Source: Clostridia bacterium
GTDB taxonomy: Bacteria; Bacillota; Clostridia; Peptostreptococcales; Anaerovoracaceae
Length of the DNA: 64,000 nt
Direction of reading: 5' to 3'
Assembly: GCA_024403115.1 (NCBI GenBank)
Contig: JAKSSL010000003.1
Location: forward strand, 8,031 to 72,030
The position numbers and the translations under genes were made by a program. Under the pieces are notes generated by a model, which worked only from the letters and a program-made list of their open reading frames with translations, ran no database searches and was not told the origin of the DNA. This document shows, one piece after another, positions 1 through 64,000 of this stretch (its first letter is position 1; each line of letters starts with the position of its first letter).

Positions 1-1
1 C

Positions 2-478
2 AGCGATGGAAAAGCTGCTAAACATTTGTTAGATTTAAGCATTAAAAACGACAGCACAGGTCTTACTATTGAAGATGCTTTTAGAAATGAAAAGCCAAAC
101 GCTGTATATAACATTGGCGACATATCCAATGAATACAACCAGCAGGAAATTCTAAAAGCCTTGGAGACTTTGGACACAGACAAAACTAATGTAATATTAA
201 TATTCAGCACTTTGGTAAATCAAGAAACAGGAGCTTTCCTAGAAAAGATTCCGAAGGAAATGAATTATGTTAGAGTGCTTGCACCGAAGCTTAACCAGTT
301 AGGCGGTTTAAAGGGCAAGATTAAAAAGAGCTTAGGCTTGGATAAGAAGGCAAAAAAGGAAGTATATTCCAGAGAGTTGAATCGTTTGATTTATCACTGG
401 GACATTGCTTCTTATGAGAATCTTTCCTATCAATCATCTAAGGTGGATGAAATTATTAAAACAAGTTTAAATTTATAG
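2..478 (+). CDS. Hypothetical protein, 5'-truncated by the window edge
   Basis: The frame of the 26..478 ORF stays open back to nt 2 (SDGKAAKH...). No family motif recognised. Sits just upstream of typA. Confidence 0.5.
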   Translation, partial: SDGKAAKHLLDLSIKNDSTGLTIEDAFRNEKPNAVYNIGDISNEYNQQEILKALETLDTDKTNVILIFSTLVNQETGAFLEKIPKEMNYVRVLAPKLNQLGGLKGKIKKSLGLDKKAKKEVYSRELNRLIYHWDIASYENLSYQSSKVDEIIKTSLNL

Positions 479-493
479 ATTTAGGAGAACTTA

Positions 494-2389
494 ATGCAAA
501 AGGAAAAAATTATTAATATAGCCGTTATTGCCCACGTAGATGCGGGAAAATCAACTTTAGTAGATGCTTTTCTAAAGCAAAGCGGCGTATTTAGAGACAA
601 CGAGGAAATGGCCAGCCAAGTAATGGACAGCAATGACCTTGAAAGAGAAAGAGGAATTACAATCTATTCCAAGAACTGTTCCATTATGCACGATGGGGTA
701 AAAATCAATATTGTTGATACTCCAGGACATGCTGACTTCTCATCAGAGGTTGAACGTATCATGAAGACTGTTGATACAGTTATTCTGCTGGTAGACTCCA
801 GCGAAGGCCCAATGCCACAAACAAGATTCGTTCTACAAAAGTCTTTGGAACAAGGTCTAAACCCTATCTTGTTCATCAATAAGATTGACAAGAAGGACGC
901 TAGAATTGATGAAGTTGTTGATGAGGTTTATGAACTGTTCATGGATCTAGAAGCTAATGACCAACAATTAGACTTCCCAATTCTATACGGAATTGCTAGA
1001 CAAGGAATAGCAGTGTACGACCCAGCTGATGCTTCAGAAGTTGTTATTACCAACGGCGAAAGCAAAATCAAGAAGAGCCCAGAAGGTTTCGGCGGACTAA
1101 ACCTAAACCCACTCTTCGAAACAATTATTAAGCACTGTGATGTTTACCCAGATAAGACTGAGGAACCTTTACAATTACAAGTATCATCTCTAGCTTATGA
1201 TGACTACATCGGTAGATTGGGAATAGGCAGAGTTACTAAGGGCGTAATCAAGGAAGGACAAACAGTTGCAGTTGCCAAGGAAGACGGCAGCCTAGTTCAA
1301 AAGAAAATTGGACAGGTATTCATATACAAAGGTCTTAAGAGAACAGCAGTAAAAGAAGCTGAATGTGGAGACATAGTTGTTGTATCTGGTATTTCAGATA
1401 TTTCCATAGGAGAGACAATCTGCGATCCACAAAATCCAGAACCTATGGAAATGATTCACATTGAAGAACCAACTCTTTCCATGAACTTCATGGTAAACAA
1501 GTCACCTTTTGCTGGTCAAGTAGGTAAGTTTGTTACATCAAGGCACATTAGAGAAAGATTGGCTAAGGAACTGGAAGTCAATGTAGGTCTTAAAGTTGAG
1601 GACACTGACAGCGCTGATTGCTTCAAGGTATCAGGCAGAGGCGAACTTCACCTTTCAATCCTAATTGAGAATATGAGACGTGAGGGATATGAATTGGCAG
1701 TTTCCAAGCCAGAAGTAATTATGAGAACTGCTGAAAACGGTGCAAAGCTAGAACCTATGGAAGAGGTTGTAATAAGTGTTCCTGATGAATACGCAGGTAC
1801 AGTTATCTCTAAGATGAACCAAAGAAAAGGTACTATGCAACAGATGGAGAGCATAAACGGATACACTCGTCTGGAATATATAGCACCTACAAGAGGACTT
1901 TTAGGTTATAGAACTGAGTTCATTAACGATACTAGAGGCGAAGGCACTATGGTAAGACGTTTCTCCGATTTTGGAGAATATGTTGGAGAAATTCAACAAA
2001 GAATCAACGGCGTTGCCATAGCAACAGAGCCAGGTTCTACTACTCCATATGCAATCTTCAATATTCAAGAAAGAGTGCAAATGTTTGTAGGACCACAAAC
2101 TAAGGTATACGAAGGCATGATTGTTGGTGAAAACTCACGTAGCGATGATATGGAAGTAAATCCATGTAAAGCGAAGAAGGTGAGCAACATGCGTGCTGCA
2201 GGAAGTGATGATACCATTAAGCTTACTCCACCAAGAGTTTTCACTTTGGAAGAAGCTTTGGAATATATTAACGACGATGAGTTAGTTGAAATCACACCGG
2301 ATGATATTAGACTACGTAAAAAGCTTTTGAGAGAAATCGAAAGACGTAGAGCTAATAACGGGGTGGTTTACACAAACAAGTTGTGGTAG
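494..2389 (+). CDS. typA: Translational GTPase TypA/BipA
   Basis: 631 aa. N-terminal G-domain AHVDAGKST, DTPGHADF, NKID. EF-G-like domain order and length are typical of BipA. AGGAG RBS upstream. Confidence 0.95.
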   Translation: MQKEKIINIAVIAHVDAGKSTLVDAFLKQSGVFRDNEEMASQVMDSNDLERERGITIYSKNCSIMHDGVKINIVDTPGHADFSSEVERIMKTVDTVILLVDSSEGPMPQTRFVLQKSLEQGLNPILFINKIDKKDARIDEVVDEVYELFMDLEANDQQLDFPILYGIARQGIAVYDPADASEVVITNGESKIKKSPEGFGGLNLNPLFETIIKHCDVYPDKTEEPLQLQVSSLAYDDYIGRLGIGRVTKGVIKEGQTVAVAKEDGSLVQKKIGQVFIYKGLKRTAVKEAECGDIVVVSGISDISIGETICDPQNPEPMEMIHIEEPTLSMNFMVNKSPFAGQVGKFVTSRHIRERLAKELEVNVGLKVEDTDSADCFKVSGRGELHLSILIENMRREGYELAVSKPEVIMRTAENGAKLEPMEEVVISVPDEYAGTVISKMNQRKGTMQQMESINGYTRLEYIAPTRGLLGYRTEFINDTRGEGTMVRRFSDFGEYVGEIQQRINGVAIATEPGSTTPYAIFNIQERVQMFVGPQTKVYEGMIVGENSRSDDMEVNPCKAKKVSNMRAAGSDDTIKLTPPRVFTLEEALEYINDDELVEITPDDIRLRKKLLREIERRRANNGVVYTNKLW

Positions 2390-2398
2390 GTGATCAAT

Positions 2399-3214
2399 AT
2401 GAATGATTTTAAAGCATTTTTCACCGGAGAAACCGCGCACATGATTTACAAAGAGGTACTGGTATCTCTAGTAATCATTGTTATCGGTTTAGTTGTAATG
2501 AAGCTTTTGCTAAATGCATTGCGCAAGATTCTACAAAAGACTAAGGTAGAACCTTTGATTCATACTTTTGTGGTAAATATGGCAAAAGCACTTTTATGGG
2601 TAGTGCTAGTGATTATTATTCTTCAAGTATTTGGAGTACCTACAGCACCGATTATAGCCGTTTTAGGTGCGGCTGGAGCTGCCGTAGCATTAGCCCTAAA
2701 AGACAGCCTTGCAAATCTTGCAGGGGGATTCATGATCATATTCAACAAACCATTCAAAAATGGCGACTATGTAGAAATGGTGGGCATTGAAGGATATGTA
2801 GTTGAAATTGATCTGTTCAGTACTATGGTAAAGACAGTGGACAACAAGGTGATTTTAGTCCCAAATGGATCTGTTGTTGCAGGACCTATTACCAACTATT
2901 ATGCTCAGGATAAGCGCAGAGTTGATACAGTAATATCGGTTCCATATGATTCGGATTTAGAACTTGTAAAAACTGTTTTACAAAATGTTGCGAAAGAATG
3001 CCCATATATTCTGGAGGGCGAGGATGTGATAATTGGTGTAATTTCACACAACTCAAGTTCTCTTGGAATAGACTTTAAAATATGGGTAAAACTAGAAGAT
3101 TATTGGCCAGCAACGTACTATATTTATGAGAACATTAAAAAAGCTTTTGATGAAAACGGAATCAAGATTCCATACGATCAGTTGGATGTCCATCTTCATC
3201 AAGAAGCGCAGTAA
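2399..3214 (+). CDS. Small-conductance mechanosensitive channel (MscS family)
   Basis: Three N-terminal TM helices followed by an MscS beta-domain pattern (GDYVEM..G.VVEIDLFST.V.T.DN..I.VPNG). First ATG at 2399; the track ORF begins at GTG 2390. Confidence 0.85.
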   Translation: MNDFKAFFTGETAHMIYKEVLVSLVIIVIGLVVMKLLLNALRKILQKTKVEPLIHTFVVNMAKALLWVVLVIIILQVFGVPTAPIIAVLGAAGAAVALALKDSLANLAGGFMIIFNKPFKNGDYVEMVGIEGYVVEIDLFSTMVKTVDNKVILVPNGSVVAGPITNYYAQDKRRVDTVISVPYDSDLELVKTVLQNVAKECPYILEGEDVIIGVISHNSSSLGIDFKIWVKLEDYWPATYYIYENIKKAFDENGIKIPYDQLDVHLHQEAQ

Positions 3215-3245
3215 GTTATTTCATTAATTAGTGGAAGAGGTTATT

Positions 3246-6200
3246 ATGAAAAAATTTAGTAAGGTGTTAGTTGCAAACAGAGGCGAAATTGCATTAAGAG
3301 TAATTCGTGCTTGTAAGGAACTTGGAATTAGAACAGTAGCTGTTTACTCCAAGGAAGATGAAGGCGCAATTTTCCATACAGCAGCTGATGAAGCGTACAT
3401 GATTGGTAAAGGCAAAGCACCCGTTGCAGCTTATCTTGCAATTGACGAAATTATTGCTTTAGCAAAGAACAAGAACGTAGAAGCTATTCACCCAGGATAT
3501 GGATTCTTGGCTGAAAACTCAGAGTTTGCAAAAGCTTGTGAAGATGCAGGAATTGAATTTATCGGACCAACTCATGAAATGATGGATGCTTTGGGCGACA
3601 AGATTCAATCAAAGCTAGTTGCAGCAAGCGTAGGAGTTCCAACTATTCCAGGTGAAGAAAAAGCCATTGAGAACGGTGAAGAAGCTCTTAGAATTGCAAA
3701 GGCTTGTGGTTTCCCTGTAATGCTTAAGGCAGCAGCAGGTGGCGGCGGAAGAGGTATGCGTATCGTTAGAAACGAAGAAGATTTAGTATACCAATTTGAA
3801 AGTGCAAAGAATGAAGCAGGTAAGGCATTTGGTATTGATGATGTATTCATTGAAAAGTACGTTGAAAATCCAAAGCACATTGAAGTTCAAATCTTAGGCG
3901 ACAAATATGGCAATATTGTTCACCTTGGAGAAAGAGACTGCTCAATTCAAAGAAGACACCAAAAGGTTGTAGAATTTACACCTTCTCTTACTCTTTCAGA
4001 TGAAAAGAGAGAGGAAATTTGCCAAGACGCAATTAAAATTGCTAGCGCAGTAAACTATAGAAATGCTGGTACTTTGGAATTCTTAGTTGACCAAAATGGA
4101 GACCATTTCTTCATTGAAATGAACCCAAGAATCCAAGTAGAACATACAGTAACAGAAATGGTTACTGGTATTGATATCGTTCAAGCACAAATCCTAATTG
4201 CTGAAGGTTGCGAATTAAATTCAGAAGCAATCGGAATCTATAGCCAAGAGGATATTAAGGTTAATGGATTTGCTATTCAATGCCGTATCACAACAGAAGA
4301 CCCTGCAAATGACTTTGCACCAGACACAGGTGTAATCGAAAGTTACAGATCATCTTCCGGTTACGGAATCAGACTTGACGGTGGTAACGCATTTAACGGC
4401 GCAGTTATCAGCCCATACTATGACAGCTTGCTTGTTAAGGTAACAGCATGGGGTAGAACTTTTGACATAGCTGCTAACAAGGCTGTAAGAGCTTTAAGAG
4501 AAACTAGGATCAACGGCGTTAAGACTAACGTTGGTTTCCTTCTAAACGTATTAAATCACCCAACATTCAGAGCAGGTGAATGTAATACAGGATTCATCGG
4601 ATCAAATCCAGAACTATTGGATATCCGTAAGACTGATGAAGCAGAAGAAAAGATCATTAAGTATATCGGAAACATCGTTGTTAATAAGACTAAGGGCCAA
4701 AAGCCTGACTTCGATATTCCAGTTGTTCCTAATATTTCTAGAAAGCAAGTACTTCCACTTAAGGGTACAAAGCAAATATTAGACGAACTTGGTCCTAAGG
4801 GCTTAGCAGACTGGACAATGAATCAAAAGAAGCTTTTGATTACAGATACTACAATGAGAGATGCTCAACAATCTCTAATGGCTACTCGTGTAAGAACTAA
4901 GGATATTGAAAAGATTGCTCCAGCAACAGCTTACTATGGTAAGGATTTATACTCACTTGAAATGTGGGGCGGAGCTACATTCGATACAGAAATCAGATTC
5001 TTAAACGAAGACCCATGGGAAAGATTGGAAACTCTTAGAAAAGAAATCCCAAACGTATTATTCCAAATGCTAGTTAGAGGTTCAAATACTGTAGGATACA
5101 AGAACTACCCAGACAATGTTGTTAGAAGATTCATTCAAGAATCAGCTAAGGGTGGAATTGACATATTCAGAGTATTTGACTCATTAAACTGGATGGAAGG
5201 AATGAAGATTGCTTTAGACGAAGTAATGAATCAAAACAAGGTTGCTGAAGGTTGCCTATGCTACACAGGCGATATTCTTGATGAAAAGAGAGACAAGTAC
5301 AATCTTGAATACTATGTAAAGATGGGTAAAGAACTTGAAAAGTTCGGATGCCATATGCTAGGAATCAAGGACATGTCAGGTCTATTAAAGCCAGCAGCAG
5401 CTTACAAGCTAGTTAAGGCATTGAAGGAAGAATTATCAATTCCAATTCACCTACATACTCATGATACAACAGGTAATGGTGTTGCTACAGTTATGATGGC
5501 AAGTGAAGCAGGCGTTGATGTTGTTGATGCAGCAATTAACTCAATGTCAGGTTTAACTTCACAACCAGCTCTTAACTCAATTGCAGCAGCAATGCAAAAC
5601 AGTGAAAGAGATCCACAATTGGATGTTGATGGTTTACAAAAGATTTCAGAATACTGGAGAGATGTAAGACCAGTTTATAAGGAATTTGAATCAGGTCTAC
5701 AAACTGCTACAGCTCAAATCTACAAGTATGAAATCCCTGGTGGACAATATTCAAACTTGAAGCCACAAGTAGAAAGCTTTGGACTTGGACATAAGTTTGA
5801 AGAAGTTAAGGAAATGTACAAGACAGTTAACGATATGTTCGGCGACCTAATTAAGGTAACACCTTCATCAAAGGTTGTAGGCGACATGGCTATCTTCATG
5901 GTACAAAACGACTTAACTCCAGAAAACATCTTTGAAAAGGCAAAGAATATGGACTTCCCTGATTCAGTAGTAACATTCTACGAGGGAATGATTGGACAAC
6001 CTTATGGTGGTTTCAACAAGGATATTCAAGACCTAGTACTAAAGGGCAAGGAACCTATTACAGTTAGACCAGGTGAATTACTTGAAGATGAAGACTTTGA
6101 TGCAATCAAGAAGCTTCTTAAGGATGAATTAGACATGGATGCCACTGAACAAGATTTAGTATCATATGCAATTTATCCAAAGGTATTCATGGATTACTGC

Positions 6201-6680
6201 AAGAAGGTTAAGAAGGAAGGCTCATTCAGACATATGGGTTCAGACGTATTCTTCCACGGCTTAAAGGTTGGAGAACTATGTACTGTTGAAGATGGAACAG
6301 GTAAGAAGTACATGGTTAGACTTGAAGAAATCGGCGAGCCAACAAACGAAGGTACTCGTGACGTAGTATTCGAAATTGATGGTAACAGAAGAATCGTTAC
6401 AATCAAGGATGAAAGCCTAGAAGGTTTAACTCAAGGTACAAGCACTTTACTTGCTGATGAAGAAAATCCATTTGAAGTTGGATCAAACATCCCAGGTAAC
6501 ATTATCAAGGTTCTTGTAAAAGAAGGAGATAAGGTTGCTGAAGGAGATCCAGTTGCAGTTGTAGAAGCAATGAAGATGGAAACAAACATCTTAGCAACAG
6601 CAACAGGTGAAGTTGAAAAGGTTTACGTTTCAGAAGGTCAAAAGGTTAAGGCCGGTGAAATGATCGTAAAGATTAAGTAG
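3246..6680 (+). CDS. pyc: Pyruvate carboxylase
   Basis: About 1144 aa. Biotin carboxylase N-terminus (KVLVANRGEIA, GGGGRGMR), carboxyltransferase middle part, and C-terminal biotinyl motif EAMKME. ATG 3246 follows a GGAAGAGG RBS. Confidence 0.95.
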   Translation: MKKFSKVLVANRGEIALRVIRACKELGIRTVAVYSKEDEGAIFHTAADEAYMIGKGKAPVAAYLAIDEIIALAKNKNVEAIHPGYGFLAENSEFAKACEDAGIEFIGPTHEMMDALGDKIQSKLVAASVGVPTIPGEEKAIENGEEALRIAKACGFPVMLKAAAGGGGRGMRIVRNEEDLVYQFESAKNEAGKAFGIDDVFIEKYVENPKHIEVQILGDKYGNIVHLGERDCSIQRRHQKVVEFTPSLTLSDEKREEICQDAIKIASAVNYRNAGTLEFLVDQNGDHFFIEMNPRIQVEHTVTEMVTGIDIVQAQILIAEGCELNSEAIGIYSQEDIKVNGFAIQCRITTEDPANDFAPDTGVIESYRSSSGYGIRLDGGNAFNGAVISPYYDSLLVKVTAWGRTFDIAANKAVRALRETRINGVKTNVGFLLNVLNHPTFRAGECNTGFIGSNPELLDIRKTDEAEEKIIKYIGNIVVNKTKGQKPDFDIPVVPNISRKQVLPLKGTKQILDELGPKGLADWTMNQKKLLITDTTMRDAQQSLMATRVRTKDIEKIAPATAYYGKDLYSLEMWGGATFDTEIRFLNEDPWERLETLRKEIPNVLFQMLVRGSNTVGYKNYPDNVVRRFIQESAKGGIDIFRVFDSLNWMEGMKIALDEVMNQNKVAEGCLCYTGDILDEKRDKYNLEYYVKMGKELEKFGCHMLGIKDMSGLLKPAAAYKLVKALKEELSIPIHLHTHDTTGNGVATVMMASEAGVDVVDAAINSMSGLTSQPALNSIAAAMQNSERDPQLDVDGLQKISEYWRDVRPVYKEFESGLQTATAQIYKYEIPGGQYSNLKPQVESFGLGHKFEEVKEMYKTVNDMFGDLIKVTPSSKVVGDMAIFMVQNDLTPENIFEKAKNMDFPDSVVTFYEGMIGQPYGGFNKDIQDLVLKGKEPITVRPGELLEDEDFDAIKKLLKDELDMDATEQDLVSYAIYPKVFMDYCKKVKKEGSFRHMGSDVFFHGLKVGELCTVEDGTGKKYMVRLEEIGEPTNEGTRDVVFEIDGNRRIVTIKDESLEGLTQGTSTLLADEENPFEVGSNIPGNIIKVLVKEGDKVAEGDPVAVVEAMKMETNILATATGEVEKVYVSEGQKVKAGEMIVKIK

Positions 6681-6703
6681 TATAAATTGTAAATAGGAGA
6701 AAT

Positions 6704-7648
6704 ATGTCACTTATTGATATTAATTCAGCTATTGAAACCAGAGAACTTTTTGGTAATCTGGACGACAATTTAAAAGCTATAGAAAAAGCTACAGGCACAA
6801 AAATCATTCAAAGAGATAACAAGCTTATCTTTATGGATGGAAATGAAGAACTTGCCAAGACTCTAATTTCAGAATTTATGGCTGTTCTGGAGAAGGGCGA
6901 AAAGCTGGACAAACAAAAGGTGAACTACATCATTGAAATGAAAGCCCAAGGCGTTTCCTACAAGGAAAGCAAGGTTTCAAACGATGTTGTATGTTTCACA
7001 CATTTGGGTAAGCCTATAAAAGCTAAGACTATAGGTCAACAGTACTATGTGAAAAGCATGAAGGAAAAGGACATAGTCTTTGGTATAGGCCCAGCTGGAA
7101 CAGGTAAAACCTATCTCGCTGTAGCTATGGCAGTGAACGCTTTAAAGAATAAAGAAGTTCAAAGAATAATCCTAGCTCGCCCTGCCGTTGAGGCAGGGGA
7201 GAGCCTAGGCTTTTTGCCAGGGGATTTGCAAGAAAAGGTTGATCCATATCTTAGACCTTTATATGATGGATTATTTGATATTCTAGGCAAAGAAAACGCT
7301 GAGCGTTTAAAGGAAAAGGAAGCTATTGAAGTAGTACCTCTAGCATATATGAGAGGTAGAACTTTGGATAATTCTTTTATCATTCTTGATGAGGCTCAAA
7401 ATACCACTCAGGAACAAATGAAGATGTTCCTAACTAGAATGGGATTTAATTCCAAGGTTGTGGTAACTGGAGACAAGACTCAAATAGATTTGCCTAAGGG
7501 TAAGAAATCCGGACTTATAGAGGCAGAGAAAATCCTCAAGTCTGTGGATGAAATCGATTTTTGCTATTTGAAGGATACAGATGTTGTTAGACACGAACTG
7601 GTAAAGAGAATAATCAATGCCTACGAGGAATACTATAAAAAGCAATGA
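6704..7648 (+). CDS. phoH: PhoH-like ATPase (YbeZ family)
   Basis: Walker A GPAGTGKTYLAVA, Walker B ILDEAQN, and the conserved phoH-ybeY neighbourhood. Confidence 0.9.
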   Translation: MSLIDINSAIETRELFGNLDDNLKAIEKATGTKIIQRDNKLIFMDGNEELAKTLISEFMAVLEKGEKLDKQKVNYIIEMKAQGVSYKESKVSNDVVCFTHLGKPIKAKTIGQQYYVKSMKEKDIVFGIGPAGTGKTYLAVAMAVNALKNKEVQRIILARPAVEAGESLGFLPGDLQEKVDPYLRPLYDGLFDILGKENAERLKEKEAIEVVPLAYMRGRTLDNSFIILDEAQNTTQEQMKMFLTRMGFNSKVVVTGDKTQIDLPKGKKSGLIEAEKILKSVDEIDFCYLKDTDVVRHELVKRIINAYEEYYKKQ

Positions 7649-8133
7649 GAATAATTATTGATGAAGAACAAAGTAAAATACTAAGCCCAGAACTTTTTGA
7701 CAAGTTGGAACAAGCGGCAGATATAACTCTTTCTCGTTTCGATGATCCTGAGGATTATGAGTTAAGTCTTAGCTTTGTCAGCAAGGATGAAATCAAGGAA
7801 TTAAATTCTGATTTCAGGGGAATTGATAAGGTGACTGACGTTTTATCCTTCCCGCAATACGATGGTTTATTCTATGGCGAAGGAGAAGATGTTGAGATTT
7901 TCATTGATGAGGGAAGCCTTATTTCTCTGGGAGATGTGGTAATTTGTAAAGAAGTGGCCGAAGAACAGGCTAAGGAATATGGACACTCCTTTGAAAGGGA
8001 GGTCGTATACCTGTTTACTCACAGCCTACTTCATTTGCTTGGTTTTGACCACATGGATGAAGAGGACAAGAAGATTATGCGTCAGGAAGAAGAGCTAAGT
8101 TTGGGACAATTAGGACTTAGCAGGGAGGATTAA
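7645..8133 (+). CDS. ybeY: rRNA maturation endoribonuclease YbeY
   Basis: Metal-binding motif HSLLHLLGFDH. 4-nt ATGA overlap with phoH. Confidence 0.92.
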   Translation: MRIIIDEEQSKILSPELFDKLEQAADITLSRFDDPEDYELSLSFVSKDEIKELNSDFRGIDKVTDVLSFPQYDGLFYGEGEDVEIFIDEGSLISLGDVVICKEVAEEQAKEYGHSFEREVVYLFTHSLLHLLGFDHMDEEDKKIMRQEEELSLGQLGLSRED

Positions 8134-8540
8134 TGGATAACAAGGAACTGTTTAGATTAGCAGATGAGGCAAAAGAAAAAGCCTATGCACCTTTCTCAAA
8201 GTTTAAGGTAGGAGCAGCCCTATTGATGAAGGACGGCAAGGTTTATCAAGGCTGTAATATTGAAAATTCCAGCTTTTCTGTAACTATATGTGCTGAGAGA
8301 ACAGCCATACCAAAAGCCGTTACCGATGGATACAGAAGAGGCGATTTCGTAAAAATTGCTATAGCAAGTTCAGGTGGAGAAGCATGGCCATGTGGAATAT
8401 GCAGACAGTTTATGGCTGAGTTTTGTGATGAGGATTTTGAGATAATTTCAGGCGATGACGAAAATACTTTGGTAGTGATGACTTTAGGAGAAATGTTACC
8501 AAAGATGTTTAGAATCGATGAAAACATAGTACAAATCTAG
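8133..8540 (+). CDS. cdd: Cytidine deaminase
   Basis: 135 aa with zinc motifs CAERTAI and PCGICRQ. 1-nt overlap with ybeY. Confidence 0.9.
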   Translation: MDNKELFRLADEAKEKAYAPFSKFKVGAALLMKDGKVYQGCNIENSSFSVTICAERTAIPKAVTDGYRRGDFVKIAIASSGGEAWPCGICRQFMAEFCDEDFEIISGDDENTLVVMTLGEMLPKMFRIDENIVQI

Positions 8541-8548
8541 GAGAATAA

Positions 8549-9448
8549 ATGAAATCAGGTTTTATTGGAATAGTAGGTAGACCCAATGTGGGAAAATCCA
8601 CTTTATTAAATCAAATACTAGGTGAAAAGATTGCTATAACAAGCGCTAAGCCACAGACAACAAGAAACCAAATTCGTGGAATATATACTGCTTTTAACCA
8701 GGATGAAAGGGATGGAGTGCAAATGGTTTTCATTGATACTCCAGGAATTCATAAGCCTCATAGCAAGCTTGATAATTTCATGTCAGAGGCAGCTCTTTCC
8801 ACTTTTGAGGAAGTTGATACAATCTTGTTTTTGGTAGATGATAAGATTGATGCAGGCCCTGGGGATAAATGGATTCTTAACAAGTTAAAGGACATTGATA
8901 CACCTAAGTTTTTAGTTATTAACAAGATTGATGCCTTAGATCCAGCTGATTTTAAAGAAATATACGAGACCTATGATGAGATGGGTGTCTTCGATGAAAT
9001 ATTCGGAGTGTCGGCTTTGGAAGGCAAGAACGTGGATAAGCTTTTGGAGGCTTTGGAAGCAAAGTGCGAAGAAGGTCCAATGTTTTTCCCAGCAGATATG
9101 GTGACAGACCATCCTGAGAGGTTTATTGTAAGCGAAATCATTCGTGAAAAATTGCTTTTATATCTTGATGAGGAAGTGCCTCACGGTGTTGCCGTTGAGA
9201 TTGAAAGCTTTGAAGAAGGGGATAAGCTGACTAAAATTGGCGCAGTTATTTACTGCGAGAGAAAGAGTCACAAGGGAATTATTATTGGCAAGCAGGGCCG
9301 TAAATTAAAAGGTATAGGTAAGGACGCCCGCTTGGAGATTGAAGCTTTATTAGGAACCAAGGTTTATTTGGAACTTTGGGTAAAAGTAAAGGAGAATTGG
9401 AGAGACAGCGACTTTCTGATTTCTAATTTCGGATATAATAGGGACTAG
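8549..9448 (+). CDS. era: GTPase Era
   Basis: GRPNVGKST, DTPG, NKID, and a C-terminal KH domain (IIIGKQG..LK.IG). Confidence 0.95.
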   Translation: MKSGFIGIVGRPNVGKSTLLNQILGEKIAITSAKPQTTRNQIRGIYTAFNQDERDGVQMVFIDTPGIHKPHSKLDNFMSEAALSTFEEVDTILFLVDDKIDAGPGDKWILNKLKDIDTPKFLVINKIDALDPADFKEIYETYDEMGVFDEIFGVSALEGKNVDKLLEALEAKCEEGPMFFPADMVTDHPERFIVSEIIREKLLLYLDEEVPHGVAVEIESFEEGDKLTKIGAVIYCERKSHKGIIIGKQGRKLKGIGKDARLEIEALLGTKVYLELWVKVKENWRDSDFLISNFGYNRD

Positions 9449-9452
9449 GTTT

Positions 9453-10238
9453 ATGATTGTTGAAACTGAGGGCATGGTCCTAAAGCAGGTAAAAGCTGTT
9501 AATGGAAGGCGCATGCTGGTAATATTTACAAAGAAATATGGCAAACTCAGCGTAGGCACAGGCTTAAGCGAGAAGGGGAAGAGCAAAACGGCTTTGGCCA
9601 TAAAGCCCTTCACCATAGGTAACTATGAGCTTTTTAAATCTAGGGACTTTTATAACATAAATAATGCTAGTACGAAAAAAACCTACTACTCCTTGGGAGA
9701 AGACATAGACAAGTATATGGCGGCATCCTATATTATGGAGTGGACGGATAAAGCTTTAGCAGAGGATATGGCATTGCCATTGCTGTACAAGCAGCTTCTG
9801 GAGTTTATGGACGCAATAGTTGAGAGAAAAGGCGAGTATATGACCCTAGTTCTTGCCTATCAGATCAAGGCTTTGAAAATTATGGGAATAATGCCTTATT
9901 TGGATTCCTGCGTTAATTGCGGAGAAAAAGTTGATGGAAAAAACTTTGTAATTAGCGAGGGCGGAGCTATCTGCAAGGATTGCGCACATGAATTGGAGGA
10001 AATGGAGCAAGGAAATCTAATATTCAAAGGAGACTTTAATATTGGAGAAGCCATAGGCTTTTTGGAGAAGAAAAGCTTCTATGCTTTGCAGAACATATCC
10101 CTGAAGAAGGAACATATGGAAGTCCTTCAAAGCTTTATAAAAAAGTATAGTAAATATTATCTAGACATAGATAATTTAAAGAGTGAAAGCTTTATTAAAG
10201 GAGGTAATCAAAATGGAAATTACTTTAGAAATGATTGA
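9453..10238 (+). CDS. recO: DNA repair protein RecO
   Basis: Follows era as in most Firmicutes. OB-fold N-terminus and zinc finger C.NCG...C..C. Confidence 0.85.
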   Translation: MIVETEGMVLKQVKAVNGRRMLVIFTKKYGKLSVGTGLSEKGKSKTALAIKPFTIGNYELFKSRDFYNINNASTKKTYYSLGEDIDKYMAASYIMEWTDKALAEDMALPLLYKQLLEFMDAIVERKGEYMTLVLAYQIKALKIMGIMPYLDSCVNCGEKVDGKNFVISEGGAICKDCAHELEEMEQGNLIFKGDFNIGEAIGFLEKKSFYALQNISLKKEHMEVLQSFIKKYSKYYLDIDNLKSESFIKGGNQNGNYFRND

Positions 10239-11019
10239 ACAAGTTAAAGACAAGACTGGCGTAACTTATAAGGAAGCCAAGGAAGCGTTAGACGCAAACA
10301 ACGGAAGCGTTATTGATGCTATAATCGCTTTGGAAGAAGTAAACGAAAAAGAAGAAACAGGTAAAGCTGGCGAACTTGCAAACGATTTATATGCAAAGGT
10401 AAAAGAAATTGTTAAAAAGGGTAATGTTTCAAGAATCGTTGTTAAAAAGGGTGAAAACACTTTGTTGAATCTACCTTTAAATGTTGGAATCGTTGGCGGA
10501 ATCCTAGTTGGTCCAACAGCTTTAATCGTAGGCGTAGTTGCAGCATACGGTTTCAACTGCGAAATCACTTTCTACAATACTGACGGCAGCAGCATTAACC
10601 TAAGCGAAAAAGCTGGCAAGTATGTTGAGAAAGCAAAGGAAAAGGGAGAAGACATTTACGACACAGTAATGGATCAAGCTCCTGACAAATTCTATGATCT
10701 AAAAGATAAGGGTACTGACCTTTACTATGATTTAAAGGACAAGGGCTTAGACGTTTTTGAAGATGTTAAAGATAAGGGTTTAGATGTCTTTGAACAAGTT
10801 AAGGAAAAAGCTCCTGACTATGTTGATTTGGCAAAGGGTTATGCTGAAACAGCTAAGGACTATGCTAGCAATTTAGCAGAGGATGCAATGGAGAAGGCTG
10901 AAGACATTGCTGAAGTAGCAAAGGAAAAAGGCGAAGAAATCTTCAAAACAGTAAAAACTAAGAAGAGCGATGATATTTTAGACAGCTTTGTTGAAAAGCA
11001 AAACGAAGAAGACAATTAA
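10213..11019 (+). CDS. DUF4342-like protein with an EF-Ts/UBA-like N-terminal domain and an acidic 11-mer repeat tail
   Basis: N-terminus [42 protein letters not shown] resembles the EF-Ts N-terminal UBA fold. Hydrophobic segment [31 protein letters not shown] at about 10199 favours ATG 10213 over the track start 10183. Confidence 0.65.
10690..10821 (+). repeat. Four tandem 33-nt (11-residue) in-frame repeats inside the DUF4342-like gene
   Basis: [11 protein letters not shown] / [11 protein letters not shown] / [11 protein letters not shown] / [11 protein letters not shown], read directly from the translation and the DNA. Confidence 0.8.
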
Positions 11020-11038
11020 TAGAAAGGCGATAGTATTA

Positions 11039-12448
11039 ATGGAAAAATTATCAATGGACACTTTGGTAGCTTTATGTAAGAACAGGGGCTTTGTATATCC
11101 TGGCTCAGAAATCTACGGAGGTCTTGCAAACACATGGGATTTCGGTCCTTTGGGAGTGGAATTCAAAAACAATATTAAGAAGGCTTGGTGGAAGAAATTC
11201 GTTCAAGAATCCAAGTACAATGTAGGCCTTGATGCAGCAATATTGATGAACCCTAGAACATGGGAAGCTTCAGGTCACTTGGGCAACTTCGCAGACCCTC
11301 TAATTGACTGCAAGGCTTGTAAATCAAGATTTAGAGCTGACAAGTTGATCGATGATTATCATGCTGAACAAGGCATTGAAGGCGTAATCGTTGACGGTTG
11401 GTCAAACAGCGAATTGGAAAACTACATAGCTGAAAAAGGAATCAAATGTCCTGAATGTGGAAAAGCTGATTTTACAGGAATTAGACAGTTTAACTTGATG
11501 TTCAAGACTTTCCAAGGAGTAACTGAGGATTCAAAAGCAGAAATCTATCTTAGACCAGAAACTGCTCAAGGCATCTTCGTAAACTTCAAGAATGTTCAAA
11601 GAACAACAAGAAAGAAGATTCCTTTTGGCATTGCTCAAATAGGAAAATCTTTCAGAAATGAAATTACTCCAGGTAACTTCATTTTCAGAGTTCGTGAATT
11701 TGAACAAATGGAATTGGAATTCTTCTGTGAACCAGGAACTGAATTAGAATGGTTCAAATATTGGAAGGACTATGCAAAGAATTTCTTGCTAGCTCTTAAC
11801 ATGAGAGAAGATCATTTCAGATTGAGAGATCACGAACAAAAGGAACTTTCCCACTACAGTAATGCTACTACTGATATTGAATATTTATTCCCATTTGGTT
11901 GGGGAGAACTATGGGGCGTTGCTTCAAGAACTAATTTCGACTTGAGCAAGCACCAAGAATTCTCAGGCCAAGACATGAGCTATAAATACAAAGATGAGGA
12001 AGTTGATCAAGATTTCATTCCATATGTAATCGAGCCATCACTAGGTGTTGAAAGACTTACTTTAGCTTTCCTTTCAGATGCGTACACATTTGAAGAATGG
12101 ACTAATGAAAGTGGAAAAGCTGACAGCAGAGTTGTAATGAAGTTCCATCCAGCTCTTGCGCCATTTAAGGCAGCAGTTCTTCCTCTTAACAAGAAGAAAC
12201 TGGGTGCTAAGGCTGAAGAAATCCATGCTGAACTTTCAAAGTACTTCATGGTTGATTATGATGAAACAGGCTCAATCGGAAAGAGATACAGAAGAGAAGA
12301 CGAAATTGGTACACCATTCTGCATCTGCGTTGACTTCGATACAGAGGTAGATAATTGCGTAACTATTCGTGATAGAGACACAATGGAACAAGTACGTATT
12401 CCAATTTCTGAAGTTAAAAACTACATTGAAGAAAGACTAGAATTTTAA
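11039..12448 (+). CDS. glyQS: Glycine--tRNA ligase (homodimeric class II GlyQS type)
   Basis: N-terminus [32 protein letters not shown] and the class II motifs. ATG 11039 is preferred, because the track start 10988 overlaps the upstream gene. Confidence 0.93.
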
Positions 12449-12478
12449 AGGCCCTTATTAGAGGGAAAAGGTGAAAAT

Positions 12479-15103
12479 ATGGCGAAATATGTATATTCGT
12501 TTAATGAAGGCTCAAAGGACATGAGAGAGCTTTTGGGCGGAAAAGGTGCAAATCTGGCAGAGATGACTAAGATCGGCTTGCCAGTACCATTTGGCTTTAC
12601 AATTACAACAGAAGCTTGTAATAAATACTACGAAGAAGGACAGAAAATAGACGAAGCTTTAGTTGATGAAATCTACGAAAAGCTAGCTGAGTTGGAAGAA
12701 GTTATGGGCAAAAAGTTTGGAGATACAGAGGACCCACTACTTGTTTCAGTAAGATCAGGAGCGCCTATTTCCATGCCAGGAATGATGGATACAATTTTGA
12801 ATCTTGGTCTTAACGACGAAGCGGTTTTAGGTTTAGCAAAGCTAACAAATAATCCTAGATTCGCATACGATAGTTATCGCAGATTCATTCAAATGTATGG
12901 CGATGTTGTTCTGGAGATTCCTAAAACAAAATTTGATGAAATCTTTGATACTCAAAAGAAAAAGGCTAATGTAAGATTTGATTTTCTACTTTCACCAGAA
13001 GATTTACAAATCATCATAGCTGGATACAAAGAGCTTATTAAAAATGAGCTTGGCTTTGAGTTCCCACAAGATCCTAAGGAACAAATGATGGGTGCTGTTA
13101 TGGCCGTATTCAGATCATGGAACAATGAAAGAGCTATATTGTATAGAAAACTGAATGACATTCCAGGAGAGCTTGGAACAGCTGTAAATATTCAAGCCAT
13201 GGTATTTGGTAATATGGGAGAAACTTCTGGTACAGGAGTTGCTTTCTCAAGAAATCCTTCAAATGGTAAGAACAGATTGTTTGGAGAATTCCTTGTAAAT
13301 GCACAAGGCGAAGATGTTGTAGCCGGCATTAGAACTCCTGTAGAGATTGCAGAAATGGCCAATGTTTTTCCTGAACAATATGCACAATTTGAAAAAATCG
13401 CCAAGGTGTTGGAAGAACACTATCGCGACATGCAGGATATGGAGTTTACTGTTGAAAGAGGCAAGCTATTCATGCTTCAAACTAGAAACGCCAAGAGAAC
13501 TGCTTTGGCAGCTGTAAAAACAGCCGTTGATATGGTGGAGGAAGGCTTGATCACTAAGGAAGAGGCTGTAATGCGTCTTGAACCTGCTCAAGTTGAGAAT
13601 TTGCTTCACCCAATGTTCGATGAGGATAAGTTGAAAGAAGCTACATTGCTTGCAAAGGGACTTGCAGCATCTCCAGGAGCTGCTTGCGGTCAAATATATT
13701 TCAACGCTTCTGATGCTGAAAAAGCAGCAGCTGAAGGTCAAAAGGTTATACTAGTACGTCTAGAAACTTCACCAGAAGACTTGGCTGGAATGGTTGCCGC
13801 AGAAGGCATTTTGACAGCTCGTGGTGGAATGACAAGCCATGCTGCTGTAGTAGCTCGTGGTATGGGTAAACCTTGCGTTTCAGGCTGTTCAGAGCTAACA
13901 GTAAGAGAAGAAGGCAGAGAACTTATCATTAAGAACAGAATCTATAGAGAAGGTGATTTCCTTTCAATTGATGGTACTGAGGGTACAGTTTATGAAGGCA
14001 AAATCGCCACAGTTCAAGCTGGCATGAGTGGAAACTTTGGTACACTAATGACTTGGGCTGATGAGATTAGAAAGTTAGGCGTAAGAGCTAATGCTGACAA
14101 TCCTAGAGATGCAAAACAAGCTTTTGAATTTGGAGCTCAAGGAATTGGTCTTTGCAGAACTGAGCACATGTTCTTCGATGAGGAGAGAATCCCTCATTTC
14201 AGAAAGATGATTTTGGCAGATACTGAAGAAGAAAGAAGAGAAGCTTTAAAGGAAATTCTGCCATATCAAAAGGAAGACTTCGTTGGCATTTATCAAGTTA
14301 TGAAGGAATTGCCTGTTACTATCAGACTTTTGGATCCACCTCTACATGAGTTCATTCCAAACACTGATGAGGAACTTATGGCTTTATCAAGAGAAATCAA
14401 CATTCCTTTTGAAAAGCTTAAGAAGAAGGCTTTATCATTACATGAATTTAACCCTATGCTTGGACATCGTGGTTGCAGACTTGCCATCACTTATCCTGAA
14501 ATTGCTGAGATGCAAGCTGAAGCAATCATCACTGCAGCAATTGAGGTGAGCAAGTCAGAAGGCATTGAAATCGTGCCAGAAATCATGATTCCACTAGTTG
14601 GAAATGTTAAAGAACTACAATATGTTAAGGATGTTGTAGATGGAAAAGCTAAGGAATTAATAAAAGCTGCAGGCGTAAATATGAAGTACTTACTTGGTAC
14701 TATGATAGAAATCCCAAGAGCAGCTTTGACAGCTGATGAAATAGCAGAAGTTGCTGAGTTCTTCTCATTTGGAACTAACGACCTAACACAAATGGGTCTA
14801 GGTTTCTCCAGAGATGACACAGGCAAGATCATCAATGAGTACTTAGCAAAGGGCATTTTCGAAGAGGATCCATTCCAAAGCTTGGATCAAACAGGAATAG
14901 GAAAGCTTGTTGAAATAGCTGTAAAGCTTGGTAAGGAAAAGAGACCAGGAATTAAGCTTGGTATTTGTGGAGAACATGGTGGAGATCCAAAGACTATAGA
15001 CTTCTGTCATAGAACTGGATTGACTTATGTATCATGCTCACCATTTAGAGTTCCAATTGCAAGACTTGCGGCAGCACAAGCAGCTATCAAGGAAGGCAAG
15101 TAA
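12479..15103 (+). CDS. ppdK: Pyruvate, phosphate dikinase
   Basis: 874 aa. Phosphohistidine motif GGMTSHAAVVARG and a PEP-utilising C-terminal domain (GICGE). Confidence 0.95.
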   Translation: MAKYVYSFNEGSKDMRELLGGKGANLAEMTKIGLPVPFGFTITTEACNKYYEEGQKIDEALVDEIYEKLAELEEVMGKKFGDTEDPLLVSVRSGAPISMPGMMDTILNLGLNDEAVLGLAKLTNNPRFAYDSYRRFIQMYGDVVLEIPKTKFDEIFDTQKKKANVRFDFLLSPEDLQIIIAGYKELIKNELGFEFPQDPKEQMMGAVMAVFRSWNNERAILYRKLNDIPGELGTAVNIQAMVFGNMGETSGTGVAFSRNPSNGKNRLFGEFLVNAQGEDVVAGIRTPVEIAEMANVFPEQYAQFEKIAKVLEEHYRDMQDMEFTVERGKLFMLQTRNAKRTALAAVKTAVDMVEEGLITKEEAVMRLEPAQVENLLHPMFDEDKLKEATLLAKGLAASPGAACGQIYFNASDAEKAAAEGQKVILVRLETSPEDLAGMVAAEGILTARGGMTSHAAVVARGMGKPCVSGCSELTVREEGRELIIKNRIYREGDFLSIDGTEGTVYEGKIATVQAGMSGNFGTLMTWADEIRKLGVRANADNPRDAKQAFEFGAQGIGLCRTEHMFFDEERIPHFRKMILADTEEERREALKEILPYQKEDFVGIYQVMKELPVTIRLLDPPLHEFIPNTDEELMALSREINIPFEKLKKKALSLHEFNPMLGHRGCRLAITYPEIAEMQAEAIITAAIEVSKSEGIEIVPEIMIPLVGNVKELQYVKDVVDGKAKELIKAAGVNMKYLLGTMIEIPRAALTADEIAEVAEFFSFGTNDLTQMGLGFSRDDTGKIINEYLAKGIFEEDPFQSLDQTGIGKLVEIAVKLGKEKRPGIKLGICGEHGGDPKTIDFCHRTGLTYVSCSPFRVPIARLAAAQAAIKEGK

Positions 15104-15150
15104 GAGCCGAAAAGTCTTGAAAATTTAAGTATTCTGATTGCACAATGAAT

Positions 15151-15190
15151 CCCCCGTATTTGAAAAAAATACGGGGAATTTTTATTTTCT
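15151..15190 (+). terminator. Rho-independent terminator after ppdK
   Basis: CCCCGTATTT / AAATACGGGG hairpin followed by AATTTTTATTTT. Confidence 0.8.
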
Positions 15191-15191
15191 A

Positions 15192-15222
15192 TTGACTATT
15201 ACGTAAGGTAATAGTTTATAAT
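15192..15222 (+). promoter_or_regulatory. MerR-type promoter with a palindromic operator in a 19-bp spacer
   Basis: TTGACT (15192-15197) and TATAAT (15217-15222) are separated by 19 nt. The spacer holds the perfect inverted repeat CTATTAC-N5-GTAATAG (15196-15214). Confidence 0.7.
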
Positions 15223-15247
15223 AAAAAATGCAAGGAGGAATAGAGTT

Positions 15248-15973
15248 ATGATGACAGTAAAGGAAGTAAGCAAATTAACGGGAGTGAGTGTGCGCACGCT
15301 TCACTACTATGACGAAATAGGTCTACTGACCCCGGCTGTGACGACAGAAGCGGGATACAGGCTGTATGACGATACAAAGCTTGAACGCCTGCAACAGATT
15401 TTACTGTTCAAAGAACTTGAGTTTTCCTTAAAGGATATTAAAAAGATGATTGACAGTCCCGGATTCGACAGGAGAAAAGCTCTGTCGGAGCAAATTGAGC
15501 TTCTTACTCTGAAAAAGGAGCATTTTGAAAACTTAATATCCCATGCGCAACAAATTAGGTCGAAAGGAGAATATGGTATGGATTTCAAGGTGTTTGATAA
15601 GGTGAAAATTGAAACCTACAAGGCGGAAGCTAAAAGAAGATGGGGTGACACGGAAGCATACCGTGAATATGAAACGAAATCTGCAGACTATTCCGAAGAA
15701 AAGCAGCAAGTTCTGGCAAGGGGCATGATGGATATTTTCGTAGAATTCGGACAAAAGGCGGAGAAGTCACCGGCAGATCCAGAAGTTCAAAAAATAGTGA
15801 AGAAATTGCAGGATTTTATTACGGCAAATTACTATACTTGTACAAAACAAATTCTGTCAGGCTTGGGACAGATGTATGCTGCCGGTGGAGAAATGACGGA
15901 TAACATTGACACCGCCGGCGGAAAAGGAACTGCAGAATTTGCCGCGAGAGCTATTGCGGAATACTGCAAATAA
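15248..15973 (+). CDS. MerR-family transcriptional regulator with a TipAS-like C-terminal domain
   Basis: HTH MTVKEVSKLTGVSVRTLHYYDEIGLL, a coiled-coil linker, and a C-terminal ~110 aa resembling the TipAS/Mta antibiotic-recognition domain. Confidence 0.88.
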   Translation: MMTVKEVSKLTGVSVRTLHYYDEIGLLTPAVTTEAGYRLYDDTKLERLQQILLFKELEFSLKDIKKMIDSPGFDRRKALSEQIELLTLKKEHFENLISHAQQIRSKGEYGMDFKVFDKVKIETYKAEAKRRWGDTEAYREYETKSADYSEEKQQVLARGMMDIFVEFGQKAEKSPADPEVQKIVKKLQDFITANYYTCTKQILSGLGQMYAAGGEMTDNIDTAGGKGTAEFAARAIAEYCK

Positions 15974-16033
15974 TTCCTTCTTTTCTTCCACGCTTTACAG
16001 GCTGTAATTCGAAATAAATAGAACTTAATTATC

Positions 16034-16066
16034 AAAAGCTTGGCGTAATAGCCAAGCTTTTTTATT
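16034..16066 (+). terminator. Rho-independent terminator after the MerR gene
   Basis: AAAAGCTTGGC-GTAATA-GCCAAGCTTTT hairpin followed by a T-run. Confidence 0.8.
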
Positions 16067-16108
16067 GCAATATGGTGGGTGGGTAAAAATTCCAATAAAA
16101 AAATAGAA

Positions 16109-16138
16109 AAAAGTGGAGAAAAGTGGGGAAAAGTGGTT
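16109..16138 (+). promoter_or_regulatory. Three direct 10-bp-phased AAAAGTGG boxes (putative MraZ operator)
   Basis: AAAAGTGGAG AAAAGTGGGG AAAAGTGGTT, exactly 10 bp apart, abutting and overlapping the -35 of the dcw promoter. A further GTGGGTGGG lies at 16075-16083. Confidence 0.65.
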
Positions 16139-16165
16139 GAAAAAGGGAGATGAAAGAAGTATAAT
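16137..16165 (+). promoter_or_regulatory. SigA-type promoter of the mraZ/dcw operon
   Basis: TTGAAA (16137-16142), 17-nt spacer, TATAAT (16160-16165), about 55 nt upstream of mraZ. Confidence 0.65.
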
Positions 16166-16219
16166 ATAGGTACTATATTGGGATAGTGTAAAAAACTATC
16201 TATTTCTAGGAGAGATGCT

Positions 16220-16651
16220 ATGTTTATGGGCACATATTACAATTCAATAGACGAGAAAAATCGTATGATCGTGCCTTCAAAGCATAGAGATCAGCTGGGA
16301 GGTAAATGCATACTTGCAAAGGGCATAGACCAATGCTTGAACATTTACACTATGGAAGATTGGCAAAAGCAAGTGGAAAAGCTAATGACTTTGCCACAAT
16401 CCAACAGCAAGGTTCGTAGATATATTAGAGACTTTGCCGGTAACGCAGTAGAGTGTTCCTTTGATAAGCAGGGTCGTATTAATATACCTAATGAGCTTAA
16501 AGCTTATGCAGGCATTGATAAGGATCTAGTAACTATTGGTGCTATTACCAAGGTTGAAATCTGGAGCAAGGAAGTTTGGGAAGCTCCTAACAATGTTGGA
16601 CCTATGAGCACTGAAGAACTAGAAAATGCTTTGGCAGAATATGGATTCTAG
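16220..16651 (+). CDS. mraZ: Transcriptional regulator MraZ
   Basis: 143 aa. Duplicated SpoVT/AbrB-like halves with the DxxxR signature in each half (..[10 protein letters not shown].. and ..[10 protein letters not shown]..). First gene of the dcw cluster. Confidence 0.93.
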
Positions 16652-16659
16652 GTTTCGAT

Positions 16660-17595
16660 ATGGAATTTAAACATACATCAGTACTCTTTGATGAAGTGAT
16701 TGATAATTTACAAATTAAAGCTGACGGCATCTATGTTGATGGAACTTTAGGTGGCGGAGGCCATGCTAGCGGAGTTTGCGAAAAGCTTGGCAAGGACGGA
16801 ATGCTAATAGGCATAGACCGAGACAAGGATGCTTTAAAAGCCGCAAGCCAACGCTTGGAAAACTATCCTTGCAAGAAGGAATATGTTCAAAGCAATTACT
16901 CAAACATTAAAGAAGTACTAAGAGATTTAGACATAAATGGAATTGATGGAGCAACATTGGATTTGGGAGTTTCATCATTCCAATTAGATAACGAGGAACG
17001 CGGATTCTCATACATGAAGGACACTAAGCTGGATATGAGAATGAATCAGGATGACAGCTTTACCGCTTGGGACGTGGTAAACAGCTATGATGAAAAACGT
17101 CTCTTCGAAATTATTAGGGATTATGGAGAAGAAAAATGGGCTAGCAGAATAGCTAAGTTCATTTGCAACTATCGCAAGGAAAAGTCAATTGACAGCACTG
17201 GGGAGCTGGTTGAGATAATCAAATCAGCAATTCCTGCTTCAGCCAGAAGAGATGGACCTCATCCTGCCAAGAGAACATTTCAGGCGATACGCATCGAAGT
17301 AAACGATGAATTGGCACAGTTAAAAAAGGCCGTCGGGGAGTTTTGCGATTGTTTGAACCCAGGTGGTCGTTTATGTATAATAACCTTTCATTCTTTGGAG
17401 GACAGGATAGTAAAGCAAGAATTCGCCAAATTAGCGAATCCTTGCACTTGCCCGCCAGAATTCCCAATTTGCGTATGTGGCAAAAAGCCAAGCATAAAGA
17501 AGACACAAGGAAAGGCTATATGCCCTAGCAAAGAGGAACTTGAGGTAAATCCAAGATCGCGAAGTGCTAAATTGAGAGTCATTGAAAAATTATAA
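16660..17595 (+). CDS. rsmH: 16S rRNA (cytosine1402-N4)-methyltransferase RsmH
   Basis: H.SVL..E......DG.YVD.T.G.GGH, DLGVSS.Q.D, and the conserved position after mraZ. Confidence 0.95.
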
Positions 17596-17642
17596 ATACA
17601 AAAAGGGGCATTCGGATTAAGAAGCTTATTTAGGAGTAGATA

Positions 17643-18077
17643 ATGGCAAGCGCTGAAATGCAAGCTAGACTTGCACAAATTGACAACAACAGAATAAAGC
17701 GCGAACAGTCAATAAAGGAAAGACAGGAGCACAGCAAGCAATACAGAGAAAAAGTAATTGCAAGAGATAAAAAGCTAGTGCTTGGAGCTGTTGTATTAGC
17801 CTTTATAGTTTTACTGTTGGTAATAGCAACTTCGGTATTATCTGCACAAATCAAATATGAGAATAATGAAATCATTGCCGCTAATGAAGAACTTCAAAAG
17901 GACATTGACAATCTGAAAATAAAAATCGACAAGTCAAAGAATCTGAAGACTATAGAAGAATACGCCAAGAAGAATTTGGATATGGATTATGCTGAATCCA
18001 GCCAATATGTCTATATGGAAAAGGATAAGGCACCAGACAACTTGGCGCAAATCATTCAAGAAGAAGCATACAATTAG
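17643..18077 (+). CDS. ftsL: Cell division protein FtsL-like (single-pass, coiled coil)
   Basis: Basic N-terminus, one TM helix (LVLGAVVLAFIVLLLVIATSVLSA) and an extracytoplasmic coiled coil. Positioned between rsmH and the PBP. Confidence 0.7.
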   Translation: MASAEMQARLAQIDNNRIKREQSIKERQEHSKQYREKVIARDKKLVLGAVVLAFIVLLLVIATSVLSAQIKYENNEIIAANEELQKDIDNLKIKIDKSKNLKTIEEYAKKNLDMDYAESSQYVYMEKDKAPDNLAQIIQEEAYN

Positions 18078-18100
18078 AGACAGCCTGCTGTCTCTTTTTT
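18076..18100 (+). terminator. Intrinsic terminator/attenuator hairpin between ftsL and the PBP gene
   Basis: AGAGACAG-CCTG-CTGTCTCT (8-bp stem, 4-nt loop) followed by TTTTTT. Confidence 0.65.
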
Positions 18101-18106
18101 GGACTT

Positions 18107-20110
18107 ATGGGACGTAAAAAAATCAAGAAAACAAGTGAATATATCATGACCCAAAAGAGAATTAGAGCGGTATTTATTATTTTTGCCGTTCTAACTGTTT
18201 TGCTTTGTTTACGTTTGGCTAACATTCAAATCGTGGATTCTGACTACTACACTGAGCTTGCAATCAACCAACAAACAAAGGACGATTTAATCGAAGCAAA
18301 TAGAGGATCTATACTTGACAGAAATGGCAAAGAACTGGCTGTTTCGGCAACCAGCTATAATCTTTATGTGGATGTAAACACTTTAAGAAAAAACATTAAG
18401 TCATCTGAGGATGAAATGTATTACGACAAGCTGGTTAATAAGCTTAGCAAAATCCTTAAGATGAAGAAATCCACTATCAAAAAGACTATTGATAATAATC
18501 CTACTGGAGTTGTTTTGGCTAAGGGCCTTTCAAAAGCACAGAAGAACAAGGTCAGAAAGATAAAGGAAAACTCTATTACTTTCTCCGAGTCTAAGAAACG
18601 TTATTACCCTAACGGAAACTTCGCATCACAACTTTTGGGAAGCGTAACAGAGGACAATAACGGCAGAAGTGGTTTGGAATTGGAATATGACCAATATTTA
18701 AGCGGACTTCCAGGCAGATGGATTAAGAACACTGACAATAACGGAAGCGAACTTGATTCTGGAACTAAGGAATACTATGCAGCGGAGAATGGATCCAATT
18801 TAGTCCTAACTATAGACGAGGTAATTCAACACTATGTTGAAAACGCCATTAAGAAGGCTATGAAGACTACCGAATCCGACAAGATAATGGCTATTGCCAT
18901 GAATCCTGAAACTGCTGAAGTTCTTGCTATGGCAGCAACTCCTGGTTTTGATCCAAACAATGCAACAAAGCCTAGCGACGAAAAAGAATATAACAAATTC
19001 AAAAAGATGAGCAATAAGAAGCAATTGGATTATCTTTACAAGATGTGGAGAAATCCTTTGGTAAATGACACTTATGAGCCTGGTTCAACTTTCAAGCTTA
19101 TAACATCCTCATCTTCTCTAGAATCCGGTGTAGTTAATACTACTGAATCATTCTATTGCTCAAATCACATACAAGTAGGTGGCTATACTCTACACTGTGC
19201 AGAGAACAAGAGGCACGGTGACCAATTGCTTAGAGACGCAGTTGCCAATTCATGTAATACAGTCCATGTACAATTAGCATTGCGTTTGGGAGCTGAAAGA
19301 TTCTACGATTTCATATCAGCTTACGGTTTTACAAGCATAACAGGAATAGACTATCCTGGTGAGGTTTCAGCACAAATTCAAGATGAAGAAAACCTGAGCA
19401 AAGTTTCCCTAGCCACTATGGGCTTCGGTCAAGGTATTGCCGTAACACCAATTCAATTGATTACTGCAGTATGCGCAATCGGTAATGATGGAGTTATTAT
19501 GCAACCAAGACTGGTTAAGGCTTTACAGGACGAAGACGGAAACATAATCAAGGAATTCAAGCCTAAGAAATTACGCCGTGTCATTTCAGAGGAAACTGCC
19601 AGCGAAATGTGTAAGATCATGGCCTATGAAGTACAAACTGGTACTGGTAGAAAAGCGGCTGTAGCAGGATACCGTGTTGGAGGAAAGACAGGAACAGCAG
19701 ACCAAATTTCATCCGATGGTAGTTATGGTAAGAGACAATGCACATCCTTTATGTGTATGGCTCCAATGGATGATCCAAAGTTTGCTTTACTTGTAATTTG
19801 CGATAACCCTAAAGAAGGTAGCTTTGGTAGTACTACAGCGGTTCCAATTGCCAAAGAAATACTTGAAAACAGTTTAAAATACTTAGAAATAGAGCCTGTA
19901 TTCTCTTCAAATGAAAAGAAGGAGAATGAGGATTTAAATACAAAGGTGCCTAATATTACAGGTAAGGACCTTAAGAAAGCTAAGTCCATGATAGAGAAAA
20001 AGGACTTAAAATACATTGTAACTGGAGACAAGGATAAGGTTGTAGACCAGTATCCTAAGGCTGGAACAAAGGTTGCAAAGGACAGCACAGTTATAATTTA
20101 TACTGAATAG
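18107..20110 (+). CDS. Class B penicillin-binding protein (FtsI/PBP2B/SpoVD type) with one C-terminal PASTA domain
   Basis: N-terminal TM helix and dimerisation domain. Transpeptidase motifs STFK, SCN and KTGT. PASTA-like tail (VPNITGKDLKKAKSMIEKKDLKY..). Confidence 0.92.
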   Translation: MGRKKIKKTSEYIMTQKRIRAVFIIFAVLTVLLCLRLANIQIVDSDYYTELAINQQTKDDLIEANRGSILDRNGKELAVSATSYNLYVDVNTLRKNIKSSEDEMYYDKLVNKLSKILKMKKSTIKKTIDNNPTGVVLAKGLSKAQKNKVRKIKENSITFSESKKRYYPNGNFASQLLGSVTEDNNGRSGLELEYDQYLSGLPGRWIKNTDNNGSELDSGTKEYYAAENGSNLVLTIDEVIQHYVENAIKKAMKTTESDKIMAIAMNPETAEVLAMAATPGFDPNNATKPSDEKEYNKFKKMSNKKQLDYLYKMWRNPLVNDTYEPGSTFKLITSSSSLESGVVNTTESFYCSNHIQVGGYTLHCAENKRHGDQLLRDAVANSCNTVHVQLALRLGAERFYDFISAYGFTSITGIDYPGEVSAQIQDEENLSKVSLATMGFGQGIAVTPIQLITAVCAIGNDGVIMQPRLVKALQDEDGNIIKEFKPKKLRRVISEETASEMCKIMAYEVQTGTGRKAAVAGYRVGGKTGTADQISSDGSYGKRQCTSFMCMAPMDDPKFALLVICDNPKEGSFGSTTAVPIAKEILENSLKYLEIEPVFSSNEKKENEDLNTKVPNITGKDLKKAKSMIEKKDLKYIVTGDKDKVVDQYPKAGTKVAKDSTVIIYTE

Positions 20111-20119
20111 GAGAGCTAT

Positions 20120-21499
20120 ATGAGAGCAATAAGCTTTAATGAAATTGAAAAAGTTGTAAATGGAAAGCTTGTAGCAGGAGATGGAAATGCAATGGCAACA
20201 GGCATGAAACTTGATTCCAGACAAGTGGGCGAAGGAGATATATTCTTCCCCCTAATTGGAGCTAAGGTCAATGCCTACAAATTTATCCCCAATGTTATTG
20301 AACAAAATGCTGCAGGAATGATAATTGATGACATTTCATATTTGCCAGAAAACTGTCCTATTCCAACTATTTTAGTTGATAATGTTACTAAAGCTATGGA
20401 CCAGCTTGCCAAGTATTTAATGGATGAATTAGGTGGCCGCAGACTTATGGTTACAGGTTCAGTGGGCAAGACAAGTACTCGTGATATGTTAACTGCTATT
20501 GTAGCTAGCAAATACAAGGTTGAGTCCAACAAGGGCAATTTGAACAGCATTTGGGGTGTGCCTCTAAGCGTTGCAAAACTTCAAGCAGGCATGGATTTCT
20601 ATGTAATCGAAGCAGGCATGGAGTGGGCTGGAGAGATACACACAATTGCCGATATAGTTAGACCTGAAATGGCTTTAATAACAAATATAGGCATTTCCCA
20701 TATGGAACACTTAGGTTCCAGAGAAGGCATTTTAAAAGCAAAGCTGGAATGTACAGATTACTTCAACGAGGATTCTTGCTTAATTGTAAACGGCTCCTCC
20801 GATCTTTTGACTGAAGAAAATTGCAAGGGCAATTACAGATTAAAGCTTATCTACGGTGAAGCTGGCAAGGGCGAAACATATATTAAAGATGTTGAAGATT
20901 ATGGCACAAAGGGAATCAAATATACTTTGTGCGTAGATGGCAAAGAGGAAGATGTTAGATTAAACTTACCAGGGGCTCACAATGCTGAAAACAGTGCTTT
21001 GTGCATACTTGCAGGCTTAGAGCTTGGAATATCTGTGCCAGATGCTGTAAAAGCAATTAATGAGATGACAATAACAGGCCAAAGATTGGCTGAGAAAACA
21101 AATGGAAAGATAAGAGTAATCGATGACAGCTATAATGCAGCTCCAGCGTCCATGAAATCAGCTATTAATACTTTAATGTCAAGTGAGGGAAAGCGCAAAG
21201 TTGCGATCCTGGCAGACATGTATGAACTAGGTGAGGATAGCTACAAATATCATGTAGAAGTGGGCGAATATGCTGCATCAAAGAGAGTTGATTTACTAAT
21301 AGCTGTTGGAGAAGATGCTCAAGGATATGTTCACGGGGCTTCCAAACTTTTAAGCTTTGACAAGATTAAGTATTTTGAAACAAAAGCTGAGCTGGCAGAG
21401 GCTCTAGATGACTTGATACAAGATGGGGACCTAGTGCTTGTAAAAGGTTCTCGTGGCGTAGAAATGGAAACTATAGTAGCACAATTATTGGAGAAATAG
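20120..21499 (+). CDS. murF: UDP-N-acetylmuramoyl-tripeptide--D-alanyl-D-alanine ligase
   Basis: Mur ligase P-loop VTGSVGKTSTRDM, DDSYNA motif, three-domain length (459 aa), dcw position. Confidence 0.9.
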   Translation: MRAISFNEIEKVVNGKLVAGDGNAMATGMKLDSRQVGEGDIFFPLIGAKVNAYKFIPNVIEQNAAGMIIDDISYLPENCPIPTILVDNVTKAMDQLAKYLMDELGGRRLMVTGSVGKTSTRDMLTAIVASKYKVESNKGNLNSIWGVPLSVAKLQAGMDFYVIEAGMEWAGEIHTIADIVRPEMALITNIGISHMEHLGSREGILKAKLECTDYFNEDSCLIVNGSSDLLTEENCKGNYRLKLIYGEAGKGETYIKDVEDYGTKGIKYTLCVDGKEEDVRLNLPGAHNAENSALCILAGLELGISVPDAVKAINEMTITGQRLAEKTNGKIRVIDDSYNAAPASMKSAINTLMSSEGKRKVAILADMYELGEDSYKYHVEVGEYAASKRVDLLIAVGEDAQGYVHGASKLLSFDKIKYFETKAELAEALDDLIQDGDLVLVKGSRGVEMETIVAQLLEK

Positions 21500-21509
21500 G
21501 AGAATTACA

Positions 21510-22469
21510 ATGGAGATGAAAACATTACTAATAACACTTATTTTGGCCTTTGTATTAGGAGTAATATTCACAAGAATTGTAATTCCTACTATGAAAAAAT
21601 TACAGTTCCAACAATTCCAGAGAGAAGAAGGCCCTAAGTCACATATGCACAAACAGGGTACTCCTTCCATGGGTGGAATTGGAATATTGCTGGCCTGCAT
21701 AATTGCTTGCGCTATAGCAGGAGGTTTAAGTCTAAACGTATTAATAACAATACTATGTACTTTGGCCTTTGCTTTAGTAGGATTTCTTGATGATTATGCA
21801 AAAGCAGTAAAGAAACAAAATGAGGGTTTAAACCCTAAGCAAAAGATTATATTCCAATTTGTATTTGCTTTGGCTTTTGCCATATACATGGGATTAAGCC
21901 TTGGAACAGAGGTATGGATACCATTCTATGGCCAAGAAGTAGACTTTGGAATAATGTATTATCCTTTCATTGTCTTTGTTTTACTAGCTATGACTAACAG
22001 CGTAAACCTAACAGATGGAATGGATGGCTTGGCATCAGGAGTTACTTTCTTCGTTGCTTTGTTCTTCGTTTATACAGCAAACACTTTTGCTTTTCCTGAT
22101 GAAGGAATATATGCTATGGCTTTAGCCGGCGCTTGCCTTGGATTCTTGGTTTTCAATCACTATCCTGCAAAGATATTTATGGGAGACACAGGTTCCATGG
22201 GACTTGGAGCAGCTCTATCAGCTGTAGCTATTGCAATGAAAGCCGAGCTTTTATTACCAATCGTTGGCCTGATCTATGTGCTTGAAGCATGCTCAGTAAT
22301 CATTCAAGTGGCATATTTCAAGAAGACAGGCGGAAAGAGATTCTTTAGAATGGCTCCATTGCATCACCACTTCGAAGAAGGTGGCATGAAGGAGACAAAG
22401 GTAGTATTAATGTTTTGGGCTTTTGCCATCCTATGCTGCTTAATAGGTGTGGGAGTAATTAATATTTAG
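21510..22469 (+). CDS. mraY: Phospho-N-acetylmuramoyl-pentapeptide transferase
   Basis: Polytopic protein with the motifs DDY.K, NLTDG.DGLA and PLHHHFE. Confidence 0.95.
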   Translation: MEMKTLLITLILAFVLGVIFTRIVIPTMKKLQFQQFQREEGPKSHMHKQGTPSMGGIGILLACIIACAIAGGLSLNVLITILCTLAFALVGFLDDYAKAVKKQNEGLNPKQKIIFQFVFALAFAIYMGLSLGTEVWIPFYGQEVDFGIMYYPFIVFVLLAMTNSVNLTDGMDGLASGVTFFVALFFVYTANTFAFPDEGIYAMALAGACLGFLVFNHYPAKIFMGDTGSMGLGAALSAVAIAMKAELLLPIVGLIYVLEACSVIIQVAYFKKTGGKRFFRMAPLHHHFEEGGMKETKVVLMFWAFAILCCLIGVGVINI

Positions 22470-22484
22470 GAAGAAGATGATTAT

Positions 22485-23852
22485 TTGAATAATATTCAAA
22501 ATATAGAGGACAAGAAAGTTCTAGTAGTAGGACTTGGAAGATCAGGAGTTGCAGCTATTGAGGTTCTTAACAAGCTGGGGGCAAGGGTTTATGCCCAAGA
22601 TTCTAAGGAAAGAGAACTTCACGAGGAACAGCTGGTTCTATGGCTTGAAGGCCTTGGAATTCCATGCTATTTTGACTGCATACCTGATGATATGAACGAA
22701 TTTGATATGTTGGTTTTGAGCCCTGGAGTTAATCCTGAGCTGGACTTTATTCAGGATGCAAAAGCTAAGGGCGCAGAAATAGTAGGTGAACTTGAAATTG
22801 CCTATAGAATTTCAAGGGGCACTTTTATTGGCATTACAGGTACTAATGGCAAAACTACTACCACTACTTTAGTTGGAGAAATCTTCAAAGAGGCAAAGAA
22901 GAAAACTGAGGTTGTAGGAAACATCGGTGTTGCAGTTATTAGTTCTTCTGTGGAAAGCGATGTTGACACATACATGGTTACTGAATGCAGCAGCTTCCAG
23001 TTGGAAACTACAAAGTATTTCAAACCACATGTTTCGGCCATTTTGAACCTTACACCAGATCATTTAAACAGACACCATAGCTTTGAAAACTATGGCTTGG
23101 CAAAAGCTAAGATTTTTGCCAATGAAAACGAAAACGACTATTTAATCTTAAACTATGATGATAAGAATTGCTTTGCTTTAGGAGAAAATGCCAAGGCAAA
23201 AATTGTTCCTTTCTCTCGTAAGGAGAAGCTGGAATATGGTGCATTTCTTGAAGGAGACGACTTGGTACTAATCAATGACCAAGGGGAGAAGCTTCAAATT
23301 TGTCATAGGGAAGATATTAAAATAATAGGTAATCACAATTTGGAAAATGTACTGGCTGCAGCCGCTATTTCCTATTTTGCAGGAATTGATATGGACAGCA
23401 TCAGAAGAGCAATTTCCAAGTTTAAAGGGGTAGAACATAGAATAGAATACAGCGGAGAAGTGGAAGGCGTGCAATATTACAATGACTCTAAGGGCACTAA
23501 TGTAGACGCTGCTGTTACCGCTATAAATGCTATGGAAAAGCCTATAATTCTCCTTGCAGGTGGAGACGGTAAATCACAGGATTTCAAGCCTTTTGTAGAG
23601 GCTTTTGGAGATAAGGTAAAAGCCTTGGTAACTCTGGGCAGAGACGGCCATTTTATTGCTGAAGAAGCCATGAAGAATGGCTATACAAATATTCATCAAT
23701 GCAAGGATTTAGTGGAAGCAGTAAAATGTGCTCACCAGTTAGCAAGCGCAGGGGATGTTGTTCTATTTTCACCAGCTTGTGCAAGTTGGGATATGTACGA
23801 TAATTTCGAACAAAGAGGAAGACATTTTAAAGATTTAGTAAGTCATTTATAA
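22485..23852 (+). CDS. murD: UDP-N-acetylmuramoylalanine--D-glutamate ligase
   Basis: Rossmann N-terminus VVGLGRSG, P-loop ITGTNGKTTTT, and a MurD-type C-terminus. TTG start after AGGAAGAAG. Confidence 0.92.
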   Translation: MNNIQNIEDKKVLVVGLGRSGVAAIEVLNKLGARVYAQDSKERELHEEQLVLWLEGLGIPCYFDCIPDDMNEFDMLVLSPGVNPELDFIQDAKAKGAEIVGELEIAYRISRGTFIGITGTNGKTTTTTLVGEIFKEAKKKTEVVGNIGVAVISSSVESDVDTYMVTECSSFQLETTKYFKPHVSAILNLTPDHLNRHHSFENYGLAKAKIFANENENDYLILNYDDKNCFALGENAKAKIVPFSRKEKLEYGAFLEGDDLVLINDQGEKLQICHREDIKIIGNHNLENVLAAAAISYFAGIDMDSIRRAISKFKGVEHRIEYSGEVEGVQYYNDSKGTNVDAAVTAINAMEKPIILLAGGDGKSQDFKPFVEAFGDKVKALVTLGRDGHFIAEEAMKNGYTNIHQCKDLVEAVKCAHQLASAGDVVLFSPACASWDMYDNFEQRGRHFKDLVSHL

Positions 23853-24994
23853 TGAAGATAAAAAAGCCTAAATTAAAACTTAATATAGGTAAAACTGGGG
23901 ATTTTGCCCTTATTGTAACTGTCATATTGCTAAGCCTTTTTGGTATAGCAATGGTTTTTAGTGCCAGTTACTATAAGGCTTTAAACGATTTCGACAACGC
24001 CAGTTATTTTGCAATTAGACAGTGCTTTTGGGTAGCTGCTGGATATGTACTTATGTACATCTTTTCAAAAGCAAATTATCACGTATGGAAAAAGTTTTCC
24101 AAGGTGATTTACATAGTAGTAGTAATCCTTTTGGCACTTATATTTACACCACTTGGAGTTTCACAAAACGGTGCTACAAGATGGCTTTTGGTACCGGGAA
24201 CAGGCTTTACTATTATGCCTGGTGAGTTTGCAAAATTTGCGCTAATAGTGTGCGGTGCAACTTTCCTATCCGTGAAGAAGGATAGGATCAGGGACTTAAA
24301 GGATGGTTTAATCCCATATTTCCTATTAGCCATAGTTTTAGTTGCTTTAATTTGGGAACAACCTAACAAGTCCACTGCTTTAATCGTACTTGCAACTGCA
24401 GTGGGAATTGCTTTTGTAGCAGGACTAAAGAAGATATATCTTATTCTTGCAGCTGGTGGAGTTGCTTTAGGCTTAGTAATAATTGCTTTAAAAGGAGGCT
24501 ATGCGGCATCAAGAATCGCGGCATGGCTACACCCTGAAAACGATATTCAAGGGGAAGGCTGGCAGGTCGCTCAAGGCTTGTATGCCCTAGGTTCTGGCGG
24601 TTTATTTGGCCGTGGAATCGGTAACAGCGTACAGAAAACCCTTTACATGCCAGAGCCTCAAAACGACTTTATTTTAACAATTATCGGTGAAGAAATAGGC
24701 CTTATTGGACTTATGGTTTTATTATTAGTATTCCTATTCCTAATTTATAGAGGATTTATGATAGCTGCCAATGCGGAGGATCAATTGGGGACTCTATTGG
24801 CAAGCGGAATAACTGGTTTAATTGCAATACAATTGGTTTTAAATGTTTGCGTCGTAACAGCGTTAATACCAAATACTGGAGTTATGCTGCCATTTATCTC
24901 ATATGGAGGAAATGGTACCATGGTATTGCTTGCTTTAATGGGCATACTGGTTAATATTTCAAAACATCAAAAGGAGAATAGACTACAAGAATGA
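23852..24994 (+). CDS. ftsW: SEDS-family peptidoglycan glycosyltransferase FtsW/SpoVE
   Basis: Polytopic (predicted multi-pass) membrane protein with the FtsW/RodA signature (PEPQNDFI, SYGG). TAATG coupling to murD. Confidence 0.9.
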   Translation: MKIKKPKLKLNIGKTGDFALIVTVILLSLFGIAMVFSASYYKALNDFDNASYFAIRQCFWVAAGYVLMYIFSKANYHVWKKFSKVIYIVVVILLALIFTPLGVSQNGATRWLLVPGTGFTIMPGEFAKFALIVCGATFLSVKKDRIRDLKDGLIPYFLLAIVLVALIWEQPNKSTALIVLATAVGIAFVAGLKKIYLILAAGGVALGLVIIALKGGYAASRIAAWLHPENDIQGEGWQVAQGLYALGSGGLFGRGIGNSVQKTLYMPEPQNDFILTIIGEEIGLIGLMVLLLVFLFLIYRGFMIAANAEDQLGTLLASGITGLIAIQLVLNVCVVTALIPNTGVMLPFISYGGNGTMVLLALMGILVNISKHQKENRLQE

Positions 24995-26085
24995 ATGTCA
25001 TAGTTAGCGGTGGCGGCACAGGTGGCCACATCTACCCAGCAATAGCAATTGCAGACAAAGTAATGGAAATGGACGCTAATTCCAAGGTGTTATTCATTGG
25101 AAATCCTATTGGTTTAGAAGCTGAGCTTGTACCTAGAACAGGCTATGATTTTAAAATGGTTACAGCCAGATGGTTTGACAGAAGCAATCCGCTGGATGCT
25201 GTTAAAATGGTTTTCGCGGTAAAAAAAGGCACTAGGGAAGCCTTGAAAATCATGAAGGAATTCAAACCTGATATTGTAATTGGAACAGGCGGTTATGCTT
25301 GCGTGCCAGTGGTTAGAGCCGGCAAAAAATACGGTGCAAAGACCTTCATTCAAGAACAAAATGCATATCCAGGTATGGCAAACAAAACTCTTGGCATGAT
25401 AGTTGACAATATATTCCTAGGCTTTGAAGCTGGAAGAAAGTATTTCAAAAAGCAGGAAAAGTGTGTCTTTACAGGCAATCCTGTTAGAAAGGATTTCTTC
25501 CAACGTGATAAAAAGCAATGCAGAGCTGAGCTAGGATTTAGAGAGGACGATTTTATAGTATTTTCATTTGGCGGAAGCCAAGGCTCCCAGGCCATAAATG
25601 AGGTGTCTTACCAATTGATGAAGAAAATCAATGGCCAAAGTGATATGAGCATGATCTTTGGAACAGGCAATCAGTACTATGAAAATATTATGGCTGATAT
25701 TAAAGCTGAAAAGCTGGAACTTCAAGATAATATTGTAATCAAGGATTACATGAACGATATAGACAAGTATATGGCTTGTGCCGATCTTGTAATTGGAAGA
25801 TCAGGTGCTTTATCTGTGGCTGAAACATGCGCTTTAGGAAAAGCGGCCATATATATTCCGTCGCCTATGGTAACAGGAAACCATCAATTCTATAATGCAA
25901 AAGCGGTAGGCGACAAAGGCGGTGCAATGGTAATAGAGGAAAAGGATCTAAGCAGTGAACTTATTATTAACACTGTCTTTGATTTAAAAGCATCCCCTAC
26001 AAAACTTCAAGAAATGAGTGTGGCAAGCAGGAACGCATTACCTGACAATGCCACTGAAATAATATATTCATATTTTAAGAAATGA
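24991..26085 (+). CDS. murG: Undecaprenyl-PP-MurNAc-pentapeptide GlcNAc transferase
   Basis: GGGTGGHIYPA.A, and GRSGA.S..E in the C-terminal domain. Confidence 0.93.
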   Translation: MNVIVSGGGTGGHIYPAIAIADKVMEMDANSKVLFIGNPIGLEAELVPRTGYDFKMVTARWFDRSNPLDAVKMVFAVKKGTREALKIMKEFKPDIVIGTGGYACVPVVRAGKKYGAKTFIQEQNAYPGMANKTLGMIVDNIFLGFEAGRKYFKKQEKCVFTGNPVRKDFFQRDKKQCRAELGFREDDFIVFSFGGSQGSQAINEVSYQLMKKINGQSDMSMIFGTGNQYYENIMADIKAEKLELQDNIVIKDYMNDIDKYMACADLVIGRSGALSVAETCALGKAAIYIPSPMVTGNHQFYNAKAVGDKGGAMVIEEKDLSSELIINTVFDLKASPTKLQEMSVASRNALPDNATEIIYSYFKK

Positions 26086-26885
26086 GAAAAAAGAAAAGGG
26101 TAGAGCCAACTTATTATAGAAAAAAGGTTGGTTCTTACAATTTCGAAAAACATAAGAGGGAGAACAGGGCAAAAAGACGTAAAATCAACTACAAGAGAAG
26201 GATTTTAATCGTCTTACTTGTTATAGTTGCAGTGGTAGCATTTTTATGCTCGCCGTTTTTTAATGTTGATAAAATCCAAATTAAGGGAAACCACAAGTTT
26301 ACCGATGCAGAGATTATCCAAAAGGGTAAAATCGAAAAGGGACACAATATTTTCTGGGGTTCGGATAAGTCGGGCATCAAATCCAGATTGCTAGAAAATC
26401 CATATATTGGCGATGTAAATGTGAGCATGGATTTGCCTAAGACTTTGGAAGTCAAAGTGAACGAAAGAAAAGCCAAGTATTACTACAAGAAGGGCGGATA
26501 CATATTGCTGGATAAAAACGGCATTTGCCTTGAAATAGTCAAGGACGTACCTAAACTTCCACAAATATATGGTTTGACTCTGAGAAAATCTGATCTGGGT
26601 GTGAAATTACAGGTTGATGAAGAAAGAAATTACGACAAGATATTGAAGCTTCTTAATAAAACAAAGAAGTCCGATTTATTCTTCAAGAAAGTTAAGATAA
26701 GCAAGGGTACAGTTTATGCCAATATTTACGACAATTTATTGGTAAAAGGAAGCTTTAACCAGGTGAGCCAAGCCATGGATAATGGCAGTCTAAAACAGGT
26801 AATTTACAAGCTTCAACAGGAGGGAGTAAAGCGAGGAACAATTACTATAGAAAAAGAAAATTATTTGTCGTTTAATCCTTTATAA
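26082..26885 (+). CDS. ftsQ: Cell division protein FtsQ/DivIB
   Basis: Basic N-terminus, single TM helix, POTRA-like segment (I.I.GN...T..EI). Position between murG and ftsZ. Confidence 0.8.
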   Translation: MRKKKRVEPTYYRKKVGSYNFEKHKRENRAKRRKINYKRRILIVLLVIVAVVAFLCSPFFNVDKIQIKGNHKFTDAEIIQKGKIEKGHNIFWGSDKSGIKSRLLENPYIGDVNVSMDLPKTLEVKVNERKAKYYYKKGGYILLDKNGICLEIVKDVPKLPQIYGLTLRKSDLGVKLQVDEERNYDKILKLLNKTKKSDLFFKKVKISKGTVYANIYDNLLVKGSFNQVSQAMDNGSLKQVIYKLQQEGVKRGTITIEKENYLSFNPL

Positions 26886-26898
26886 TTCAAGGCTTTTG

Positions 26899-26907
26899 TG
26901 ATATAAT
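26899..26907 (+). promoter_or_regulatory. Extended -10 element (TGATATAAT) upstream of ftsZ
   Basis: TG-N-TATAAT at 26899-26907 in the 59-nt ftsQ-ftsZ spacer. No clear -35. Confidence 0.45.
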
Positions 26908-26944
26908 ATTTATCAAGTAAAATGTCACGGGAGGAACATGGGAA

Positions 26945-28078
26945 ATGTTGCAATTTGAAAGTAATGTAAGCAATGAGGCAATCATAAAAGTTGTAGGTGT
27001 TGGTGGCGGTGGATGTAATGCCATTAACCAAATGATCGACGCTGGTTTAGAAGGCGTAGAATTTATTGCCATTAATACAGATACACAAGCTTTAGGAAGA
27101 ACTAAGGCAGAGATAAAAATACAAATAGGAGACAAGCTAACTCGTGGATTAGGCGCAGGCAGTAACCCTGCAATAGGCCAACAATCTGCAGAAGAAAATA
27201 TTGAAGCTATCGTTTCCAATTTGGAAGGTGCAGATATGGTATTCATCACTGCCGGCATGGGTGGTGGTACAGGTACTGGTGCTGCTCCAGTTATTGCTAA
27301 AGCTTCAAAGGAAATGGGCATACTAACTGTTGGTGTTGTTACAAAGCCATTTAAGTTTGAAGGCCAAAAGAGAAAGAACCAAGCAGAACTTGGTATTGAA
27401 TATTTGAGAAAGTATGTTGATTCATTGGTAGTAATTCCAAATGAAAAGCTTTTGGAAACATGTGATGAGAGCACTTCATTCTTAGACGCATTCCGTATGG
27501 CCGACAATGTACTTCGTCAAGGTGTACAAGGTATTTCAGATTTGATTTCTGATTATGCTTTGGTAAACGTAGACTTTGCTGATGTTAAGTCAGTAATGAC
27601 TGACAGAGGTATTGCACATATGGGCGTTGGTGTTGGAAAGGGCGAAAACAGAGCTATGGATGCAGTTAATGCTGCAATCAAGAGCCCATTACTTGAGACT
27701 ACAATCACAGGGGCAAAGGCCGTTCTTCTATACATCTCAGGTGGCTACGATTTAACTATGTTCGAAGTTAATAAGGTTTCAACTTTAGTACAAGAACAAT
27801 TAGATGAAGATGCAATCATTATCTTCGGAGCTGCTGTTGATGCAGATTTGAGCGATCAAATTTCTATTACAGTAATTGCAACAGGATTTGCAGATATGCC
27901 TGGTATGGGTCTAGGTGGTGGCTCAGCTCGTATAAAAAAAGCTGAAGCTTCAGAACCGGAAATAACAGAAGTCAATGGAGTTAATGCTAGGGAAGTAAAC
28001 CTACAAGACATCATTCCAGAGGATGGAGAAAAAGAGGAAGAATCGAAATTCAAGATTCCTTCATTTTTAGAACATTAA
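26945..28078 (+). CDS. ftsZ: Cell division protein FtsZ
   Basis: Tubulin signature [11 protein letters not shown]-terminus [13 protein letters not shown], and the C-terminal peptide FKIPSFL. Confidence 0.97.
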
Positions 28079-28084
28079 TCACTT

Positions 28085-28110
28085 AGCCGGTTATCAACCG
28101 GCTTTTCACA
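28085..28110 (+). terminator. Rho-independent terminator after ftsZ
   Basis: AGCCGGTT-ATC-AACCGGCT hairpin followed by TTTTCACATTTT. Confidence 0.7.
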
Positions 28111-28114
28111 TTTT

Positions 28115-28864
28115 ATGATAAATATCCAATCAAAGGACAATAGAATAATTAAGGAAGTCAAAAAGCTAAAAAACAAGAAATACAGAGACAAAGAAGGCTT
28201 GTATTTAGTGGAAGGACCCAACTTGATTGAAGAGGCTTTGAAGAACGGAGTTCAAATCCAAAGCCTGCTTATCTCACCTAGCTATAAGGACAAGGATTTT
28301 TCATATTTGGATAATTCTTATCTTGTGGAGGATGAGCTTTTCAAGGAGATAAGTGATACGGTTAACAGTCAGGGTATTTTGGCAATAGTAGCCAAGAAAA
28401 ACTTTTCTGGAGAACTAAAGCCAAAGGACAATATTTTAGTTTTAGACAGATTACAGGATCCTGGAAATATGGGAACTATTATTCGTACTGCAGATGCTGC
28501 TGGATATGGATTAATAGTTTCAATTAAGGGAAGCTGTGACATATATTCTGAGAAAGTTGTTAGGTCGGCAGCGGGTTCGCTCTTTAGGATGCCCATAGTG
28601 GAAGGCCTTAGCTACGAGGAACTGGGAGAGCTAGTTAAAGGCAAGCACTTGGTGGTAAGCGATTTACAGGCGAGTGAATTCTACTATGAGGCTAATTTAA
28701 AAGAGGATATAGCATTGGTTATAGGAAACGAGGGAAACGGAATCAGCGATGAGATTCGTCAAATGGCTGATATGAGAGTAAAGCTTCCTATGATCGGCAA
28801 TATTGAATCACTAAACGCAGCTGTTGCTGCAGGAATATTAATGTATGAAAGCATACGCAAATAG
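28115..28864 (+). CDS. TrmH/SpoU-family RNA 2'-O-methyltransferase (YsgA-like)
   Basis: SpoU motifs DP.N.G...R.A.A.G, GNEG.G.S and P..G...SLN...A..I..YE. Precedes pheST, as ysgA does in Bacillus. Confidence 0.85.
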   Translation: MINIQSKDNRIIKEVKKLKNKKYRDKEGLYLVEGPNLIEEALKNGVQIQSLLISPSYKDKDFSYLDNSYLVEDELFKEISDTVNSQGILAIVAKKNFSGELKPKDNILVLDRLQDPGNMGTIIRTADAAGYGLIVSIKGSCDIYSEKVVRSAAGSLFRMPIVEGLSYEELGELVKGKHLVVSDLQASEFYYEANLKEDIALVIGNEGNGISDEIRQMADMRVKLPMIGNIESLNAAVAAGILMYESIRK

Positions 28865-28881
28865 ATTGTAAGGAGATTATA

Positions 28882-29907
28882 ATGCAAAATAAAATAAATG
28901 CTATTTTAGAAGAATCAAAAGCGAAATTAGACGAGATTAAGTCTTTGAAGGACCTAGATGATCTTAGAGTAAAAGTGCTAGGTAAAAAAGGCGATTTAAC
29001 AGCTATATTAAAAAACATGAAGGACTTAGCTCCTGAAGAAAAGAAGGAAGTCGGCATGCTTGTTAACAAGGCAAAGCAGGACGTGGAAGAAATGATTTCC
29101 AGCAAGCTTGCTGAAGTTAAAGCTAAGGCTTTAGAAGAAAAACTAAAGGCAGAGAAATTAGATGTAACTGAACCAGGAACAAAGCACCAATTAGGAGCAA
29201 AGCATCCTCTAACAGTAGTTACTGAAGAAATTACAAAGGTATTCACTTCCATGGGCTTTTCAATAGTTGAAGGTCCTGAAATTGAAACAGTATTTCACAA
29301 TTTCGACGCTTTAAACGCTGGACCTAATCATCCAGCAAGAGATATGACAGATACTTTCTATGTAAATGATCAAGTATTGTTGCGTACTCAAACTTCACCT
29401 GTTCAAGTTAGAACACTGCTTAGTCAAGAACCACCAATCAGGGTTATCTCACCTGGAAGAGTATTTAGATGTGATACTCCTGATGCAACTCATTCACCAG
29501 TTTTCCATCAAATTGAAGGATTGGTAGTTGATGAAGGAATTACTATGGCTGACCTTAAGGGTGTTATGGACAGCTTTGCAAAGAAATTATTCGGTGAAGA
29601 AACTCGTACAAAGTTTAGACCTCATCATTTCCCATTTACAGAGCCATCTGCAGAAATGGACGTTTCATGCTTCAAGTGTGGAGGCAAGGGCTGCAGAGTA
29701 TGTAAGGGAAGCGGCTGGATTGAAATCCTTGGATGCGGTATGGTACATCCAAATGTTCTAAAGGTAGGAGATGTAGATACTGAAAAGTATACAGGCTTTG
29801 CCTTTGGACTTGGTGTAGAACGTGTTGCAATGCTTAAGTACGGCATTGACGACATTAGATTGAATTATGAAAACGACATTCGTTACATCAGACAATTCAA
29901 GAAATAG
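28882..29907 (+). CDS. pheS: Phenylalanine--tRNA ligase alpha subunit
   Basis: Class II motifs (HP.RDM.DTF, FRPHHFPFTEPS, GFAFG.G.ER). Confidence 0.96.
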   Translation: MQNKINAILEESKAKLDEIKSLKDLDDLRVKVLGKKGDLTAILKNMKDLAPEEKKEVGMLVNKAKQDVEEMISSKLAEVKAKALEEKLKAEKLDVTEPGTKHQLGAKHPLTVVTEEITKVFTSMGFSIVEGPEIETVFHNFDALNAGPNHPARDMTDTFYVNDQVLLRTQTSPVQVRTLLSQEPPIRVISPGRVFRCDTPDATHSPVFHQIEGLVVDEGITMADLKGVMDSFAKKLFGEETRTKFRPHHFPFTEPSAEMDVSCFKCGGKGCRVCKGSGWIEILGCGMVHPNVLKVGDVDTEKYTGFAFGLGVERVAMLKYGIDDIRLNYENDIRYIRQFKK

Positions 29908-29938
29908 ATTTTGAGGAATAAACTAAGGAGATAGATAA

Positions 29939-32431
29939 ATGATAGTTTCATTAAACTGGTTAAAAGATTATACAGACGTAAAGGTGAGTGCTGAAGAATT
30001 TTGTGACCGCATGATTATGTCAGGATCAAACCTAGAAACTTTAACATATCAAGGTGTTGATATTGAAAATGTTGTTGTGGCTAGAATTGATAAGATTGAT
30101 AAGCACCCAGATGCAGATAAATTGGTTGTTTGCCAGCTTTATATAGGCGACAAAGAGGCAAACGGCAAGGACGAAGAAACAGGTTTGATTCAAATCGTTA
30201 CTGGAGCTAACAATGTTAAAGTAGGCGATTTAGTGCCTGTTGCTTTACACAATTCAAAGGTTCCAGGTCCTCTTCACGGCCAAGCTAAGGTAGAAGGCGG
30301 AGTTAAGATTACCAAGGGCAAACTTAGAGGTGTGCCATCATTTGGTATGATGTGTGGACCTCAAGAGTTAGGAATTGAAGACAAGTGTGTTCCTGTAGAT
30401 TCAAAGGATGGAATATGGTTGTTAAACGGTGAATTCACTCCAGGAACTCCTTTGGTAGAAGCTCTTGGTTTGGAAGATGCAATCATTGATTTTGAAATCA
30501 CACCAAACAGACCTGACTGCCTATCAATGATCGGTATGGCTAGAGAGGCTGCAGCAACTTTTGGAACAGAGCTTAGATACCCTGAAACAAAGTGCACAAA
30601 GGAAAGCGCTGACAAGCTTGAAGACTATATTTCAGTTGAAGTAAAGTCAGATTTATGCAAGCGTTATACAGCAAGAGTGATTAAGGACGTTAAGATTGGA
30701 CCATCACCTTGGTGGTTGCAAAAGCGCTTAATGGCTGCAGGTCAAAGACCTATTAACAACATTGTGGACATTACTAATTTCGTAATGTTGGAATACGGTC
30801 AACCTCTACATGCTTTTGATATTAGAGAATTAGCAGGAAACAAGATAGTAGTTAAAACTGCCGAAGACGGTGACAAGTTTACAACTTTAGACGAAGTTGA
30901 AAGAACTTTAACTAAGGACATGCTTACAATTTGCGATGGTGAAAAAGCTGTTGCTCTTGCAGGCGTTATGGGCGGTTTAAACTCAGAAATAAAAGAGGAC
31001 ACAGAGATGATGGTTCTTGAGTCAGCTAATTTTGATGCTAACAGCGTAAGACTTACATCAAAGGCTTTAACTTTGAGAACTGAAGCATCTTCAAGATATG
31101 AGAAGGGTATTGATCCTAATCTTTGTGAAGAGGCAGCTGACAGATTCTGCTACTTGGTAGAAAGCCTAGGAGCAGGAACAGTATGCCAAGGAAGCATTGA
31201 TATTTATCCAGAACCTGTAGAGGTGGAAGCAGTACATGCTAGAGTCAGCAGAATCAATCATGTTTTGGGCATGGATTTAAGCCGTGAGGAAATGGTAGAC
31301 TTCCTTGAAAGATTAGAAATGGAAGTTACAGGCTCAGGTGACGACCTATATGTTAAGGCTCCATCAGTAAGACAAGATATTGAAATTGAAGAAGATATTG
31401 TTGAAGAAGTAGCTAGATTATACGGATATGACAATCTTCCAACAACTCTTCCTAAGGGAAATAAGGAAGCGGGAGAACCTGCTGAAAGAACTTTACGCGA
31501 TAAGGCTAGAGATGTGCTTTGCGCAATGGGCTTGGATGAAATAATCACTTATTCCTTTGTAAGCCCTAAGGGAGTTGACAAGGTGAGAATCGATGAGGAT
31601 TCATGGGAAAGAGCTTTTGTAAAGATTCTTAATCCTCTAGGTGAAGATACTTCTGTTATGAGAACAATATTGACTCCAAACATGATGGAAGTTCTTGCTC
31701 ACAACTACAGCCACAATATTAGTGAAATGAAGGCTTATGAAATCGGAAACTGTTTCATGGCAAATTATATGGATCCAAATGGATTGCCAGATGAAGGATA
31801 TAACATCTGCATAGGTTCATATGGAGACGGTATGAACTTCTTTGAACTTAAGGGCATCGTTTGCGAATTGCTTGAAGCTATGGGAATTAAGAACCTACGC
31901 TTTGAGGCAGAGAGCGAATATGGTGTATACCATCCAGGTAGATGCGCTAGAGTTTTGACTAAGCATGTAGTTGAAACTGAAAAGGGCCCAAGAGAGGAAG
32001 AAGTTGAGCTTGGTATTATGGGTGAGGTTCATCCAGAGGTTCAAGGAAACTATGGAATTAAGACTAGAGTATACTTGGCAGAATTAATGTTTGACAACAT
32101 TATGGAGGTTTCAGATACTGAGATTCACTTTATGCCAATTCCAAAATATCCTGCTGTTGAAAGGGATATTGCTTTAGTAGTTGAAGAGGCAATTGAAGCA
32201 GCTCAAATCATTGATACCATCAAGGAAGCAGCAAATGACATCCTTCGCAAGGTTGAAATGTTTGACGTATATAGAGGGGAACAAGTGGGTGAAGGATTGA
32301 AGTCCATAGCTTTCAAATTAACTTACAGAGACAATGACAAGACATTGACTGATGATGAAGTTGTAAGTGTTCACAATAATATTTTGAAAGCCTTAGAAGA
32401 AAAGCTTGATGCTAAGCTAAGAGAAATGTAA
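29939..32431 (+). CDS. pheT: Phenylalanine--tRNA ligase beta subunit
   Basis: 830 aa. N-terminus SLNWLKDY, tRNA-binding, B3/4 and B5 domains, FDX-ACB C-terminus. Confidence 0.96.
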   Translation: MIVSLNWLKDYTDVKVSAEEFCDRMIMSGSNLETLTYQGVDIENVVVARIDKIDKHPDADKLVVCQLYIGDKEANGKDEETGLIQIVTGANNVKVGDLVPVALHNSKVPGPLHGQAKVEGGVKITKGKLRGVPSFGMMCGPQELGIEDKCVPVDSKDGIWLLNGEFTPGTPLVEALGLEDAIIDFEITPNRPDCLSMIGMAREAAATFGTELRYPETKCTKESADKLEDYISVEVKSDLCKRYTARVIKDVKIGPSPWWLQKRLMAAGQRPINNIVDITNFVMLEYGQPLHAFDIRELAGNKIVVKTAEDGDKFTTLDEVERTLTKDMLTICDGEKAVALAGVMGGLNSEIKEDTEMMVLESANFDANSVRLTSKALTLRTEASSRYEKGIDPNLCEEAADRFCYLVESLGAGTVCQGSIDIYPEPVEVEAVHARVSRINHVLGMDLSREEMVDFLERLEMEVTGSGDDLYVKAPSVRQDIEIEEDIVEEVARLYGYDNLPTTLPKGNKEAGEPAERTLRDKARDVLCAMGLDEIITYSFVSPKGVDKVRIDEDSWERAFVKILNPLGEDTSVMRTILTPNMMEVLAHNYSHNISEMKAYEIGNCFMANYMDPNGLPDEGYNICIGSYGDGMNFFELKGIVCELLEAMGIKNLRFEAESEYGVYHPGRCARVLTKHVVETEKGPREEEVELGIMGEVHPEVQGNYGIKTRVYLAELMFDNIMEVSDTEIHFMPIPKYPAVERDIALVVEEAIEAAQIIDTIKEAANDILRKVEMFDVYRGEQVGEGLKSIAFKLTYRDNDKTLTDDEVVSVHNNILKALEEKLDAKLREM

Positions 32432-32444
32432 TTGGAGAAGTACT

Positions 32445-32759
32445 ATGGCTAATAAAACAATCGTAAAAATTCTTGGTAAAGAATACACTTTAGTTGGTGA
32501 AATGGATCCTGAACAAATTGTTCAAATCGCAGATTACGTTAACAGCAAAATGATTGAAATCCAATCTCAAATGGGTGGATTTGATACAGCAAAGATTGCA
32601 ACTCTTGCAGCTATTAACATTGCTGAAGAGTACTTCGGCTCTCTAGATCAAATCAAAAGAACTCAAAGGGATAAAACCGATGTTGATGCAAACTTTATAG
32701 AACTTCAAATGGAGAATATGAAGCTTAAATCATATATCAAACATCTAGAAAATCAATAG
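32445..32759 (+). CDS. zapA: Cell division protein ZapA
   Basis: 104 aa. Pattern V.I.GKEY.L....D.E.....A.YV, then a coiled-coil tail. Conserved pheT-zapA-mutS2 order. Confidence 0.8.
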   Translation: MANKTIVKILGKEYTLVGEMDPEQIVQIADYVNSKMIEIQSQMGGFDTAKIATLAAINIAEEYFGSLDQIKRTQRDKTDVDANFIELQMENMKLKSYIKHLENQ

Positions 32760-32760
32760 A

Positions 32761-35160
32761 ATGAACGAAAAAGCATTAAAGATTTTAGAATACAATAAAA
32801 TAATTGAGATGCTTGTTTCCTATGCCAGCTGTAATATGGCAAAAGAAAGCCTTGAAAAGCTACAGCCTGGCACTGATTTGGATGAAATAAAGGACTCACT
32901 AAGGTCGACCTCAGAAGGGGTTGGCCTTATTGTGCGTAAAGGTCCACTGCCACTAGGCAATTTGTATGATATACATCAAAGCCTAGGCTTTGCCGCAAAA
33001 GGCGGTAGTTTGAACATGGGACAGCTGATGCATGTGGGGTATAATATGCGGGTTGCTTCCCAAGTGAAGAACTTTTTAAACAATGATGACTTTGATATTG
33101 ATTTCCCAATTATCAAAGCTTACTTGGAAGTAATTGAAGAAATGCCAAAACTGTCTGAAAGAATTGAGAAATCAATTATTTCAGAGGATGAAATGAGCGA
33201 TAATGCTTCAGGAGAATTAAGAAGCATACGCCGTGAGATGGCAAGACAAAACGATGAAATCAAGGCAAAGCTTAATAAGATAATAAGCTCTGGTGATAAG
33301 AAATCGGTATTGAGAGATTCTCTTGTAACAATGAGAGACGGTCGTTATGTAATTCCTGTAAAGCAGGAACAAAGATCTAATTTCCCAGGAATAATACATG
33401 ATCAATCATCCAGTGGTGCAACTCTGTTTATTGAACCACAGGTCATAGTTGATTTAAATAACAGACTTAGGGAATTGGAGCTGGAAGAACAGGCGGAAAT
33501 TGCTAGAATCCTAAAGGAGCTTTCAGAGAGAGTTGCTGAATATCATAAGCAGCTTGACAATAATCAAAAGCTTTTGACAGAGCTTGATATTATTATGGCA
33601 AAAGCTAAGCTTTCCCTGGCAATGGACGGAGAAGAAGCTGAAATTTATGAGGATGGAGAGCTAGTACTAAATACTGCAAGACATCCTTTGATTGATAAAA
33701 AAACAGTGGTTCCAATAGACATTTCTGTTGGAGGCGATTACAGAACTTTGGTGATTACAGGGCCTAACACAGGTGGTAAGACAGTAAGCTTAAAGACTGT
33801 TGGCCTTCTATGTCTTATGGCTCAAAGCGGACTTCACATTCCGGCAGCTTCAACGAGCAAATTACCAATATTTGAAAAAATCTTTGCTGATATAGGAGAT
33901 GAACAGAGCATAGAACAAAGCTTATCCACTTTCTCATCTCATATGAAAACAATAGTAAAGATTACTAGATATGCCAACGAAAAATCCCTTATTCTAGTTG
34001 ATGAGCTGGGCGCTGGAACAGATCCAACAGAAGGTGCGGCTTTGGCTATTTCAATATTGGAGAACTTCTATGAAAAGGGAGCATATACTTTGGCTACAAC
34101 TCACTATAACGAGCTTAAGAAATATGCTATATCCACAGAGGGAATAGAAAACGCTTCCATGGAGTTTGATGTGGAAAGTCTTAGTCCTACATACAGATTG
34201 ATTGTAGGTCTTGCTGGAAAATCAAATGCTTTTGAGATTTCCAAGAAATTGGGCTTGGATAAGAAGATAATAGAAAACTCAAAGACAAGAATAGAAACAG
34301 GGGACATGGAATTTGAAGATGTCCTTTCCTCAATAGAACAAGACAAACATGAAGCGGAAAAGGCTCTTGCAGAGGCTAATGTAATAAAGGCTGAGATGGA
34401 AAGAATGGAGCAAGAGTTCCTTAAGAAGCAAAAGCGTCTTGAAAGAGATGAAAAGAAGATCTTGGATGAAGCTCGAGATAAGGCAAAGAGTATAATCCAA
34501 GATGCAGAGGAAACTTCCAAAGAGGTAAAGGAAGAACTTAAGAATCTTGCAATGCGTGATTCCTTAGGGGAAAGAACAAAGGGCTTTGATGAAAGCCGTA
34601 AGAAGCTTAAGGAAGCAAAGCAAAAATATAGCGAAGGATTACAAGAGGAAGCTATAGAGGGTGAAGCAGTCAATGAAGATACCCTTCAAATAGGCGACAG
34701 AGTAAGATTAATTGATATGAATCAAATTGGTGAAGTAATAAGCCTTGCTGATTCAAAGGGAAGATTAAGTGTTAAACTTGGTCTGATGAAGGTTAATACT
34801 CAAATTGATAATCTACTTATGGTGGAAAGCGGAGCTAAAGCGAAAGCTTTAAAAGAGGCTAAGAAGCAGGCTTCCAAAGCCACATATGGAAAGCTATACA
34901 AGGACAAGACCATGCATTTTTCAACAAGCATTAATGTGCAAGGAGAGAACTTGGAAGATGCTTTGGCCAAGGTTGACAAGTATTTGGATGATGCTTTTAT
35001 CTCCAATGTCCACGAGGTTACCATTATACATGGACGAGGAGAAGGAATACTTAAGAGTGGCATTCGTGCCATGTTAAAGAAGAACAAACATGTTGCCTCC
35101 TTCAGAGCTGGTGAAATCAGCGAGGGCGGAGACGGAGTTACGGTGGTGAAATTCAAATGA
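32761..35160 (+). CDS. mutS2: Endonuclease MutS2 (MutS-family ATPase with a C-terminal Smr domain)
   Basis: Walker A ITGPNTGGKTV, DELG.GTDP, long coiled coil, Smr domain (IIHGRGEGILK). Confidence 0.94.
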   Translation: MNEKALKILEYNKIIEMLVSYASCNMAKESLEKLQPGTDLDEIKDSLRSTSEGVGLIVRKGPLPLGNLYDIHQSLGFAAKGGSLNMGQLMHVGYNMRVASQVKNFLNNDDFDIDFPIIKAYLEVIEEMPKLSERIEKSIISEDEMSDNASGELRSIRREMARQNDEIKAKLNKIISSGDKKSVLRDSLVTMRDGRYVIPVKQEQRSNFPGIIHDQSSSGATLFIEPQVIVDLNNRLRELELEEQAEIARILKELSERVAEYHKQLDNNQKLLTELDIIMAKAKLSLAMDGEEAEIYEDGELVLNTARHPLIDKKTVVPIDISVGGDYRTLVITGPNTGGKTVSLKTVGLLCLMAQSGLHIPAASTSKLPIFEKIFADIGDEQSIEQSLSTFSSHMKTIVKITRYANEKSLILVDELGAGTDPTEGAALAISILENFYEKGAYTLATTHYNELKKYAISTEGIENASMEFDVESLSPTYRLIVGLAGKSNAFEISKKLGLDKKIIENSKTRIETGDMEFEDVLSSIEQDKHEAEKALAEANVIKAEMERMEQEFLKKQKRLERDEKKILDEARDKAKSIIQDAEETSKEVKEELKNLAMRDSLGERTKGFDESRKKLKEAKQKYSEGLQEEAIEGEAVNEDTLQIGDRVRLIDMNQIGEVISLADSKGRLSVKLGLMKVNTQIDNLLMVESGAKAKALKEAKKQASKATYGKLYKDKTMHFSTSINVQGENLEDALAKVDKYLDDAFISNVHEVTIIHGRGEGILKSGIRAMLKKNKHVASFRAGEISEGGDGVTVVKFK

Positions 35161-35588
35161 TAGTTGTAAGCAAGTGTTTATTTGGATATAACTGTAAATA
35201 CAATGGCGGTAATAATGACAACGATGAGGTCAAGAAATACTGTGAGGGCAAGGATGTAATTCTAGTATGCCCTGAGCAGGCTGGCGATTTGCCAACACCT
35301 AGAGTCCCATCAGAGATTCAGCCTGATGGTCGTGTCTTATCCCGTGATGGTCAAGACCTTAGCGAAGAGTTTTCTCTGGGAGTTCAAAGGGAAATCTCCA
35401 GGGTTTTGGGCGAGAATAAAGCCATTGAAGAGGCAATACTAAAAGCCAACAGCCCATCCTGTGGCGTAGGTCAAGTCTATGACGGGACTTTTACAGGAAA
35501 GCTGGTCCCAGGCAATGGTAAATTCGCTGAAGAGCTTATGAAGTATTGCTCAAAGATATATACTGAAAAGGAGTTAAATAATGATTAA
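35157..35588 (+). CDS. DUF523 family protein (TudS-like putative Fe-S desulfurase)
   Basis: SKCL.G.NC.Y.G.....CPE..G.LPTPR....I pattern typical of DUF523. Overlaps both neighbours. Confidence 0.75.
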   Translation: MIVVSKCLFGYNCKYNGGNNDNDEVKKYCEGKDVILVCPEQAGDLPTPRVPSEIQPDGRVLSRDGQDLSEEFSLGVQREISRVLGENKAIEEAILKANSPSCGVGQVYDGTFTGKLVPGNGKFAEELMKYCSKIYTEKELNND

Positions 35589-37287
35589 CTATAAACAGGA
35601 AATTGCAAAAATTCTAGATGATAAACTAGTTGATCTAAGTTTAGAAGAAATTGAAAATATGTTGGAGATTCCAGCAGATTCAAAGATGGGAGACTTCGCT
35701 TTCCCTTGCTTTAAGCTGGCTAGAACTCTTAGAAAGGCTCCGCCTCTAATTGCAAAGGATATTGTAGCTCAATTGGAGGGCAATGCTTTGTTTGAAAAGG
35801 TTGAAGCTGTTAATGCCTACGTTAATATGTTTATTTCGAAGGAGATGCTTTTAAAGAATACTGTTGAAAGCACTTTTGAAATGGGCGCTGACTTTGGTAA
35901 AAGCCAAATTGGAGAAGGCAAAACTGTAGTAATAGACTACTCATCTCCTAATATTGCTAAGCCTTTCCACATAGGTCATATTAGATCCACAGTAATTGGA
36001 AATGCTTTATACAAAATCTATGATGCTTTGGGCTATGATGTTGTAAGAATCAATCACCTTGGGGATTACGGCACACAATTCGGTAAGATGATCTGCGCAT
36101 ATAGAAAATGGGGCAATAAGGAAGATGTTGAAAGAGAGCCAATTAAGACTTTGCTTTCATACTATACAAAGTTCCATGAAGAGGCTGAAAAAGATCCAAG
36201 CTTAGATGATGAGGCTAGAGATATTTTTGCAGCTCTTGAAAATGGTGCCAAGGAAGAAGTGGCTCTATGGCAATGGTTTAGAGATGAGTCTTTAAAAGAA
36301 TTCAATCGCGTATATGAAATGCTTGATATTAGTTTTGACTCATACAATGGAGAATCATTCTATTCAGACAAGATGCCAGCAGTTATTCAAGAGTTAAGGG
36401 ATAAGGCTTTGCTTGTACCTTCACAAGGCACAGAAATAGTTGAGCTTGAGCAATTCGGTTTAACAGATGCGCCTATAGTAAAAGCAAATGGTTCATCACT
36501 TTACATCACTCGTGATATAGCCGCTGCAATATATAGAAAAAACACTTACGATTTCTACAAGGATATCTATGTAGTTGCATCACAACAAAATCTTCACTTC
36601 CAACAACTTAAGAAGATTATTGAATTGATGGGTTACGATTGGGCAGACAAGATTGAACACGTACCTTTCGGCCTAGTATCTTTGGAAGAGGGAACTATGT
36701 CAACAAGACATGGCAGAGTAGTCTTCTTGGAAGATGTGCTTAATCATGCGGTAGACAAGACTCGTGAAATCATTAAGGACAAGGGTGTTGTAACAGAAAA
36801 CATCGATGAGACAGCTGCAATGGTTGGAATTGGTGCTGTTGTCTTCAACGAGCTTTCAAATAACAGAATAAAGGATTACGTTTTCTCCTATGACAAGGTT
36901 TTGAATTTTGATGGAGAGACAGGCCCATATGTTCAATACACTCACGCAAGAGCTCTTAGCGTTCTAAGAAAAGCTGGAGTTGAAGATATTGACCTTTCAA
37001 AGATTGATTACTCATATCTAAAAGGCGAGGCTGCAACAAATCTTGCTATGGATATATACAAGCTTCCAGAAGTAATAGTTGAGGCCGCTTCAAAGAATGA
37101 GCCATCAGTTGTTACACGCCACGTTGTAGACTTGGCACAAAGCTTTAACAAATTCTATCATGACGAACATATTTTGGTAGAAAATGAAGATGAAAAGCTA
37201 GCAAAACTTGCTTTAGTAAAAGCTGGACAAATTGCCATTAAAAATGGTTTAAATATTCTAGGTGTAAAAGCACCTGAAAAAATGTAG
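35581..37287 (+). CDS. argS: Arginine--tRNA ligase
   Basis: Class I signature SSPNIAKPFHIGHIRS, an MSTR(H)G KMSKS-like motif, and a DALR anticodon-binding C-terminus. Confidence 0.95.
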   Translation: MINYKQEIAKILDDKLVDLSLEEIENMLEIPADSKMGDFAFPCFKLARTLRKAPPLIAKDIVAQLEGNALFEKVEAVNAYVNMFISKEMLLKNTVESTFEMGADFGKSQIGEGKTVVIDYSSPNIAKPFHIGHIRSTVIGNALYKIYDALGYDVVRINHLGDYGTQFGKMICAYRKWGNKEDVEREPIKTLLSYYTKFHEEAEKDPSLDDEARDIFAALENGAKEEVALWQWFRDESLKEFNRVYEMLDISFDSYNGESFYSDKMPAVIQELRDKALLVPSQGTEIVELEQFGLTDAPIVKANGSSLYITRDIAAAIYRKNTYDFYKDIYVVASQQNLHFQQLKKIIELMGYDWADKIEHVPFGLVSLEEGTMSTRHGRVVFLEDVLNHAVDKTREIIKDKGVVTENIDETAAMVGIGAVVFNELSNNRIKDYVFSYDKVLNFDGETGPYVQYTHARALSVLRKAGVEDIDLSKIDYSYLKGEAATNLAMDIYKLPEVIVEAASKNEPSVVTRHVVDLAQSFNKFYHDEHILVENEDEKLAKLALVKAGQIAIKNGLNILGVKAPEKM

Positions 37288-37297
37288 GGGAATAAAT

Positions 37298-38677
37298 ATG
37301 TTGAGATTTTATATAGCCCTTTGGGCTGCGAAGTTATTTTACTTCATTAACAAGTTAATAGGCAGAGCAAGGGACGACAGACCCGGTTTGCTCGCTTTCA
37401 AAATATGCCCTGATTTCCTAGCGAGAATTGGCAAGCCAAAGCTGATGATTACAATCACAGGAACAAATGGTAAGACTACCACTTCGGCTTTGATCAACTC
37501 ATATTTGAAGGAACAAGGCCTAAGAGTTAGCTTTAATGATTGGGGTGCAAATTTACACGCTGGTTACTGCTTGAATTTAATGCGTTGCGTTAATATTTTC
37601 AACAAGGTGACTAAGATGGATGCCAGCGTTCTTGAGGCAGACGAGAAAACTTTGGCTCATACTATGGGTATGATTAAACCTCACTATGTGTTGGTTACAA
37701 ACATTTCAAAGGATTCTCTTCGCAGAAACGGCCATCCTGAATACATCTTCGACTGTGTAGAAAAATGCTTTGAAAAGCTGGGAGCAGACACTACAGCTAT
37801 TCTAAATGCCAACGATCCTATTTCTTCAGAGCTTGCAAGAAATACAGGTGCAAAGAGAGTCTTCTATGGCATGGACGACATAGGCTCCAATCCTTTTGAA
37901 AACATGGTCAAAGATATAGCTGTTTGCCCTAGATGCGGCGGAGAGCTTAAATACAATTACAGACAATATAGACATATAGGTGATTATTATTGCGCAGACT
38001 GTGATTTTAAGACCAAAGATGCAAAGTTCTATGCTACAAAAGTGGATTTAAAAGCTAGAACTATGGACATATTAGAAGACGGCGAGACTACTACTTATCC
38101 ACTTATTTCTGAAACTATTTTCAACGCTTTTAATGTATTATCAGCGGCAGCCGCTTTAAGAACTATGGGTTATGAGAAGGCTTCTCTGGCTGAGTTCTTT
38201 GAAAGACAAAAGGTAACAGAAATAAGAGAAACATGTGTAAAATACAAGGGCAAGGAGTTCCACACTTATGGAGCTAAGAGCCAAAATGTTTCGGCGGCAA
38301 GTACAGTATTTGAATATATGGCTAAGGAAAAGTCAGATAAAATCGTGGTACTTTGTATGGATGAAGTTCAAGACAAAAACCATCCAACAGAGACTTTAAC
38401 ATGGCTTTATGAAACTGATTTCGAATTCCTGAACAGCCCTAATATTAAACAAATTGTCGTTGCAGGTCACATGTACTTAAACCACAGGCTTCGCTTAATG
38501 CTTGCAGGAGTTGATCCAAATAAGATTGCGGCTTGTGAAGATGAGAGCAAGGTGGCTGACTTAGTTGATTTCAGCCAAGATTTCGAAAAGCTGTATGTTT
38601 TATTCGAGATCGACTATGTTACTAAGGGAAGAAACTGGCGTGATGCCATTGTTGAAAAAGCAAAGGAGGTAATGTAA
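37298..38677 (+). CDS. MurT-like Mur-ligase-family protein, paralog 1 (central ligase domain + Cys4 zinc ribbon + DUF1727-type C-terminus)
   Basis: P-loop GTNGKTTTS, LEADEKT, ILNANDP, zinc ribbon CPRCGG..(17)..CADC. No MurC-F N-terminal UDP-binding domain. The N-terminal helix resembles staphylococcal MurT. Followed by a GatD-like gene with a TAATG overlap. Confidence 0.8.
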   Translation: MLRFYIALWAAKLFYFINKLIGRARDDRPGLLAFKICPDFLARIGKPKLMITITGTNGKTTTSALINSYLKEQGLRVSFNDWGANLHAGYCLNLMRCVNIFNKVTKMDASVLEADEKTLAHTMGMIKPHYVLVTNISKDSLRRNGHPEYIFDCVEKCFEKLGADTTAILNANDPISSELARNTGAKRVFYGMDDIGSNPFENMVKDIAVCPRCGGELKYNYRQYRHIGDYYCADCDFKTKDAKFYATKVDLKARTMDILEDGETTTYPLISETIFNAFNVLSAAAALRTMGYEKASLAEFFERQKVTEIRETCVKYKGKEFHTYGAKSQNVSAASTVFEYMAKEKSDKIVVLCMDEVQDKNHPTETLTWLYETDFEFLNSPNIKQIVVAGHMYLNHRLRLMLAGVDPNKIAACEDESKVADLVDFSQDFEKLYVLFEIDYVTKGRNWRDAIVEKAKEVM

Positions 38678-39399
38678 TGAAAGTGGTAGAAAACTTATTT
38701 CCTGAGCTTTGCAATATATACGGAGAAAGCTACAGCGTTGAATATCTAAGCAGATGCAATGGAGATATCAAGCTGGTTCAAACCAATCACAAAGACGTTC
38801 CTGCCTTTGTTACAGAGGATGTGGATATGGTTTATCTAGGTTGCAGCTCCGAGAGAAAACAGGAACAAATTATTGAGATTTTAAAACCTTACAAGGCAAG
38901 AATTAAGGAATTAATTGACAAAGGAACTATATTCCTTGCAACAGGAAATGCCATTGAGGTTTTTGGTAAAAGTATTAAGGATGAGGATCGTGTTATTGAA
39001 GCTTTAGGCTTATTTGAATTTGATTCGGTAAGATATATGGAAGCTGAAAGACACAATTCTCAATATGTTGGAAGTTTTAAGGCAGACAATGGACCAATAA
39101 CAATGTTGGGACATAGAAGCCAATTCAGTTTCGCATATGGTGATTTTGAAAACTTCCCACATTGGTTGGACATTGAAATTGGTATAGGTATGAATAAGGA
39201 GACAAAGAGAGAAGGCATACACTACAACAACTTCTTTGCCACATATTCACTAGGACCATGTCTAATCATGAATCCGCTTTTCGCAAAATATCTATTAAGA
39301 TTAATGGATATAGATGATAGTCTATTATTTGAAAATGAGATTATGGAAGCTTATGAATACAGAAAACACGAGCTTCGTGAAAATCTAGCAAATAGCTAA
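38677..39399 (+). CDS. GatD-like CobB/CobQ-type glutamine amidotransferase-fold protein, paralog 1, without the catalytic Cys/His
   Basis: Aligns by eye to GatD through LATGNAIEVFG (canonical ..ICGGYQ.LG) and REGIHYNNFFATYSLGP (canonical EGIHY..L.GTYLHGP). The nucleophile Cys and the His are both absent. Confidence 0.75.
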   Translation: MKVVENLFPELCNIYGESYSVEYLSRCNGDIKLVQTNHKDVPAFVTEDVDMVYLGCSSERKQEQIIEILKPYKARIKELIDKGTIFLATGNAIEVFGKSIKDEDRVIEALGLFEFDSVRYMEAERHNSQYVGSFKADNGPITMLGHRSQFSFAYGDFENFPHWLDIEIGIGMNKETKREGIHYNNFFATYSLGPCLIMNPLFAKYLLRLMDIDDSLLFENEIMEAYEYRKHELRENLANS

Positions 39400-39461
39400 A
39401 TTCACAAAAACAACATATTTTCATGGTAGAATAAATAAAAAATTGTCAGAAAGGAGGGCAC

Positions 39462-40205
39462 ATGGTTAGAAAAACTAAGATACTTATGGCGTTAATCGCA
39501 GCGCTTTTAGTAGTAATTGCAGTGATTTCTATACTGTTTATTGACACTAAAAACCTATTAGAAGAAGCGCAAGCGGCAAATGCGGCATACGCTAAAACTG
39601 CGGTTAAAACTCAAAAGAAAATTGAGAAAAAGCAGGCTAAAATCGATGACGTTAAAGATAACTTGGACACTGTAAAGGACAAGAATAAGGACCTTAAGAG
39701 TGAAGTTAAGTCTTTGAAAAAAGCCAATGCTAGATTAGAAAAACAAATTGGAAAAGCAAAGGATGCTCAATATAAAGCCGAAGTTGAATTAAAAAAATAC
39801 AAGCAGAGGAAGAGTAAAATCGACAATGTAATTAACCTCGCAAAAAGTAAGCTTGGCTGCAGATATGTTCACGGCCGTTGTGGCCCATACTATTTTGACT
39901 GTCAAGGCTTCGCATGGTATGTATACCACAATACTGTAGGCTGTATTACAACTGGAGGCTGTCATAAACAATTCAATTCTGTTTCCTATGGTTATGTTTC
40001 GAATAATTTAAGTGATGCCAAAAGAGGAGATTTAATATATTTCCTTAAAGGCAGTTATTATTCTCATGTAGCCCTATATATTGGAGGCGGAAAGATTATT
40101 CACGCAACTACTGGTGGCGGATATCATAGGGTTGTAATTACTTCAATTCCTAGATCATGGGCATCATCATTTAAGGTAGTAAGGCCGATTCCAAATGTAA
40201 AATAA
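39462..40205 (+). CDS. Membrane-anchored coiled-coil NlpC/P60 family cell-wall endopeptidase
   Basis: N-terminal TM helix, about 100-aa Lys/Glu-rich coiled coil, C-terminal NlpC/P60 domain with catalytic Cys (YFDCQGF) and His (YSHVALYIGGGKIIHA). Confidence 0.85.
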   Translation: MVRKTKILMALIAALLVVIAVISILFIDTKNLLEEAQAANAAYAKTAVKTQKKIEKKQAKIDDVKDNLDTVKDKNKDLKSEVKSLKKANARLEKQIGKAKDAQYKAEVELKKYKQRKSKIDNVINLAKSKLGCRYVHGRCGPYYFDCQGFAWYVYHNTVGCITTGGCHKQFNSVSYGYVSNNLSDAKRGDLIYFLKGSYYSHVALYIGGGKIIHATTGGGYHRVVITSIPRSWASSFKVVRPIPNVK

Positions 40206-40215
40206 TGGAGATAAA

Positions 40216-41217
40216 ATGACAAAATTAACTTTTATATTAAGAAAATTAACAGATACAAATTATAAGGCAATTTTTAAAACAGCTTCAGATATTGCAAAGA
40301 TTACAGGCAAGAGCAAATTAGCTATTTTAAAGGATATGGCTGATTGCACTGCCAAATATGGTTCAGGCTACGTTGATTACAAAGACTTTAGAATGTACGA
40401 ATTAAGCCCTGAAAAGAGAGCTGAAATTCTTACAATCACAAAGAACAACGAATTGGTCAGAACTTTGAATCAAGCGGAATACAGAGACTTTTTCGAGGAT
40501 AAAGAAAAATTCAACAGAAAGTTCTCCAAGTATCTTCACAGAGAGTGGATGATAATAAATGGAGAAAACTTTGAGGAGTTTAAGGCTTTCGTAGACGGCA
40601 AGCCAGCCGTTATTGTAAAACCTTTGGGCCTATCATGTGGTAAGGGTATTGAAAAGGTTTACCCTGATCAAGAGAAGGACCTTAAGGCAACTTACGACGA
40701 GCTTTATGCTCACAACTGTATATTAGTTGAAGAGCTTGCAAAGCAATGCGACGAAATGAGCGCTTTCTGCACAACTTCAATCAATACAGTTAGATTGGTA
40801 TCAGTAATCACAAATTCTGGAGAGCCTAAGCTTTGCGCTGGCGTATTTAGAATGGGTAGAGAAGGTGCATATGTAGATAATTTCAATCACGGTGGCATAG
40901 GCGCTAATGTTGATGTTTGGAAAGGCGAAACAGCAACAGACGGCTATGACAAGGATAGAAACATCTACGAGTACACTCCAGTAACAAATCAAAAGCTTAA
41001 AGGCTTCAAAATTCCTCAATGGGAAGCTTGCGAAGCTATGGTTAAGGAAGCCGCAATGGTTGTTCCTCAAGTAAGATATGTTGCATGGGATGTTTGCATA
41101 GCTCCAGAGGGCCCATTGCTAATCGAAGGAAACAGTTATCCAGGCCAAGATTTGTCTCAATATCCTGAGTTGGGACTTGGAACTTACAAAGCGATTACAG
41201 ATGTTTTAAACAGTTGA
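40216..41217 (+). CDS. ATP-grasp ligase, 'sugar-transfer associated' (ATPgrasp_ST-like) family
   Basis: VIVKPLGLSCGKGI, VEE, NFNHGGIGANVD and WDVCIAPEGPLLIEGN match the ATP-grasp core of the alpha-L-glutamate-ligase-related group. Confidence 0.7.
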   Translation: MTKLTFILRKLTDTNYKAIFKTASDIAKITGKSKLAILKDMADCTAKYGSGYVDYKDFRMYELSPEKRAEILTITKNNELVRTLNQAEYRDFFEDKEKFNRKFSKYLHREWMIINGENFEEFKAFVDGKPAVIVKPLGLSCGKGIEKVYPDQEKDLKATYDELYAHNCILVEELAKQCDEMSAFCTTSINTVRLVSVITNSGEPKLCAGVFRMGREGAYVDNFNHGGIGANVDVWKGETATDGYDKDRNIYEYTPVTNQKLKGFKIPQWEACEAMVKEAAMVVPQVRYVAWDVCIAPEGPLLIEGNSYPGQDLSQYPELGLGTYKAITDVLNS

Positions 41218-41226
41218 TTTATAGGA

Positions 41227-41257
41227 AAGGACAAGCTTTAGACTTGTCCTTTTTTTA
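41227..41257 (+). terminator. Rho-independent terminator after the ATP-grasp gene
   Basis: AAGGACAAG-CTTTAGA-CTTGTCCTT hairpin followed by TTTTTT. Confidence 0.8.
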
Positions 41258-41277
41258 TGTGAATTTTAGGGCTTTTG

Positions 41278-41286
41278 TGGTATAAT
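41278..41286 (+). promoter_or_regulatory. Extended -10 promoter element (TGGTATAAT) for the second MurT-like/GatD-like module
   Basis: TG-N-TATAAT at 41278-41286, about 33 nt upstream of ATG 41319. Confidence 0.5.
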
Positions 41287-41318
41287 TACTATGTATAGAT
41301 ATGAATAGGAGAATGACT

Positions 41319-42695
41319 ATGGGAAAGTTAAAATTTCTTGTAGCACACTGGGCTGCAAAGGCCTCAGTTGTAGCTTTAAAAATCACAAAACACAACGGAA
41401 CAAATTTTCCAGGAGAGCTTGCAATCAAGATCTGTCCTGACTTTTTGAAATACATAGATAAGCCTGAAACTATTATTGGAGTAACAGGAACAAACGGTAA
41501 GACTACTGTATGTAATTTGCTAATTGATATGTTCACTGCTGATGGCCAGGTGCCACTTAATAACAGAGCAGGTTCCAATATTAATTCGGGCATTGCAACA
41601 AGTCTAATTCACGGAGCTAATCTATTTGGAAAATGCAAGCACAACCTAGGAGTTTTGGAAATAGATGAAAGATCAGCTTTGAGGGTATTCCCTTATGTAA
41701 AGCCAAACTACTTGATCATTACAAACCTGTTTAGAGATTCCATGAAGCGTAATGCTAACACAGAATATATTGCTGACATTTTAAGCAAATACATTCCTAA
41801 GGAGACTAAATTAGTTCTAAATGCAGATGATTTAATCTCATCAAATGTTGCACCAGAAAACCCAAGAGTATATTTTGGAATCGATAAGATGGATAGTGAC
41901 ATAAAGGAATGCACAAACCTAATCAATGATATTAGAATTTGCCCAGTATGCCATAGCAAATTGGAGTATGAGTATTTGAGATATCACCACATTGGAAAAG
42001 CACATTGCGTTTCCTGTGACTTTAAATCTCCAGGATATGACTACTGTGCAAAGAATGTAAATATAGATGATATGACCATGGAAATAGTTGATAAGGACGG
42101 TCTAGGTAACTACCGACTAATCAGCAATGGCATTCATAATATTTATAATATGGTAACTGTTATTGCACTGTTCAGAGAGCTTGGATACAAGCACGGCATT
42201 ATAGAAAAGTTAATGAGCCAAACTTCTATAGTAAAGAGCAGATATAATGCAGTACCAGCAGGCAAGGTAAGAGTAATAAATCAAATGGCCAAGGAAAACA
42301 ATGCCCTTGGATCATCGAGAGCTTTTGACTTCGTGTCCAAGGAACCTAACGACAAGGAATTGATTTTGATGATGAACTGTCTAGGTGATGAGAAACACTG
42401 GTCAGAAAATACTTGCTGGCTATATGACTGCGACTTTGAATTTCTAAACGACGAAAAGATTAAGAAGATAATTGTTACAGGACCTAGATATAAGGACTAT
42501 ATCCTGAGACTTTTAATAGCTGGAGTTGATAGAGCAAAAATCGTGGACACTGCTCATGAAATTGATGCACCAGATTTGCTGGACTTCACTCCTGGGGAAG
42601 ATATTTATGTCTTCTTTGGAACAGATTCCCTGGCTCTTGGAAACAAGGTCCTTGCCAAAACAATTGACTTGGCAAAAGAAAGGGGTGATAAGTAA
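41319..42695 (+). CDS. MurT-like Mur-ligase-family protein, paralog 2
   Basis: GTNGKTTVC, LEIDERS, FRDSMKR (MurT has FRDQMDR), VLNADDL, zinc ribbon CPVCHS..(17)..CVSC, DUF1727-type C-terminus. ATG 41319 follows TAGGAGA; the track start is 41301. Confidence 0.8.
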   Translation: MGKLKFLVAHWAAKASVVALKITKHNGTNFPGELAIKICPDFLKYIDKPETIIGVTGTNGKTTVCNLLIDMFTADGQVPLNNRAGSNINSGIATSLIHGANLFGKCKHNLGVLEIDERSALRVFPYVKPNYLIITNLFRDSMKRNANTEYIADILSKYIPKETKLVLNADDLISSNVAPENPRVYFGIDKMDSDIKECTNLINDIRICPVCHSKLEYEYLRYHHIGKAHCVSCDFKSPGYDYCAKNVNIDDMTMEIVDKDGLGNYRLISNGIHNIYNMVTVIALFRELGYKHGIIEKLMSQTSIVKSRYNAVPAGKVRVINQMAKENNALGSSRAFDFVSKEPNDKELILMMNCLGDEKHWSENTCWLYDCDFEFLNDEKIKKIIVTGPRYKDYILRLLIAGVDRAKIVDTAHEIDAPDLLDFTPGEDIYVFFGTDSLALGNKVLAKTIDLAKERGDK

Positions 42696-43432
42696 TGAAA
42701 ATTGAAGTATTATTCCCTGAGATTTGCAATCTTTTTGGAGAACTAGCAAACATTAGATATTTGGAATCCAGCTTAAAGGAAAGCGGTGAGTTTTACGAAA
42801 TTACATACACTTCCTTGAAGGATGAACCTTTATTTGCCAGTGAAAAACCGGATTTAATCTACATGGGCGGAATGTCTGAGCATTCTCAAAGCCTTGTTGT
42901 AGACAAGCTTATGCCATATAGAGACAGAATTATTGACTTAATTAAGGACGACACGAATTTCCTTATCACATCAAATGCTTTGGAAATTTTCGGAGAAAGA
43001 ATCGAGTTTTGCGATGCTGACTACGAGGATATTAAAGGCCTTAGCATCTTCCCAACTGTAGCAAAGAATCAAATGTATAAAAGATTCAATTGCCTGTATT
43101 TGGGCAAGCTAGGTGATATGGAAATAGTAGGCTTTAAAAGCCAATTCGGTCATAGTTATTTGAATGGAGACAAGAACTATGAGGACCTATTTGAAACAAT
43201 AAAGGGAACAGGATTAAACCCTGAATATAAAAACGAGGGGATAAAGGTTAATGGCTTCTTGGCAACTTATGTTGTTGGACCTATCTTGGTGCTAAATCCT
43301 GATTTTACAAAGGCTTTAATGAAGAGGATGGGCGTAGGAGAACCAAAGCTGGCTTATGAAGAGGCAGCATACGAAAGCTACAATCAAAGGCTTAATGAAT
43401 ACAAGGAAGAAAATAGAGGCTTCTATTATTAG
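42695..43432 (+). CDS. GatD-like CobB/CobQ-type amidotransferase-fold protein, paralog 2, without the catalytic Cys/His
   Basis: LITSNALEIFG in place of the Cys elbow, and NEGIKVNGFLATYVVGP in place of the ..GTYLHGP His motif. TAATG overlap with the upstream ligase. Confidence 0.75.
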   Translation: MKIEVLFPEICNLFGELANIRYLESSLKESGEFYEITYTSLKDEPLFASEKPDLIYMGGMSEHSQSLVVDKLMPYRDRIIDLIKDDTNFLITSNALEIFGERIEFCDADYEDIKGLSIFPTVAKNQMYKRFNCLYLGKLGDMEIVGFKSQFGHSYLNGDKNYEDLFETIKGTGLNPEYKNEGIKVNGFLATYVVGPILVLNPDFTKALMKRMGVGEPKLAYEEAAYESYNQRLNEYKEENRGFYY

Positions 43433-43441
43433 GAGGAAACT

Positions 43442-44368
43442 ATGGGAAAGATAGTTGTATTTGGAAGTTTGAATATGGATATGAGCATTCGCTCTAACAG
43501 AATGCCTTTAGTGGGCGAGACAATATCTGGAAGCGACTTTATTCAAAACCCTGGTGGAAAGGGTGCAAACCAAGCTATGGCAGCTGCCAAGATGGGAGCA
43601 AAAACAGTAATGCTAGGTTCAGTAGGTGCAGCTCAAACAGGCATGGGTCCTGACAGCAATGGGGTGGCTTTACTAACATCCTTGAAAAAAGCAGGAGTAG
43701 ACACTAGCAGAGTAAAGACTGTTGATGGGCTAGCCACTTCAGTTGCAATAATAGTAAATGCCAATGGCAACAATGCTATTGTAATAGATTCAGAGGCAAA
43801 CTGTTCAAAGGACGTTAACACAATAATTGAAGAACTGGATGGATTAATCCAAGAGGGCGATATACTTATTACACAGAACGAATGTGATATGAACGCCTGC
43901 TATGAAGCCATTAAGTTCGCTAAGGAAAAGGGTGCAATTACAATGCATAATCCTGCACCGGCTTTAAAACCGGGAAAAGATGTTATTCCTTTCATAGATT
44001 ATTTGGTCTTAAACGAGTTGGAATGCCAAACTATTACTGGCATTTTGCCTTATGATGAATATAGCACTAAGGATGCTATTGTGGCGCTTTTGGACATGGG
44101 ATTTAAACATCCAATTATTACTTTAGGTGCCAAGGGAAGCGCAGCTATCAGCAACAAAATTGTTTTTACCATAGATGCATATCCAGTTGAAGTGGTTGAT
44201 ACTACTGCAGCAGGAGATACATATATAGGAGCTTTGGCGACTCAGCTTTTGGAAGAAAAGGACCTATATGAGGCTATGGAATTTGCTTCAAAAGCGGCTA
44301 GTTTAGCAACAACAAAGAGAGGTGCTCAAAGCGCAATACCTACAAGGGAGGAAGTAGAAAATGAGTAA
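43442..44368 (+). CDS. rbsK: Ribokinase
   Basis: PfkB family: GS.N.D, GGKGANQA, C-terminal DTT.AGD and ATTKRGAQ.S.P. Confidence 0.88.
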   Translation: MGKIVVFGSLNMDMSIRSNRMPLVGETISGSDFIQNPGGKGANQAMAAAKMGAKTVMLGSVGAAQTGMGPDSNGVALLTSLKKAGVDTSRVKTVDGLATSVAIIVNANGNNAIVIDSEANCSKDVNTIIEELDGLIQEGDILITQNECDMNACYEAIKFAKEKGAITMHNPAPALKPGKDVIPFIDYLVLNELECQTITGILPYDEYSTKDAIVALLDMGFKHPIITLGAKGSAAISNKIVFTIDAYPVEVVDTTAAGDTYIGALATQLLEEKDLYEAMEFASKAASLATTKRGAQSAIPTREEVENE

Positions 44369-45287
44369 ATTACCAATTATGATAGATACAGATCCTGGAA
44401 TAGATGATGCAGCAGCATTAGCCATTGCTCTGTTCCACCCTGATTTGGATGTAAAGCTAATAACAACAGTTGCAGGTAATGTAAGCATTGAAAAGACAAC
44501 TGCTAACGCATTGAAACTTATTGAAATGTTCGGTAAAGATGTGCCTATTGCACGTGGTTGCGAACATCCATTAGTATATGATTTAGATGATGGAAGCGAA
44601 GTTCATGGAATAACAGGTATGGATGGCTGGGTATTCCCAGAACCTGACTATTCAAGATTGATGAAGGAACATGCAGTTATTGCTATGCGTGATTTGCTTA
44701 TGGAGAGCCCTGAAGAAATCACTTTGGTAGCTATTGGACCTCTTACAAATGTGGGAATGTTGTTCAGACTTTTCCCTGAGGTTAAAGCTAAGATTAATGA
44801 AATAGTTTTGATGGGCGGTTCTGTTACTCGTGGCAACAAGACACCTACAGGAGAGTTTAACATTTATTCTGACCCTGAGGCTGCTCACATTGTATTCACA
44901 AGCGGTTTACCTATTCGCATGGTTGGTTTAGATGTTGGCTGGAAATCCTTCGTTGATGGTAAACATATGGATATGCTACCTGAGATAAACAAGGTCTGCG
45001 AAATGTTGGAAGCTACTTTCAGACATTACAGAAGCAATCAGTTTGAAAAGGGCATTGTTAATATGTATGACAGCGATGCTATTGCAGCTTTAGTAAAGCC
45101 AGAAATGTTCAAATGGGTTAATACGCATTTAGATGTAGAATTGGAAGGCAAATACGGACGTGGCCAAACAGTATGCGATTTAGATGAGCGCTATGGAAAA
45201 GCACATAATGTTACAGTCGCAGTTGATGTTAGCACTAAGGTTTTCCAAGATTGGTTTATTGAATCATTAAAGAATTGTAATATATAA
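44361..45287 (+). CDS. Nucleoside hydrolase (IUNH family)
   Basis: N-terminal fingerprint IDTDPGIDDAAAL and a conserved HD-type core. Confidence 0.88.
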   Translation: MSKLPIMIDTDPGIDDAAALAIALFHPDLDVKLITTVAGNVSIEKTTANALKLIEMFGKDVPIARGCEHPLVYDLDDGSEVHGITGMDGWVFPEPDYSRLMKEHAVIAMRDLLMESPEEITLVAIGPLTNVGMLFRLFPEVKAKINEIVLMGGSVTRGNKTPTGEFNIYSDPEAAHIVFTSGLPIRMVGLDVGWKSFVDGKHMDMLPEINKVCEMLEATFRHYRSNQFEKGIVNMYDSDAIAALVKPEMFKWVNTHLDVELEGKYGRGQTVCDLDERYGKAHNVTVAVDVSTKVFQDWFIESLKNCNI

Positions 45288-45288
45288 A

Positions 45289-45960
45289 ATGAAAATTGTT
45301 GTAATCAGTGGCAGCTCTTCTGGTCTTGGAAAAGAGCTGGCAAAACAACTTAATAAGCTGGGATATTTCATAGTGGGAATAGGAAGAGACGAGCTTAAAC
45401 TAAAGGAAACCTCCAAGGACTTGGACGATAATTACAAGTACTTTGCGGGAGACATTTCCGATGAAGCTTTTGTTAATTCTACCATAGACGAAATATATGA
45501 AATGGGACCGGTTCACTCAATTATAAACAATGCGAGCATAGGCGTGTTCAAAGCCCCTAAAGACATTAATTTGGAAGATATAGAGCTTTCAGAGAAGGGA
45601 ACTAAGGGCATGATGCTTCTTAGCGCTGCCGCTCTTCGCAAGTCTGAGGATATAAGGATAATTAATATTCTATCTACGGCTAGCAACAAGGGTAAAGCCA
45701 TGGAGTCCGCTTACTGTATGTCAAAATTTGCTCAAAAAGGATATACGGAAAGTTTGAAAGCCTATTACGAAAATGGACCAGCCCAAGTGAGCGGTGTTTA
45801 CTTAGGTGGAATGAATACCCACCTATATGATAATTCGAGAGACTATATCAGCGAGGAAAAGCAGAAATCCTTTATGGATCCAGCGGATATAGGAAGAAGG
45901 ATTGTTGAGCAGTATTTTGTGAAAGGAGAGTTTTGCGACATTGAAATTAAACGACATTAA
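45289..45960 (+). CDS. Short-chain dehydrogenase/reductase (SDR), short form
   Basis: SGSSSGLG cofactor loop, NNAS, catalytic Y..SK (AYCMSK). Confidence 0.75.
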
Positions 45961-46603
45961 TAGATACATGGATCATACTCTTTTAAAGCCTGATGCCACT
46001 CCAGAGCAAATAAGACAGCTTTGTGAAGAGGCTATTAAGTACGACTTTTATTCCGTTTGTGTTAACTCTTCTTATGTATCACTAGCTGAGGCATATTTAG
46101 ATGGAAGCGATGTTGAGATAGCATGCGTTGTTGGCTTCCCTTTGGGAGCTATGACCAGCGAAGCCAAGGGCTTTGAAACAATAGATGCCATAGAACATGG
46201 TGCCAATGAAATTGATATGGTAATAAACGTGGGCCGTTTAAAAGCGGGGGATACGGACTATGTCCAAAACGATATAGCCATGGTATGCCAGCTTGCTCAC
46301 GATAGAAATGCTTTAGTAAAAGTAATTATTGAAACCTGCCTTCTAAGCGATGAGGAAAAGGAATTGGCTTGCAAGCTTGCAGTAAAAGCAGGAGCTGATT
46401 ACCTTAAGACATCCACTGGTTTTGCAGGTGGCGGTGCTACTGTGGAAGACGTAGCTTTAATGAAAAAAGCTGTTGGAGACCATGTGGGAGTTAAAGCCTC
46501 AGGCGGCATTAGAGATTATGAAACTGCAGTTAAAATGATTGAAGCAGGAGCTACTCGTTTGGGAACAAGCGCTTCTGTAAATATAATAAAAGAATTAGAT
46601 TAA
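45941..46603 (+). CDS. deoC: Deoxyribose-phosphate aldolase
   Basis: DHTLLKP, the Schiff-base lysine context (DYLKTSTGF), and [12 protein letters not shown] start overlaps the SDR 3' end. Confidence 0.9.
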
Positions 46604-46613
46604 GGAGAATGAA

Positions 46614-47114
46614 ATGAGCTTATACAAAGAATGGGACAAATTAATGAGCAACCAAACAGACAAGACTATTGAAAAGTTTTGGGCTGAATATAGTGGAACA
46701 GAAACTAGAATTTATAAACATATACTTGAAAACCCTCAAGAAGCTTTTGAAGGAAAGTATAGCGATTTAGTTGAAAAGTTTGAGGCAGACCCAGTTATAT
46801 TCATGGGATTCTTAGACGGAATTCAAACTTCACTAAACAATCCTTTTGATTTAGAAAAGGTTAAAGAGGACAGCGATATTAAATTAGATATCGATTTCGA
46901 AAAGCTATATTTCAACATGTTCAAGGCTGACGCAGAGTATTTATATACTTTGGAAGCATGGGAAGGTGTTTTGAGCGAAGAAAAGAGAGCTGAAATCTAC
47001 AAGGACTTCAAGAGATCTAGAACTGTACACGTAGAGAAGACTCCTGGAAGAAATGATCCATGTCCATGTGGCAGCGGTTTAAAGTACAAGAAATGCTGTG
47101 GTAAAAACGCTTAG
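46614..47114 (+). CDS. SEC-C metal-binding motif protein
   Basis: C-terminal [19 protein letters not shown]. The rest is not assignable. Confidence 0.7.
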
Positions 47115-47129
47115 TTAAGTGGAGGACAT

Positions 47130-47855
47130 ATGAGACCGATATTAATTGAGGCTGCAATGGCTTCAGAACTATACTATTTAGTAGAAAAATTAAATGCTAA
47201 GGAAAAAACTATTAACAAAGTAAGTTTTTTTGAAACAGAGTTTGATGCTTATCCTATAGTTTTGATGAAAACAAAGGTGGGCGAAATTAACAGTGCAATT
47301 TCAAATACCGTTGCCATGATGACATATAATCCTTGCCTGATAATTAACATAGGAACAGGTGGTGGTTATGGTGAAGAGGCAAACGTGGGTGATATTGTTG
47401 TTGGAAAGTCCATAAGATATATTTCTCAATATGTCACATCAGGAGATATAGAGCCTGATTTCAATTGTTGGAAGAAGGATAAATTCGTATCATTGGATGG
47501 GGAAGAAGTATCATATAGCATATCTGATAAGCTTTTGAACTATTTAAAAGCTGAGCTTTTCAAGGACAAGAATGTGAAGTATGCTACCATCTGTAGCGGA
47601 GATATTTGGTCTAAGGATGAAGAAACTATCAGAAAGCATATTGAACTGTATGACGGTTTGTGTGAGGTAATGGAAGCTACAGGTGCACACTTTGCAGCGG
47701 ATAGCTTTAATTGCCCAGAATTCGCTTTGAGAATAGTATCCAACAATGAAATCAAGGGCCAACTATTTGAGGAACATTACGGACAAGATCTTCAGGAATT
47801 TGTTTATGATTTAATTCCAAAGCTTGTTTGCGATGCTAAGAAAGGTTTGTTTTAA
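47130..47855 (+). CDS. MTA/SAH-nucleosidase-like (PNP_UDP_1 family) nucleosidase with a variant active site
   Basis: AAMASE (compare GAMEEE), NIGTGGG, VGDIVVG, SGD and VMEATG align with MTAN. The R-x-I-S-D motif reads RIVSN. Confidence 0.7.
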   Translation: MRPILIEAAMASELYYLVEKLNAKEKTINKVSFFETEFDAYPIVLMKTKVGEINSAISNTVAMMTYNPCLIINIGTGGGYGEEANVGDIVVGKSIRYISQYVTSGDIEPDFNCWKKDKFVSLDGEEVSYSISDKLLNYLKAELFKDKNVKYATICSGDIWSKDEETIRKHIELYDGLCEVMEATGAHFAADSFNCPEFALRIVSNNEIKGQLFEEHYGQDLQEFVYDLIPKLVCDAKKGLF

Positions 47856-48118
47856 TGGAAGACAAAGTAAAAGAGATTGTAGATGTAATAGAGAATAACG
47901 AAGATAAAATCGAGGAAGAATTTACCAAGGATGAGAAGAAGAAAATGCGTGGCGCAGCCATCGGCATGATTATTTTGGTGGTAATTGCTTTCGGAATTAT
48001 TTGTTATGTTAGTGGACTGGCAGGAAGCTGGTTTGGACCTATAGGTGAGAACGGAGTGTTGGGTGTTTGTGCCATTCTTTTAATAATAGGTCTATATTTT
48101 ACAAAGAAGGAAATGTAA
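47855..48118 (+). CDS. Small membrane protein (2 TM), hypothetical
   Basis: Acidic N-terminus then two hydrophobic helices. Translationally coupled (TAATG) to the upstream gene. Confidence 0.5.
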   Translation: MEDKVKEIVDVIENNEDKIEEEFTKDEKKKMRGAAIGMIILVVIAFGIICYVSGLAGSWFGPIGENGVLGVCAILLIIGLYFTKKEM

Positions 48119-48119
48119 T

Positions 48120-49370
48120 ATGATTAGAGAATTGTATTTAGATAGTGGCGTAAAACTTGTAATGGAAAAATTGGAGCATGTTCAGTCTGTATCCCTTGGA
48201 TTTTGGGTAAAGACAGGTGCAGTAGATGAGGACCAGTTCTATGCTGGTATTTCTCATTTTGTTGAGCATATGATGTTCAAAGGTACTGACAAAAGAAGTG
48301 CCAAAGAGATTGCTGAAGATGCTGACAAAATAGGTGGAAATATTAATGCTTTTACAGGAAAAGAAGCCACTTGCTACTATATTAAAACTTTAGATTCCAC
48401 TTGGAAGGAAGCAGGTGAGATAATCATCGATATGTTGGAAAATTCTCGCTTCGACCAAGAGGAACTTGATAAAGAAAGACAGGTTATCTGCGAAGAAATC
48501 AAGATGACTGAGGATACTCCTGATGAGTTGGCAATGGACACTATAGGAGAGATCATTTTTGATGGTCATCCTTTTGGCCATTCGGTTATCGGCACACCTG
48601 AGAATTTAAACAGAATTGATCACAAGGTGATGTCAGACTATGTAAAAGCCACTTACACAAGGGATAGCATAGTCATTGTAATTGCAGGTAATTTCGACGA
48701 AGATGAAGCTATCGAATACTTTAATGATAAATTGTTAAAGCTAGACGAAACAAAGGATCCAAGAGTTTTGGAAGAAGCTCCTTTCGAAAGAAAGACTAAG
48801 GTAATAGTAAAAGACATTGAACAAAGTCATCTGTGTCTAGCTACAAGAGCTTGCTCACTTTATGGACCTTTATACTACGAGCTTACACTATTATCAAATA
48901 TTTTTGGCGGAAGTATGAGTTCAAGGCTTTTCCAAAGCATAAGGGAGCAAAAGGGTTTGGCATATACTGTTATGTCAATGAAATGCTCATATGCAAGCGA
49001 TGGCTTTTTCAATATTTACGCAGGTGTAGCTCATAACAAGATTCAGGATGCCATAGACGGAATCAAGGAAGAACTTCTTAAACTTAAAGATGAAGGCATT
49101 ACTGAGGAAGAGCTTGAAATGGCTAAAGTTCAAGCTAAGGCATCATACATTTTTGGTATGGAAAATGTATCATCTAGAATGTTTTCCATAGGTAAAAAAG
49201 AGCTTTTTTTGGGCCACGATATTTCAGGTGAAGAAATAGTTCAAATGATTGATGCTGTAAATATGGATGGAATTAACAAGGCCATTGAAATGGTGAGCAA
49301 TATTGATGAATATTGTGCCTGCCTTGTTACAAATAGTGAAATTGATTTGGAAGAAATGATATGGAAGTAA
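48120..49370 (+). CDS. M16-family zinc peptidase (insulinase-like)
   Basis: Inverted zinc motif HFVEH followed by ..E downstream. 416 aa with two M16 lobes. Confidence 0.85.
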   Translation: MIRELYLDSGVKLVMEKLEHVQSVSLGFWVKTGAVDEDQFYAGISHFVEHMMFKGTDKRSAKEIAEDADKIGGNINAFTGKEATCYYIKTLDSTWKEAGEIIIDMLENSRFDQEELDKERQVICEEIKMTEDTPDELAMDTIGEIIFDGHPFGHSVIGTPENLNRIDHKVMSDYVKATYTRDSIVIVIAGNFDEDEAIEYFNDKLLKLDETKDPRVLEEAPFERKTKVIVKDIEQSHLCLATRACSLYGPLYYELTLLSNIFGGSMSSRLFQSIREQKGLAYTVMSMKCSYASDGFFNIYAGVAHNKIQDAIDGIKEELLKLKDEGITEEELEMAKVQAKASYIFGMENVSSRMFSIGKKELFLGHDISGEEIVQMIDAVNMDGINKAIEMVSNIDEYCACLVTNSEIDLEEMIWK

Positions 49371-49792
49371 TTAAAGTAAAAAGCAAAAATGGACAATTAC
49401 CAGAATACAAGACTATAGGATCCGCAGGTATGGATTTGGCAGCTTGTATTGATGAAGATATTACTCTGATGCCAATGGAAAGAAGATTGGTACCAACAGG
49501 CCTATGGGTTGAACTTCCTCAAGGAATGGAAGTGCAGGTTAGAGCTCGTTCAGGACTATCCATTAGAAATGGGATTACATTGATCAATGGAATTGGTACT
49601 GTTGACTCAGACTACAGAGGTGAGTGGAATGTGCCCCTTGTTAATTTAAGTAACGAGGCTTTTACCATTCATAATGGCGACAGAATAGCACAGGCCGTAT
49701 TTATGAAATACGAGAAGGTAGAATTAAAGCTAGCAGACTCCGTGGATGAAACAGAGCGCGGAGATGGTGGCTTTGGAAGCACAGGAATATAG
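49361..49792 (+). CDS. dut: dUTP diphosphatase
   Basis: 143 aa with AGMDL, RSG, G.VDSDYRGE and the C-terminal GGFGSTG. Confidence 0.92.
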   Translation: MEVIKVKSKNGQLPEYKTIGSAGMDLAACIDEDITLMPMERRLVPTGLWVELPQGMEVQVRARSGLSIRNGITLINGIGTVDSDYRGEWNVPLVNLSNEAFTIHNGDRIAQAVFMKYEKVELKLADSVDETERGDGGFGSTGI

Positions 49793-49794
49793 AA

Positions 49795-50817
49795 ATGTTA
49801 TTAAGAGAAGATTTAGAAAAAAGAGAAAAAGAAATACTATCTCCTTTTGCTTGCAAGTCAGCAGAAAGCAAGGGCCGTCTAGTTGAGGAGCCTAAGTGTA
49901 ATGTTAGAACAGACTTTCAAAGAGACAGGGATAGAATCATACACTCTAAGGCTTTTAGACGTTTGATGCACAAGACTCAGGTATTCCTTTCACCAGAGGG
50001 TGATCACTACAGGACTAGACTAACACATACTCTTGAGGTAGCACAGATTTCAAGAACCATTGCAAGAGCCTTGAATCTAAACGAGGATTTAACTGAAGCA
50101 ATAGCTTTGGCCCACGATTTAGGCCATACTCCTTTCGGACACAATGGGGAAACTGTTTTGAACCAGATTTATCCAGGTGGATTTAAGCACAATGAGCAAA
50201 GCTTGAGAATGGTTGATGTTATTGAAAAGAGAGGGGATGTTAGAGGCCTTAATCTTACTATGGAAGTAAGAGATGGCATTTTGCATCATAATGGTCCTAC
50301 ACTTCCTATGACTTTGGAAGGCCAAATCGTTAAAATCAGCGATAGAATAGCATATATTAATCATGATATTGATGATGCTATTAGAAGTGGGGTTATTGAT
50401 TCAGACAGTCTTCCTAGGGAATGTCTAAAGGTTTTAGGCACAACTCATGACGAAAGAATTAACAATATGGTGGAAAACCTTGTTAAAACAAGCGACGGAA
50501 AAGAAGTCATCTCCATGACTCCTGATTTTCAAGAGGCTATGGACAAGTTGAGATCATATATGTTCAAAAACGTCTATATGAATTCAGACGTCAAGTTGGA
50601 AGAAGATTTAAACAAGATAGAAACAATAATTAAATCACTATACGATTACTATATAGACAATCCGAGCCGTCTACCAGATGATTTTCTGGAGCTGGCAGAA
50701 GAATATGGTGTAGAGATGGCTGTCAAAGACTATATCGCAGGTATGACAGATAGATATGCTTTGAATCATTACAGCGAAATCTTTGTACCTAAGGGCTGGA
50801 GACAAAAAGGTGTTTAA
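49795..50817 (+). CDS. dGTP triphosphohydrolase-like HD-domain protein
   Basis: F.RDRDRI.HS.AFRRL..KTQV, RLTH.LEV.QI.R and HDLGH.PFGH. Confidence 0.88.
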   Translation: MLLREDLEKREKEILSPFACKSAESKGRLVEEPKCNVRTDFQRDRDRIIHSKAFRRLMHKTQVFLSPEGDHYRTRLTHTLEVAQISRTIARALNLNEDLTEAIALAHDLGHTPFGHNGETVLNQIYPGGFKHNEQSLRMVDVIEKRGDVRGLNLTMEVRDGILHHNGPTLPMTLEGQIVKISDRIAYINHDIDDAIRSGVIDSDSLPRECLKVLGTTHDERINNMVENLVKTSDGKEVISMTPDFQEAMDKLRSYMFKNVYMNSDVKLEEDLNKIETIIKSLYDYYIDNPSRLPDDFLELAEEYGVEMAVKDYIAGMTDRYALNHYSEIFVPKGWRQKGV

Positions 50818-50825
50818 AAGCAATT

Positions 50826-50859
50826 AAAAATGATAGGCTATAAAGCCTATCATTTTTTT
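50826..50859. terminator. Bidirectional terminator between the convergent dGTPase-like gene and gdhA
   Basis: AAAAATGATAGGCT-ATAA-AGCCTATCATTTTT, with A/T runs on both sides. Confidence 0.8.
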
Positions 50860-50876
50860 ATGTAAATCAATATGTT

Positions 50877-52223
50877 CTATACTAAACCTTGAGCCATCAT
50901 TGCATCTGCAACTTTGATGAAACCTGCGATATTTGCACCCTTAACTAGGTCATACTTTCCATAGTATTCTTGTGATGCATCTGCACAAGCCTTGTGGATG
51001 TTAACCATGATTGTATGTAATTGGTCAAGAACGTCATCTGCTGAGTAAACAGCCTTGCTTGCGTTTTGTCCCATTTCGATACATGATACAGCAACACCAC
51101 CAGCGTTTGCAGCCTTAGCAGGTCCTACAATGATTCCATTTTCTTGTAGGTAAGCAATAGCTTCGTTAGTTGTAGGCATGTTAGCACCTTCGCATAAGTA
51201 TTTAGCTCCGCTTGCTACGATTTGCTTTGCGTCTTCCATGTGGATTTCGTTTTGAGTTGCGCAAGGGATGTATAAATCACATGCATATTCCCAAGGCTTC
51301 TTTCCAGGAACGAATTTAGCGTTAGGGAATTTTTCAGCGTATGGAGCAACGATGTTCTTTCCTGATGCTCTTAAGTCAAGCATGCATTGCCATTTTTCTT
51401 CTGTGCCAACGCCTTCTTCATCGATGATGTATCCATCTGGACCTGAAATAGTTACGCACTTAGCGCCTAATTCAGTTAACTTCTTTGCAGTTCCCCAAGC
51501 AACGTTTCCGAAACCTGAAATAGCAACTCTCTTGCCTTCAAGCTTGTCTCCGTTAGCCTTAAGCATTTCTTCTGCATACCATACGATTCCGTAACCTGTA
51601 GCTTCAGTTCTTCCTAGAGCTCCGCCGTAAGGGATACCCTTACCAGTTAATACGCCTTCGAATCTGTTTACAATCTTCTTGTATTGTCCGAATAGGTAAC
51701 CGATTTCTCTAGCGCCAACGCCAAGGTCTCCAGCTGGAACGTCAGTTGAAGGTCCGATGTGTCTGTAAAGCTCAGTCATATATGCTTGGCAGAATCTCAT
51801 GATTTCTGCATCGCTCTTTCCGTTAGGATCGAAGTCTGAACCACCTTTACCACCGCCGATAGGAAGACCAGTTAAGCTGTTCTTGAAGATTTGTTCGAAA
51901 CCTAAGAATTTGATGATTCCAGGGTATACGTTTGGAGCAAATCTAAGACCACCCTTGTAAGGTCCGATAGCACTGTTGAATTCATATCTATAGCCTTTGT
52001 TTACATGAACTTTACCGTTATCATCAGCCCAAACGACTCTAAAATGAATTCCTCTTTCAGGTTCAGTGATTCTTTCTAAGATTGAAGCAGCCTCATATTC
52101 AGGATGCTTTTCAATTACTGGTGCAAGAGAAGTTAAAACCTCTTCAACTGTTTGGTGAAATTCAGCTTCGCCAGGGTTTCTTCTTTTAACTTCTTCAATG
52201 CAATTTTGAACATAATTTGACAT
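50877..52223 (-). CDS. gdhA: NADP-specific glutamate dehydrogenase
   Basis: 448 aa. GGGKGGSDFDP catalytic-Lys motif and a Rossmann GFGNVA. The only minus-strand gene in the window. Confidence 0.95.
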   Translation of the reverse strand: MSNYVQNCIEEVKRRNPGEAEFHQTVEEVLTSLAPVIEKHPEYEAASILERITEPERGIHFRVVWADDNGKVHVNKGYRYEFNSAIGPYKGGLRFAPNVYPGIIKFLGFEQIFKNSLTGLPIGGGKGGSDFDPNGKSDAEIMRFCQAYMTELYRHIGPSTDVPAGDLGVGAREIGYLFGQYKKIVNRFEGVLTGKGIPYGGALGRTEATGYGIVWYAEEMLKANGDKLEGKRVAISGFGNVAWGTAKKLTELGAKCVTISGPDGYIIDEEGVGTEEKWQCMLDLRASGKNIVAPYAEKFPNAKFVPGKKPWEYACDLYIPCATQNEIHMEDAKQIVASGAKYLCEGANMPTTNEAIAYLQENGIIVGPAKAANAGGVAVSCIEMGQNASKAVYSADDVLDQLHTIMVNIHKACADASQEYYGKYDLVKGANIAGFIKVADAMMAQGLV

Positions 52224-52331
52224 AATAACTCTCCTTTTTGCTATTTAATATAACATATCACTTAAAGTATAACACTTTAAAAATATATATTCAAACTATA
52301 TTTAATAAAAGCCTCAAACTATCTATTTTAC

Positions 52332-52361
52332 TTGCATTTGTCCTTACATTGGTTGTATAAT
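52332..52361 (+). promoter_or_regulatory. Putative SigA promoter for mgtE
   Basis: TTGCAT (52332-52337), 18-nt spacer, TATAAT (52356-52361). Confidence 0.45.
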
Positions 52362-52401
52362 AATTATGTATATTTATGATTTTATGGAAGGAGGTTTATC
52401 A

Positions 52402-53799
52402 ATGGAAAATATTAATATCGATTTAGAACAAGCAGTTGATGAATCTCTTGAAAAAATCCTTAATTTATTAGAGGAAAAACAGTACTTCAAAGCTCGTGAC
52501 GAGATTTGCCAATACAATGCGGTTGACGAATCTGAAATGCTTGAAGAGGTAATAGATGAAGCTGGTATTGAAAAAGCGGTCATCCTTTTTAGGCTGCTTC
52601 CAAAAGCAACATCTGTAGATGTTTTTTCCTTCTTACCAACTGATGACCAGTTGGCAATCATAGATGCAATAACAGATTCAGAAACAACATACATCATCGA
52701 TGAATTAGACTTCGACGATAAGATCGACGTACTGGAAGAATTACCTGCCAATGTTGTCGATAAAATATTAGAAAAAACACCAAAGCATGAAAGAAAACTA
52801 ATCAACACCTTCCTTAACTATCCTGACGATTCAGCAGGAAGCTTGATGACTCCTAATTACATTAGCTTGAAGAAGGATTGGAGCGTTGCTGAGGCCCTTG
52901 CTCATATTAAGGAAGAGGGCATGGATGCGGAAACAATCTACACATGCTATGTAAAGGAAAGCGATAGAAGGCTAATTGGTATCGTTTCACTTAGCACTTT
53001 GGTTACCAAAGACGATAATATTAAGATCAAGGAAATCATGGTAGACGACTATGTATGGCTTGATGTTAATGATGACCAAGAAGAAGTAGCAGACACCTTC
53101 AAGAAGTACGGCTTCCTAGCTCTTCCTGTAGTTGATAAAGAACACAGACTTGTGGGAATAGTTACTGTCGATGACGTATTGGACGTCATGGAAGAAGAGG
53201 CTACAGAGGATATCGAGCGTATGGCCGGTGTCATCGACTTCGAGGACTCGGATAGAGAGTACTTAGATATACCTGTTTGGAAGCATGCTATTAACAGGTT
53301 ACCGTGGTTATTAATATTGATGGTAGCATATATTTTCACAGGACAAATAGTAGCGTCCTTTGAGAATCAGCTTTCCGCTATGACTTGTTTGATAATCTAT
53401 ATGCCTATGTTAATGGGTACAGGTGGAAATACTGGTTCACAAGCAGCCACTCTAATAATTCGTGGTTTGGCAACAGACGAGGTAGATTTGTCGGATACCC
53501 TTAAGATTTTGTGGAAAGAGTTTAGAGTTGGAGTACTTTTAGGAGTATTGCTAAGCCTATTCAATTTCTTGAGGATAGTATTTATAGATGGAGAGACCAT
53601 CGCAGTAGCTATGACAGTATGCTTGGCTATGATATTTATAGTAATATTTGCCAAGATTTTGGGAAGTATGGTGCCAATACTTGTAAAAGCGTGCAAGTTG
53701 GACCCTGCTTTAATAGCGAACCCTGCTATTTCATCAATTTCTGATGCGGTAGCACTTACAATATATTTTGTAGTAGCAAGTTTAGTTTTAGGAATTTAG
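52402..53799 (+). CDS. mgtE: Magnesium transporter MgtE
   Basis: MgtE N-domain, tandem CBS domains, and a 5-TM C-terminus with GTGGNTGSQ. ATG 52402 follows GGAAGGAGG; the track start is 52366. Confidence 0.92.
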   Translation: MENINIDLEQAVDESLEKILNLLEEKQYFKARDEICQYNAVDESEMLEEVIDEAGIEKAVILFRLLPKATSVDVFSFLPTDDQLAIIDAITDSETTYIIDELDFDDKIDVLEELPANVVDKILEKTPKHERKLINTFLNYPDDSAGSLMTPNYISLKKDWSVAEALAHIKEEGMDAETIYTCYVKESDRRLIGIVSLSTLVTKDDNIKIKEIMVDDYVWLDVNDDQEEVADTFKKYGFLALPVVDKEHRLVGIVTVDDVLDVMEEEATEDIERMAGVIDFEDSDREYLDIPVWKHAINRLPWLLILMVAYIFTGQIVASFENQLSAMTCLIIYMPMLMGTGGNTGSQAATLIIRGLATDEVDLSDTLKILWKEFRVGVLLGVLLSLFNFLRIVFIDGETIAVAMTVCLAMIFIVIFAKILGSMVPILVKACKLDPALIANPAISSISDAVALTIYFVVASLVLGI

Positions 53800-53808
53800 G
53801 AGGAAAGA

Positions 53809-54639
53809 ATGACTATTCAAGAATTAGAACAGATGGCTTCAAAGATAAGAGTAGACATTATCAAAGAAGTTTATCATGCAGGTTCTGGCCATCCAGGCGG
53901 TTCACTTTCGGCAGCAGATGTGGTTACAGCATTGTATTTTGAAGAGATGAACATTGATCCAGAAAATCCAAAGATGGAAGGAAGAGACAAATTTGTATTA
54001 TCAAAGGGCCATGTTGCTCCTTTGCAATATGCTGCTTTAGCAGAGAGAGGATTCTTCCCAGTAGAGGATTTGTGGACTTTGAGAAAGCTTGGAAGCAAAT
54101 TACAAGGACATCCTAATATGCACTATGTTCCTGGCGTTGAAATGTCAACAGGTTCATTGGGACAAGGAATTTCAACTTGTGTTGGAATGGCTTTGGCAAA
54201 CAAGATGGACAAAAAGCCTGGAAGAGTTTTCGCCCTACTAGGTGATGGGGAATTGCAAGAAGGTTTGGTCTGGGAAGCTGCAATGGCTGCAGGACACTAT
54301 CATTTGGACAATCTAGTTGCAATCGTTGACTGGAACGGACTACAAATTGATGGAAAGAATGAAGAGGTAATGACAGTTACCCCTATCGCTGCAAAGTTTG
54401 AAAGCTTTGGATGGGATTCATTAATCATAGACGGTCATAATATGCTTGAGGTTGTGAACGCTTTAAAAGCAACACGCGAAGCAGAAGGAAAACCGTTAGT
54501 AATTATTGCTAAAACTCATAAAGGACATGGAGTATCCATTATGGAAGACCAAGCAGGTTGGCATGGTAAGGCTCCAGATGAGGAAACAGCAAAAGCAGCA
54601 GTTGAGGAATTAGGAGGTGTGTGGAACAATGGAAAATAA
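53809..54639 (+). CDS. Transketolase, N-terminal (TPP-binding) subunit
   Basis: GSGHPGGSLS, GDGE..EG. 276 aa, split-transketolase architecture. Confidence 0.9.
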   Translation: MTIQELEQMASKIRVDIIKEVYHAGSGHPGGSLSAADVVTALYFEEMNIDPENPKMEGRDKFVLSKGHVAPLQYAALAERGFFPVEDLWTLRKLGSKLQGHPNMHYVPGVEMSTGSLGQGISTCVGMALANKMDKKPGRVFALLGDGELQEGLVWEAAMAAGHYHLDNLVAIVDWNGLQIDGKNEEVMTVTPIAAKFESFGWDSLIIDGHNMLEVVNALKATREAEGKPLVIIAKTHKGHGVSIMEDQAGWHGKAPDEETAKAAVEELGGVWNNGK

Positions 54640-55564
54640 GATTAAAAAGGCCACTCGTGAAGCATACGGTGAAGCTCTAGTAGAAATGGGAGCAGAGTTT
54701 CCTAATTTAGTTGTAATGGACGCTGATTTATCAGGCTCAACTAAGACAAGCATGTTCAAGAAAGCATACCCTGACAGATTTTTTAACATGGGTATTGCAG
54801 AAGCAAATCTATATGGCGCAGCAGCAGGTTTAGCCGTTTCAGGCAAAATCGTATGCGCAAGTACTTTCGCCATGTTTGCTACAGGTCGTGCTTTTGAAAT
54901 AATTAGAAATTCAATAGGATATACACATGCTAATGTAAAAGTTTGTGCCACACATGCAGGTATTACTGTAGGCGAAGATGGTGCATCACATCAAACTTTT
55001 GAGGATCTAGCTTTGATGAGAACAATTCCTGGAATGACAGTTGTCAATCCTTGCGATTCAGTTTCTGCAAAAGCTTTGCTTCACAAGGTAGTTGAAATGG
55101 ATGGACCATGCTACGTAAGATTGGGTAGAGCTGCAGTGGAAAACCTTTATGAAGAAGGCTATGAATTTGAACTTGGAAAGGCTAATGTATTAAGAGAAGG
55201 AAACGATGTGGCAATTATTGCTACAGGACTTATGGTACAAGACGCTATGGCAGCTGCTGAAAAGTTGGCAGACGAAGGAATCCAAGCTCGTGTAATTGAT
55301 ATGCACACAATTAAGCCTTTGGATGAGGATATTATTATTAAAGCAGCTCAAGAGACTAAGGCTATAGTTACTGCCGAAGAGCATTCAGTAATAGGAGGTC
55401 TTGGTTCTGCAGTGGCAGAAGTGGTTACAAAGCATGCCCCAACTAGAATTGAAATGGTTGGTCAAAAGGATACTTTTGGTGAGTCTGGAAAACCTGATGA
55501 ACTAAGAGAAAAATATGGCATGACAGCTAATGATATTTATATGGCTGTAAAAACAGTACTATAA
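54629..55564 (+). CDS. Transketolase, C-terminal (pyrimidine-binding) subunit
   Basis: GIAE.N, DG.SHQ. ATG 54629 follows AGGAGG; the track start is GTG 54617. Confidence 0.9.
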   Translation: MENKIKKATREAYGEALVEMGAEFPNLVVMDADLSGSTKTSMFKKAYPDRFFNMGIAEANLYGAAAGLAVSGKIVCASTFAMFATGRAFEIIRNSIGYTHANVKVCATHAGITVGEDGASHQTFEDLALMRTIPGMTVVNPCDSVSAKALLHKVVEMDGPCYVRLGRAAVENLYEEGYEFELGKANVLREGNDVAIIATGLMVQDAMAAAEKLADEGIQARVIDMHTIKPLDEDIIIKAAQETKAIVTAEEHSVIGGLGSAVAEVVTKHAPTRIEMVGQKDTFGESGKPDELREKYGMTANDIYMAVKTVL

Positions 55565-55569
55565 ACTTT

Positions 55570-55601
55570 AATACCATATTTTTCGGAATATGGTATTTTT
55601 T
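55570..55601 (+). terminator. Rho-independent terminator after the transketolase genes
   Basis: AATACCATATT-TTTCGG-AATATGGTATT followed by TTTT. Confidence 0.8.
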
Positions 55602-55613
55602 AAAAGGTAAAAT

Positions 55614-56759
55614 ATGAGAGACATAATAATTGTAGGTGGAGGAGCAAGTGCTTTTGCTACAGCTTTAAGCGCAAAAGCCGGCAATCCCAATTTAGACATT
55701 TTAATAGTTGAGAAGAACGAACAGCTGGGTAAAAAGCTAAAAGCCACAGGTAATGGAAGATGCAATATTACCAATTCTAACGCCGAAGAGTTTAGACTTG
55801 TTCTAAGATTTTTGGAGCAAAATGGTATTTTAACCAAGGAAGAAGATGAAGGCAGATTCTATCCATATAACGAGGATGCGGCAGATTGTGTGAAGGCTTT
55901 GAGCCATAGAATTAAAGCTTTGGGCGTTGACACAAGCTTGGGCGACGGGGTTATTAAAATTGACAAAGACTCCAATGGTTTTACAGTTAATACTGAGCAA
56001 GGCCAAAAGCTGGAAGCTAAAAATGTGGTTATCGCATGTGGCGGCAAGGCTGGTCCGCAGTATGGAACAATTGGGGATAGCTTCAAGTTTGCCCGTAGTT
56101 TGGGCCATCGAGTAACAAGCTTGGCGCCTGCTTTAACAGGAATCGACACTGTAGAGGACCTAAAAGCCCTAAAAGGGGTGCGTCATCAGGCCACAGCCAG
56201 CCTTTACAAAGAGGGCCAGTTGATTGCTAGTGAGCAAGGCCAGGTGCAGTTTACAGAATATGGACTTTCAGGAATTTGCATTTTCAATCTGTCTCGCTTG
56301 ATTAAATTTGAAGAAGGCGAGGATGTCCGTGAAGGCTTCCAAAAGTTCACCATTTCTCTTGATCTCCTTCCAGAGCTTGACCATGATCAAGTTGTGGAGA
56401 TACTGGAAGAGAGACTGTCCATGGCGGATATGAAACTTCAAGACGCCCTGAGAACTTTGGTAAAAGAGCCTTTGGCTAATTATCTTTTGGGAAAAGCCAC
56501 AGACTTGAATATGTTGGCAAAGGAACTGAAAGACCTGAAGCTAGGAGTTAGTGGACTTGAAGGCTGGAAGATGGCACAGCTTACTCGAGGCGGAGTTGTC
56601 TTAGATGAAATAAATATGGATACCATGGAATCTAAATTGGTGAAGGGCCTTTACATAGTAGGCGAAGCCATAGATTTTGATGGACCATGTGGCGGTTATA
56701 ACCTGCAAAATGCTTTTGAAACAGGTATATATGCAGGCGAAGCTTTAGCAGGAGAATAA
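55614..56759 (+). CDS. HI0933/BaiN-like NAD(P)/FAD-dependent oxidoreductase
   Basis: IIVGGGASA dinucleotide fold, GKKL.ATGNGRCN.TN signature, C-terminal GGYNLQ.A...G. Confidence 0.8.
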   Translation: MRDIIIVGGGASAFATALSAKAGNPNLDILIVEKNEQLGKKLKATGNGRCNITNSNAEEFRLVLRFLEQNGILTKEEDEGRFYPYNEDAADCVKALSHRIKALGVDTSLGDGVIKIDKDSNGFTVNTEQGQKLEAKNVVIACGGKAGPQYGTIGDSFKFARSLGHRVTSLAPALTGIDTVEDLKALKGVRHQATASLYKEGQLIASEQGQVQFTEYGLSGICIFNLSRLIKFEEGEDVREGFQKFTISLDLLPELDHDQVVEILEERLSMADMKLQDALRTLVKEPLANYLLGKATDLNMLAKELKDLKLGVSGLEGWKMAQLTRGGVVLDEINMDTMESKLVKGLYIVGEAIDFDGPCGGYNLQNAFETGIYAGEALAGE

Positions 56760-58312
56760 TGTATAGAATTAGTCAAATAAAGCTACAATTAAATGAGGAT
56801 AAGAGCAAACTGCCTATTAAAATCGAGAATCTATTGAGACGAAACTTAGGGATTTCTGATCTTATGATTGATCACTATGAAATAGTGAAGGAATCCTTGG
56901 ATTCTCGCAAGAAGGACCAGATAAAACGGGTTTACACTGTAGATTTTTCCGCAGTGAGCAAAAGGAATCCTAAGAAACATTTAAAACTTGAGGCCAACGA
57001 CAAATTGCACTTAAGCTTGGCCAAGAGCAGAGATTACGAGAGCGTGAAGCTTAATAAGTCTATTGATACTAGACCTGTGGTAGTTGGATTTGGACCAGCG
57101 GGAATATTTGCAGCTCTTACCTTAGCACGAGGGGGAGCAAGGCCCATAGTCTTGGAAAGAGGCGAGGATGCCCTTAGCCGTAGCAAGAGCGTAAGAAAAT
57201 TCTGGGATGAAGGCGTTTTAAATCCTGAATCAAATGTGCAATTTGGAGAGGGAGGAGCTGGAACTTTTTCTGACGGCAAGCTGACTACAGGAATAAAGGA
57301 TCCTAGAATTTATAGGGTGCTTAGAGATTTCGTGTGGGCAGGTGCAAAGGAGAGCATACTTTATGAGCAAAAACCTCATTTGGGTACAGACCTTCTTGTC
57401 AATTTAGTTGTTAAGCTTAGAAAAGAAATAGAAAGGCTAGGAGGAGAAGTCAGGTTCAATTCAAAGCTAGAGGCTTTTGAGAGAGAAGGAGACAAATGGG
57501 CCTTGAAGGTGAACGGTGAAAAGATTCTTACTGATGATTTGATTCTTGCCATTGGCCACAGCGCTCGAGACACTTTCCAAGTTTTGAAAGAAAGTGGTAT
57601 TTCCATGGAACAAAAACCATTTTCCATAGGCTTTAGAATTGAACATCCTCAGGATTTAATAGATATAGCACAGTATGGAAAGACGGCTAGGGAATTAGGC
57701 CTACCCGTTGCATCATATAAGCTTTCCTGCCATTTGGATAATGGTCGTGGGGTGTATAGCTTTTGTATGTGCCCAGGTGGAGAGATTATAGATGCATCAT
57801 CTGTTGACGGATACAAAGTGGTAAATGGAATGAGTAATTCCGCTAGAGATAGTGGGAAAGCTAACAGTGCAATACTCTGTGATGTGAAAAGCTCTGATTT
57901 TGAATCGGAGGATGTATTGGCTGGAGTTAGATTCCAAGAGAAATATGAGAAAATGGCTTATGAATATGGCAAGGGCAAAGTGCCAGTTTCCAATTATGGA
58001 GAATTCAAAATGGGAAAAGGCCCAGTAGCCATGTCTTTACCAGCTTTTGCCAAAGATAGCATAAATATGGCAATGCCTGAATTTGCCAAAAAGATTAAAG
58101 GATTTGACGGCGATCAAGTTCTGATAAAGGGGATAGAAAGTCGTAGCTCATCTCCTGTAAGGATATTGAGAAATGAGCTTTGTGAGAGCATTAATATTCC
58201 AGGTATATATCCATGTGGAGAAGGTGCAGGATATGCAGGTGGAATAATGAGTGCGGCAGTGGATGGAATTAGAGTAGCAGAGAGCGTAATAAATAAGTAT
58301 AATAATAAATAG
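56759..58312 (+). CDS. FAD-dependent protein (COG2509-like oxidoreductase)
   Basis: VVGFGPAGIFAAL, GGAGTFSDGKL, C-terminal CGEGAGYAGGI. Confidence 0.75.
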   Translation: MYRISQIKLQLNEDKSKLPIKIENLLRRNLGISDLMIDHYEIVKESLDSRKKDQIKRVYTVDFSAVSKRNPKKHLKLEANDKLHLSLAKSRDYESVKLNKSIDTRPVVVGFGPAGIFAALTLARGGARPIVLERGEDALSRSKSVRKFWDEGVLNPESNVQFGEGGAGTFSDGKLTTGIKDPRIYRVLRDFVWAGAKESILYEQKPHLGTDLLVNLVVKLRKEIERLGGEVRFNSKLEAFEREGDKWALKVNGEKILTDDLILAIGHSARDTFQVLKESGISMEQKPFSIGFRIEHPQDLIDIAQYGKTARELGLPVASYKLSCHLDNGRGVYSFCMCPGGEIIDASSVDGYKVVNGMSNSARDSGKANSAILCDVKSSDFESEDVLAGVRFQEKYEKMAYEYGKGKVPVSNYGEFKMGKGPVAMSLPAFAKDSINMAMPEFAKKIKGFDGDQVLIKGIESRSSSPVRILRNELCESINIPGIYPCGEGAGYAGGIMSAAVDGIRVAESVINKYNNK

Positions 58313-58322
58313 GAGGCGCATT

Positions 58323-59216
58323 ATGAGGTTTTTAATCGTTGATGCTTTTACTGAAAGCGTGTTTGGAGGCAACCCTGCAGGTATTGTTATCTTAGACAAG
58401 GGAATGGATTTCCCATCAGATGAAATTATGGTAAAAACAGCTGCTGAACTTAGATATTCAGAAACAGCTTTTATTAAACAATTGGGAGAAAAAGAGTTTA
58501 ATATTAGATATTTCACTCCTGCAGCAGAAGTTGAACTTTGCGGACATGCTACAATCGGTTCTTTTGCAGCAATGTTGCACCTAGGCATGATTAAGGACAA
58601 CGATATTTACATGAATCATACTTTGTCAGGAGACTTAAACATCAAGGTAGAAAACGGATATGTTATGATGGACATGGCATCTCCTGTTAAGATCAATGAG
58701 ATTTCTACAAGAGAAGCTATCGATGAATTATATGAAATCATGGGAGTAAAATATGATGAAAGCTTGGGCTTGATTCCACAAATGATTTCAACAGGTTTGA
58801 TAGATATAATGATGCCTGTAAAGGATGAAGTTGAGCTGGAGAAGATTGACCCTGATATGAAGGCTTTAACAGAATTATCCAGAAAATATGAAGTTGTTGG
58901 AGTTCATGCTTTCACAGCAGATGTAAAAGCCGTAGAAATAGCAGGAGAAGATCAATTACAAACTCACGCTAGAAACTTTGCTCCTCTATATGATATAGAT
59001 GAAGAAGCAGCAACTGGAACTTCCAATGGTGCTTTGACATATTATTTCTATCTAAACGATATGCTTTTACCTTCAAAGAAGTGCAAGGTAATTCAAGGAG
59101 AAAAGATGCAAAGACCGTCAGTTATTATGACATCCTTGGAAGAAAAAGCTGATGGACAATTAATTCAAGTCGGCGGAAGTGCTGTCGTACTTGCAGAAGG
59201 AGAAATTTATTTATAA
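58323..59216 (+). CDS. PhzF-family isomerase-like protein
   Basis: VDAFT...F.GNPA.V, SETAF, and two-domain PhzF/DapF-like length (297 aa). Confidence 0.85.
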   Translation: MRFLIVDAFTESVFGGNPAGIVILDKGMDFPSDEIMVKTAAELRYSETAFIKQLGEKEFNIRYFTPAAEVELCGHATIGSFAAMLHLGMIKDNDIYMNHTLSGDLNIKVENGYVMMDMASPVKINEISTREAIDELYEIMGVKYDESLGLIPQMISTGLIDIMMPVKDEVELEKIDPDMKALTELSRKYEVVGVHAFTADVKAVEIAGEDQLQTHARNFAPLYDIDEEAATGTSNGALTYYFYLNDMLLPSKKCKVIQGEKMQRPSVIMTSLEEKADGQLIQVGGSAVVLAEGEIYL

Positions 59217-59437
59217 TGAGAAAAGATTTTGACGTAAGCGGAATGGGATGTGCCGCTTGTAGCGCTCGTATTGAAAATGGTTTAAATGGAACTGAGGGTG
59301 TTATCAAGGCGGAAGTAAGTCTTCTTACTAATTCCATGACTGTGGATTTTGATGAAAAAATAATAGATGAAGAGGGAATTTGCCAAAAGGTTAGAGACCT
59401 TGGCTATGACGCAAGCTTAAAAAATCCCAGGCAATGA
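59216..59437 (+). CDS. Heavy-metal-associated (HMA) domain ORF, the detached N-terminal domain of copA (CopZ-like product)
   Basis: GMGCAAC metal-binding loop and a ferredoxin-like 70-aa fold. TAATG-coupled to the PhzF-like gene. Ends at a TGA just after an A6 run. Confidence 0.8.
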   Translation: MRKDFDVSGMGCAACSARIENGLNGTEGVIKAEVSLLTNSMTVDFDEKIIDEEGICQKVRDLGYDASLKNPRQ

Positions 59438-61157
59438 TGAGCTAGCTGAAAAAGCAAAGCCCTTTGTAGATTTCACTCAAGTCAAGGATGAGCTTAAGAA
59501 AAGGTTCATTGTATCTTTGATTTGCCTCGCTGTAATACTATTCTTGTCCATCTTTGGAAAGAGCGTTTTTGCAGGCTTGGAATGGGGTATTATTGCCTTT
59601 GCTCAGCTGGTCCTATCCTTGGTGGTGATAATTGTTAACAGGGCTTTCTTCGTAAATGGCTTTATAAGCTTAATAAATAGAGCTCCTAATATGGACAGCT
59701 TGGTAATGCTTGGTTCTGGAATAGCTTTCTTATGGAGCCTTTGCCTATTATTAGCTGACCTAGGAGGCGAAAAGCTTAACACAGTATTTTCTGACAGTTT
59801 GTATTTCGAATCTTCGGCTATGATACTTACCCTTGTAACCTTGGGCAAGTTTTTGGAGGCTGGAGCCAAGAATAAAAGTGGTAAAGCCATTAACCTTCTT
59901 GTGGAAATGCATCCTGATACGGTTTGGGTAATACGAGATGGTGAAGAGCTGAGGGTTAAGGAAAGCGCTGTAAGAGTGGGAGAAATAGCTGTGCTATATC
60001 CTGGAGAGATTGCGGCCTTTGACGGTACAGTCTTAGAAGGAGATGCTAGGATCAATCAGTCAGCAGTTACTGGTGAAAGCCAATTGGTTCCCGTAAGAAA
60101 AGGCGATAAGATAATCAGCGGTACAACTAGTATGGGATCCCTGAGCAAAACTTTTGCAAATCCTAATCTGGATGACAGCAAATTGCTATACAGGGTAGAA
60201 ACTGTTGGAGCTGATACCAGCTTGGCTAGGATTATTTCCTTGGTAGAAGAGGCAAGTAATTCCAAGGCACCAATATCTAGACTGGCCGATAAGATTAGTG
60301 GAATTTTCGTACCTAGCGTTATGGCTTTAGCTGTAGTCGTTTTTGCCATATGGCTTATTGCAAGTGGCGAAATAGATTTGGCACTGAACATGGCCGTTTC
60401 CGTTTTGCTTATTTCTTGCCCGTGCGCTTTGGGCCTTGCAACACCTCTTGCTATTATGATAGCCAGTGGCAAAGGGGCTCAGCAGGGAATAATCATCAAA
60501 AATGGCGAGATTCTGGAAAAGCTAAAGGATATAGATTTAGTTGTATTTGATAAGACTGGAACTCTTACTGAGGGTGCACCTTTGGATGAGGAGCATAAAG
60601 ACAGTCTTAAAGATAGCGCAAAAGCAACAGTATCAGCCTTGAAGGAAATGGGCATTAAAACTGTGATGCTTTCAGGGGATAAGAAGGAAATCGCTGAAGA
60701 AATAGCCAATAAAGCCGGTTTAGATGATTATGTGGCAGAAGTCCTGCCAGACGGCAAAGAGGCTGTAATTAGATCATATCAAGAGCAGTCCTATACTGTA
60801 TCCATGGTTGGAGATGGTATAAATGATGCTCCTGCACTGGTACGTTCCAATATTGGTATGGCCATTGGAAATGGCACAGATATTGCAATTGAGAGTGCAG
60901 ATGTGATATTATTAAACAATAGTTTATTTTCAGTAGTTAATGCCATTAAGCTTGGCAAAGACACTGTGAAAAATATTAAAAGAAGTCTTTTCTGGGCTTT
61001 CTTTTACAACATTATTTGTATACCTGTAGCAGCAGGTGTTTTATATCCGGCATTTGGGATTTTATTAAATCCTATGATTGCAGCGGCAGCGATGAGTTTT
61101 AGCTCCTTGTCCGTTGTATTAAATGCCTTAAGTTTATGGAGGAAAAATGGGAAATAG
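59421..61157 (+). pseudogene. copA: P1B-type copper ATPase (CopA) body: frame-shifted away from its HMA domain and lacking the nucleotide-binding domain
   Basis: The frame is open from 59421 (KIPGNDELAEKAKPFVDFTQVKDELKKRFIVSL..). TGES, CPC, DKTGT and GDGINDAP are present. Only about 41 aa separate DKTGT from the (M)LSGD hinge, with no SEHPL/GxG N-domain. The track ORF starts at TTG 59517. Confidence 0.75.
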
Positions 61158-62505
61158 TATTAAAGAAAGAGAACAATTTAGCTCTCATATAGGATTCGTT
61201 TTAGCTTGTACCGGTTCAGCAGTAGGTATGGGCAATATTTGGCGTTTCCCTATTATGATTTCTAATTATGGCGGTCTTACTTTCTTAATTCCATATTTGA
61301 TATTTGTAGCTCTTATTGCGAAGACAGGAGTTATGGAGGAATTTGCTTTCGGAAGAGCGGCTATGGGAGGCCCTGTAGATGCCTTCGGAATGGCTATGGA
61401 AACCAAGGGTAAGAGGAAACTGGGCGAACTGATTGGCGCAATTCCAGTACTAGGATCTTTGGGACTAGCCATAGGTTACACTGTTGTAATGGGCTGGATA
61501 ACAAAGTACACTTACATGTCATTCTCAGGGGAACTATATAGCATGGGTTCAGACATGGATGCAATAGGTGGAACTTTTGGAACTACAGCATCAGCAGGGG
61601 GAGCAGATTCATGGATCATTATTATCGCAATGCTTACTTTTGTTATACTGGCAATAGGCGTAAGCGATGGTATTGAAAGAATAAACAAGATATTAATGCC
61701 AGCTCTATTTGTATTGTTTGTAATATTGGCAGTCTATATAGCATTTTTACCTGGAGCATCAGAGGGATATAGATACATTTTCACTTTGGATCCTAAGGCC
61801 ATGATTAATCCAGAACTTTTAGTATTTGCTTTTGGTCAAGCCTTCTTCTCTCTATCAGTTGCAGGTAACGGTTCAATTATTTACGGTTCATATTTACCAA
61901 AGAATGAATCCGTTGTAAAAGCGGCAAACAGAGTTGCTATATTTGACACAATCGCAGCAGTTCTAGCCACTTTGGTTATCCTGCCAGCTATGGCAGCAGT
62001 TTTAGGTGAAAAGCCTGAATCAGGTGGCCCTGGATTGATGTTTATCTATCTTGTTAAAGTATTTAATGAAATGCCTTTGGGAAGAATCATCGGAGTTGTA
62101 TTCTTCGTTGGCGTATTCTTTGCAGGTATTTCTTCAATAATTAACCTGTATGAGGTATCTGTTGCTCATATTTATGAGAGAACAAAGCTTGTGAAGCATA
62201 ATGAAAAGGGTAGAGCTTTGGCATCTGGAGTTATTATTGCGGTAGGTGCTTTTGCAGCAATTCTAATCCAAGCTATTACTTCACAATGGATGGATGCGGT
62301 ATCCATTTACATTTGTCCTTTGGGAGCAGCCTTGGCAGGAATTATGTTCTTCTGGGTATTAGGAAAAGATTTTGCAATCAGAGAAACAAGCATGGGCTCA
62401 GACAAAAAGCTAGGAGATGCATATTACTATGCAGGTAAATATGTTTACTGTATCTTAGCTGTTGTTGCTTTAATAGCAGGAGCTATGCTGGGAGGAATCG
62501 GCTGA
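61147..62505 (+). CDS. Sodium-dependent transporter, neurotransmitter:sodium symporter (NSS/SNF) family
   Basis: N-terminal signature G.A.G.GNIWRFP. Polytopic, 452 aa. Confidence 0.88.
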   Translation: MGNSIKEREQFSSHIGFVLACTGSAVGMGNIWRFPIMISNYGGLTFLIPYLIFVALIAKTGVMEEFAFGRAAMGGPVDAFGMAMETKGKRKLGELIGAIPVLGSLGLAIGYTVVMGWITKYTYMSFSGELYSMGSDMDAIGGTFGTTASAGGADSWIIIIAMLTFVILAIGVSDGIERINKILMPALFVLFVILAVYIAFLPGASEGYRYIFTLDPKAMINPELLVFAFGQAFFSLSVAGNGSIIYGSYLPKNESVVKAANRVAIFDTIAAVLATLVILPAMAAVLGEKPESGGPGLMFIYLVKVFNEMPLGRIIGVVFFVGVFFAGISSIINLYEVSVAHIYERTKLVKHNEKGRALASGVIIAVGAFAAILIQAITSQWMDAVSIYICPLGAALAGIMFFWVLGKDFAIRETSMGSDKKLGDAYYYAGKYVYCILAVVALIAGAMLGGIG

Positions 62506-63467
62506 TGAGAAATATCTTTATAATTAATCCATGCGCAGGTCAGGGAAAGAATATCGATGCTTTGAAAAGCGAGATTACAAAGACTTGTAAGAAAATGGGC
62601 ATCCCAGCAGAAATATACATTACGAATTTTGTTGGCGATGCTACAGACTATGTGAGAAAACTTGGTGAGGAAACTATAGGTCAGGAGCTTAGAATTATTG
62701 CCTGTGGTGGGGATGGTACACTAAACGAAGTTGTAAATGGTGCCATTGGTTATGAACACATTACAGTGGGAGTAATCCCTGTAGGAACAGGTAATGACTA
62801 CGTTAGGAACTATGGGGATCCTAAGTTTTTCATGTCTGTAAAAGAACAGCTTTTGGGAAAAGCAAAAGCCGTTGACGTGATTAAATACGAAGGCGTATTA
62901 AACGACCGATTTGAAACCAGATATTGTATTAATATGTTCAATGTGGGTTTTGACTGCAATGTGGTTGATAAAACAGCGGAGCTTAAGGAAAAGCCTTTGC
63001 TTAGCGGTAGCACTGCCTATCTTGCAGGTGTTGCAAACATATTGATCAAGAAAAAGGGCGAGAACTTGAGAATTATTGTAGAGGATGAAGTGGTTCATGA
63101 AGGTCCTTTACTACTGACAGCAATAGCTTGTGGTTCCTACTGCGGAGGTGGCGTTTACAGTTCGCCTCAGGCAAAAACCGATGATGGCCTTATGGATGTT
63201 AATGTGATCAAGGATATGTCCAGAACTAAGTTCATCAGTCTTTTCCCTAAATACAGCAAAGGAACACACTTTGAGGTTGAGGGCATTGATCGTTTTATTA
63301 ATGCAAAAGCTTGCAAGAGCGCAAGGATTGAACCCCTTGATAAATCAGGCATTATGAGACTTTGCGTTGATGGTGAAATCGTTGATGCTGGAGATGTAAA
63401 TTTCGAGATGGTTCCCCTTGCAATTCGATTCAATATACCAGAGAAATTGGTGGATAAAAATTTGTAA
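62505..63467 (+). CDS. Diacylglycerol/lipid kinase family protein (YegS/DagK-like)
   Basis: NP.AG, the GGDGT motif, and P.GTGND. Confidence 0.85.
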   Translation: MRNIFIINPCAGQGKNIDALKSEITKTCKKMGIPAEIYITNFVGDATDYVRKLGEETIGQELRIIACGGDGTLNEVVNGAIGYEHITVGVIPVGTGNDYVRNYGDPKFFMSVKEQLLGKAKAVDVIKYEGVLNDRFETRYCINMFNVGFDCNVVDKTAELKEKPLLSGSTAYLAGVANILIKKKGENLRIIVEDEVVHEGPLLLTAIACGSYCGGGVYSSPQAKTDDGLMDVNVIKDMSRTKFISLFPKYSKGTHFEVEGIDRFINAKACKSARIEPLDKSGIMRLCVDGEIVDAGDVNFEMVPLAIRFNIPEKLVDKNL

Positions 63468-63476
63468 AATAGCATT

Positions 63477-63507
63477 AAAATGACATTAAATTAATGTCAT
63501 TTTTTTT
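63477..63507 (+). terminator. Rho-independent terminator after the lipid kinase gene
   Basis: AAAATGACATTAA-A-TTAATGTCATTTT followed by a T-run. Confidence 0.8.
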
Positions 63508-63508
63508 G

Positions 63509-63537
63509 TTGACTTTATGTAGATAAAGTGGTAAAAT
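63509..63537 (+). promoter_or_regulatory. SigA-type promoter for the downstream antiporter gene
   Basis: TTGACT (63509-63514), 17-nt spacer ending in TG-N, TAAAAT (63532-63537). Confidence 0.55.
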
Positions 63538-63639
63538 TGTGTGTAATAAAAAGTGTGTTTATGCCTATAGATGGGCATTTACAATATTTTTATTTATTCA
63601 TTTTTATTATTTAAAATTTTAAGAAAGGACTTATTAAAA

Positions 63640-64000
63640 ATGAAAGCAGCAATCAAATTTTTGCCAGTAATCACATTGGCAGCTTTGATGGTACTAGGCG
63701 TAGATGCTTTATTAGCAGCTCCAATCGCTTGGTTAGTAGCTGTTGTAATCGCTAAGTTATGCGATGGCTACAAATTCCAAGAAATCCTAGACGCATCAAT
63801 GGCAAGTGTTAGCAACATTCTAGTAGCATTATTCATCTTAATGTTCGCTTATGGTATGGCTAACGTATTTATGGCAACAGGTGTAGGTGCATCAGTTATC
63901 AGAATCGCACTTGACCTAGGTATCACAGCTCAAACTGTTGCAGTTGTAGCATTATGCTCAACAGGTATCCTATCAGTAGCAACTGGTACTTCATGGGGTA
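63640..64000 (+). CDS. Na+/H+ antiporter NhaC-like membrane protein, 3'-truncated by the window edge
   Basis: Open frame from ATG 63640 (MKAAIKFLPVITLAALMVLG...) to the end of the window. Hydrophobic, and ends in the ..ATGTSWG motif seen in NhaC-family proteins. Not in the ORF track because it has no stop. Confidence 0.6.
   Translation, partial: MKAAIKFLPVITLAALMVLGVDALLAAPIAWLVAVVIAKLCDGYKFQEILDASMASVSNILVALFILMFAYGMANVFMATGVGASVIRIALDLGITAQTVAVVALCSTGILSVATGTSWG

Follow-up and report, generated by a model that had tools for sequence, protein, structure and literature searches.

The closest described counterpart of the locus reported here is the glutamine-dependent lipid II isoglutaminyl synthase MurT/GatD. 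In the known structures of this enzyme, a narrow path for ammonia is the only connection between glutaminase and ligase sites (PMC6085368). In Staphylococcus aureus, the GatD exchange C94G abolishes glutamine-dependent lipid II amidation and leaves NH3-dependent amidation at pH 8.5 unaffected, and without GatD, MurT shows no activity whichever donor is offered (PMC3266927). The C94S exchange also abolishes glutamine-dependent activity, and D349N reduces it severely (PMC6113224). Pseudomurein peptide ligation has been proposed as the role of archaeal MurT-like ligases that have no GatD (PMC11915815).

The locus analysed here encodes a RimK-like ATP-grasp ligase together with two heterodimers of MurT/GatD type whose glutaminase half is dead. 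The natural changes C94G, C94S and D349N found in it are the same exchanges that abolish or severely reduce glutamine-dependent activity when introduced as point mutations in S. aureus (PMC3266927, PMC6113224).

Two MurT/GatD-type pairs and an ATP-grasp ligase

All six genes lie on the forward strand of the window (the whole stretch of 64,000 nucleotides that was analysed), are packed tightly and are flanked by argS and a PfkB kinase gene. MurT-like ligase 1 (459 aa, 37298..38677) starts 10 nt past the argS stop codon and is followed by GatD-like pseudo-glutaminase 1 (240 aa, 38677..39399), a membrane-anchored, coiled-coil, CwlO/RipC-like NlpC/P60 endopeptidase (39462..40205) and an ATPgrasp_ST ligase (333 aa, 40216..41217). 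The second module comprises MurT-like ligase 2 (458 aa, 41319..42695) and GatD-like pseudo-glutaminase 2 (245 aa, 42695..43432). The stop/start overlap within each pair is GTAATGAAA in both. Between the modules, folding statistics point to an intrinsic terminator, a hairpin followed by a U-run (41223..41255; 13 bp, 7-nt loop, dG -14.4 kcal/mol, z -4.06), and none of 200 shuffled sequences folds equally well. A simple terminator scanner did not list this hairpin. Downstream, an extended -10 promoter element for module 2, TGgTATAAT (41278..41286), can be read from the sequence, and AGGAG at 41307-41311 lies 7 nt ahead of the MurT-like 2 ATG at 41319. The two pairs share 36% (MurT-like) and 37% (GatD-like) identity, and no third pair was found within the window. 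A sequence check recovered all six reading frames at the coordinates given. The six-gene layout with terminator and extended -10 element, as well as the old age of the duplication, stand as the earlier note had described them.

Both MurT-like proteins are recognizable by domain content. MurT-like 1 combines a Mur ligase middle domain (Mur_ligase_M, 63 bits in Pfam), a Cys4 zinc ribbon and MurT_C (63 bits) and matches S. aureus MurT (7q8e/6gs2) with 150 bits, while its score against the NCBIfam MurT equivalog is 162 bits, the cut-off being 800. For MurT-like 2 the corresponding values are 81.5 bits (MurT_C), 40.6 bits (Mur_ligase_M) and 161 bits (S. aureus MurT). MurT-like 1 retains GTNGKTT, the E108 equivalent and CxxC...CxxC, and MurT-like 2 the P-loop, the E108 equivalent and the zinc ribbon. 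Asp349 is replaced by Thr in MurT-like 1 (PTETLTW) and by Asn in MurT-like 2 (WSENTCW), as read from HMMER alignments to the solved S. aureus and S. pneumoniae structures and from family alignments. Across the MurT-like family, K59, T60, E108, D110, E111, N130, D134 and R138 are conserved, and so are Cys4, N264, R298 and K315; D349 is not. The acceptor-contacting G-[AS]-N motif is likewise retained.

Both GatD-like proteins exceed the Pfam cut-off of 27 for GATase_3, with 35.7 bits (GatD-like 1) and 36.2 bits (GatD-like 2). HMMER alignments of the same kind, together with the family alignments, show that Cys94 and His189 of S. aureus GatD correspond to Gly90 (FLATGNAIE) and Leu192 (TYSLGP) in GatD-like 1 and to Ser (FLITSNALE) and Val (TYVVGP) in GatD-like 2. 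This Ser is not a conserved nucleophile, since the orthologues of GatD-like 2 in other genomes have Gly at its position. The AF2 model of GatD-like 1 (pLDDT 89) places Gly90 at the strand-helix nucleophile elbow and finds S. aureus GatD as its top structural match (TM 0.72-0.76), so that the GatD fold is confirmed at the level of the predicted structure. It had been claimed earlier that the ligase active sites are intact and that both amidotransferase partners are devoid of catalytic residues. Both claims were upheld: the ATP/Mg site and zinc ribbon of the ligases are retained, and neither GatD-like copy contains a Cys/His dyad.

The former glutaminase pocket has acquired new residues (Gly95 to Asn, Gln98 to Glu/Asp) and retains Asp/Glu17, Gly59 and probably also the equivalent of the carboxylate-binding Arg128. 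Conservation across the family reaches 90% for Asn91, 97% for Glu/Asp94 and 93% for Arg125. Evidently, the pocket with its new residues is under strong purifying selection.

The ATP-grasp ligase matches PF14397 with 160 bits, and its residues K135, E172, D292, E304 and N306 are invariant in 59 homologues. Its AF2 model (pLDDT 94) contains a unique N-terminal helical domain; among solved structures, RimK, ATP-grasp peptide ligases, Ddl and GshB come closest in fold (TM ~0.49). The NlpC/P60 protein (NLPC_P60, 52.9 bits in Pfam; RipC as best NCBIfam match) carries FDCQGF, SHVALYIG and IIHA, which align with the catalytic Cys, His and His of solved NlpC/P60 domains.

A family of GatD-like proteins lacking the Cys-His dyad

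The family alignment covered 137 representatives drawn from the top-scoring 150 clusters at 50% identity. The Cys-His dyad is absent in all 137, the motifs [FL]LxTGN[AS]xE and [LIV]GP are common to all of them, and no conserved Cys, His or Ser was found anywhere across the alignment. The GatD-like copies in 80 genome loci are all dyad-less too and bear the same motifs. The family comprises 125 clusters at E<=1e-30 and is carried by at least 427 species genomes, mostly of uncultured gut and rumen Bacillota. The carriers are anaerobes of gut, rumen and termites, habitats that are rich in ammonia; Baileyella intestinalis, Lentihominibacter hominis and Sporobacter termitidis are among them. The locus is thus not a one-off but belongs to a large triad-less family, and no description of this family was found in the searched literature.

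Wherever both genes of a pair could be read, the MurT-like and GatD-like genes are adjacent, and natural fusions join Mur_ligase_M, MurT_C and GATase_3 in this order. A five-gene unit, murT1-gatD1-ATPgrasp-murT2-gatD2, recurs in Anaerovoracaceae. Most carriers have one pair without the ATP-grasp gene, and some genomes have two or three diverged pairs. The ATP-grasp gene adjoins the pairs in 38 of the 80 loci, neighbours a pair in two of three look-ups begun from the ATP-grasp itself, and is co-conserved with pairs in both Anaerovoracaceae and RF39, two lineages distant from each other. The conserved unit is MurT-GatD, to which ATPgrasp_ST and a second pair may or may not be added. No NlpC/P60 homologue occurs within 10 kb of the pairs in any of the 80 related loci; the NlpC/P60 gene is a lineage-specific insertion outside the conserved module, and its membership in the system, assumed earlier, was not borne out. 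The locus in the window is a variant of the five-gene unit, interrupted by this insertion and by the terminator/promoter pair.

The gene context of the pairs is housekeeping. Sporobacter termitidis and Oscillospiraceae bacterium CM share the order trmB-murT-gatD-ogg, in the latter near sepF/divIVA. In RF39 genomes a MurJ-type flippase, which matches Polysacc_synt better than MurJ, adjoins the pair. The neighbourhood survey found no conserved glycosyltransferase, polymerase or export genes beside the pairs.

Possible reactions of the pairs

With the glutaminase residues missing from both GatD-like partners, glutamine-dependent amidation of the canonical kind is unlikely; the earlier note had reached this view, and the S. 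aureus mutants provide its precedent. We favour, with some reserve, a glutamine-independent MurT-type modification of peptidoglycan-precursor carboxylates. The MurT-like subunit would use ATP to phosphorylate a carboxylate on the stem peptide of lipid-linked peptidoglycan, ancestrally probably the alpha-carboxylate of D-iso-Glu. The activated carboxylate would then be coupled to a nitrogen nucleophile other than glutamine, likeliest free ammonia, to give iso-glutamine. The remodelled GatD-like pocket may capture NH4+, and the need of MurT for a partner to be active would explain why the GatD-like subunit has been kept. A further carboxylate, such as the one on the diamino acid, might be amidated by the second pair, and the same precursor might receive an amino acid from the ATP-grasp ligase. 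To this explanation as a whole (dead-glutaminase pairs, free ammonia, amino-acid addition by the ATP-grasp) we assign a probability of roughly 0.4.

Ammonia is the leading, if tentative, candidate because GatD-C94G of S. aureus keeps its NH3-dependent activity. The use of free ammonia with a scaffold-only partner, raised earlier as one option, has experimental precedent in the activity of this mutant and the inactivity of MurT alone. Carbamoyl-phosphate synthetase I, which is ammonia-dependent and retains an inactive glutaminase-like domain with Cys replaced by Ser, is a further precedent. Several points count against the favoured explanation. One amidation leaves two or three diverged pairs per genome and a peptide-ligase-type ATP-grasp unexplained, a pure scaffold would not need such conservation of the pocket, and the MurT-like proteins have other residues in place of the DNAAD-type motif with which MurT is believed to recognize residue 3 of the stem peptide. 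In S. aureus, moreover, NH3-dependent activity was seen only at pH 8.5 and was absent at pH 7.5 (PMC3266927).

The diverged pairs, the ATP-grasp co-conserved in two lineages and the old glutamine pocket conserved with new acidic and polar residues speak for an alternative in which the pairs attach an amino acid, diamino acid or polyamine to a stem-peptide carboxylate, the D-iGlu alpha-carboxyl first. The pseudo-glutaminase would bind the nucleophile, and the pairs and the RimK-like ATP-grasp would build a short branch or bridge in turn. All three ligases are of carboxylate-activating, amine-adding types, the ATP-grasp being nearest to RimK and peptide ligases; a conserved Glu near the former Asp349 position would suit binding of a protonated amine, and the archaeal ligases without GatD offer a parallel. 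Gly, Gly-amide, D-Ala-amide, diamino-acid bridges of B-type walls and cadaverine or putrescine are known substituents of the D-Glu alpha-carboxyl, and we know of no ligase identified for them. We regard this alternative as a serious rival, though a less probable one. Several points stand against it: most carriers have a single pair without ATP-grasp, no known B-type or polyamine-wall taxon is among the named carriers, and the searched literature yielded no description of the carriers' wall chemotype or muropeptides. Conservation of the nucleophile elbow may also be structural, and a bulky nucleophile could not reach the acyl phosphate along the narrow ammonia path without rearrangement (PMC6085368).

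A substrate other than peptidoglycan, such as another lipid-linked glycopolymer, a secondary wall polymer bearing carboxylates of uronic or amino acids, or a free polyamide resembling cyanophycin or poly-gamma-glutamate, is improbable. The Pfam definition of ATPgrasp_ST does associate the family with sugar transfer and surface polysaccharides, the RF39 flippase points the same way, and ATP-grasp plus Mur-type ligase is the recipe of cyanophycin synthetase. Sequence and fold nevertheless match lipid II MurT and GatD far better than anything else, genes for glycosyl transfer, polymerization or export do not accompany the pairs, and single pairs reside in housekeeping and cell-division context. 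A split polyamide synthetase, also proposed earlier, found no support: NCBIfam scores are 15-41 bits for cyanophycin synthetase (cut-offs 850-877) and 19 bits for PgsB (cut-off 223), the proteins being specifically MurT/GatD-like. Of the earlier interpretation, the architecture and the residue loss stood, whereas NlpC/P60 membership and the split polyamide synthetase did not.

The pairs have lost three residues on which the canonical reaction depends and could accordingly be inert relics, decaying duplicates or regulators or scaffolds of wall synthesis; this is very improbable in a family of such size under purifying selection, with ligases that conserve their ATP/Mg site, their zinc ribbon and their acceptor motif, translational coupling (TAATG) retained and a single pair in housekeeping context in many genomes. 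That the pairs are canonical glutamine-dependent synthases, as fold and architecture might suggest, drawing nucleophile and base from other positions, is scarcely credible given the lack of any conserved Cys, His or Ser, the Gly in GatD-like 2 orthologues and the effect of equal substitutions in S. aureus.

Loss of the glutaminase residues runs through a large, unstudied family and is not a local oddity. For the modification of their wall precursor, its carriers probably draw on free ammonia or another amine, not on glutamine.

Layout of the locus

The six reading frames that the earlier note had recognised are present at exactly the positions it gave, all on the + strand, and profile searches returned the domain make-up it had proposed. 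MurT-like ligase 1 (37298-38677; Pfam Mur_ligase_M and MurT_C) is followed by GatD-like 1 (38677-39399; GATase_3), an NlpC/P60 endopeptidase (39462-40205; NLPC_P60), an ATP-grasp ligase (40216-41217; ATPgrasp_ST), MurT-like ligase 2 (41319-42695; Mur_ligase_M and MurT_C) and GatD-like 2 (42695-43432; GATase_3). At both ligase/partner junctions stop and start codons overlap by 1 nt, in the form GTAATGAAA, as had been claimed. The estimate that the two pairs share about a third of their residues agrees with identities of 36% between the MurT-like proteins and 37% between the GatD-like proteins. No third MurT/GatD-like pair was found within the window.

The separation of the locus into two modules by a terminator and an extended -10 element also holds. 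A 13 bp hairpin followed by a U-run (41223-41255, + strand; dG -14.4 kcal/mol, z = -4.1) sets the ATP-grasp gene apart from the element TGgTATAAT (41278-41286, + strand), read from the sequence, and AGGAG lies 7 nt 5' of the ATG of MurT-like 2 at 41319. A simple terminator scanner missed this hairpin despite z = -4; the scanner's list is thus not complete. An Rfam scan of the window returned no riboswitch or other RNA element.

The flanks are of housekeeping character, with mutS2, a DUF523 gene and argS upstream and nucleoside catabolism genes downstream; 10 nt separate argS from the start of MurT-like 1, and another 10 nt lie between GatD-like 2 and the PfkB kinase gene. From 32761 to 37298, mutS2, the DUF523 gene (2-thiouracil desulfurase family), argS and MurT-like 1 follow one another with overlaps or gaps of at most 10 nt. 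This tight packing suggests that module 1 is transcribed together with housekeeping genes and lacks its own promoter. Directly 3' of GatD-like 2 begins a nucleoside-salvage block (43442-47855), composed of genes for a PfkB (ribokinase-like) kinase, an inosine-uridine nucleoside hydrolase, a short-chain dehydrogenase, a DeoC aldolase, a SEC-C motif protein and a PNP/MTAP-type phosphorylase, which seems unrelated to the wall genes.

Intact ligases with partners devoid of glutaminase residues

Both GatD-like proteins were aligned to the solved GatD of S. aureus, S. pneumoniae and S. pyogenes, and both MurT-like proteins to 7q8e/6gs2. Each pair resembles the MurT/GatD lipid II isoglutaminyl synthase of S. 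aureus, S. pneumoniae, S. pyogenes and M. tuberculosis in being a two-gene unit with the ligase first and a partner of the class I glutamine amidotransferase fold encoded immediately 3' of it. The nucleophile Cys94 (S. aureus numbering; LTICGGYQ) is replaced by Gly in GatD-like 1 (FLATGNAIE) and by Ser in GatD-like 2 (FLITSNALE), and His189 (YLHGP) by Leu and Val, respectively, which bears out the suspicion that both amidotransferase partners have lost their catalytic residues. The third residue of the triad, MurT Asp349, aligns to Thr in MurT-like 1 (PTETLTW) and to Asn in MurT-like 2 (WSENTCW). Its column is not conserved across the MurT-like proteins of the family, which differ from canonical MurT in carrying a conserved Glu one residue upstream of the old Asp349 position, as mapped by an alignment with ambiguous gaps. 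The AlphaFold model of GatD-like 1 (pLDDT 89) nevertheless retains the canonical fold, its best Foldseek match being S. aureus GatD (TM 0.72-0.76), and places Gly90 at the strand-helix 'nucleophile elbow'. The Ser of GatD-like 2 was considered as a substitute nucleophile and ruled out, since orthologues carry Gly.

Published point mutants show what such residues do to the characterised enzyme. Glutamine-dependent lipid II amidation is abolished by GatD-C94G (PMC3266927) and by GatD-C94S (PMC6113224) and severely reduced by MurT-D349N (PMC6113224); the natural residues of the GatD-like and MurT-like proteins are identical to these mutations.

The active sites of the ligases are intact, as the first reading had suggested. 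Like canonical MurT, they combine a Mur ligase middle domain, a zinc ribbon with all four cysteines conserved and MurT_C (DUF1727), and they keep the P-loop GTNGKTT, the equivalent of E108 at the Mg site, D110/E111, N130, D134, R138, N264, R298, K315 and the acceptor-side G-[AS]-N motif (G-A-N in the canonical enzyme). They differ from it in the DNAAD motif and loop 135-143, which are replaced by family-specific motifs. Against the NCBIfam MurT equivalogs (NF052464/NF045635) they reach at best 162 and 185 bits, with a cut-off of 800, and the partners reach at best 53 and 62 bits against the GatD equivalogs (NF052463/NF045636), with cut-offs of 400-450. Scores so far below the cut-offs place the window pairs, judged by profile, as relatives of the characterised enzyme outside its family. 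The pairs, though predicted to work in the manner of MurT/GatD, lack three features that define that enzyme, namely the Cys-His dyad, Asp349 and the equivalog score.

This constellation is not confined to the window locus but belongs to a large family. GatD-like 1, searched exhaustively with HMMER against 1.84 billion cluster representatives, had 995 matches at E<=1e-3, 493 at E<=1e-10 and 125 at E<=1e-30, and 137 of the best 150 representatives were aligned. Proper alignment, suggested in the earlier note as a check for a Cys/His dyad, found none in either window copy and none in the 137 representatives (0/137); the glutaminase machinery is lost throughout the family. In this alignment (GatD-like 1 numbering), position 90, equivalent to Cys94, is Gly in 87% and Ser in 8% of sequences; position 91 (Gly95 in canonical GatD) is Asn in 90%, position 94 (Gln98) is Glu or Asp in 97%, and position 192 (His189) is Leu, Ile or Val. 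Other sites of canonical GatD are retained: Asp or Glu at position 17 (97%; S. pneumoniae Asp32), Gly at position 55 (91%; S. aureus Gly59) and the Gly-Pro that follows His189 at positions 193-194 (98%). Arg at position 125 (93%) probably corresponds to Arg128, gaps making this mapping ambiguous.

Canonical GatD scores about 54 bits against GatD-like 1, whereas family members score 117-246, and in a quick neighbour-joining distance tree S. aureus MurT falls on a long branch outside three family clades. The triad-less pairs form a distinct and coherent sister family of MurT/GatD. A genome scan with a 19-sequence GatD-like alignment, one genome per species, identified at least 427 genomes with a relative, and the best 80 of these loci were inspected. 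The closest relatives among the matches listed are Anaerovoracaceae, so that the source of the window falls in that family. Baileyella intestinalis (71% identity), Lentihominibacter hominis and Brotomerdimonas butyrica are close carriers available in culture, while the family also extends further away, to Oscillospiraceae, Acutalibacteraceae, the RF39 member 'Mycoplasma sp. CAG:611', Fastidiosipila, Sporobacter termitidis DSM 10068 and one Propionibacteriaceae MAG. Twenty diverse representatives, nearly all of them MAG proteins, come from Clostridia, Oscillospiraceae, Fastidiosipila and Bacilli.

Four representatives (P0125, P0153, P0183 and P0232) are natural single-chain fusions of about 700-760 aa that join a MurT-like ligase to a triad-less GatD-like domain, in the order Mur_ligase_M, MurT_C, GATase_3. 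Such fusions might serve as handy constructs in biochemical or structural studies.

Genomic neighbourhood of the pairs

The neighbourhood survey proposed in the earlier note was carried out by clustering all ORFs of the 80 loci, and only MurT-like, GatD-like and ATPgrasp_ST genes proved to be conserved. The MurT-like gene lies directly 5' of the GatD-like gene in all 80 loci, wherever the sequence permits reading. Together with the natural fusions, this obligate pairing argues for a physical complex of the two proteins. ATPgrasp_ST is the sole further conserved neighbour (38/80 loci); almost every Anaerovoracaceae-like locus has it, as do two of the three RF39 loci (L062 and L064). The full order murT1-gatD1-ATPgrasp-murT2-gatD2 recurs in about a dozen of the 80 loci, and look-ups from the ATP-grasp side found the five-gene operon again in two of three cases. 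All other clusters reflect housekeeping synteny (miaB, cls, ftsY, gpsA, der, plsY, nth, smc, uppP, ftsK), and no racemase, decarboxylase or amino-acid biosynthesis gene that might hint at the nucleophile was found in the 80 loci. Both the ATP-grasp association and the presence of several paralogous pairs in some genomes distinguish the family from canonical MurT/GatD.

The ATP-grasp protein matches ATPgrasp_ST (PF14397) with 160 bits, the gathering score being 31.4, and its model (pLDDT 94) has an ATP-grasp fold. A sequence search against solved structures gave no match, so that the fold search alone was informative; it placed RimK, a poly-alpha-L-glutamate ligase, first, followed by ATP-grasp peptide ligases, D-Ala-D-Ala ligase and glutathione synthetase, at a TM of only about 0.49 and with 15-18% identity to RimK and the peptide ligases. 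Since the ATP/Mg ligands K135, E172, D292, E304 and N306 are invariant in the protein and its homologues and the nearest folds are those of RimK and peptide ligases, it is predicted to be of the amino-acid or peptide ligase type. It differs from RimK in having a separate N-terminal domain, helical and about 100 aa long, and in belonging to Pfam ATPgrasp_ST.

The NlpC/P60 protein, which the earlier note had counted as a component of the system, does not share this conservation. Among the 80 loci, its gene occurs in the operon only in the window genome (the window and L001), and no related locus has one. The gene has therefore been inserted into the operon and does not belong to its conserved parts. 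Its product scores 52.9 bits against NLPC_P60 (PF00877; cut-off 23), and its catalytic Cys-His-His is intact (FDCQGF, SHVALYIG and IIHA align to solved NlpC/P60 domains). Like D,L-endopeptidases of the CwlO/RipC type, it is anchored at its N-terminus and continues through a long coiled coil into a C-terminal NlpC/P60 domain, but it reaches only 49 bits against the RipC cut-off of 425, and its place inside a MurT/GatD operon is unique to the window lineage.

Two loci (L002:6497-8567 and L015:4897-6978) carry, beside MurT1/GatD1 orthologues, a third and more distant triad-less pair, about 30% identical to the window pairs, which forms a clade of its own in the distance tree. Sporobacter termitidis and Oscillospiraceae bacterium CM have a single pair in the order trmB-murT-gatD-ogg, near sepF, divIVA and ileS in strain CM. 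In RF39 (L064:5908-12673 and L062; 'Mycoplasma sp. CAG:611' / Tenericutes UMGS1485), a compact row consists of ATPgrasp_ST, a MurJ/Wzx-type flippase, MurT-like, GatD-like, a 252-aa protein and a second ATPgrasp_ST gene, the L064 pair lying directly 3' of the flippase and between the two ATPgrasp_ST genes. The 252-aa protein has no Pfam match; the same protein adjoins the pair in a further RF39 locus (L065, 763-1539), where a flippase and a GH3 hydrolase are found within about 8 kb. A rabbit-gut Oscillospiraceae MAG (L063:6468-12874) contains at least three MurT-like and two GatD-like genes within 7 kb, adjoining a gene for a 1254-aa protein with transglutaminase-like and SLH domains. Finally, a GatD2-type protein (L082:10373-11104) lacks any Pfam match, yet it is encoded 3' of a MurT_C-containing ligase in a five-gene operon; such diverged members will be missed by profile-based annotation.

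Possible nucleophiles and meaning for the family

The MurT-like subunits would still form an acyl phosphate on a carboxylate in the stem peptide of a lipid-linked precursor, with a nitrogen nucleophile that would come from a source other than glutamine. Free ammonia is the leading candidate, to which we assign a probability of roughly 40%. Gut and rumen, the habitats of the carriers, are rich in ammonia. A switch from glutamine to free ammonia is represented by carbamoyl-phosphate synthetase I, which still has a class I glutaminase-like domain, although another residue stands in for the catalytic Cys; its synthetase chemistry and substrate are unrelated to those of the MurT/GatD-like pairs, and the analogy is one of evolutionary route only. 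An ammonium-capture site could form from Glu/Asp94, Asn91 and the retained Asp/Glu17 of the partner, together with the Glu that MurT-like proteins conserve beside the former Asp349 position. The closest experimental parallel is S. aureus GatD-C94G/MurT, with Gly at the nucleophile position as in GatD-like 1 and 87% of the family: although its glutaminase is dead, this complex goes on amidating lipid II with NH3, for which the GatD subunit remains indispensable (Munch et al. 2012, PMC3266927). Because MurT alone is inactive while MurT with GatD-C94G works with NH3 (PMC3266927), retention of a dead partner would be understandable. The parallel is a laboratory point mutant, however, with NH3 activity only at pH 8.5 (PMC3266927). 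The natural family, whose activity is a prediction, has further fixed changes in pocket and interface.

The main rival, ligation of an amine or amino acid by the pairs, is possible though doubtful. It is favoured by the occurrence of two or three diverged pairs in a genome, by the ATP-grasp of peptide-ligase type conserved alongside them and by the strong selection on the old glutamine pocket. Substitution of the D-iso-Glu alpha-carboxylate underlies glycine-, amide- or diamine-substituted as well as B-type (2-4 cross-linked) walls, and we know of no identified ligase for amino acid, diamino acid or polyamine substituents at this position. Tentatively, triad-less pairs might attach such amino acids, diamino acids or polyamines to the D-iso-Glu alpha-carboxylate on lipid II, the dead glutaminase being re-used as a nucleophile-binding subunit, and pair number and the RimK-like ATP-grasp might set branch length on the stem peptide. 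Most carriers, however, have a single pair, and in known MurT/GatD structures the path for ammonia between the two sites is narrow (PMC6085368).

Other MurT-type ligases, the archaeal MurT-like/pMurC pseudomurein ligases (PDB 6vr7), are thought to add an amino acid, not ammonia (PMC11915815). The NCBIfam pMurC model (NF053645) is the next-best match of the window ligases after MurT, at 80-88 bits against a cut-off of 560; the archaeal enzymes have no GatD partner and serve another pathway. That the pairs act on a target other than peptidoglycan is unlikely. A split polyamide synthetase of cyanophycin or poly-gamma-glutamate type, as proposed earlier, finds no support: the cyanophycin synthetase models NF010623/TIGR02068 give 15-41 bits against 850-877, the ATP-grasp and Mur-type ligase genes are separate in the window, unlike in fused CphA, the PgsB/CapB model TIGR04012 gives 19 bits against 222.7, and no pgsC/A-like neighbours were found in the window or related loci. 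It is very improbable that the pairs are inert relics or regulators, and a cryptic glutaminase is scarcely credible.

Literature searches returned no description of the triad-less family, and nothing relevant on triad-less or paralogous MurT/GatD or on a link of MurT to cadaverine or to B-type walls. Morlot et al. only noted murTgatD as 'widespread in the Clostridiales'. The description of Baileyella gives no wall chemotype, and no other paper on a carrier was found in these searches.

Whether D-iso-Glu is amidated or substituted controls how penicillin-binding proteins cross-link the wall, how sensitive a cell is to lysozyme and antibiotics, and how host NOD receptors recognise muropeptides. 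Gut and rumen Bacillota of one large clade seem to carry out this reaction, or one akin to it, with no hydrolysis of glutamine. Should the donor be ammonia, theirs would be the first natural ammonia-dependent lipid II amidase in the literature searched, and would clearly exemplify a pseudo-glutaminase retained as a partner that the ligase requires. If it is an amine or amino acid, a ligase for substitution of the stem-peptide alpha-carboxyl would have been identified. Cultured carriers (Baileyella intestinalis, Lentihominibacter hominis, Brotomerdimonas butyrica and Sporobacter termitidis) make the family directly testable, and its interest lies in its wide distribution among gut bacteria and in a wall modification of immunological and pharmacological relevance.

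Follow-up and report, generated by a model that had tools for sequence, protein, structure and literature searches.

MurT-like ligases of gut and rumen Clostridia paired with GatD-like proteins predicted to lack glutaminase activity

Introduction

In staphylococci, streptococci and mycobacteria, wall synthesis depends on the lipid II isoglutaminyl synthase MurT/GatD (EC 6.3.5.13), whose essential step is targeted by drugs. The system is defined by the coupling of a glutaminase to a ligase. Canonical MurT amidates the alpha-carboxyl group of D-Glu. Structures are available from Staphylococcus aureus (6GS2, 6H5E, 7Q8E), Streptococcus pneumoniae (6FQB) and Streptococcus pyogenes (9SQ9).

The contribution of MurT to the glutaminase site is described differently for two of these species. 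Only the S. aureus paper names Asp349 of MurT as the third residue of the catalytic triad, and the D349N variant is nearly inactive (PMC6113224). For S. pneumoniae, the D355A exchange lowers activity without abolishing it, and the authors place the triad Asp in GatD itself (PMC6085368). An earlier note on the DNA studied here had stated that a MurT Asp completes the GatD triad; this holds for S. aureus D349 but is too strong for S. pneumoniae D355.

Here we describe two MurT-like/GatD-like gene pairs from a window of 64,000 nucleotides, which is the whole stretch of DNA that was analysed. All positions refer to this window and all features are on its forward (+) strand.

Results and Discussion

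The ligase core of the two MurT-like proteins

MurT-like ligase 1 (37298..38677, 459 aa, P0001) represents an 'ET' subfamily and MurT-like ligase 2 (41301..42695, 464 aa, P0003; start at 41319 according to a gene caller) an 'EN' subfamily, which is widespread. Pfam domains MurT_C and Mur_ligase_M are found in both proteins, and MurT_C (DUF1727, PF08353) reaches 63 and 81 bits in the two paralogs. A HMMER search against PDB chains matches MurT-like 1 best to S. aureus MurT (E 6e-43). All of the top 13 Foldseek matches of its AlphaFold model (pLDDT 89) are MurT chains. The proteins are thus MurT relatives and not MurC-F enzymes, as had been claimed before. Neither paralog has an N-terminal UDP-substrate domain, and the P-loop is found at residue 55 or 63. 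The NCBIfam MurT equivalog yields only 136-185 bits for the paralogs at a cut-off of 800, which is strict, as canonical clostridial MurTs also stay below it (457 at most).

The motifs of the ligase site can be read directly from the translations. The P-loop GTNGKTT occurs in both paralogs (37460..37480 and 41487-41507). The acidic motif is EADE in paralog 1 (37634..37645), with Glu113 corresponding to Glu108 of S. aureus, a Mg2+ ligand (PMC6113224), and EIDE in paralog 2. NAND in paralog 1 (37805..37816), the equivalent of NADD 163-166 in S. aureus, is NADD in paralog 2. The Cys4 zinc-ribbon insertion reads CPRC...CADC in paralog 1 (37925..38002), where C210/C213/C232/C235 align to S. aureus C202, C205, C224 and C226, and CPVC...CVSC in paralog 2 (C214/C217/C236/C239). 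All four motifs had been reported in the earlier note, and all are present in the window.

Conservation was evaluated in sets of about 120 homologs per paralog, with S. aureus numbering for Asn85, Glu108, Asn267, Arg298 and Lys315. These five residues, the P-loop Lys and the four Cys are conserved in at least 119 of 120 homologs in both families. Among the paralog 1 homologs, the P-loop Gly, Lys and last Thr as well as all four Cys are found in 120/120, while the Thr following the Lys (Thr60) is variable (81 Thr, 37 Ser, 2 Gly among 120). Both paralogs themselves retain all ATP-ligase residues tested. The near-invariance of the Cys4 ribbon and of the tested residues of the ATP, Mg and acceptor sites, across the 240 homologs and 113 pairs classified as canonical or dead-clade (see below), speaks for the reading that we prefer. 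The ligase half looks intact in both paralogs as judged from these residues. The reading that the ligases are dead as well was rejected on the invariance of the catalytic residues across homologs.

GatD-like partners without the catalytic Cys and His

Each ligase gene is followed by a GatD-like gene. GatD-like 1 (38677..39399, 240 aa, Pfam GATase_3) starts within the stop codon region of MurT-like 1, the two genes overlapping; GatD-like 2 lies at 42695..43432 (245 aa). Upon alignment to S. aureus GatD, Cys94 is replaced by Gly and His189 by Leu in GatD-like 1, and by Ser and Val, respectively, in GatD-like 2. On the evidence of these replacements, the glutaminase half is certainly dead. As the partners are predicted to be unable to split glutamine, the ligases would attach something other than ammonia derived from glutamine. 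A changed source of the nucleophile, as previously proposed, is the natural consequence of a retained ligase and lost glutaminase residues.

The GatD-like proteins of the dead clade (see below) have gained conserved residues (T93-G94-N95 and E98), and Arg128, which is reported to bind the substrate carboxylate in S. aureus GatD, is kept in 90% of the clade. In three cases, known only as cluster representatives (P0256, P0263, P0332), the MurT-like and GatD-like proteins are fused. Both observations favour our preferred reading.

The segment around Asp349 and the gate loop

The segment that carries Asp349 in S. aureus MurT, LNDNAADGRDTSW, is replaced by MDEVQDKNHPTETLTW in paralog 1 (38357..38404) and by MNCLGDEKHWSENTCW in paralog 2 (42372..42419); coordinates and letters had been given exactly in the earlier note. 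Two independent alignments (HMMER against PDB chains 7q8e, 6gs2, 6fqb and 9sq9; MAFFT) agree that Asp349, the last D of DNAADGRD as counted from the HMMER alignment, falls on Thr366 in paralog 1 and on Asn370 in paralog 2. Glu365 of paralog 1 is at the position of Arg348. The Trp that anchors this placement is invariant; it follows three residues further downstream without an intervening gap. The alignments thus put no Asp of these proteins at the triad position.

The residue at position 349 is Thr in 119/120 homologs of paralog 1 and Asn in 120/120 homologs of paralog 2. The canonical D(N)xxDGxD segment with Asp349 is present in 100% of 45 canonical clostridial MurTs and absent from both paralogs, which have also lost Asp346 and Gly347. 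In its place, a new motif D-x-x-H-x-x-E-(T/N)-x-x-W is fixed in the approximately 120 homologs of each paralog. For paralog 1, the counts among 120 homologs are 119 for D359 and T366 and 120 for H362, E365 and W369; for paralog 2, the Glu preceding Asn370 is found in 120/120. Conservation of the new motif exceeds the protein average (0.87 vs 0.76 and 0.82 vs 0.72), in favour of the preferred reading. We consider that the replacement of Asp349 is no chance effect. DNAADGRD had been described as not conserved, and the original segment is indeed lost; it has, however, not decayed but has been replaced by a strongly conserved new motif.

The W-(I/L)-Y-(D/E)-x-D-F-E anchor, for which conservation had been claimed, is common to MurT and both paralogs. 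Its Trp (W369 in paralog 1, W373 in paralog 2) is found in 120/120 homologs. The S. pneumoniae equivalent, W360, is needed for GatD binding (PMC6085368), and retention of this Trp in the MurT-like proteins again supports the preferred reading.

A second rewritten stretch is the gate loop, KDSLRRNGH in paralog 1 (37709..37735), which corresponds to RDQMDRFGE at S. aureus 133-141. At S. aureus 135-141, the canonical invariants Gln135, Asp137, Gly140 and Glu141 have given way to other residues; the dead clade has Asn139 with 96% conservation. The loop is modelled with low confidence (pLDDT 64 in the monomer model of paralog 1). Both sides of the former interface have been rewritten under purifying selection.

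A clade of dead-glutaminase pairs and the order of changes

A set of 125 clostridial MurT/GatD pairs was compared and a tree of 126 MurT-type proteins was computed. A single branch (SH-aLRT 98) has 55 canonical pairs on one side and 71 'dead-glutaminase' pairs on the other. Clustered at 50% identity, the dead clade yields at least 150 clusters. Of 200 Clostridia genomes sampled, about a tenth carry it (22 carriers vs 178 others), and it is common in gut and rumen Clostridia. In the literature on MurT with group-B walls, paralogs or dead GatD, no description of this clade was found; the 'MurT-like' proteins of a paper on pseudomurein are a different, archaeal group without GatD.

No canonical MurT was found in this genome and in five other carrier genomes searched, and in no genome checked do the dead clade and canonical MurT/GatD occur together. 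In the sample there is nearly always a single MurT-type gene per genome, and this counts against our preferred reading, since a one-per-genome, mutually exclusive pattern also fits a simple functional replacement, with amidation from free ammonia. The genome analysed here, with only 1.08 Mb, keeps two pairs and the ATP-grasp enzyme described below, which counts for our preferred reading, as does the lack of a canonical MurT in the genomes searched.

In the groups that branch off early within the dead clade, residue 349 is still Asp or Glu. Furthermore, GatD has lost Cys or His six times independently, and position 349 of MurT is unchanged in five of these cases, which are separate events within the canonical clade. 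It follows that the change in MurT came after that in GatD. Asp349 was probably lost once or twice, after the death of the glutaminase and not as a coupled event. A formal test for coupling by independent pairs had six GatD changes available and only 0-1 informative pairs, which left it without power. The earlier note had proposed that the two halves were remodelled together; both sides are indeed altered in this locus, but according to the tree they changed one after the other.

Gene neighbourhood and fusions

The two pairs are separated by two genes. Following GatD-like 1, there is a gene for an NlpC/P60 endopeptidase of the RipC/CwlO type (39462..40205); it has no counterpart beside the pair in 50 related loci (0/50), so that this position is seen in this genome only. 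The next gene codes for an ATPgrasp_ST ligase (40216..41217, Pfam E 8e-47), which is a recurrent partner of the dead clade. It adjoins the pair in 17 of 50 loci, and such genes are present in 14 of 22 carrier genomes compared to 20 of 178 others; both counts favour our preferred reading. In two cluster representatives (P0286, P0319) the ATPgrasp_ST domain is fused to the MurT-like protein. A sequence search of the PDB with the ATP-grasp partner gave nothing useful, and NCBIfam only a weak match related to RimK. The genome studied here has five more ATPgrasp_ST genes, located beside long MurF-like proteins on contig C4.

Flippases are also associated with the clade. In a single case, the cluster representative P0278, a SpoVB/MurJ-type flippase is fused to the MurT-like protein (SpoVB matches best with 140 bits, MurJ matches as well). 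In a MAG labelled Erysipelotrichaceae by NCBI, from which its assignment is taken, an ATPgrasp::MurT-like gene is flanked by murA and by a flippase gene of the Polysacc_synt type. While these two cases are in line with the preferred reading, the other recurrent neighbours in the 50 loci are housekeeping genes (cardiolipin synthase, M50 peptidase, PolC, YchF, RlmN) and count against it.

MurE and the possibility of a group-B bridge

MurE of this genome reads VHLY where mDAP-type enzymes read DNPR, in favour of the preferred reading. Deviations from DNPR are restricted to Anaerovoracaceae-type genomes and the Erysipelotrichaceae MAG, while DNPR is found in groups c and d, most of group e, genome G178, Coprococcus and Saccharofermentans. 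As most dead-clade genomes checked carry a DNPR MurE, a group-B cross-bridge cannot be the general function of the clade and was rejected as such. For this lineage, a group-B wall is a possibility. Walls of the B1-delta type, with Gly-L-Lys or L-Asp-L-Lys attached to D-Glu, are described for two members of the Erysipelotrichaceae (PMC4062643). To make a bridge of this kind, two ligations that activate a carboxylate have to follow one another, which is in line with the preferred reading. A literature search for the peptidoglycan type of Mogibacterium or Anaerovoracaceae found none.

Proposed function and alternatives

At a confidence slightly short of even, we favour the reading that the MurT-like proteins are active, glutamine-independent ligases that add an amino acid or amine to a lipid-linked peptidoglycan precursor. 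The data show the intact ligase residues, the dead glutaminase, the remodelling under purifying selection, the structure of the clade and the gene fusions; what the substrate and the nucleophile are and what the new motif does, we infer as follows. Both genes would code for active ATP-dependent amide ligases of the MurT type, each obligately paired with a catalytically dead GatD-like subunit. Their target at the inner membrane face would be a carboxylate of the precursor, activated as acyl-phosphate as in other Mur ligases. The attacking amine would not stem from glutamine, because there is no glutaminase, and would be an amino acid or another amine, not ammonia. MurT-like 2, MurT-like 1 and the ATP-grasp enzyme might build an amide-linked short substituent or bridge step by step, with the D-Glu alpha-carboxyl as the likeliest attachment point. 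The rewritten segment 354-369 and loop 138-146 of paralog 1 may make up a redesigned gate where the MurT-like and GatD-like subunits meet. The GatD-like protein would serve as scaffold and possibly as nucleophile-binding subunit.

A more specific proposal is clearly tentative: the dead-GatD/MurT-like pairs, together with the ATP-grasp enzyme, may be the enzymes that place amino acids or amines on the D-Glu alpha-carboxyl of peptidoglycan (the group-B bridge as in Erysipelotrichaceae, and related substituents), with the former glutaminase presenting the amine and the D-x-x-H-x-x-E-(T/N) loop being part of a new acceptor gate.

Alternatively, the pair might amidate D-iso-Glu like MurT/GatD, using free NH3/NH4+ in the ammonia-rich gut or rumen, with the GatD-like protein as structural subunit or ammonia entry. 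We consider this rather unlikely. Carbamoyl-phosphate synthetase I of ureotelic animals, which is ammonia-dependent and has an inactive glutaminase domain, provides a mechanistic precedent. In the account of Munch 2012 given in PMC6085368, S. aureus MurT/GatD uses ammonia directly at pH 8.5 and GatD is still required. The mutual exclusion of dead and canonical clades with nearly always one MurT-type gene per genome, the ordinary DNPR MurE of most carriers and the housekeeping context of the pairs point in the same direction, as do acidic residues near the former gate (Glu at 348, Asp or Glu at S. aureus position 355). However, amidation from ammonia does not account for the presence of two diverged pairs in a genome of 1.08 Mb and leaves unexplained both the adjacency and fusion to ATP-grasp proteins and the new fixed residues at the former glutaminase pocket of the GatD-like proteins.

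It is improbable that the substrate is a lipid-linked polymer other than peptidoglycan, e.g. a wall polysaccharide or teichuronic-type precursor of which a uronic acid or another carboxylate would be amidated or aminoacylated. This would suit the Pfam 'sugar-transfer associated' family of the ATP-grasp partner, the general Polysacc_synt model being the one on which the flippases, fused and adjacent, score best, and the ATPgrasp_ST genes by MurF-like proteins on contig C4. Against it stand the similarity of the fused flippase to SpoVB and MurJ, murA and a peptidoglycan endopeptidase (NlpC/P60) as neighbours, and the unchanged Asn85 of the acceptor site and other MurT residues. We regard it as very improbable that the two subunits are inactive remnants or have a solely regulatory or scaffolding role: the dead glutaminase half would fit, but ligase catalytic residues are invariant in hundreds of homologs, over 150 clusters at 50% identity belong to the clade and this genome of 1.08 Mb has retained two pairs.

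Comparison with known systems

By their Mur_ligase_M domain and conserved ATP-site residues, both paralogs belong to the Mur ligase family of ATP-dependent carboxylate-amine ligases. MurC-F, the pseudomurein pMur ligases and cyanophycin synthetase, members of this family and the next-best sequence and fold matches, share the central ATP-binding domain and the acyl-phosphate mechanism and add amino acids, not ammonia, to a carboxylate. Unlike both paralogs, MurC-F and pMur have an N-terminal nucleotide-substrate domain and cyanophycin synthetase (CphA) has an ATP-grasp domain; none has a Cys4 ribbon, a MurT_C signature or a GatD partner. Carbamoyl-phosphate synthetase I resembles the pairs in retaining a glutaminase part without nucleophile beside an active ATP-dependent synthetase, but its synthetase fold is unrelated and its chemistry different.

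The closest system is MurT/GatD. Common are the two-domain MurT without N-terminal UDP-binding domain, the P-loop, Glu108, Asn85, Asn267, Arg298, Lys315-Asn316 and the Cys4 ribbon, the W-(L/I)-Y-(D/E)-x-D-F-E anchor and a translationally coupled GATase_3 partner; fold matches reach a TM score of 0.79. The pairs differ in that D-x-x-H-x-x-E-(T/N) stands in place of DNAADGRD with Asp349 and the loop at 135-141 has been rewritten. The partner has neither Cys94 and His189 nor the GGG oxyanion loop or the E147-N148-H149 block, and the proteins form a separate, well-supported clade.

To our knowledge, no gene has been assigned to the decoration of the D-Glu alpha-carboxyl with non-amide groups, and a literature search for one returned none. 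Which enzyme performs it becomes testable, as cultured carriers of the clade exist, among them Mogibacterium pumilum ATCC 700696, Eubacterium nodatum ATCC 33099 and Coprococcus sp. OM04-5BH. Compared to MurT/GatD, a large sister clade seems to have kept the ligase and discarded the glutaminase, with the nucleophile lost first and the loop of the partner remodelled later.

Two MurT-like ligases in one gene run

The two MurT-like ligases lie in a run of forward-strand genes. MurT-like 1 (37298-38677, 459 aa) is located directly downstream of argS (35581-37287), and its stop is overlapped by the start of GatD-like 1 (38677-39399). There follow a RipC/CwlO-like NlpC/P60 endopeptidase (39462-40205), an ATP-grasp ligase of the Pfam family ATPgrasp_ST (40216-41217), MurT-like 2 (41301-42695, 464 aa), GatD-like 2 (42695-43432) and nucleoside-catabolism genes on the same strand. 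The endopeptidase gene, which occurs at this module position in none of 50 related loci, is probably a lineage-specific insertion. The source assembly has 1.08 Mb in 50 contigs and is 97% complete; the closest relatives of both ligases are from Anaerovoracaceae and gut Clostridia.

Upon translation, all motif letters quoted in an earlier note were recovered at their places, and its assignment of both proteins to the MurT relatives holds. Both carry the Pfam domains Mur_ligase_M and MurT_C, and their best solved relatives are MurT of S. aureus, S. pneumoniae and S. pyogenes (E 6e-43 to 1e-25). When an AlphaFold model of MurT-like 1 (pLDDT 89, pTM 0.86) was compared to the PDB with Foldseek, the best 13 matches were all MurT chains (TM up to 0.79), with pseudomurein ligase and MurF ranking after them.

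An intact ligase paired with a dead glutaminase

Residues, given in S. aureus numbering, were counted in 120 homologs per paralog (57-73% identical; families 1 and 2). In each family, at least 119 of the 120 proteins retain the P-loop Gly and Lys, Asn85 (a position essential in S. pneumoniae), Glu108, Asp110, Glu111, the TN...D134 and Arg138 positions, Asn163, Asn267, Arg298, Lys315, Asn316 and all four ribbon cysteines; this also applies to Asp166, except for 118 of 120 in family 2. Thr60, which follows the P-loop Lys, is Thr in 81, Ser in 37 and Gly in 2 members of family 1. The tested ligase residues are common to 45 canonical MurT proteins and to 68 from the dead clade, by which we mean pairs with a GatD-like partner devoid of the catalytic Cys94 and His189. 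That both proteins keep their ATP-ligase and ribbon motifs, as had been noted, is borne out by these counts. Going by these residues, the ligase half is intact and has not died along with the glutaminase; a reading in which both subunits are inactive is highly improbable.

The partner has been altered as well. Among 68 dead-clade GatD-like proteins, Cys94 is replaced by Gly in 96%, Gly95 by Asn in 90% and Ile93 by Thr in 93%, while His189 has become Leu, Ile or Val. Two features conserved to at least 98% in canonical GatD, the GGG oxyanion loop and the E147-N148-H149 block, have disappeared. The proteins retain Arg128 (90%) and the positions Gly190-Pro191 and Asn196-Pro197. Judged by its residues, the partner glutaminase is dead.

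The segment around position 349

S. aureus residue numbers were counted from the HMMER alignment, in which Asp349 ends the DNAADGRD stretch and the invariant Trp352 follows three residues later. According to HMMER and MAFFT, which agree and are gapless from position 349 to the Trp, this position is Thr366 in MurT-like 1 and Asn370 in MurT-like 2. The earlier note took the MurT Asp to complete the GatD triad. This is correct for S. aureus, where D349N is almost inactive and Asp349 is the third triad residue according to the authors (PMC6113224), but overstated for the pneumococcus, where D355A only reduces activity and the triad Asp is one of GatD's own residues according to the authors (PMC6085368).

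The DNAADGRD-type segment is indeed absent from both paralogs; it has not been lost, however, but replaced by a conserved sequence, D-E-[VL]-Q-D-[KR]-N-H-P-[TS]-E-T-x-[TS]-W in family 1 and [NS]-C-x-G-D-x-K-H-W-S-E-N-x-C-W in family 2. Asp at position 342 is found in 119 of 120 and 120 of 120 homologs, respectively, His at 345 in 120 and 104, and Glu at 348 in all proteins of both families; position 349 is Thr in 119 of 120 family 1 members and Asn in all 120 of family 2. Conservation of this 16-residue stretch exceeds the protein average (0.87 vs 0.76 and 0.82 vs 0.72) and is within roughly the top 15% when compared with sliding windows.

A second element is rewritten as well. Canonical MurT has the loop RDQMDRFGE (Gln135, Asp137 and Gly140 100% conserved, Glu141 98%), and the dead-clade version reads RDS-x-x-RN-(A/G)-H, with Asn139 in 96%. 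As seen in the structure from S. pneumoniae, the opening of MurT toward the GatD active site is bordered by this loop and by Asp355 (PMC6085368). Confidence of the MurT-like 1 monomer model is lowest at residues 141-150 (pLDDT 64) and 361-370 (pLDDT 57), as would be expected of interface loops modelled without their partner. The interface anchor is thus kept, and both gate elements have been rewritten under selection.

Order of the changes

We compared 125 MurT/GatD gene pairs. Of the loci, 74 came from 200 genomes sampled evenly across the same class and 50 from a pattern scan of named genomes; the latter set is biased toward the dead clade because the patterns stem from the window's own paralogs. 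MurT has Asp at position 349 in the 45 pairs where GatD has both Cys and His, and also in 7 pairs with one of them lost. Where GatD has neither, position 349 is non-acidic in 58 pairs and Asp or Glu in 11.

A maximum likelihood tree of 126 MurT-type proteins has two sides (SH-aLRT 98). The canonical side (55 rows) has 46 partners with Cys and His, 6 partial, 1 dead and 2 unknown, and the dead side (71 rows) 68 dead and 3 unknown. Two early groups on the dead side keep Asp or Glu at 349 (segments ISRKYYTS(D/E)xSW and ISRRYxFDDLSW), and a third has Asn, with Tyr replacing the Trp. MurT-like 2 falls in the large E-N group; MurT-like 1 belongs to E-T, a sister lineage on a long stem that was encountered in six Anaerovoracaceae-type loci only.

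The proposal that both halves of the glutaminase site were remodelled together finds no support in the tree, on which GatD changes state six times and MurT position 349 twice. Position 349 stays Asp in five of six independent contrasts, so that the glutaminase died first, the MurT Asp being replaced later within the dead clade; a test of coupling lacks statistical power, since it rests on essentially a single event.

In the canonical clade, several GatD proteins (L062, L065, L066, L071, L094, L095, L101, L128) have Ser, Gly or Ala instead of Cys94, or Asp or Ser instead of His189, and their MurT still has DGxD. Recent inactivation, a different nucleophile or an error in the assembly may account for these cases. 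In a dead-clade subgroup (L117-L123, from genomes G034, G071, G083, G104, G133, G155 and G160), the interface Trp is Tyr, GatD Arg128 is Val or Ile, and ATPgrasp_ST occurs in one of the seven genomes. This may indicate a further functional shift.

Distribution, neighbours and function

When a profile was built from both paralogs, at least 150 clusters (50% identity) scored above 290 bits, about twice the canonical MurT scores. A MurT-type gene, nearly always a single one, is present in 115 of the 200 genomes of the class sample, and by our own classification about 20-22 of them fall in the dead clade.

Fusions of MurT-like and GatD-like proteins exist (cluster representatives P0256, P0263 and P0332), and these show that the two form an obligate pair. 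The dead-clade system is also tied to a second ligase and a flippase. ATPgrasp_ST adjoins the pair in 17 of 50 loci, is fused to the MurT-like N-terminus in 12 cluster representatives and occurs in 14 of 22 dead-clade genomes vs 20 of 178 others, a contrast that is overstated as relatives are not independent. In one representative (P0278), MurT-like is fused to a MOP flippase domain that best matches SpoVB (140 bits) and also MurJ. A MAG labelled Erysipelotrichaceae by NCBI has the order argS ... Polysacc_synt flippase, ATPgrasp::MurT-like, GatD-like, aldolase, murA. There, argS (L154:2590-4233) is a few genes upstream of the ligase gene, so that synteny is shared across orders.

Outside the window, contig C4 of the same genome (3490-25734) carries five more ATPgrasp_ST genes interleaved with three long MurF-like ligases (619-919 aa). 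In the two inspected, and in a fourth on contig C5 (3210-5195), the C-terminal tails resemble leucine-rich repeats. The C4 genes look like a second, large peptide-ligase cluster in this 1.08-Mb genome.

We tentatively favour a function in which the pairs and the ATP-grasp enzyme act in successive steps to add an amino acid or amine. Amidation with free ammonia is somewhat unlikely. In its favour, a passage of PMC6085368 quotes that the S. aureus enzyme can use ammonia yet still needs GatD, and none of the genomes checked was found to combine the two clades: besides its dead-clade gene, no canonical MurT was found in the genome of the window, nor in Mogibacterium pumilum ATCC 700696, Eubacterium nodatum ATCC 33099, Coprococcus sp. 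OM04-5BH or two MAGs. Action on a lipid-linked substrate other than peptidoglycan is distinctly less probable.

Comparison with known cell wall systems

No description of the dead clade was found in the literature searched; the "MurT-like" proteins of a pseudomurein study are a different group, archaeal and GatD-less. To our knowledge, mDAP never occurs at position 3 in group-B walls (Schleifer-Kandler scheme), and the MurE specificity motif was therefore read in carrier genomes. In most genomes of the dead clade it is DNPR, the mDAP type, and a group-B bridge is thus excluded as the general function of the clade. Three genomes have DNPA, one of them with a second MurE copy reading DSPG; the motif is EHNR in Mogibacterium and EDPR in E. 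nodatum, so that Anaerovoracaceae related to the window's genome deviate too, and EDPR and DDPQ in the Erysipelotrichaceae MAG. The only MurE of the window's genome (contig C47:49967-51280, outside the window) has T-M-V-H-L-Y-G vs the mDAP-type T-S-D-N-P-R-T and a family score below the usual (E 9e-114). An unusual stem peptide (position 3) is possible in this lineage.

Two members of the Erysipelotrichaceae have B1-delta walls, in which D-Glu bears Gly-L-Lys or L-Asp-L-Lys (PMC4062643). This chemistry needs two successive carboxylate-activating ligations, which the fused ATP-grasp/MurT-like enzyme could supply.

Follow-up and report, generated by a model that had tools for sequence, protein, structure and literature searches.

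GatD-like proteins without the catalytic cysteine and histidine are paired with MurT-like ligases in a conserved clostridial clade

The step of cell-wall synthesis carried out by MurT and GatD is essential to staphylococci, streptococci and mycobacteria and is a drug target. In the canonical system, for which structures are available from S. aureus (6GS2 and 5N9M), S. pneumoniae (6FQB) and S. pyogenes (9SQ9), the two proteins are encoded by a translationally coupled two-gene operon with the ligase first. The operon has been described as widespread in Clostridiales (PMC6085368). MurT of S. aureus is inactive on its own with any donor, and the MurT/GatD complex uses NH3 only at pH 8.5, not at pH 7.5; the GatD mutant C94G loses glutamine-dependent amidation of lipid II but keeps NH3-dependent amidation (PMC3266927). 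With glutamine as donor C94S, C94G and D349N show no activity (PMC6113224), and across the published work C94G, C94S, C94A, H189A and D349N have all been found to kill the glutamine-dependent activity (PMC3266927, PMC6113224, PMC5871853). A comparable loss in nature is that of CPS1, a synthetase using free ammonia which retains, for a structural role, a class I amidotransferase module in which the catalytic Cys has become Ser (PMC4655335).

The window considered here, that is the whole stretch of 64,000 nucleotides that was analysed, comes from a Clostridia bacterium of the Anaerovoracaceae and contains two gene pairs with the same organisation as the canonical operon (Table 1). In both pairs the stop codon of the ligase and the start codon of the GatD-like gene overlap in the sequence TAATG, and the first GatD-like gene (paralog 1) has the sequence AGGAGG 7 nt 5' of its start. 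A reading made earlier from the letters alone, here called the sequence-only reading, described paralog 1 as a pseudo-amidotransferase tightly coupled to an apparently active ligase. It proposed that the Cys and His columns be inspected and that a predicted structure be compared with a MurT-GatD crystal structure. The alignments bear out the loss of both residues, the structural comparison confirms the GatD fold, and the description is supported.

Table 1 Positions of the two MurT-like/GatD-like pairs, their diagnostic residues and the genes between them
Feature	Position in window	Strand	Details or basis
MurT-like ATP-dependent ligase 1	37298..38677	+	459 aa; Mur_ligase_M, Cys4 zinc ribbon, MurT_C
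Thr366 codon of ligase 1, at the MurT Asp349 position (third inter-subunit triad residue)	38393..38395	+	
GatD-like pseudo-glutaminase 1	38677..39399	+	240 aa; GATase_3, GatD PDB matches, AF2/Foldseek
Former oxyanion strand G55-C56-S57 (S. aureus G59-G60-G61)	38839..38847	+	Alignments
Former nucleophile elbow L87-A-T-G90-N91-A-I-E94-V-F-G97	38935..38967	+	Alignments
Arg125, retained equivalent of glutamine-sequestering Arg128 of S. aureus GatD	39049..39051	+	MAFFT and hhalign
T189-Y-S-L192-G-P (S. aureus T-Y-L-H189-G-P)	39241..39258	+	Alignments
NlpC/P60 endopeptidase, N-terminal membrane anchor and coiled coil (CwlO/RipC-like)	39462..40205	+	
ATPgrasp_ST-family ATP-grasp ligase	40216..41217	+	333 aa; Pfam PF14397 160 bits
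MurT-like ligase 2	41301..42695	+	464 aa; 36% identity to ligase 1
Asn370 of ligase 2, at the Asp349 position	42408-42410	+	
GatD-like pseudo-glutaminase 2	42695..43432	+	245 aa; 40% identity to paralog 1
Ser93 of paralog 2, for Cys94	42971-42973	+	
Val194 of paralog 2, for His189	43274-43276	+	

The homology between paralog 1 and GatD is well above chance level. The protein scores 35.7 bits against Pfam GATase_3 (gathering score 27), finds S. aureus GatD among the PDB sequences with phmmer (5n9m/6gs2, E = 2e-13), and matches the profile of canonical GatD with an hhalign probability of 99.6%. Its predicted structure is that of a class I amidotransferase (GATase_3) and includes, at residues 219-238, the additional C-terminal helix typical of GatD (AF2 pLDDT 96, pTM 0.93). 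The top Foldseek matches of the model are all GatD (TM 0.73-0.82), with TM 0.81 and E = 6e-19 for S. aureus GatD, 6gs2_A. Further features in common with GatD are the equivalent of R128, the N-x-Y-G-(D/E) loop and the G-P-x-L-x-x-N stretch that contacts MurT. The glutaminase domains of CobQ and CobB belong to the same Pfam family as both paralogs of the window; unlike the paralogs, they still have both Cys and His, occur as fusions with the CobQ/CobB synthetase domain and serve corrinoid substrates.

The active site is a different matter. The sequence-only reading had given the nucleophile elbow as LATGNAIEVFG, with no Cys, and had noted Leu in place of the catalytic His in TYSLGP; both are as the translation of the ORF has them. 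The S. aureus motifs that it gave also agree with the real protein, GLTICGGYQFLG with C94 and EGIHYKNLLGTYLHGP with H189 (residue numbers according to the 5n9m/6gs2 alignment of phmmer). Both motifs are spanned without gaps, and anchored by their invariant flanks (L..G and G-P), in pairwise, multiple and profile-profile alignments, and every type of alignment places Gly90 opposite Cys94 and Leu192 opposite His189. Elsewhere in the elbow Asn91 replaces Gly95 and Glu94 replaces Gln98. The oxyanion-hole glycines G60 and G95 of S. aureus thus become Cys56 and Asn91, and the oxyanion backbone NH groups could remain in those family members that do not have Pro here. In the stretch that contacts MurT the G-P is retained, and so is Arg125, which both MAFFT and hhalign align with R128 of S. 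aureus and R142 of S. pneumoniae.

Ligase 1 is clearly related to MurT, with Pfam scores of 63.4 bits for MurT_C and 63.2 bits for Mur_ligase_M and a phmmer match to S. aureus MurT over residues 3-411 (7q8e/6gs2, E = 6e-43). Both ligases of the window have the MurT architecture, consisting of Mur_ligase_M, a Cys4 zinc ribbon and MurT_C, with no UDP-binding N-domain. K59, N85, E113 (equivalent to S. aureus E108) and the zinc ribbon (C-x2-C ... C-x2-C) are all present in ligase 1. The P-loop and the G-A-N motif are kept, and both ligases keep the residues listed for binding of ATP/Mg and of the acceptor carboxylate (PMC6085368): K59/T60, E108, D110/E111 and N264/N267 in S. aureus numbering, and N85, D136 and R140 in S. 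pneumoniae numbering. The ATP site of the MurT-like ligases is thus intact, in line with the words "apparently active".

In ligase 1 the third residue of the inter-subunit triad, Asp349 of S. aureus MurT (Asp355 in S. pneumoniae), which faces the active site of GatD, is replaced by Thr. Both phmmer and MAFFT set HPTETLTW of ligase 1 opposite ADGRDTSW of S. aureus MurT, and Thr is at least 90% conserved at this column in the ligase 1 subfamily. The second pair has lost the same three residues, with Ser, Val and Asn in their places; paralog 2 scores 36.2 bits against GATase_3 (gathering score 27). Compared with the canonical enzyme, the whole triad is thus gone (Cys to Gly or Ser, His to Leu, Ile or Val, and the Asp of MurT to Thr or Asn), the oxyanion glycines are replaced, and Gln98 is Glu. 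The sequence-only reading therefore understated the extent of the loss, which is shared by paralog 2 and both ligases and belongs to a large and conserved clade rather than to a single protein.

Three of these residues are the natural counterparts of engineered mutants: Gly90 of paralog 1 corresponds to S. aureus GatD-C94G, Ser93 of paralog 2 to GatD-C94S, and Asn370 of ligase 2 to MurT-D349N. The engineered proteins carry single changes in a canonical enzyme, and their behaviour has been measured (dead with glutamine, and for C94G active with NH3 at pH 8.5), whereas the window proteins are known from sequence and carry their changes within a remodelled, conserved pocket.

Overall identity to MurT and GatD is only about 20-25%, and the scores against the NCBIfam equivalogs are far below the cut-offs, at 49-62 bits for the GatD-like proteins (cut-offs 400-450) and 137-185 bits for the MurT-like proteins (cut-off 800). 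Paralog 1 reaches 53.4 bits with NF052463 (cut-off 450) and 48.6 bits with NF045636 (cut-off 400), and paralog 2 reaches 62.3 and 58.0 bits with the GatD equivalogs (cut-offs 450 and 400). Against the MurT equivalogs ligase 1 scores 161.9 and 136.7 bits, and ligase 2 scores 185.4 and 180.5 bits.

Paralog 1 matches 205 clusters, formed at 50% identity, at E<=1e-30. None of the best 150 of the 205 cluster representatives has Cys and His together; at the Cys94 column these 150 have G in 132, S in 13, N in 2, A in 1 and C in 1, and only one of them has His at the His189 column. Further column counts refer to the 116 full-length representatives among the best 150. There the elbow column is again dominated by Gly (G 102, S 10, N 2, A 1, C 1), the next column is N in 106, and an acidic residue, E or D, is found at Glu94 in 115/116. 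At the His189 column the residues are L (66), I (29), V (7) and T (6). The oxyanion strand has the family consensus G-(S/P/A/T)-(M/L), with Pro in 32/116. The parts of the interface and pocket that are kept include the C-terminal helix, the D/E17 loop, N199, Arg125 (R in 107/116), G193 (116/116) and P194 (114/116). Conservation across the clade extends to the motifs that replace the catalytic ones, TGNAxExFG and TYL(L/I)GP, and the genes are maintained and are not decaying. Another conserved Cys or His was considered as a replacement and was rejected at the family level, no substitute column of either residue reaching 50% across the 116 representatives.

The genomic context was examined in loci gathered with close orthologues of paralog 1, and the loci are biased towards the paralog 1 orthogroup for this reason. 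Neither the catalytic Cys nor the catalytic His is found in any of 49 adjacent MurT-like/GatD-like pairs from 47 loci. The Asp349 column of the same 49 pairs is T in 27, N in 14, R in 4, E in 2, D in 1 and P in 1. The ligases of the related loci conserve the ATP-site residues almost without exception (K59, E108 and D110 each 55/55; N267 54/55). Single-chain fusions of a MurT-like and a GatD-like protein also occur (P0132, P0156 and P0233). Together with the gene coupling, they suggest that the two proteins form a physical complex, in agreement with the tight partnership claimed by the sequence-only reading.

Genomes carry one to three paralogous pairs, often together with an ATP-grasp ligase. 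Among cultured species, Lentihominibacter hominis NSJ-24 and Brotomerdimonas butyrica have two pairs and the ATP-grasp ligase, Baileyella intestinalis and Mobilibacterium timonense have one pair and the ATP-grasp ligase, and Sporobacter termitidis DSM 10068 has one pair only. MurT-like, GatD-like and ATP-grasp proteins are the recurrent families in 43 related loci, and the ATP-grasp ligase, which adjoins the pair in 32/43 of them, makes the module of the Peptostreptococcales a conserved set of three components. In Anaerovoracaceae, two or three pairs and the ATP-grasp ligase share one operon. The Oscillospiraceae have no ATP-grasp ligase and a single pair, which comes after ylmE-sepF-divIVA-ileS-lspA; in the window, the pair follows the dcw cluster at a distance of about 9 kb downstream. 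A sequence search of the PDB with the ATP-grasp ligase found no match, and its model (AF2 pLDDT 93.8) has RimK, Ddl and L-amino-acid ligases as its nearest folds, at TM about 0.5. A literature search on the family name ATPgrasp_ST found no paper.

The analysis shows that a large share of the clostridial genes taken for MurT/GatD belong to a separate clade, with a glutaminase that, judging by its residues, cannot work in the known way. It follows that the labels "glutamine amidotransferase" and "lipid II isoglutaminyl synthase" are wrong, or at least unproven, in abundant gut and rumen bacteria. The literature searched has no description of the clade, and yielded only work on canonical MurT/GatD and on MurT-like genes of archaea, which have no GatD partner. 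The clade is a natural experiment on why MurT requires GatD even when no glutamine is used, and a candidate for either an ammonia-dependent route of peptidoglycan amidation or a new branch-adding ligase system. The amidation state of peptidoglycan influences its recognition by host NOD receptors and lysozyme, and the chemistry of these gut organisms is therefore relevant to the host.

On the basis of these observations we propose that paralog 1 is the non-catalytic scaffold of a glutamine-independent MurT-type ligase, most likely one working on free ammonia. We would give this proposal about an even chance of being correct. The protein would be a pseudo-glutaminase, a GatD-fold body in which the Cys-His machinery has been replaced, as has the Asp of its partner. 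It would be retained because a MurT-type ligase is stable and active only in a complex with a GatD subunit. The ligase would bind ATP and phosphorylate a carboxylate of a peptide, which most probably belongs to a lipid-linked precursor of peptidoglycan. The acceptor may however differ, because both proteins fall so far below the MurT and GatD equivalog cut-offs. The catalytic residues are lost and yet the pair is kept, so the nitrogen used by the ligase should come from a source other than glutamine. The nitrogen nucleophile that attacks the acyl-phosphate would thus have a source other than glutamine hydrolysis and is most likely free ammonia, which is plentiful in these Clostridia, fermenters of amino acids in gut and rumen. 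For the second pair of the window the same mechanism is proposed.

CPS1 offers a parallel. There too a domain that has lost its nucleophile has been conserved in physical connection with an intact synthetase. For the use of free ammonia there is an indirect precedent in the NH3-dependent activity of the S. aureus C94G complex. The parallel with CPS1 is limited, in that CPS1 is an unrelated, eukaryotic synthetase with ATP-grasp domains and a single polypeptide, and that only its Cys is lost, whereas here Cys, His and the Asp of the partner have all gone.

Several observations speak against the proposal. The S. aureus enzyme is limited to pH 8.5 in its use of NH3, and two or three pairs with an ATP-grasp ligase in one operon exceed what would be needed to amidate one carboxylate. 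In addition, the H-(P/W)-(T/S)-E motif beside the lost Asp of the ligase is strongly conserved, like TGNAxE in the GatD-like protein, and these conserved replacement residues hint at a site that is remodelled rather than empty. In the paralog 1 orthogroup there is also Cys56, at a position lining the former pocket.

This leads to a second explanation, possible but doubtful, in which the MurT-like enzymes have ceased to transfer ammonia and, in the manner of ordinary Mur ligases, join an amino acid, a dipeptide or a polyamine to one of the free carboxylates on the stem peptide, such as the alpha-carboxyl of D-iGlu. The part of the ATP-grasp ligase would be to attach another residue or to produce the dipeptide, in the way that Ddl serves MurF, and the dead GatD-like subunit would serve as a scaffold or help to bind the new donor. 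Such an enzyme would account for the two or three divergent copies of the pair and their tight linkage to the ATP-grasp ligase, seen beyond the 32 loci above in a five-gene operon (L048) and a trio (L050). It would also suit the resemblance of this ligase to RimK, Ddl and the L-amino-acid ligases, and the identity of only 36-40% between the paralogs, which is what a split in substrate would be expected to produce. The new motifs lie exactly at the former inter-subunit site, with Gln changed to Glu in TGNAxE, and H-(P/W)-(T/S)-E is in the C-terminal domain, which in Mur ligases binds the incoming amino acid. Against this, no donor can be named, and the old glutamine pocket appears to have been filled by bulkier residues (Met/Leu57, Asn91 and Leu192) and not opened. 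The lone pair of the Oscillospiraceae has no ATP-grasp ligase, one homologue of the ATP-grasp ligase, at 40% identity, stands alone, and several pairs are equally compatible with several acceptor carboxylates and ammonia.

More tentatively still, the pairs and the RimK/Ddl-like ATP-grasp ligase may together make up a tRNA-independent pathway that has so far gone unrecognised. Its product would be a branch, peptide or amine, on free carboxylates of the lipid-linked peptidoglycan precursor, the alpha-carboxyl of D-iGlu for example, with a different residue added by each pair and the former glutaminase site rebuilt for donor binding or regulation. Such substitutions were described by classical chemotype work, and we know of no enzymes assigned to them. 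A literature search on the peptidoglycan chemotype of Anaerovoracaceae gave nothing useful. Ddl with MurF, and cyanophycin synthetase, show an ATP-grasp and a Mur-family ligase acting on one peptide product, as the module in the window may do. The analogy is functional only, the ATP-grasp ligase of the window being from another family (ATPgrasp_ST).

It is improbable that the module acts outside peptidoglycan altogether, on some other carboxylate-bearing molecule such as a secondary wall polymer, a capsule, or a cytoplasmic peptide or polymer (compare the chemistry of cyanophycin synthetase). The low equivalog scores would allow it, the Pfam family of the ATP-grasp ligase is named "sugar-transfer associated ATP-grasp", the flanking genes vary in two loci (L051 and L052), and one pair adjoins a YfhO-family protein. 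However, the closest relatives by both sequence and fold are MurT and GatD, and the acceptor-binding G-A/S-N motif, the equivalents of the loop residues Asp136 and Arg140, and the zinc ribbon are all kept. In two orders the pair has dcw or division genes nearby, and no gene for a glycosyltransferase or for polymer export is among the conserved neighbours.

Least credible of all is a cryptic glutaminase, in which paralog 1 would split glutamine with relocated residues such as Cys56 with His126 or His146 (or would form a metal site with Cys12): these residues are nearly invariant in the paralog 1 orthogroup (Cys12 118/120, Cys56 119/120, His126 and His146 each 120/120), Cys56 is at the column of S. 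aureus Gly60, a residue that lines the catalytic pocket with its backbone, and the glutamine-sequestering Arg125 is retained, but 79/240 positions are as well conserved in this close orthogroup, the four columns in the wider family read C/A/G, S/P/A/T, Y/H/F and F/Y/H with the Cys-Cys-His-His combination in 0/116, three of these columns hold Gly, Phe and Phe in paralog 2, and Asp349 of the partner is gone as well. We know of no class I amidotransferase with its nucleophile on the oxyanion strand.

Some smaller observations on the neighbourhood may be added. The NlpC/P60 gene (Pfam NLPC_P60 52.9 bits, with RipC-like NCBIfam matches) sits between the modules in this genome only; it was considered as a member of the module and rejected, being absent from 43/43 related loci. 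A promoter and terminator scan of positions 35000-44600 gave counts equal to the shuffled expectation. Two further clusters recur in the related loci and match no protein of the window; we presume that they are antisense shadow ORFs. The window also encodes an NADP-glutamate dehydrogenase, which fits a high-ammonia lifestyle.

GatD-like 1, referred to here as paralog 1, is a homologue of GatD on every test applied. It scores 35.7 bits against Pfam GATase_3 (gathering score 27), S. aureus GatD (5N9M/6GS2) matches it in phmmer at E = 2e-13, and the same search also retrieves the GatD chains of S. pyogenes and S. pneumoniae. The AlphaFold2 model, generated from an alignment of 36 family members, has a mean pLDDT of 96 and a pTM of 0.93. 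All nine of its top PDB matches in Foldseek are GatD chains (TM 0.73-0.82), other class I amidotransferases following at TM ~0.55. The NCBIfam GatD equivalog models give 53 and 49 bits, far under their cut-offs of 450 and 400, which marks the protein out as a distant relative of GatD and no orthologue by NCBI's criteria.

The sequence-only reading held that this protein has lost the nucleophile Cys and the catalytic His, cited as C94 and H189 of S. aureus GatD. That numbering is correct when counted on the phmmer alignment, with C94 in GLTICGGYQFLG and H189 in TYLHGP. Inspection of the two columns against the canonical GatD profile shows both residues replaced, by Gly90 and Leu192. Three alignments agree on this, without gaps over either motif: phmmer, MAFFT (154 sequences), and hhalign of a 36-member family profile against the canonical GatD profile (probability 99.6%). 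The two losses thus stand, but the changes extend further than had been supposed. The oxyanion-hole residues of GatD are Gly60 and Gly95 (PMC5871853), and these are Cys56 and Asn91 in paralog 1. Asp349 of S. aureus MurT, which completes the triad across the subunit interface (PMC6113224), is Thr366 in the adjoining ligase, MurT-like 1. The second pair is dead likewise, with Ser93 and Val194 at the Cys94 and His189 positions of GatD-like 2 and Asn370 at the Asp349 position of MurT-like 2. Since Cys, His, Asp349 and the oxyanion residues are all replaced, the whole catalytic apparatus is missing from both window pairs. The pairs are only 40% (GatD-like) and 36% (MurT-like) identical to each other, which makes the duplication an old one, with both copies maintained.

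Glutaminase activity is abolished by GatD C94A, H189A and R128A (PMC5871853), and glutamine-driven lipid II amidation by GatD C94S, C94G and MurT D349N (PMC6113224). The Gly, Ser and Asn found naturally here are the same substitutions as the engineered C94G, C94S and D349N. It is very probable that the GatD-like subunit is no conventional glutaminase.

A search of 1.84 billion cluster representatives with a profile of both paralogs gave 1308 matching clusters at E<=1e-3, of which 205 reach E<=1e-30. In the 150 top-ranking representatives the Cys column is G in 132, S in 13, N in 2, A in 1 and C in 1, and the His column is mostly L (79), I (37), V (12) or T (7), with His in one; none of the 150 has Cys and His together. 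No substitute Cys or His column elsewhere reaches 50% within the family. The family conserves TGNAxExFG where canonical GatD has ICGGxQxLG, and (N/K)NFxxTYL(L/I)GP where it has YxNxxG(T/S)YxHGP. The Gly60 column is S, P, A or T (Pro in 32 of 116 representatives), and 115 of the 116 have Glu or Asp in the Gln98 column. Residues kept from GatD include Gly55 (= G59), Glu59 (= D63), Gln62 and Arg125, the last being the glutamine-sequestering R128. Also kept are an N-x-Y-G-(D/E) loop, E-G at 179-180, an extra C-terminal helix, and an invariant G-P followed by L-x-x-N in the stretch that contacts MurT. The dead GatD-like proteins (those without the catalytic residues) are a maintained clade, not a product of decay.

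The partner ligase had been read as apparently active, and comparison with the functional MurT residues listed in PMC6085368 points the same way, the ATP and acceptor residues being intact in both MurT-like proteins. Both keep GTNGKT, Glu108, Asp110, Glu111, Asn264 and Asn267, a Cys4 zinc ribbon, and the aromatic and acidic residues that follow a conserved Trp. Across the MurT-like ligases of related loci, K59, E108 and D110 are each found in 55/55 and N267 in 54/55. The 47 related loci contain 49 adjacent MurT-like/GatD-like pairs, with Cys in 0/49 and His in 0/49; at the Asp349 position they have T (27), N (14), R (4), E (2), D (1) or P (1). Immediately before the lost Asp349 there is a new conserved motif, which subfamily 1 has as H-P-(T/S)-E and subfamily 2 as H-W-S-E. 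In both window pairs a TAATG overlap joins the ligase stop to the GatD-like start, with AGGAGG 7 nt upstream of GatD-like 1. Four homologues (P0132, P0156, P0163 and P0233; 698-758 aa) are single-chain fusions of MurT_C with a dead GATase_3, and such natural fusions support a physical complex.

Features discussed in the text (window positions, except where a related locus is named)
Feature	Position	Strand	Remarks
dcw-type cluster	16220-28078		
SpoVD-like PBP	18107-20110		in dcw-type cluster
MurF	20120-21499		in dcw-type cluster
MurD	22485-23852		in dcw-type cluster
FtsZ	26945-28078		in dcw-type cluster
2-thiouracil desulfurase family gene	35157-35588		PF04463
MurT-like 1	37298-38677	+	459-aa ORF directly upstream of GatD-like 1
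Motif before lost Asp349, MurT-like 1	38381-38392		C-terminal domain; 3-residue insertion vs S. aureus MurT
GatD-like 1	38677-39399	+	intact ORF, 240 aa; holds the next two motifs
Former nucleophile elbow L87-A-T-G90-N-A-I-E-V-F-G97	38935-38967	+	translation
His-motif site T189-Y-S-L192-G-P	39241-39258	+	translation
Cys12 codon, paralog 1	38710-38712		
Cys56 codon, paralog 1	38842-38844		
His126 codon, paralog 1	39052-39054		
His146 codon, paralog 1	39112-39114		
NlpC/P60 endopeptidase, CwlO/RipC-like	39462-40205		between GatD-like 1 and ATP-grasp gene; N-terminal membrane anchor, ~100-residue coiled coil
ATPgrasp_ST ligase	40216-41217		N-terminal helical extension of ~100 residues
MurT-like 2	41301-42695	+	
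Motif before lost Asp349, MurT-like 2	42396-42407		C-terminal domain; 3-residue insertion vs S. aureus MurT
GatD-like 2	42695-43432	+	
M16-type peptidase-like protein	48120-49370		
NADP-specific glutamate dehydrogenase	50877-52223	-	sole long minus-strand gene in that part of the window
Third dead pair, locus L001	6497-8567		beside paralog-1 pair; more divergent
Third dead pair, locus L016	4897-6978		beside paralog-1 pair; more divergent

Orthologues of paralog 1 (56-76% identity) are found in Anaerovoracaceae and relatives (Baileyella, Lentihominibacter, Brotomerdimonas, Mobilibacterium, Mogibacterium), and remoter members (37-50%) in Oscillospiraceae, Sporobacter, Acutalibacteraceae and Peptostreptococcaceae. 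The only families recurring around the gene are MurT-like, GatD-like and ATPgrasp_ST, besides two unlabelled ORF clusters, which are taken to be antisense shadows. The ATP-grasp gene adjoins the pair in 32/43 loci. In one locus (L048) five genes form a compact operon in the order MurT-like / GatD-like / ATP-grasp / MurT-like / GatD-like, and one Peptostreptococcaceae genome has an ATP-grasp / MurT-like / GatD-like trio. A 40%-identical ATP-grasp homologue stands alone beside pheS/pheT (L049, 8001-9005), and the family therefore reaches beyond MurT-like neighbourhoods. No solved structure is related to this ligase by sequence, and its model (pLDDT 93.8) shares no more than the general fold (TM ~0.5) with RimK, D-Ala-D-Ala ligase and L-amino-acid ligases. 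The third pair in two of the loci has Gly in the Cys column, Ile or Thr in the His column and Glu in the Asp349 column, so that some genomes hold three dead pairs. Oscillospiraceae have a single lone pair in a housekeeping setting, preceded in one genome by ylmE-sepF-divIVA-ileS-lspA-rluD-trmB; further lone pairs sit in varying contexts.

In S. aureus MurT/GatD, glutamine is the sole donor at pH 7.5 and NH3 becomes usable at pH 8.5 (Münch et al., PMC3266927). In the same work a GatD-C94G complex lost its glutamine-dependent activity and kept the NH3-dependent one, and MurT by itself was inactive with any donor; these results provide a direct experimental model for the natural Gly90 protein. 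CPS1 is a natural precedent, being an ammonia-using enzyme in whose glutaminase-like domain the catalytic Cys is replaced by Ser (PMC4655335). We hypothesise that the GatD-like body would be required as a structural and activating subunit, and that nitrogen would enter the ligase as free ammonia. The full statement, that a pseudo-GatD is the scaffold of a MurT-type ligase which needs no glutamine and probably depends on ammonia, we put at roughly an even chance. It is favoured on the basis of the C94G precedent, CPS1, and the carriers of dead pairs, which are gut and rumen Clostridia, together with the window's glutamate dehydrogenase, which is compatible with an ammonia-rich physiology or with ammonia assimilation at high ammonia.

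The MurT-like ligases could instead attach some other amine or amino acid. This has a smaller though appreciable chance, given that the pairs exist as multiple paralogs of 36-40% identity, linked to an ATP-grasp that resembles peptide ligases, and that the inter-subunit site is remodelled yet conserved. The acceptor might also be something other than peptidoglycan; the acceptor-binding G-A/S-N motif (Asn85 in S. pneumoniae) and the Asp136/Arg140 loop equivalents are kept in both MurT-like proteins, and we regard this as rather unlikely. A relocated catalytic dyad or metal site in the paralog-1 orthogroup is highly improbable: Cys12 (118/120), Cys56 (119/120), His126 and His146 (120/120 each) are conserved there, and Cys56 is at the pocket-lining Gly60 position on the oxyanion strand, but within so close an orthogroup one third of the positions show the same degree of conservation, these columns are small or aromatic in the family at large, and the four occur together in 0/116 representatives.

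The system works like, and descends from, MurT/GatD. The window GatD-like proteins do not have GatD's defining catalytic features (Cys, His and the oxyanion glycines), and the MurT-like proteins are without MurT's defining Asp349; the equivalog score cut-offs are also missed. The pairs ought not to be annotated as lipid II isoglutaminyl synthase. Surveys describe murTgatD as 'widespread in the Clostridiales' and do not mention a dead clade (PMC6085368), and our literature searches turned up no account of a GatD clade that is catalytically dead. Database names for the family are 'hypothetical' or 'CobQ-like/predicted glutamine amidotransferase', and GatD-like 1 is labelled only hypothetical in the 'Clostridia bacterium' metagenome-assembled genome from which the contig comes.

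The gene order in this part of the window is MutS2, a 2-thiouracil-desulfurase-like gene, ArgS, MurT-like 1, GatD-like 1, NlpC/P60 endopeptidase, ATPgrasp_ST ligase, MurT-like 2, GatD-like 2 and PfkB kinase. Some 9 kb upstream of the MurT-like/GatD-like region lies a dcw cluster of cell-wall and division genes, among them SpoVD-like PBP, MurF, MurD and FtsZ; MurE is not among the annotated ORFs of the window. The NlpC/P60 gene was rejected as a conserved neighbour, as it was found in the window genome only, among the loci compared. Its catalytic Cys (DCQGF) and His are apparently present. The 2-thiouracil desulfurase family gene shares a few bases with the mutS2 end on one side and with the argS start on the other, and the M16-type peptidase-like protein matches the YfmF/YfmH families associated with EF-P 5-aminopentanol modification, under their cut-offs.
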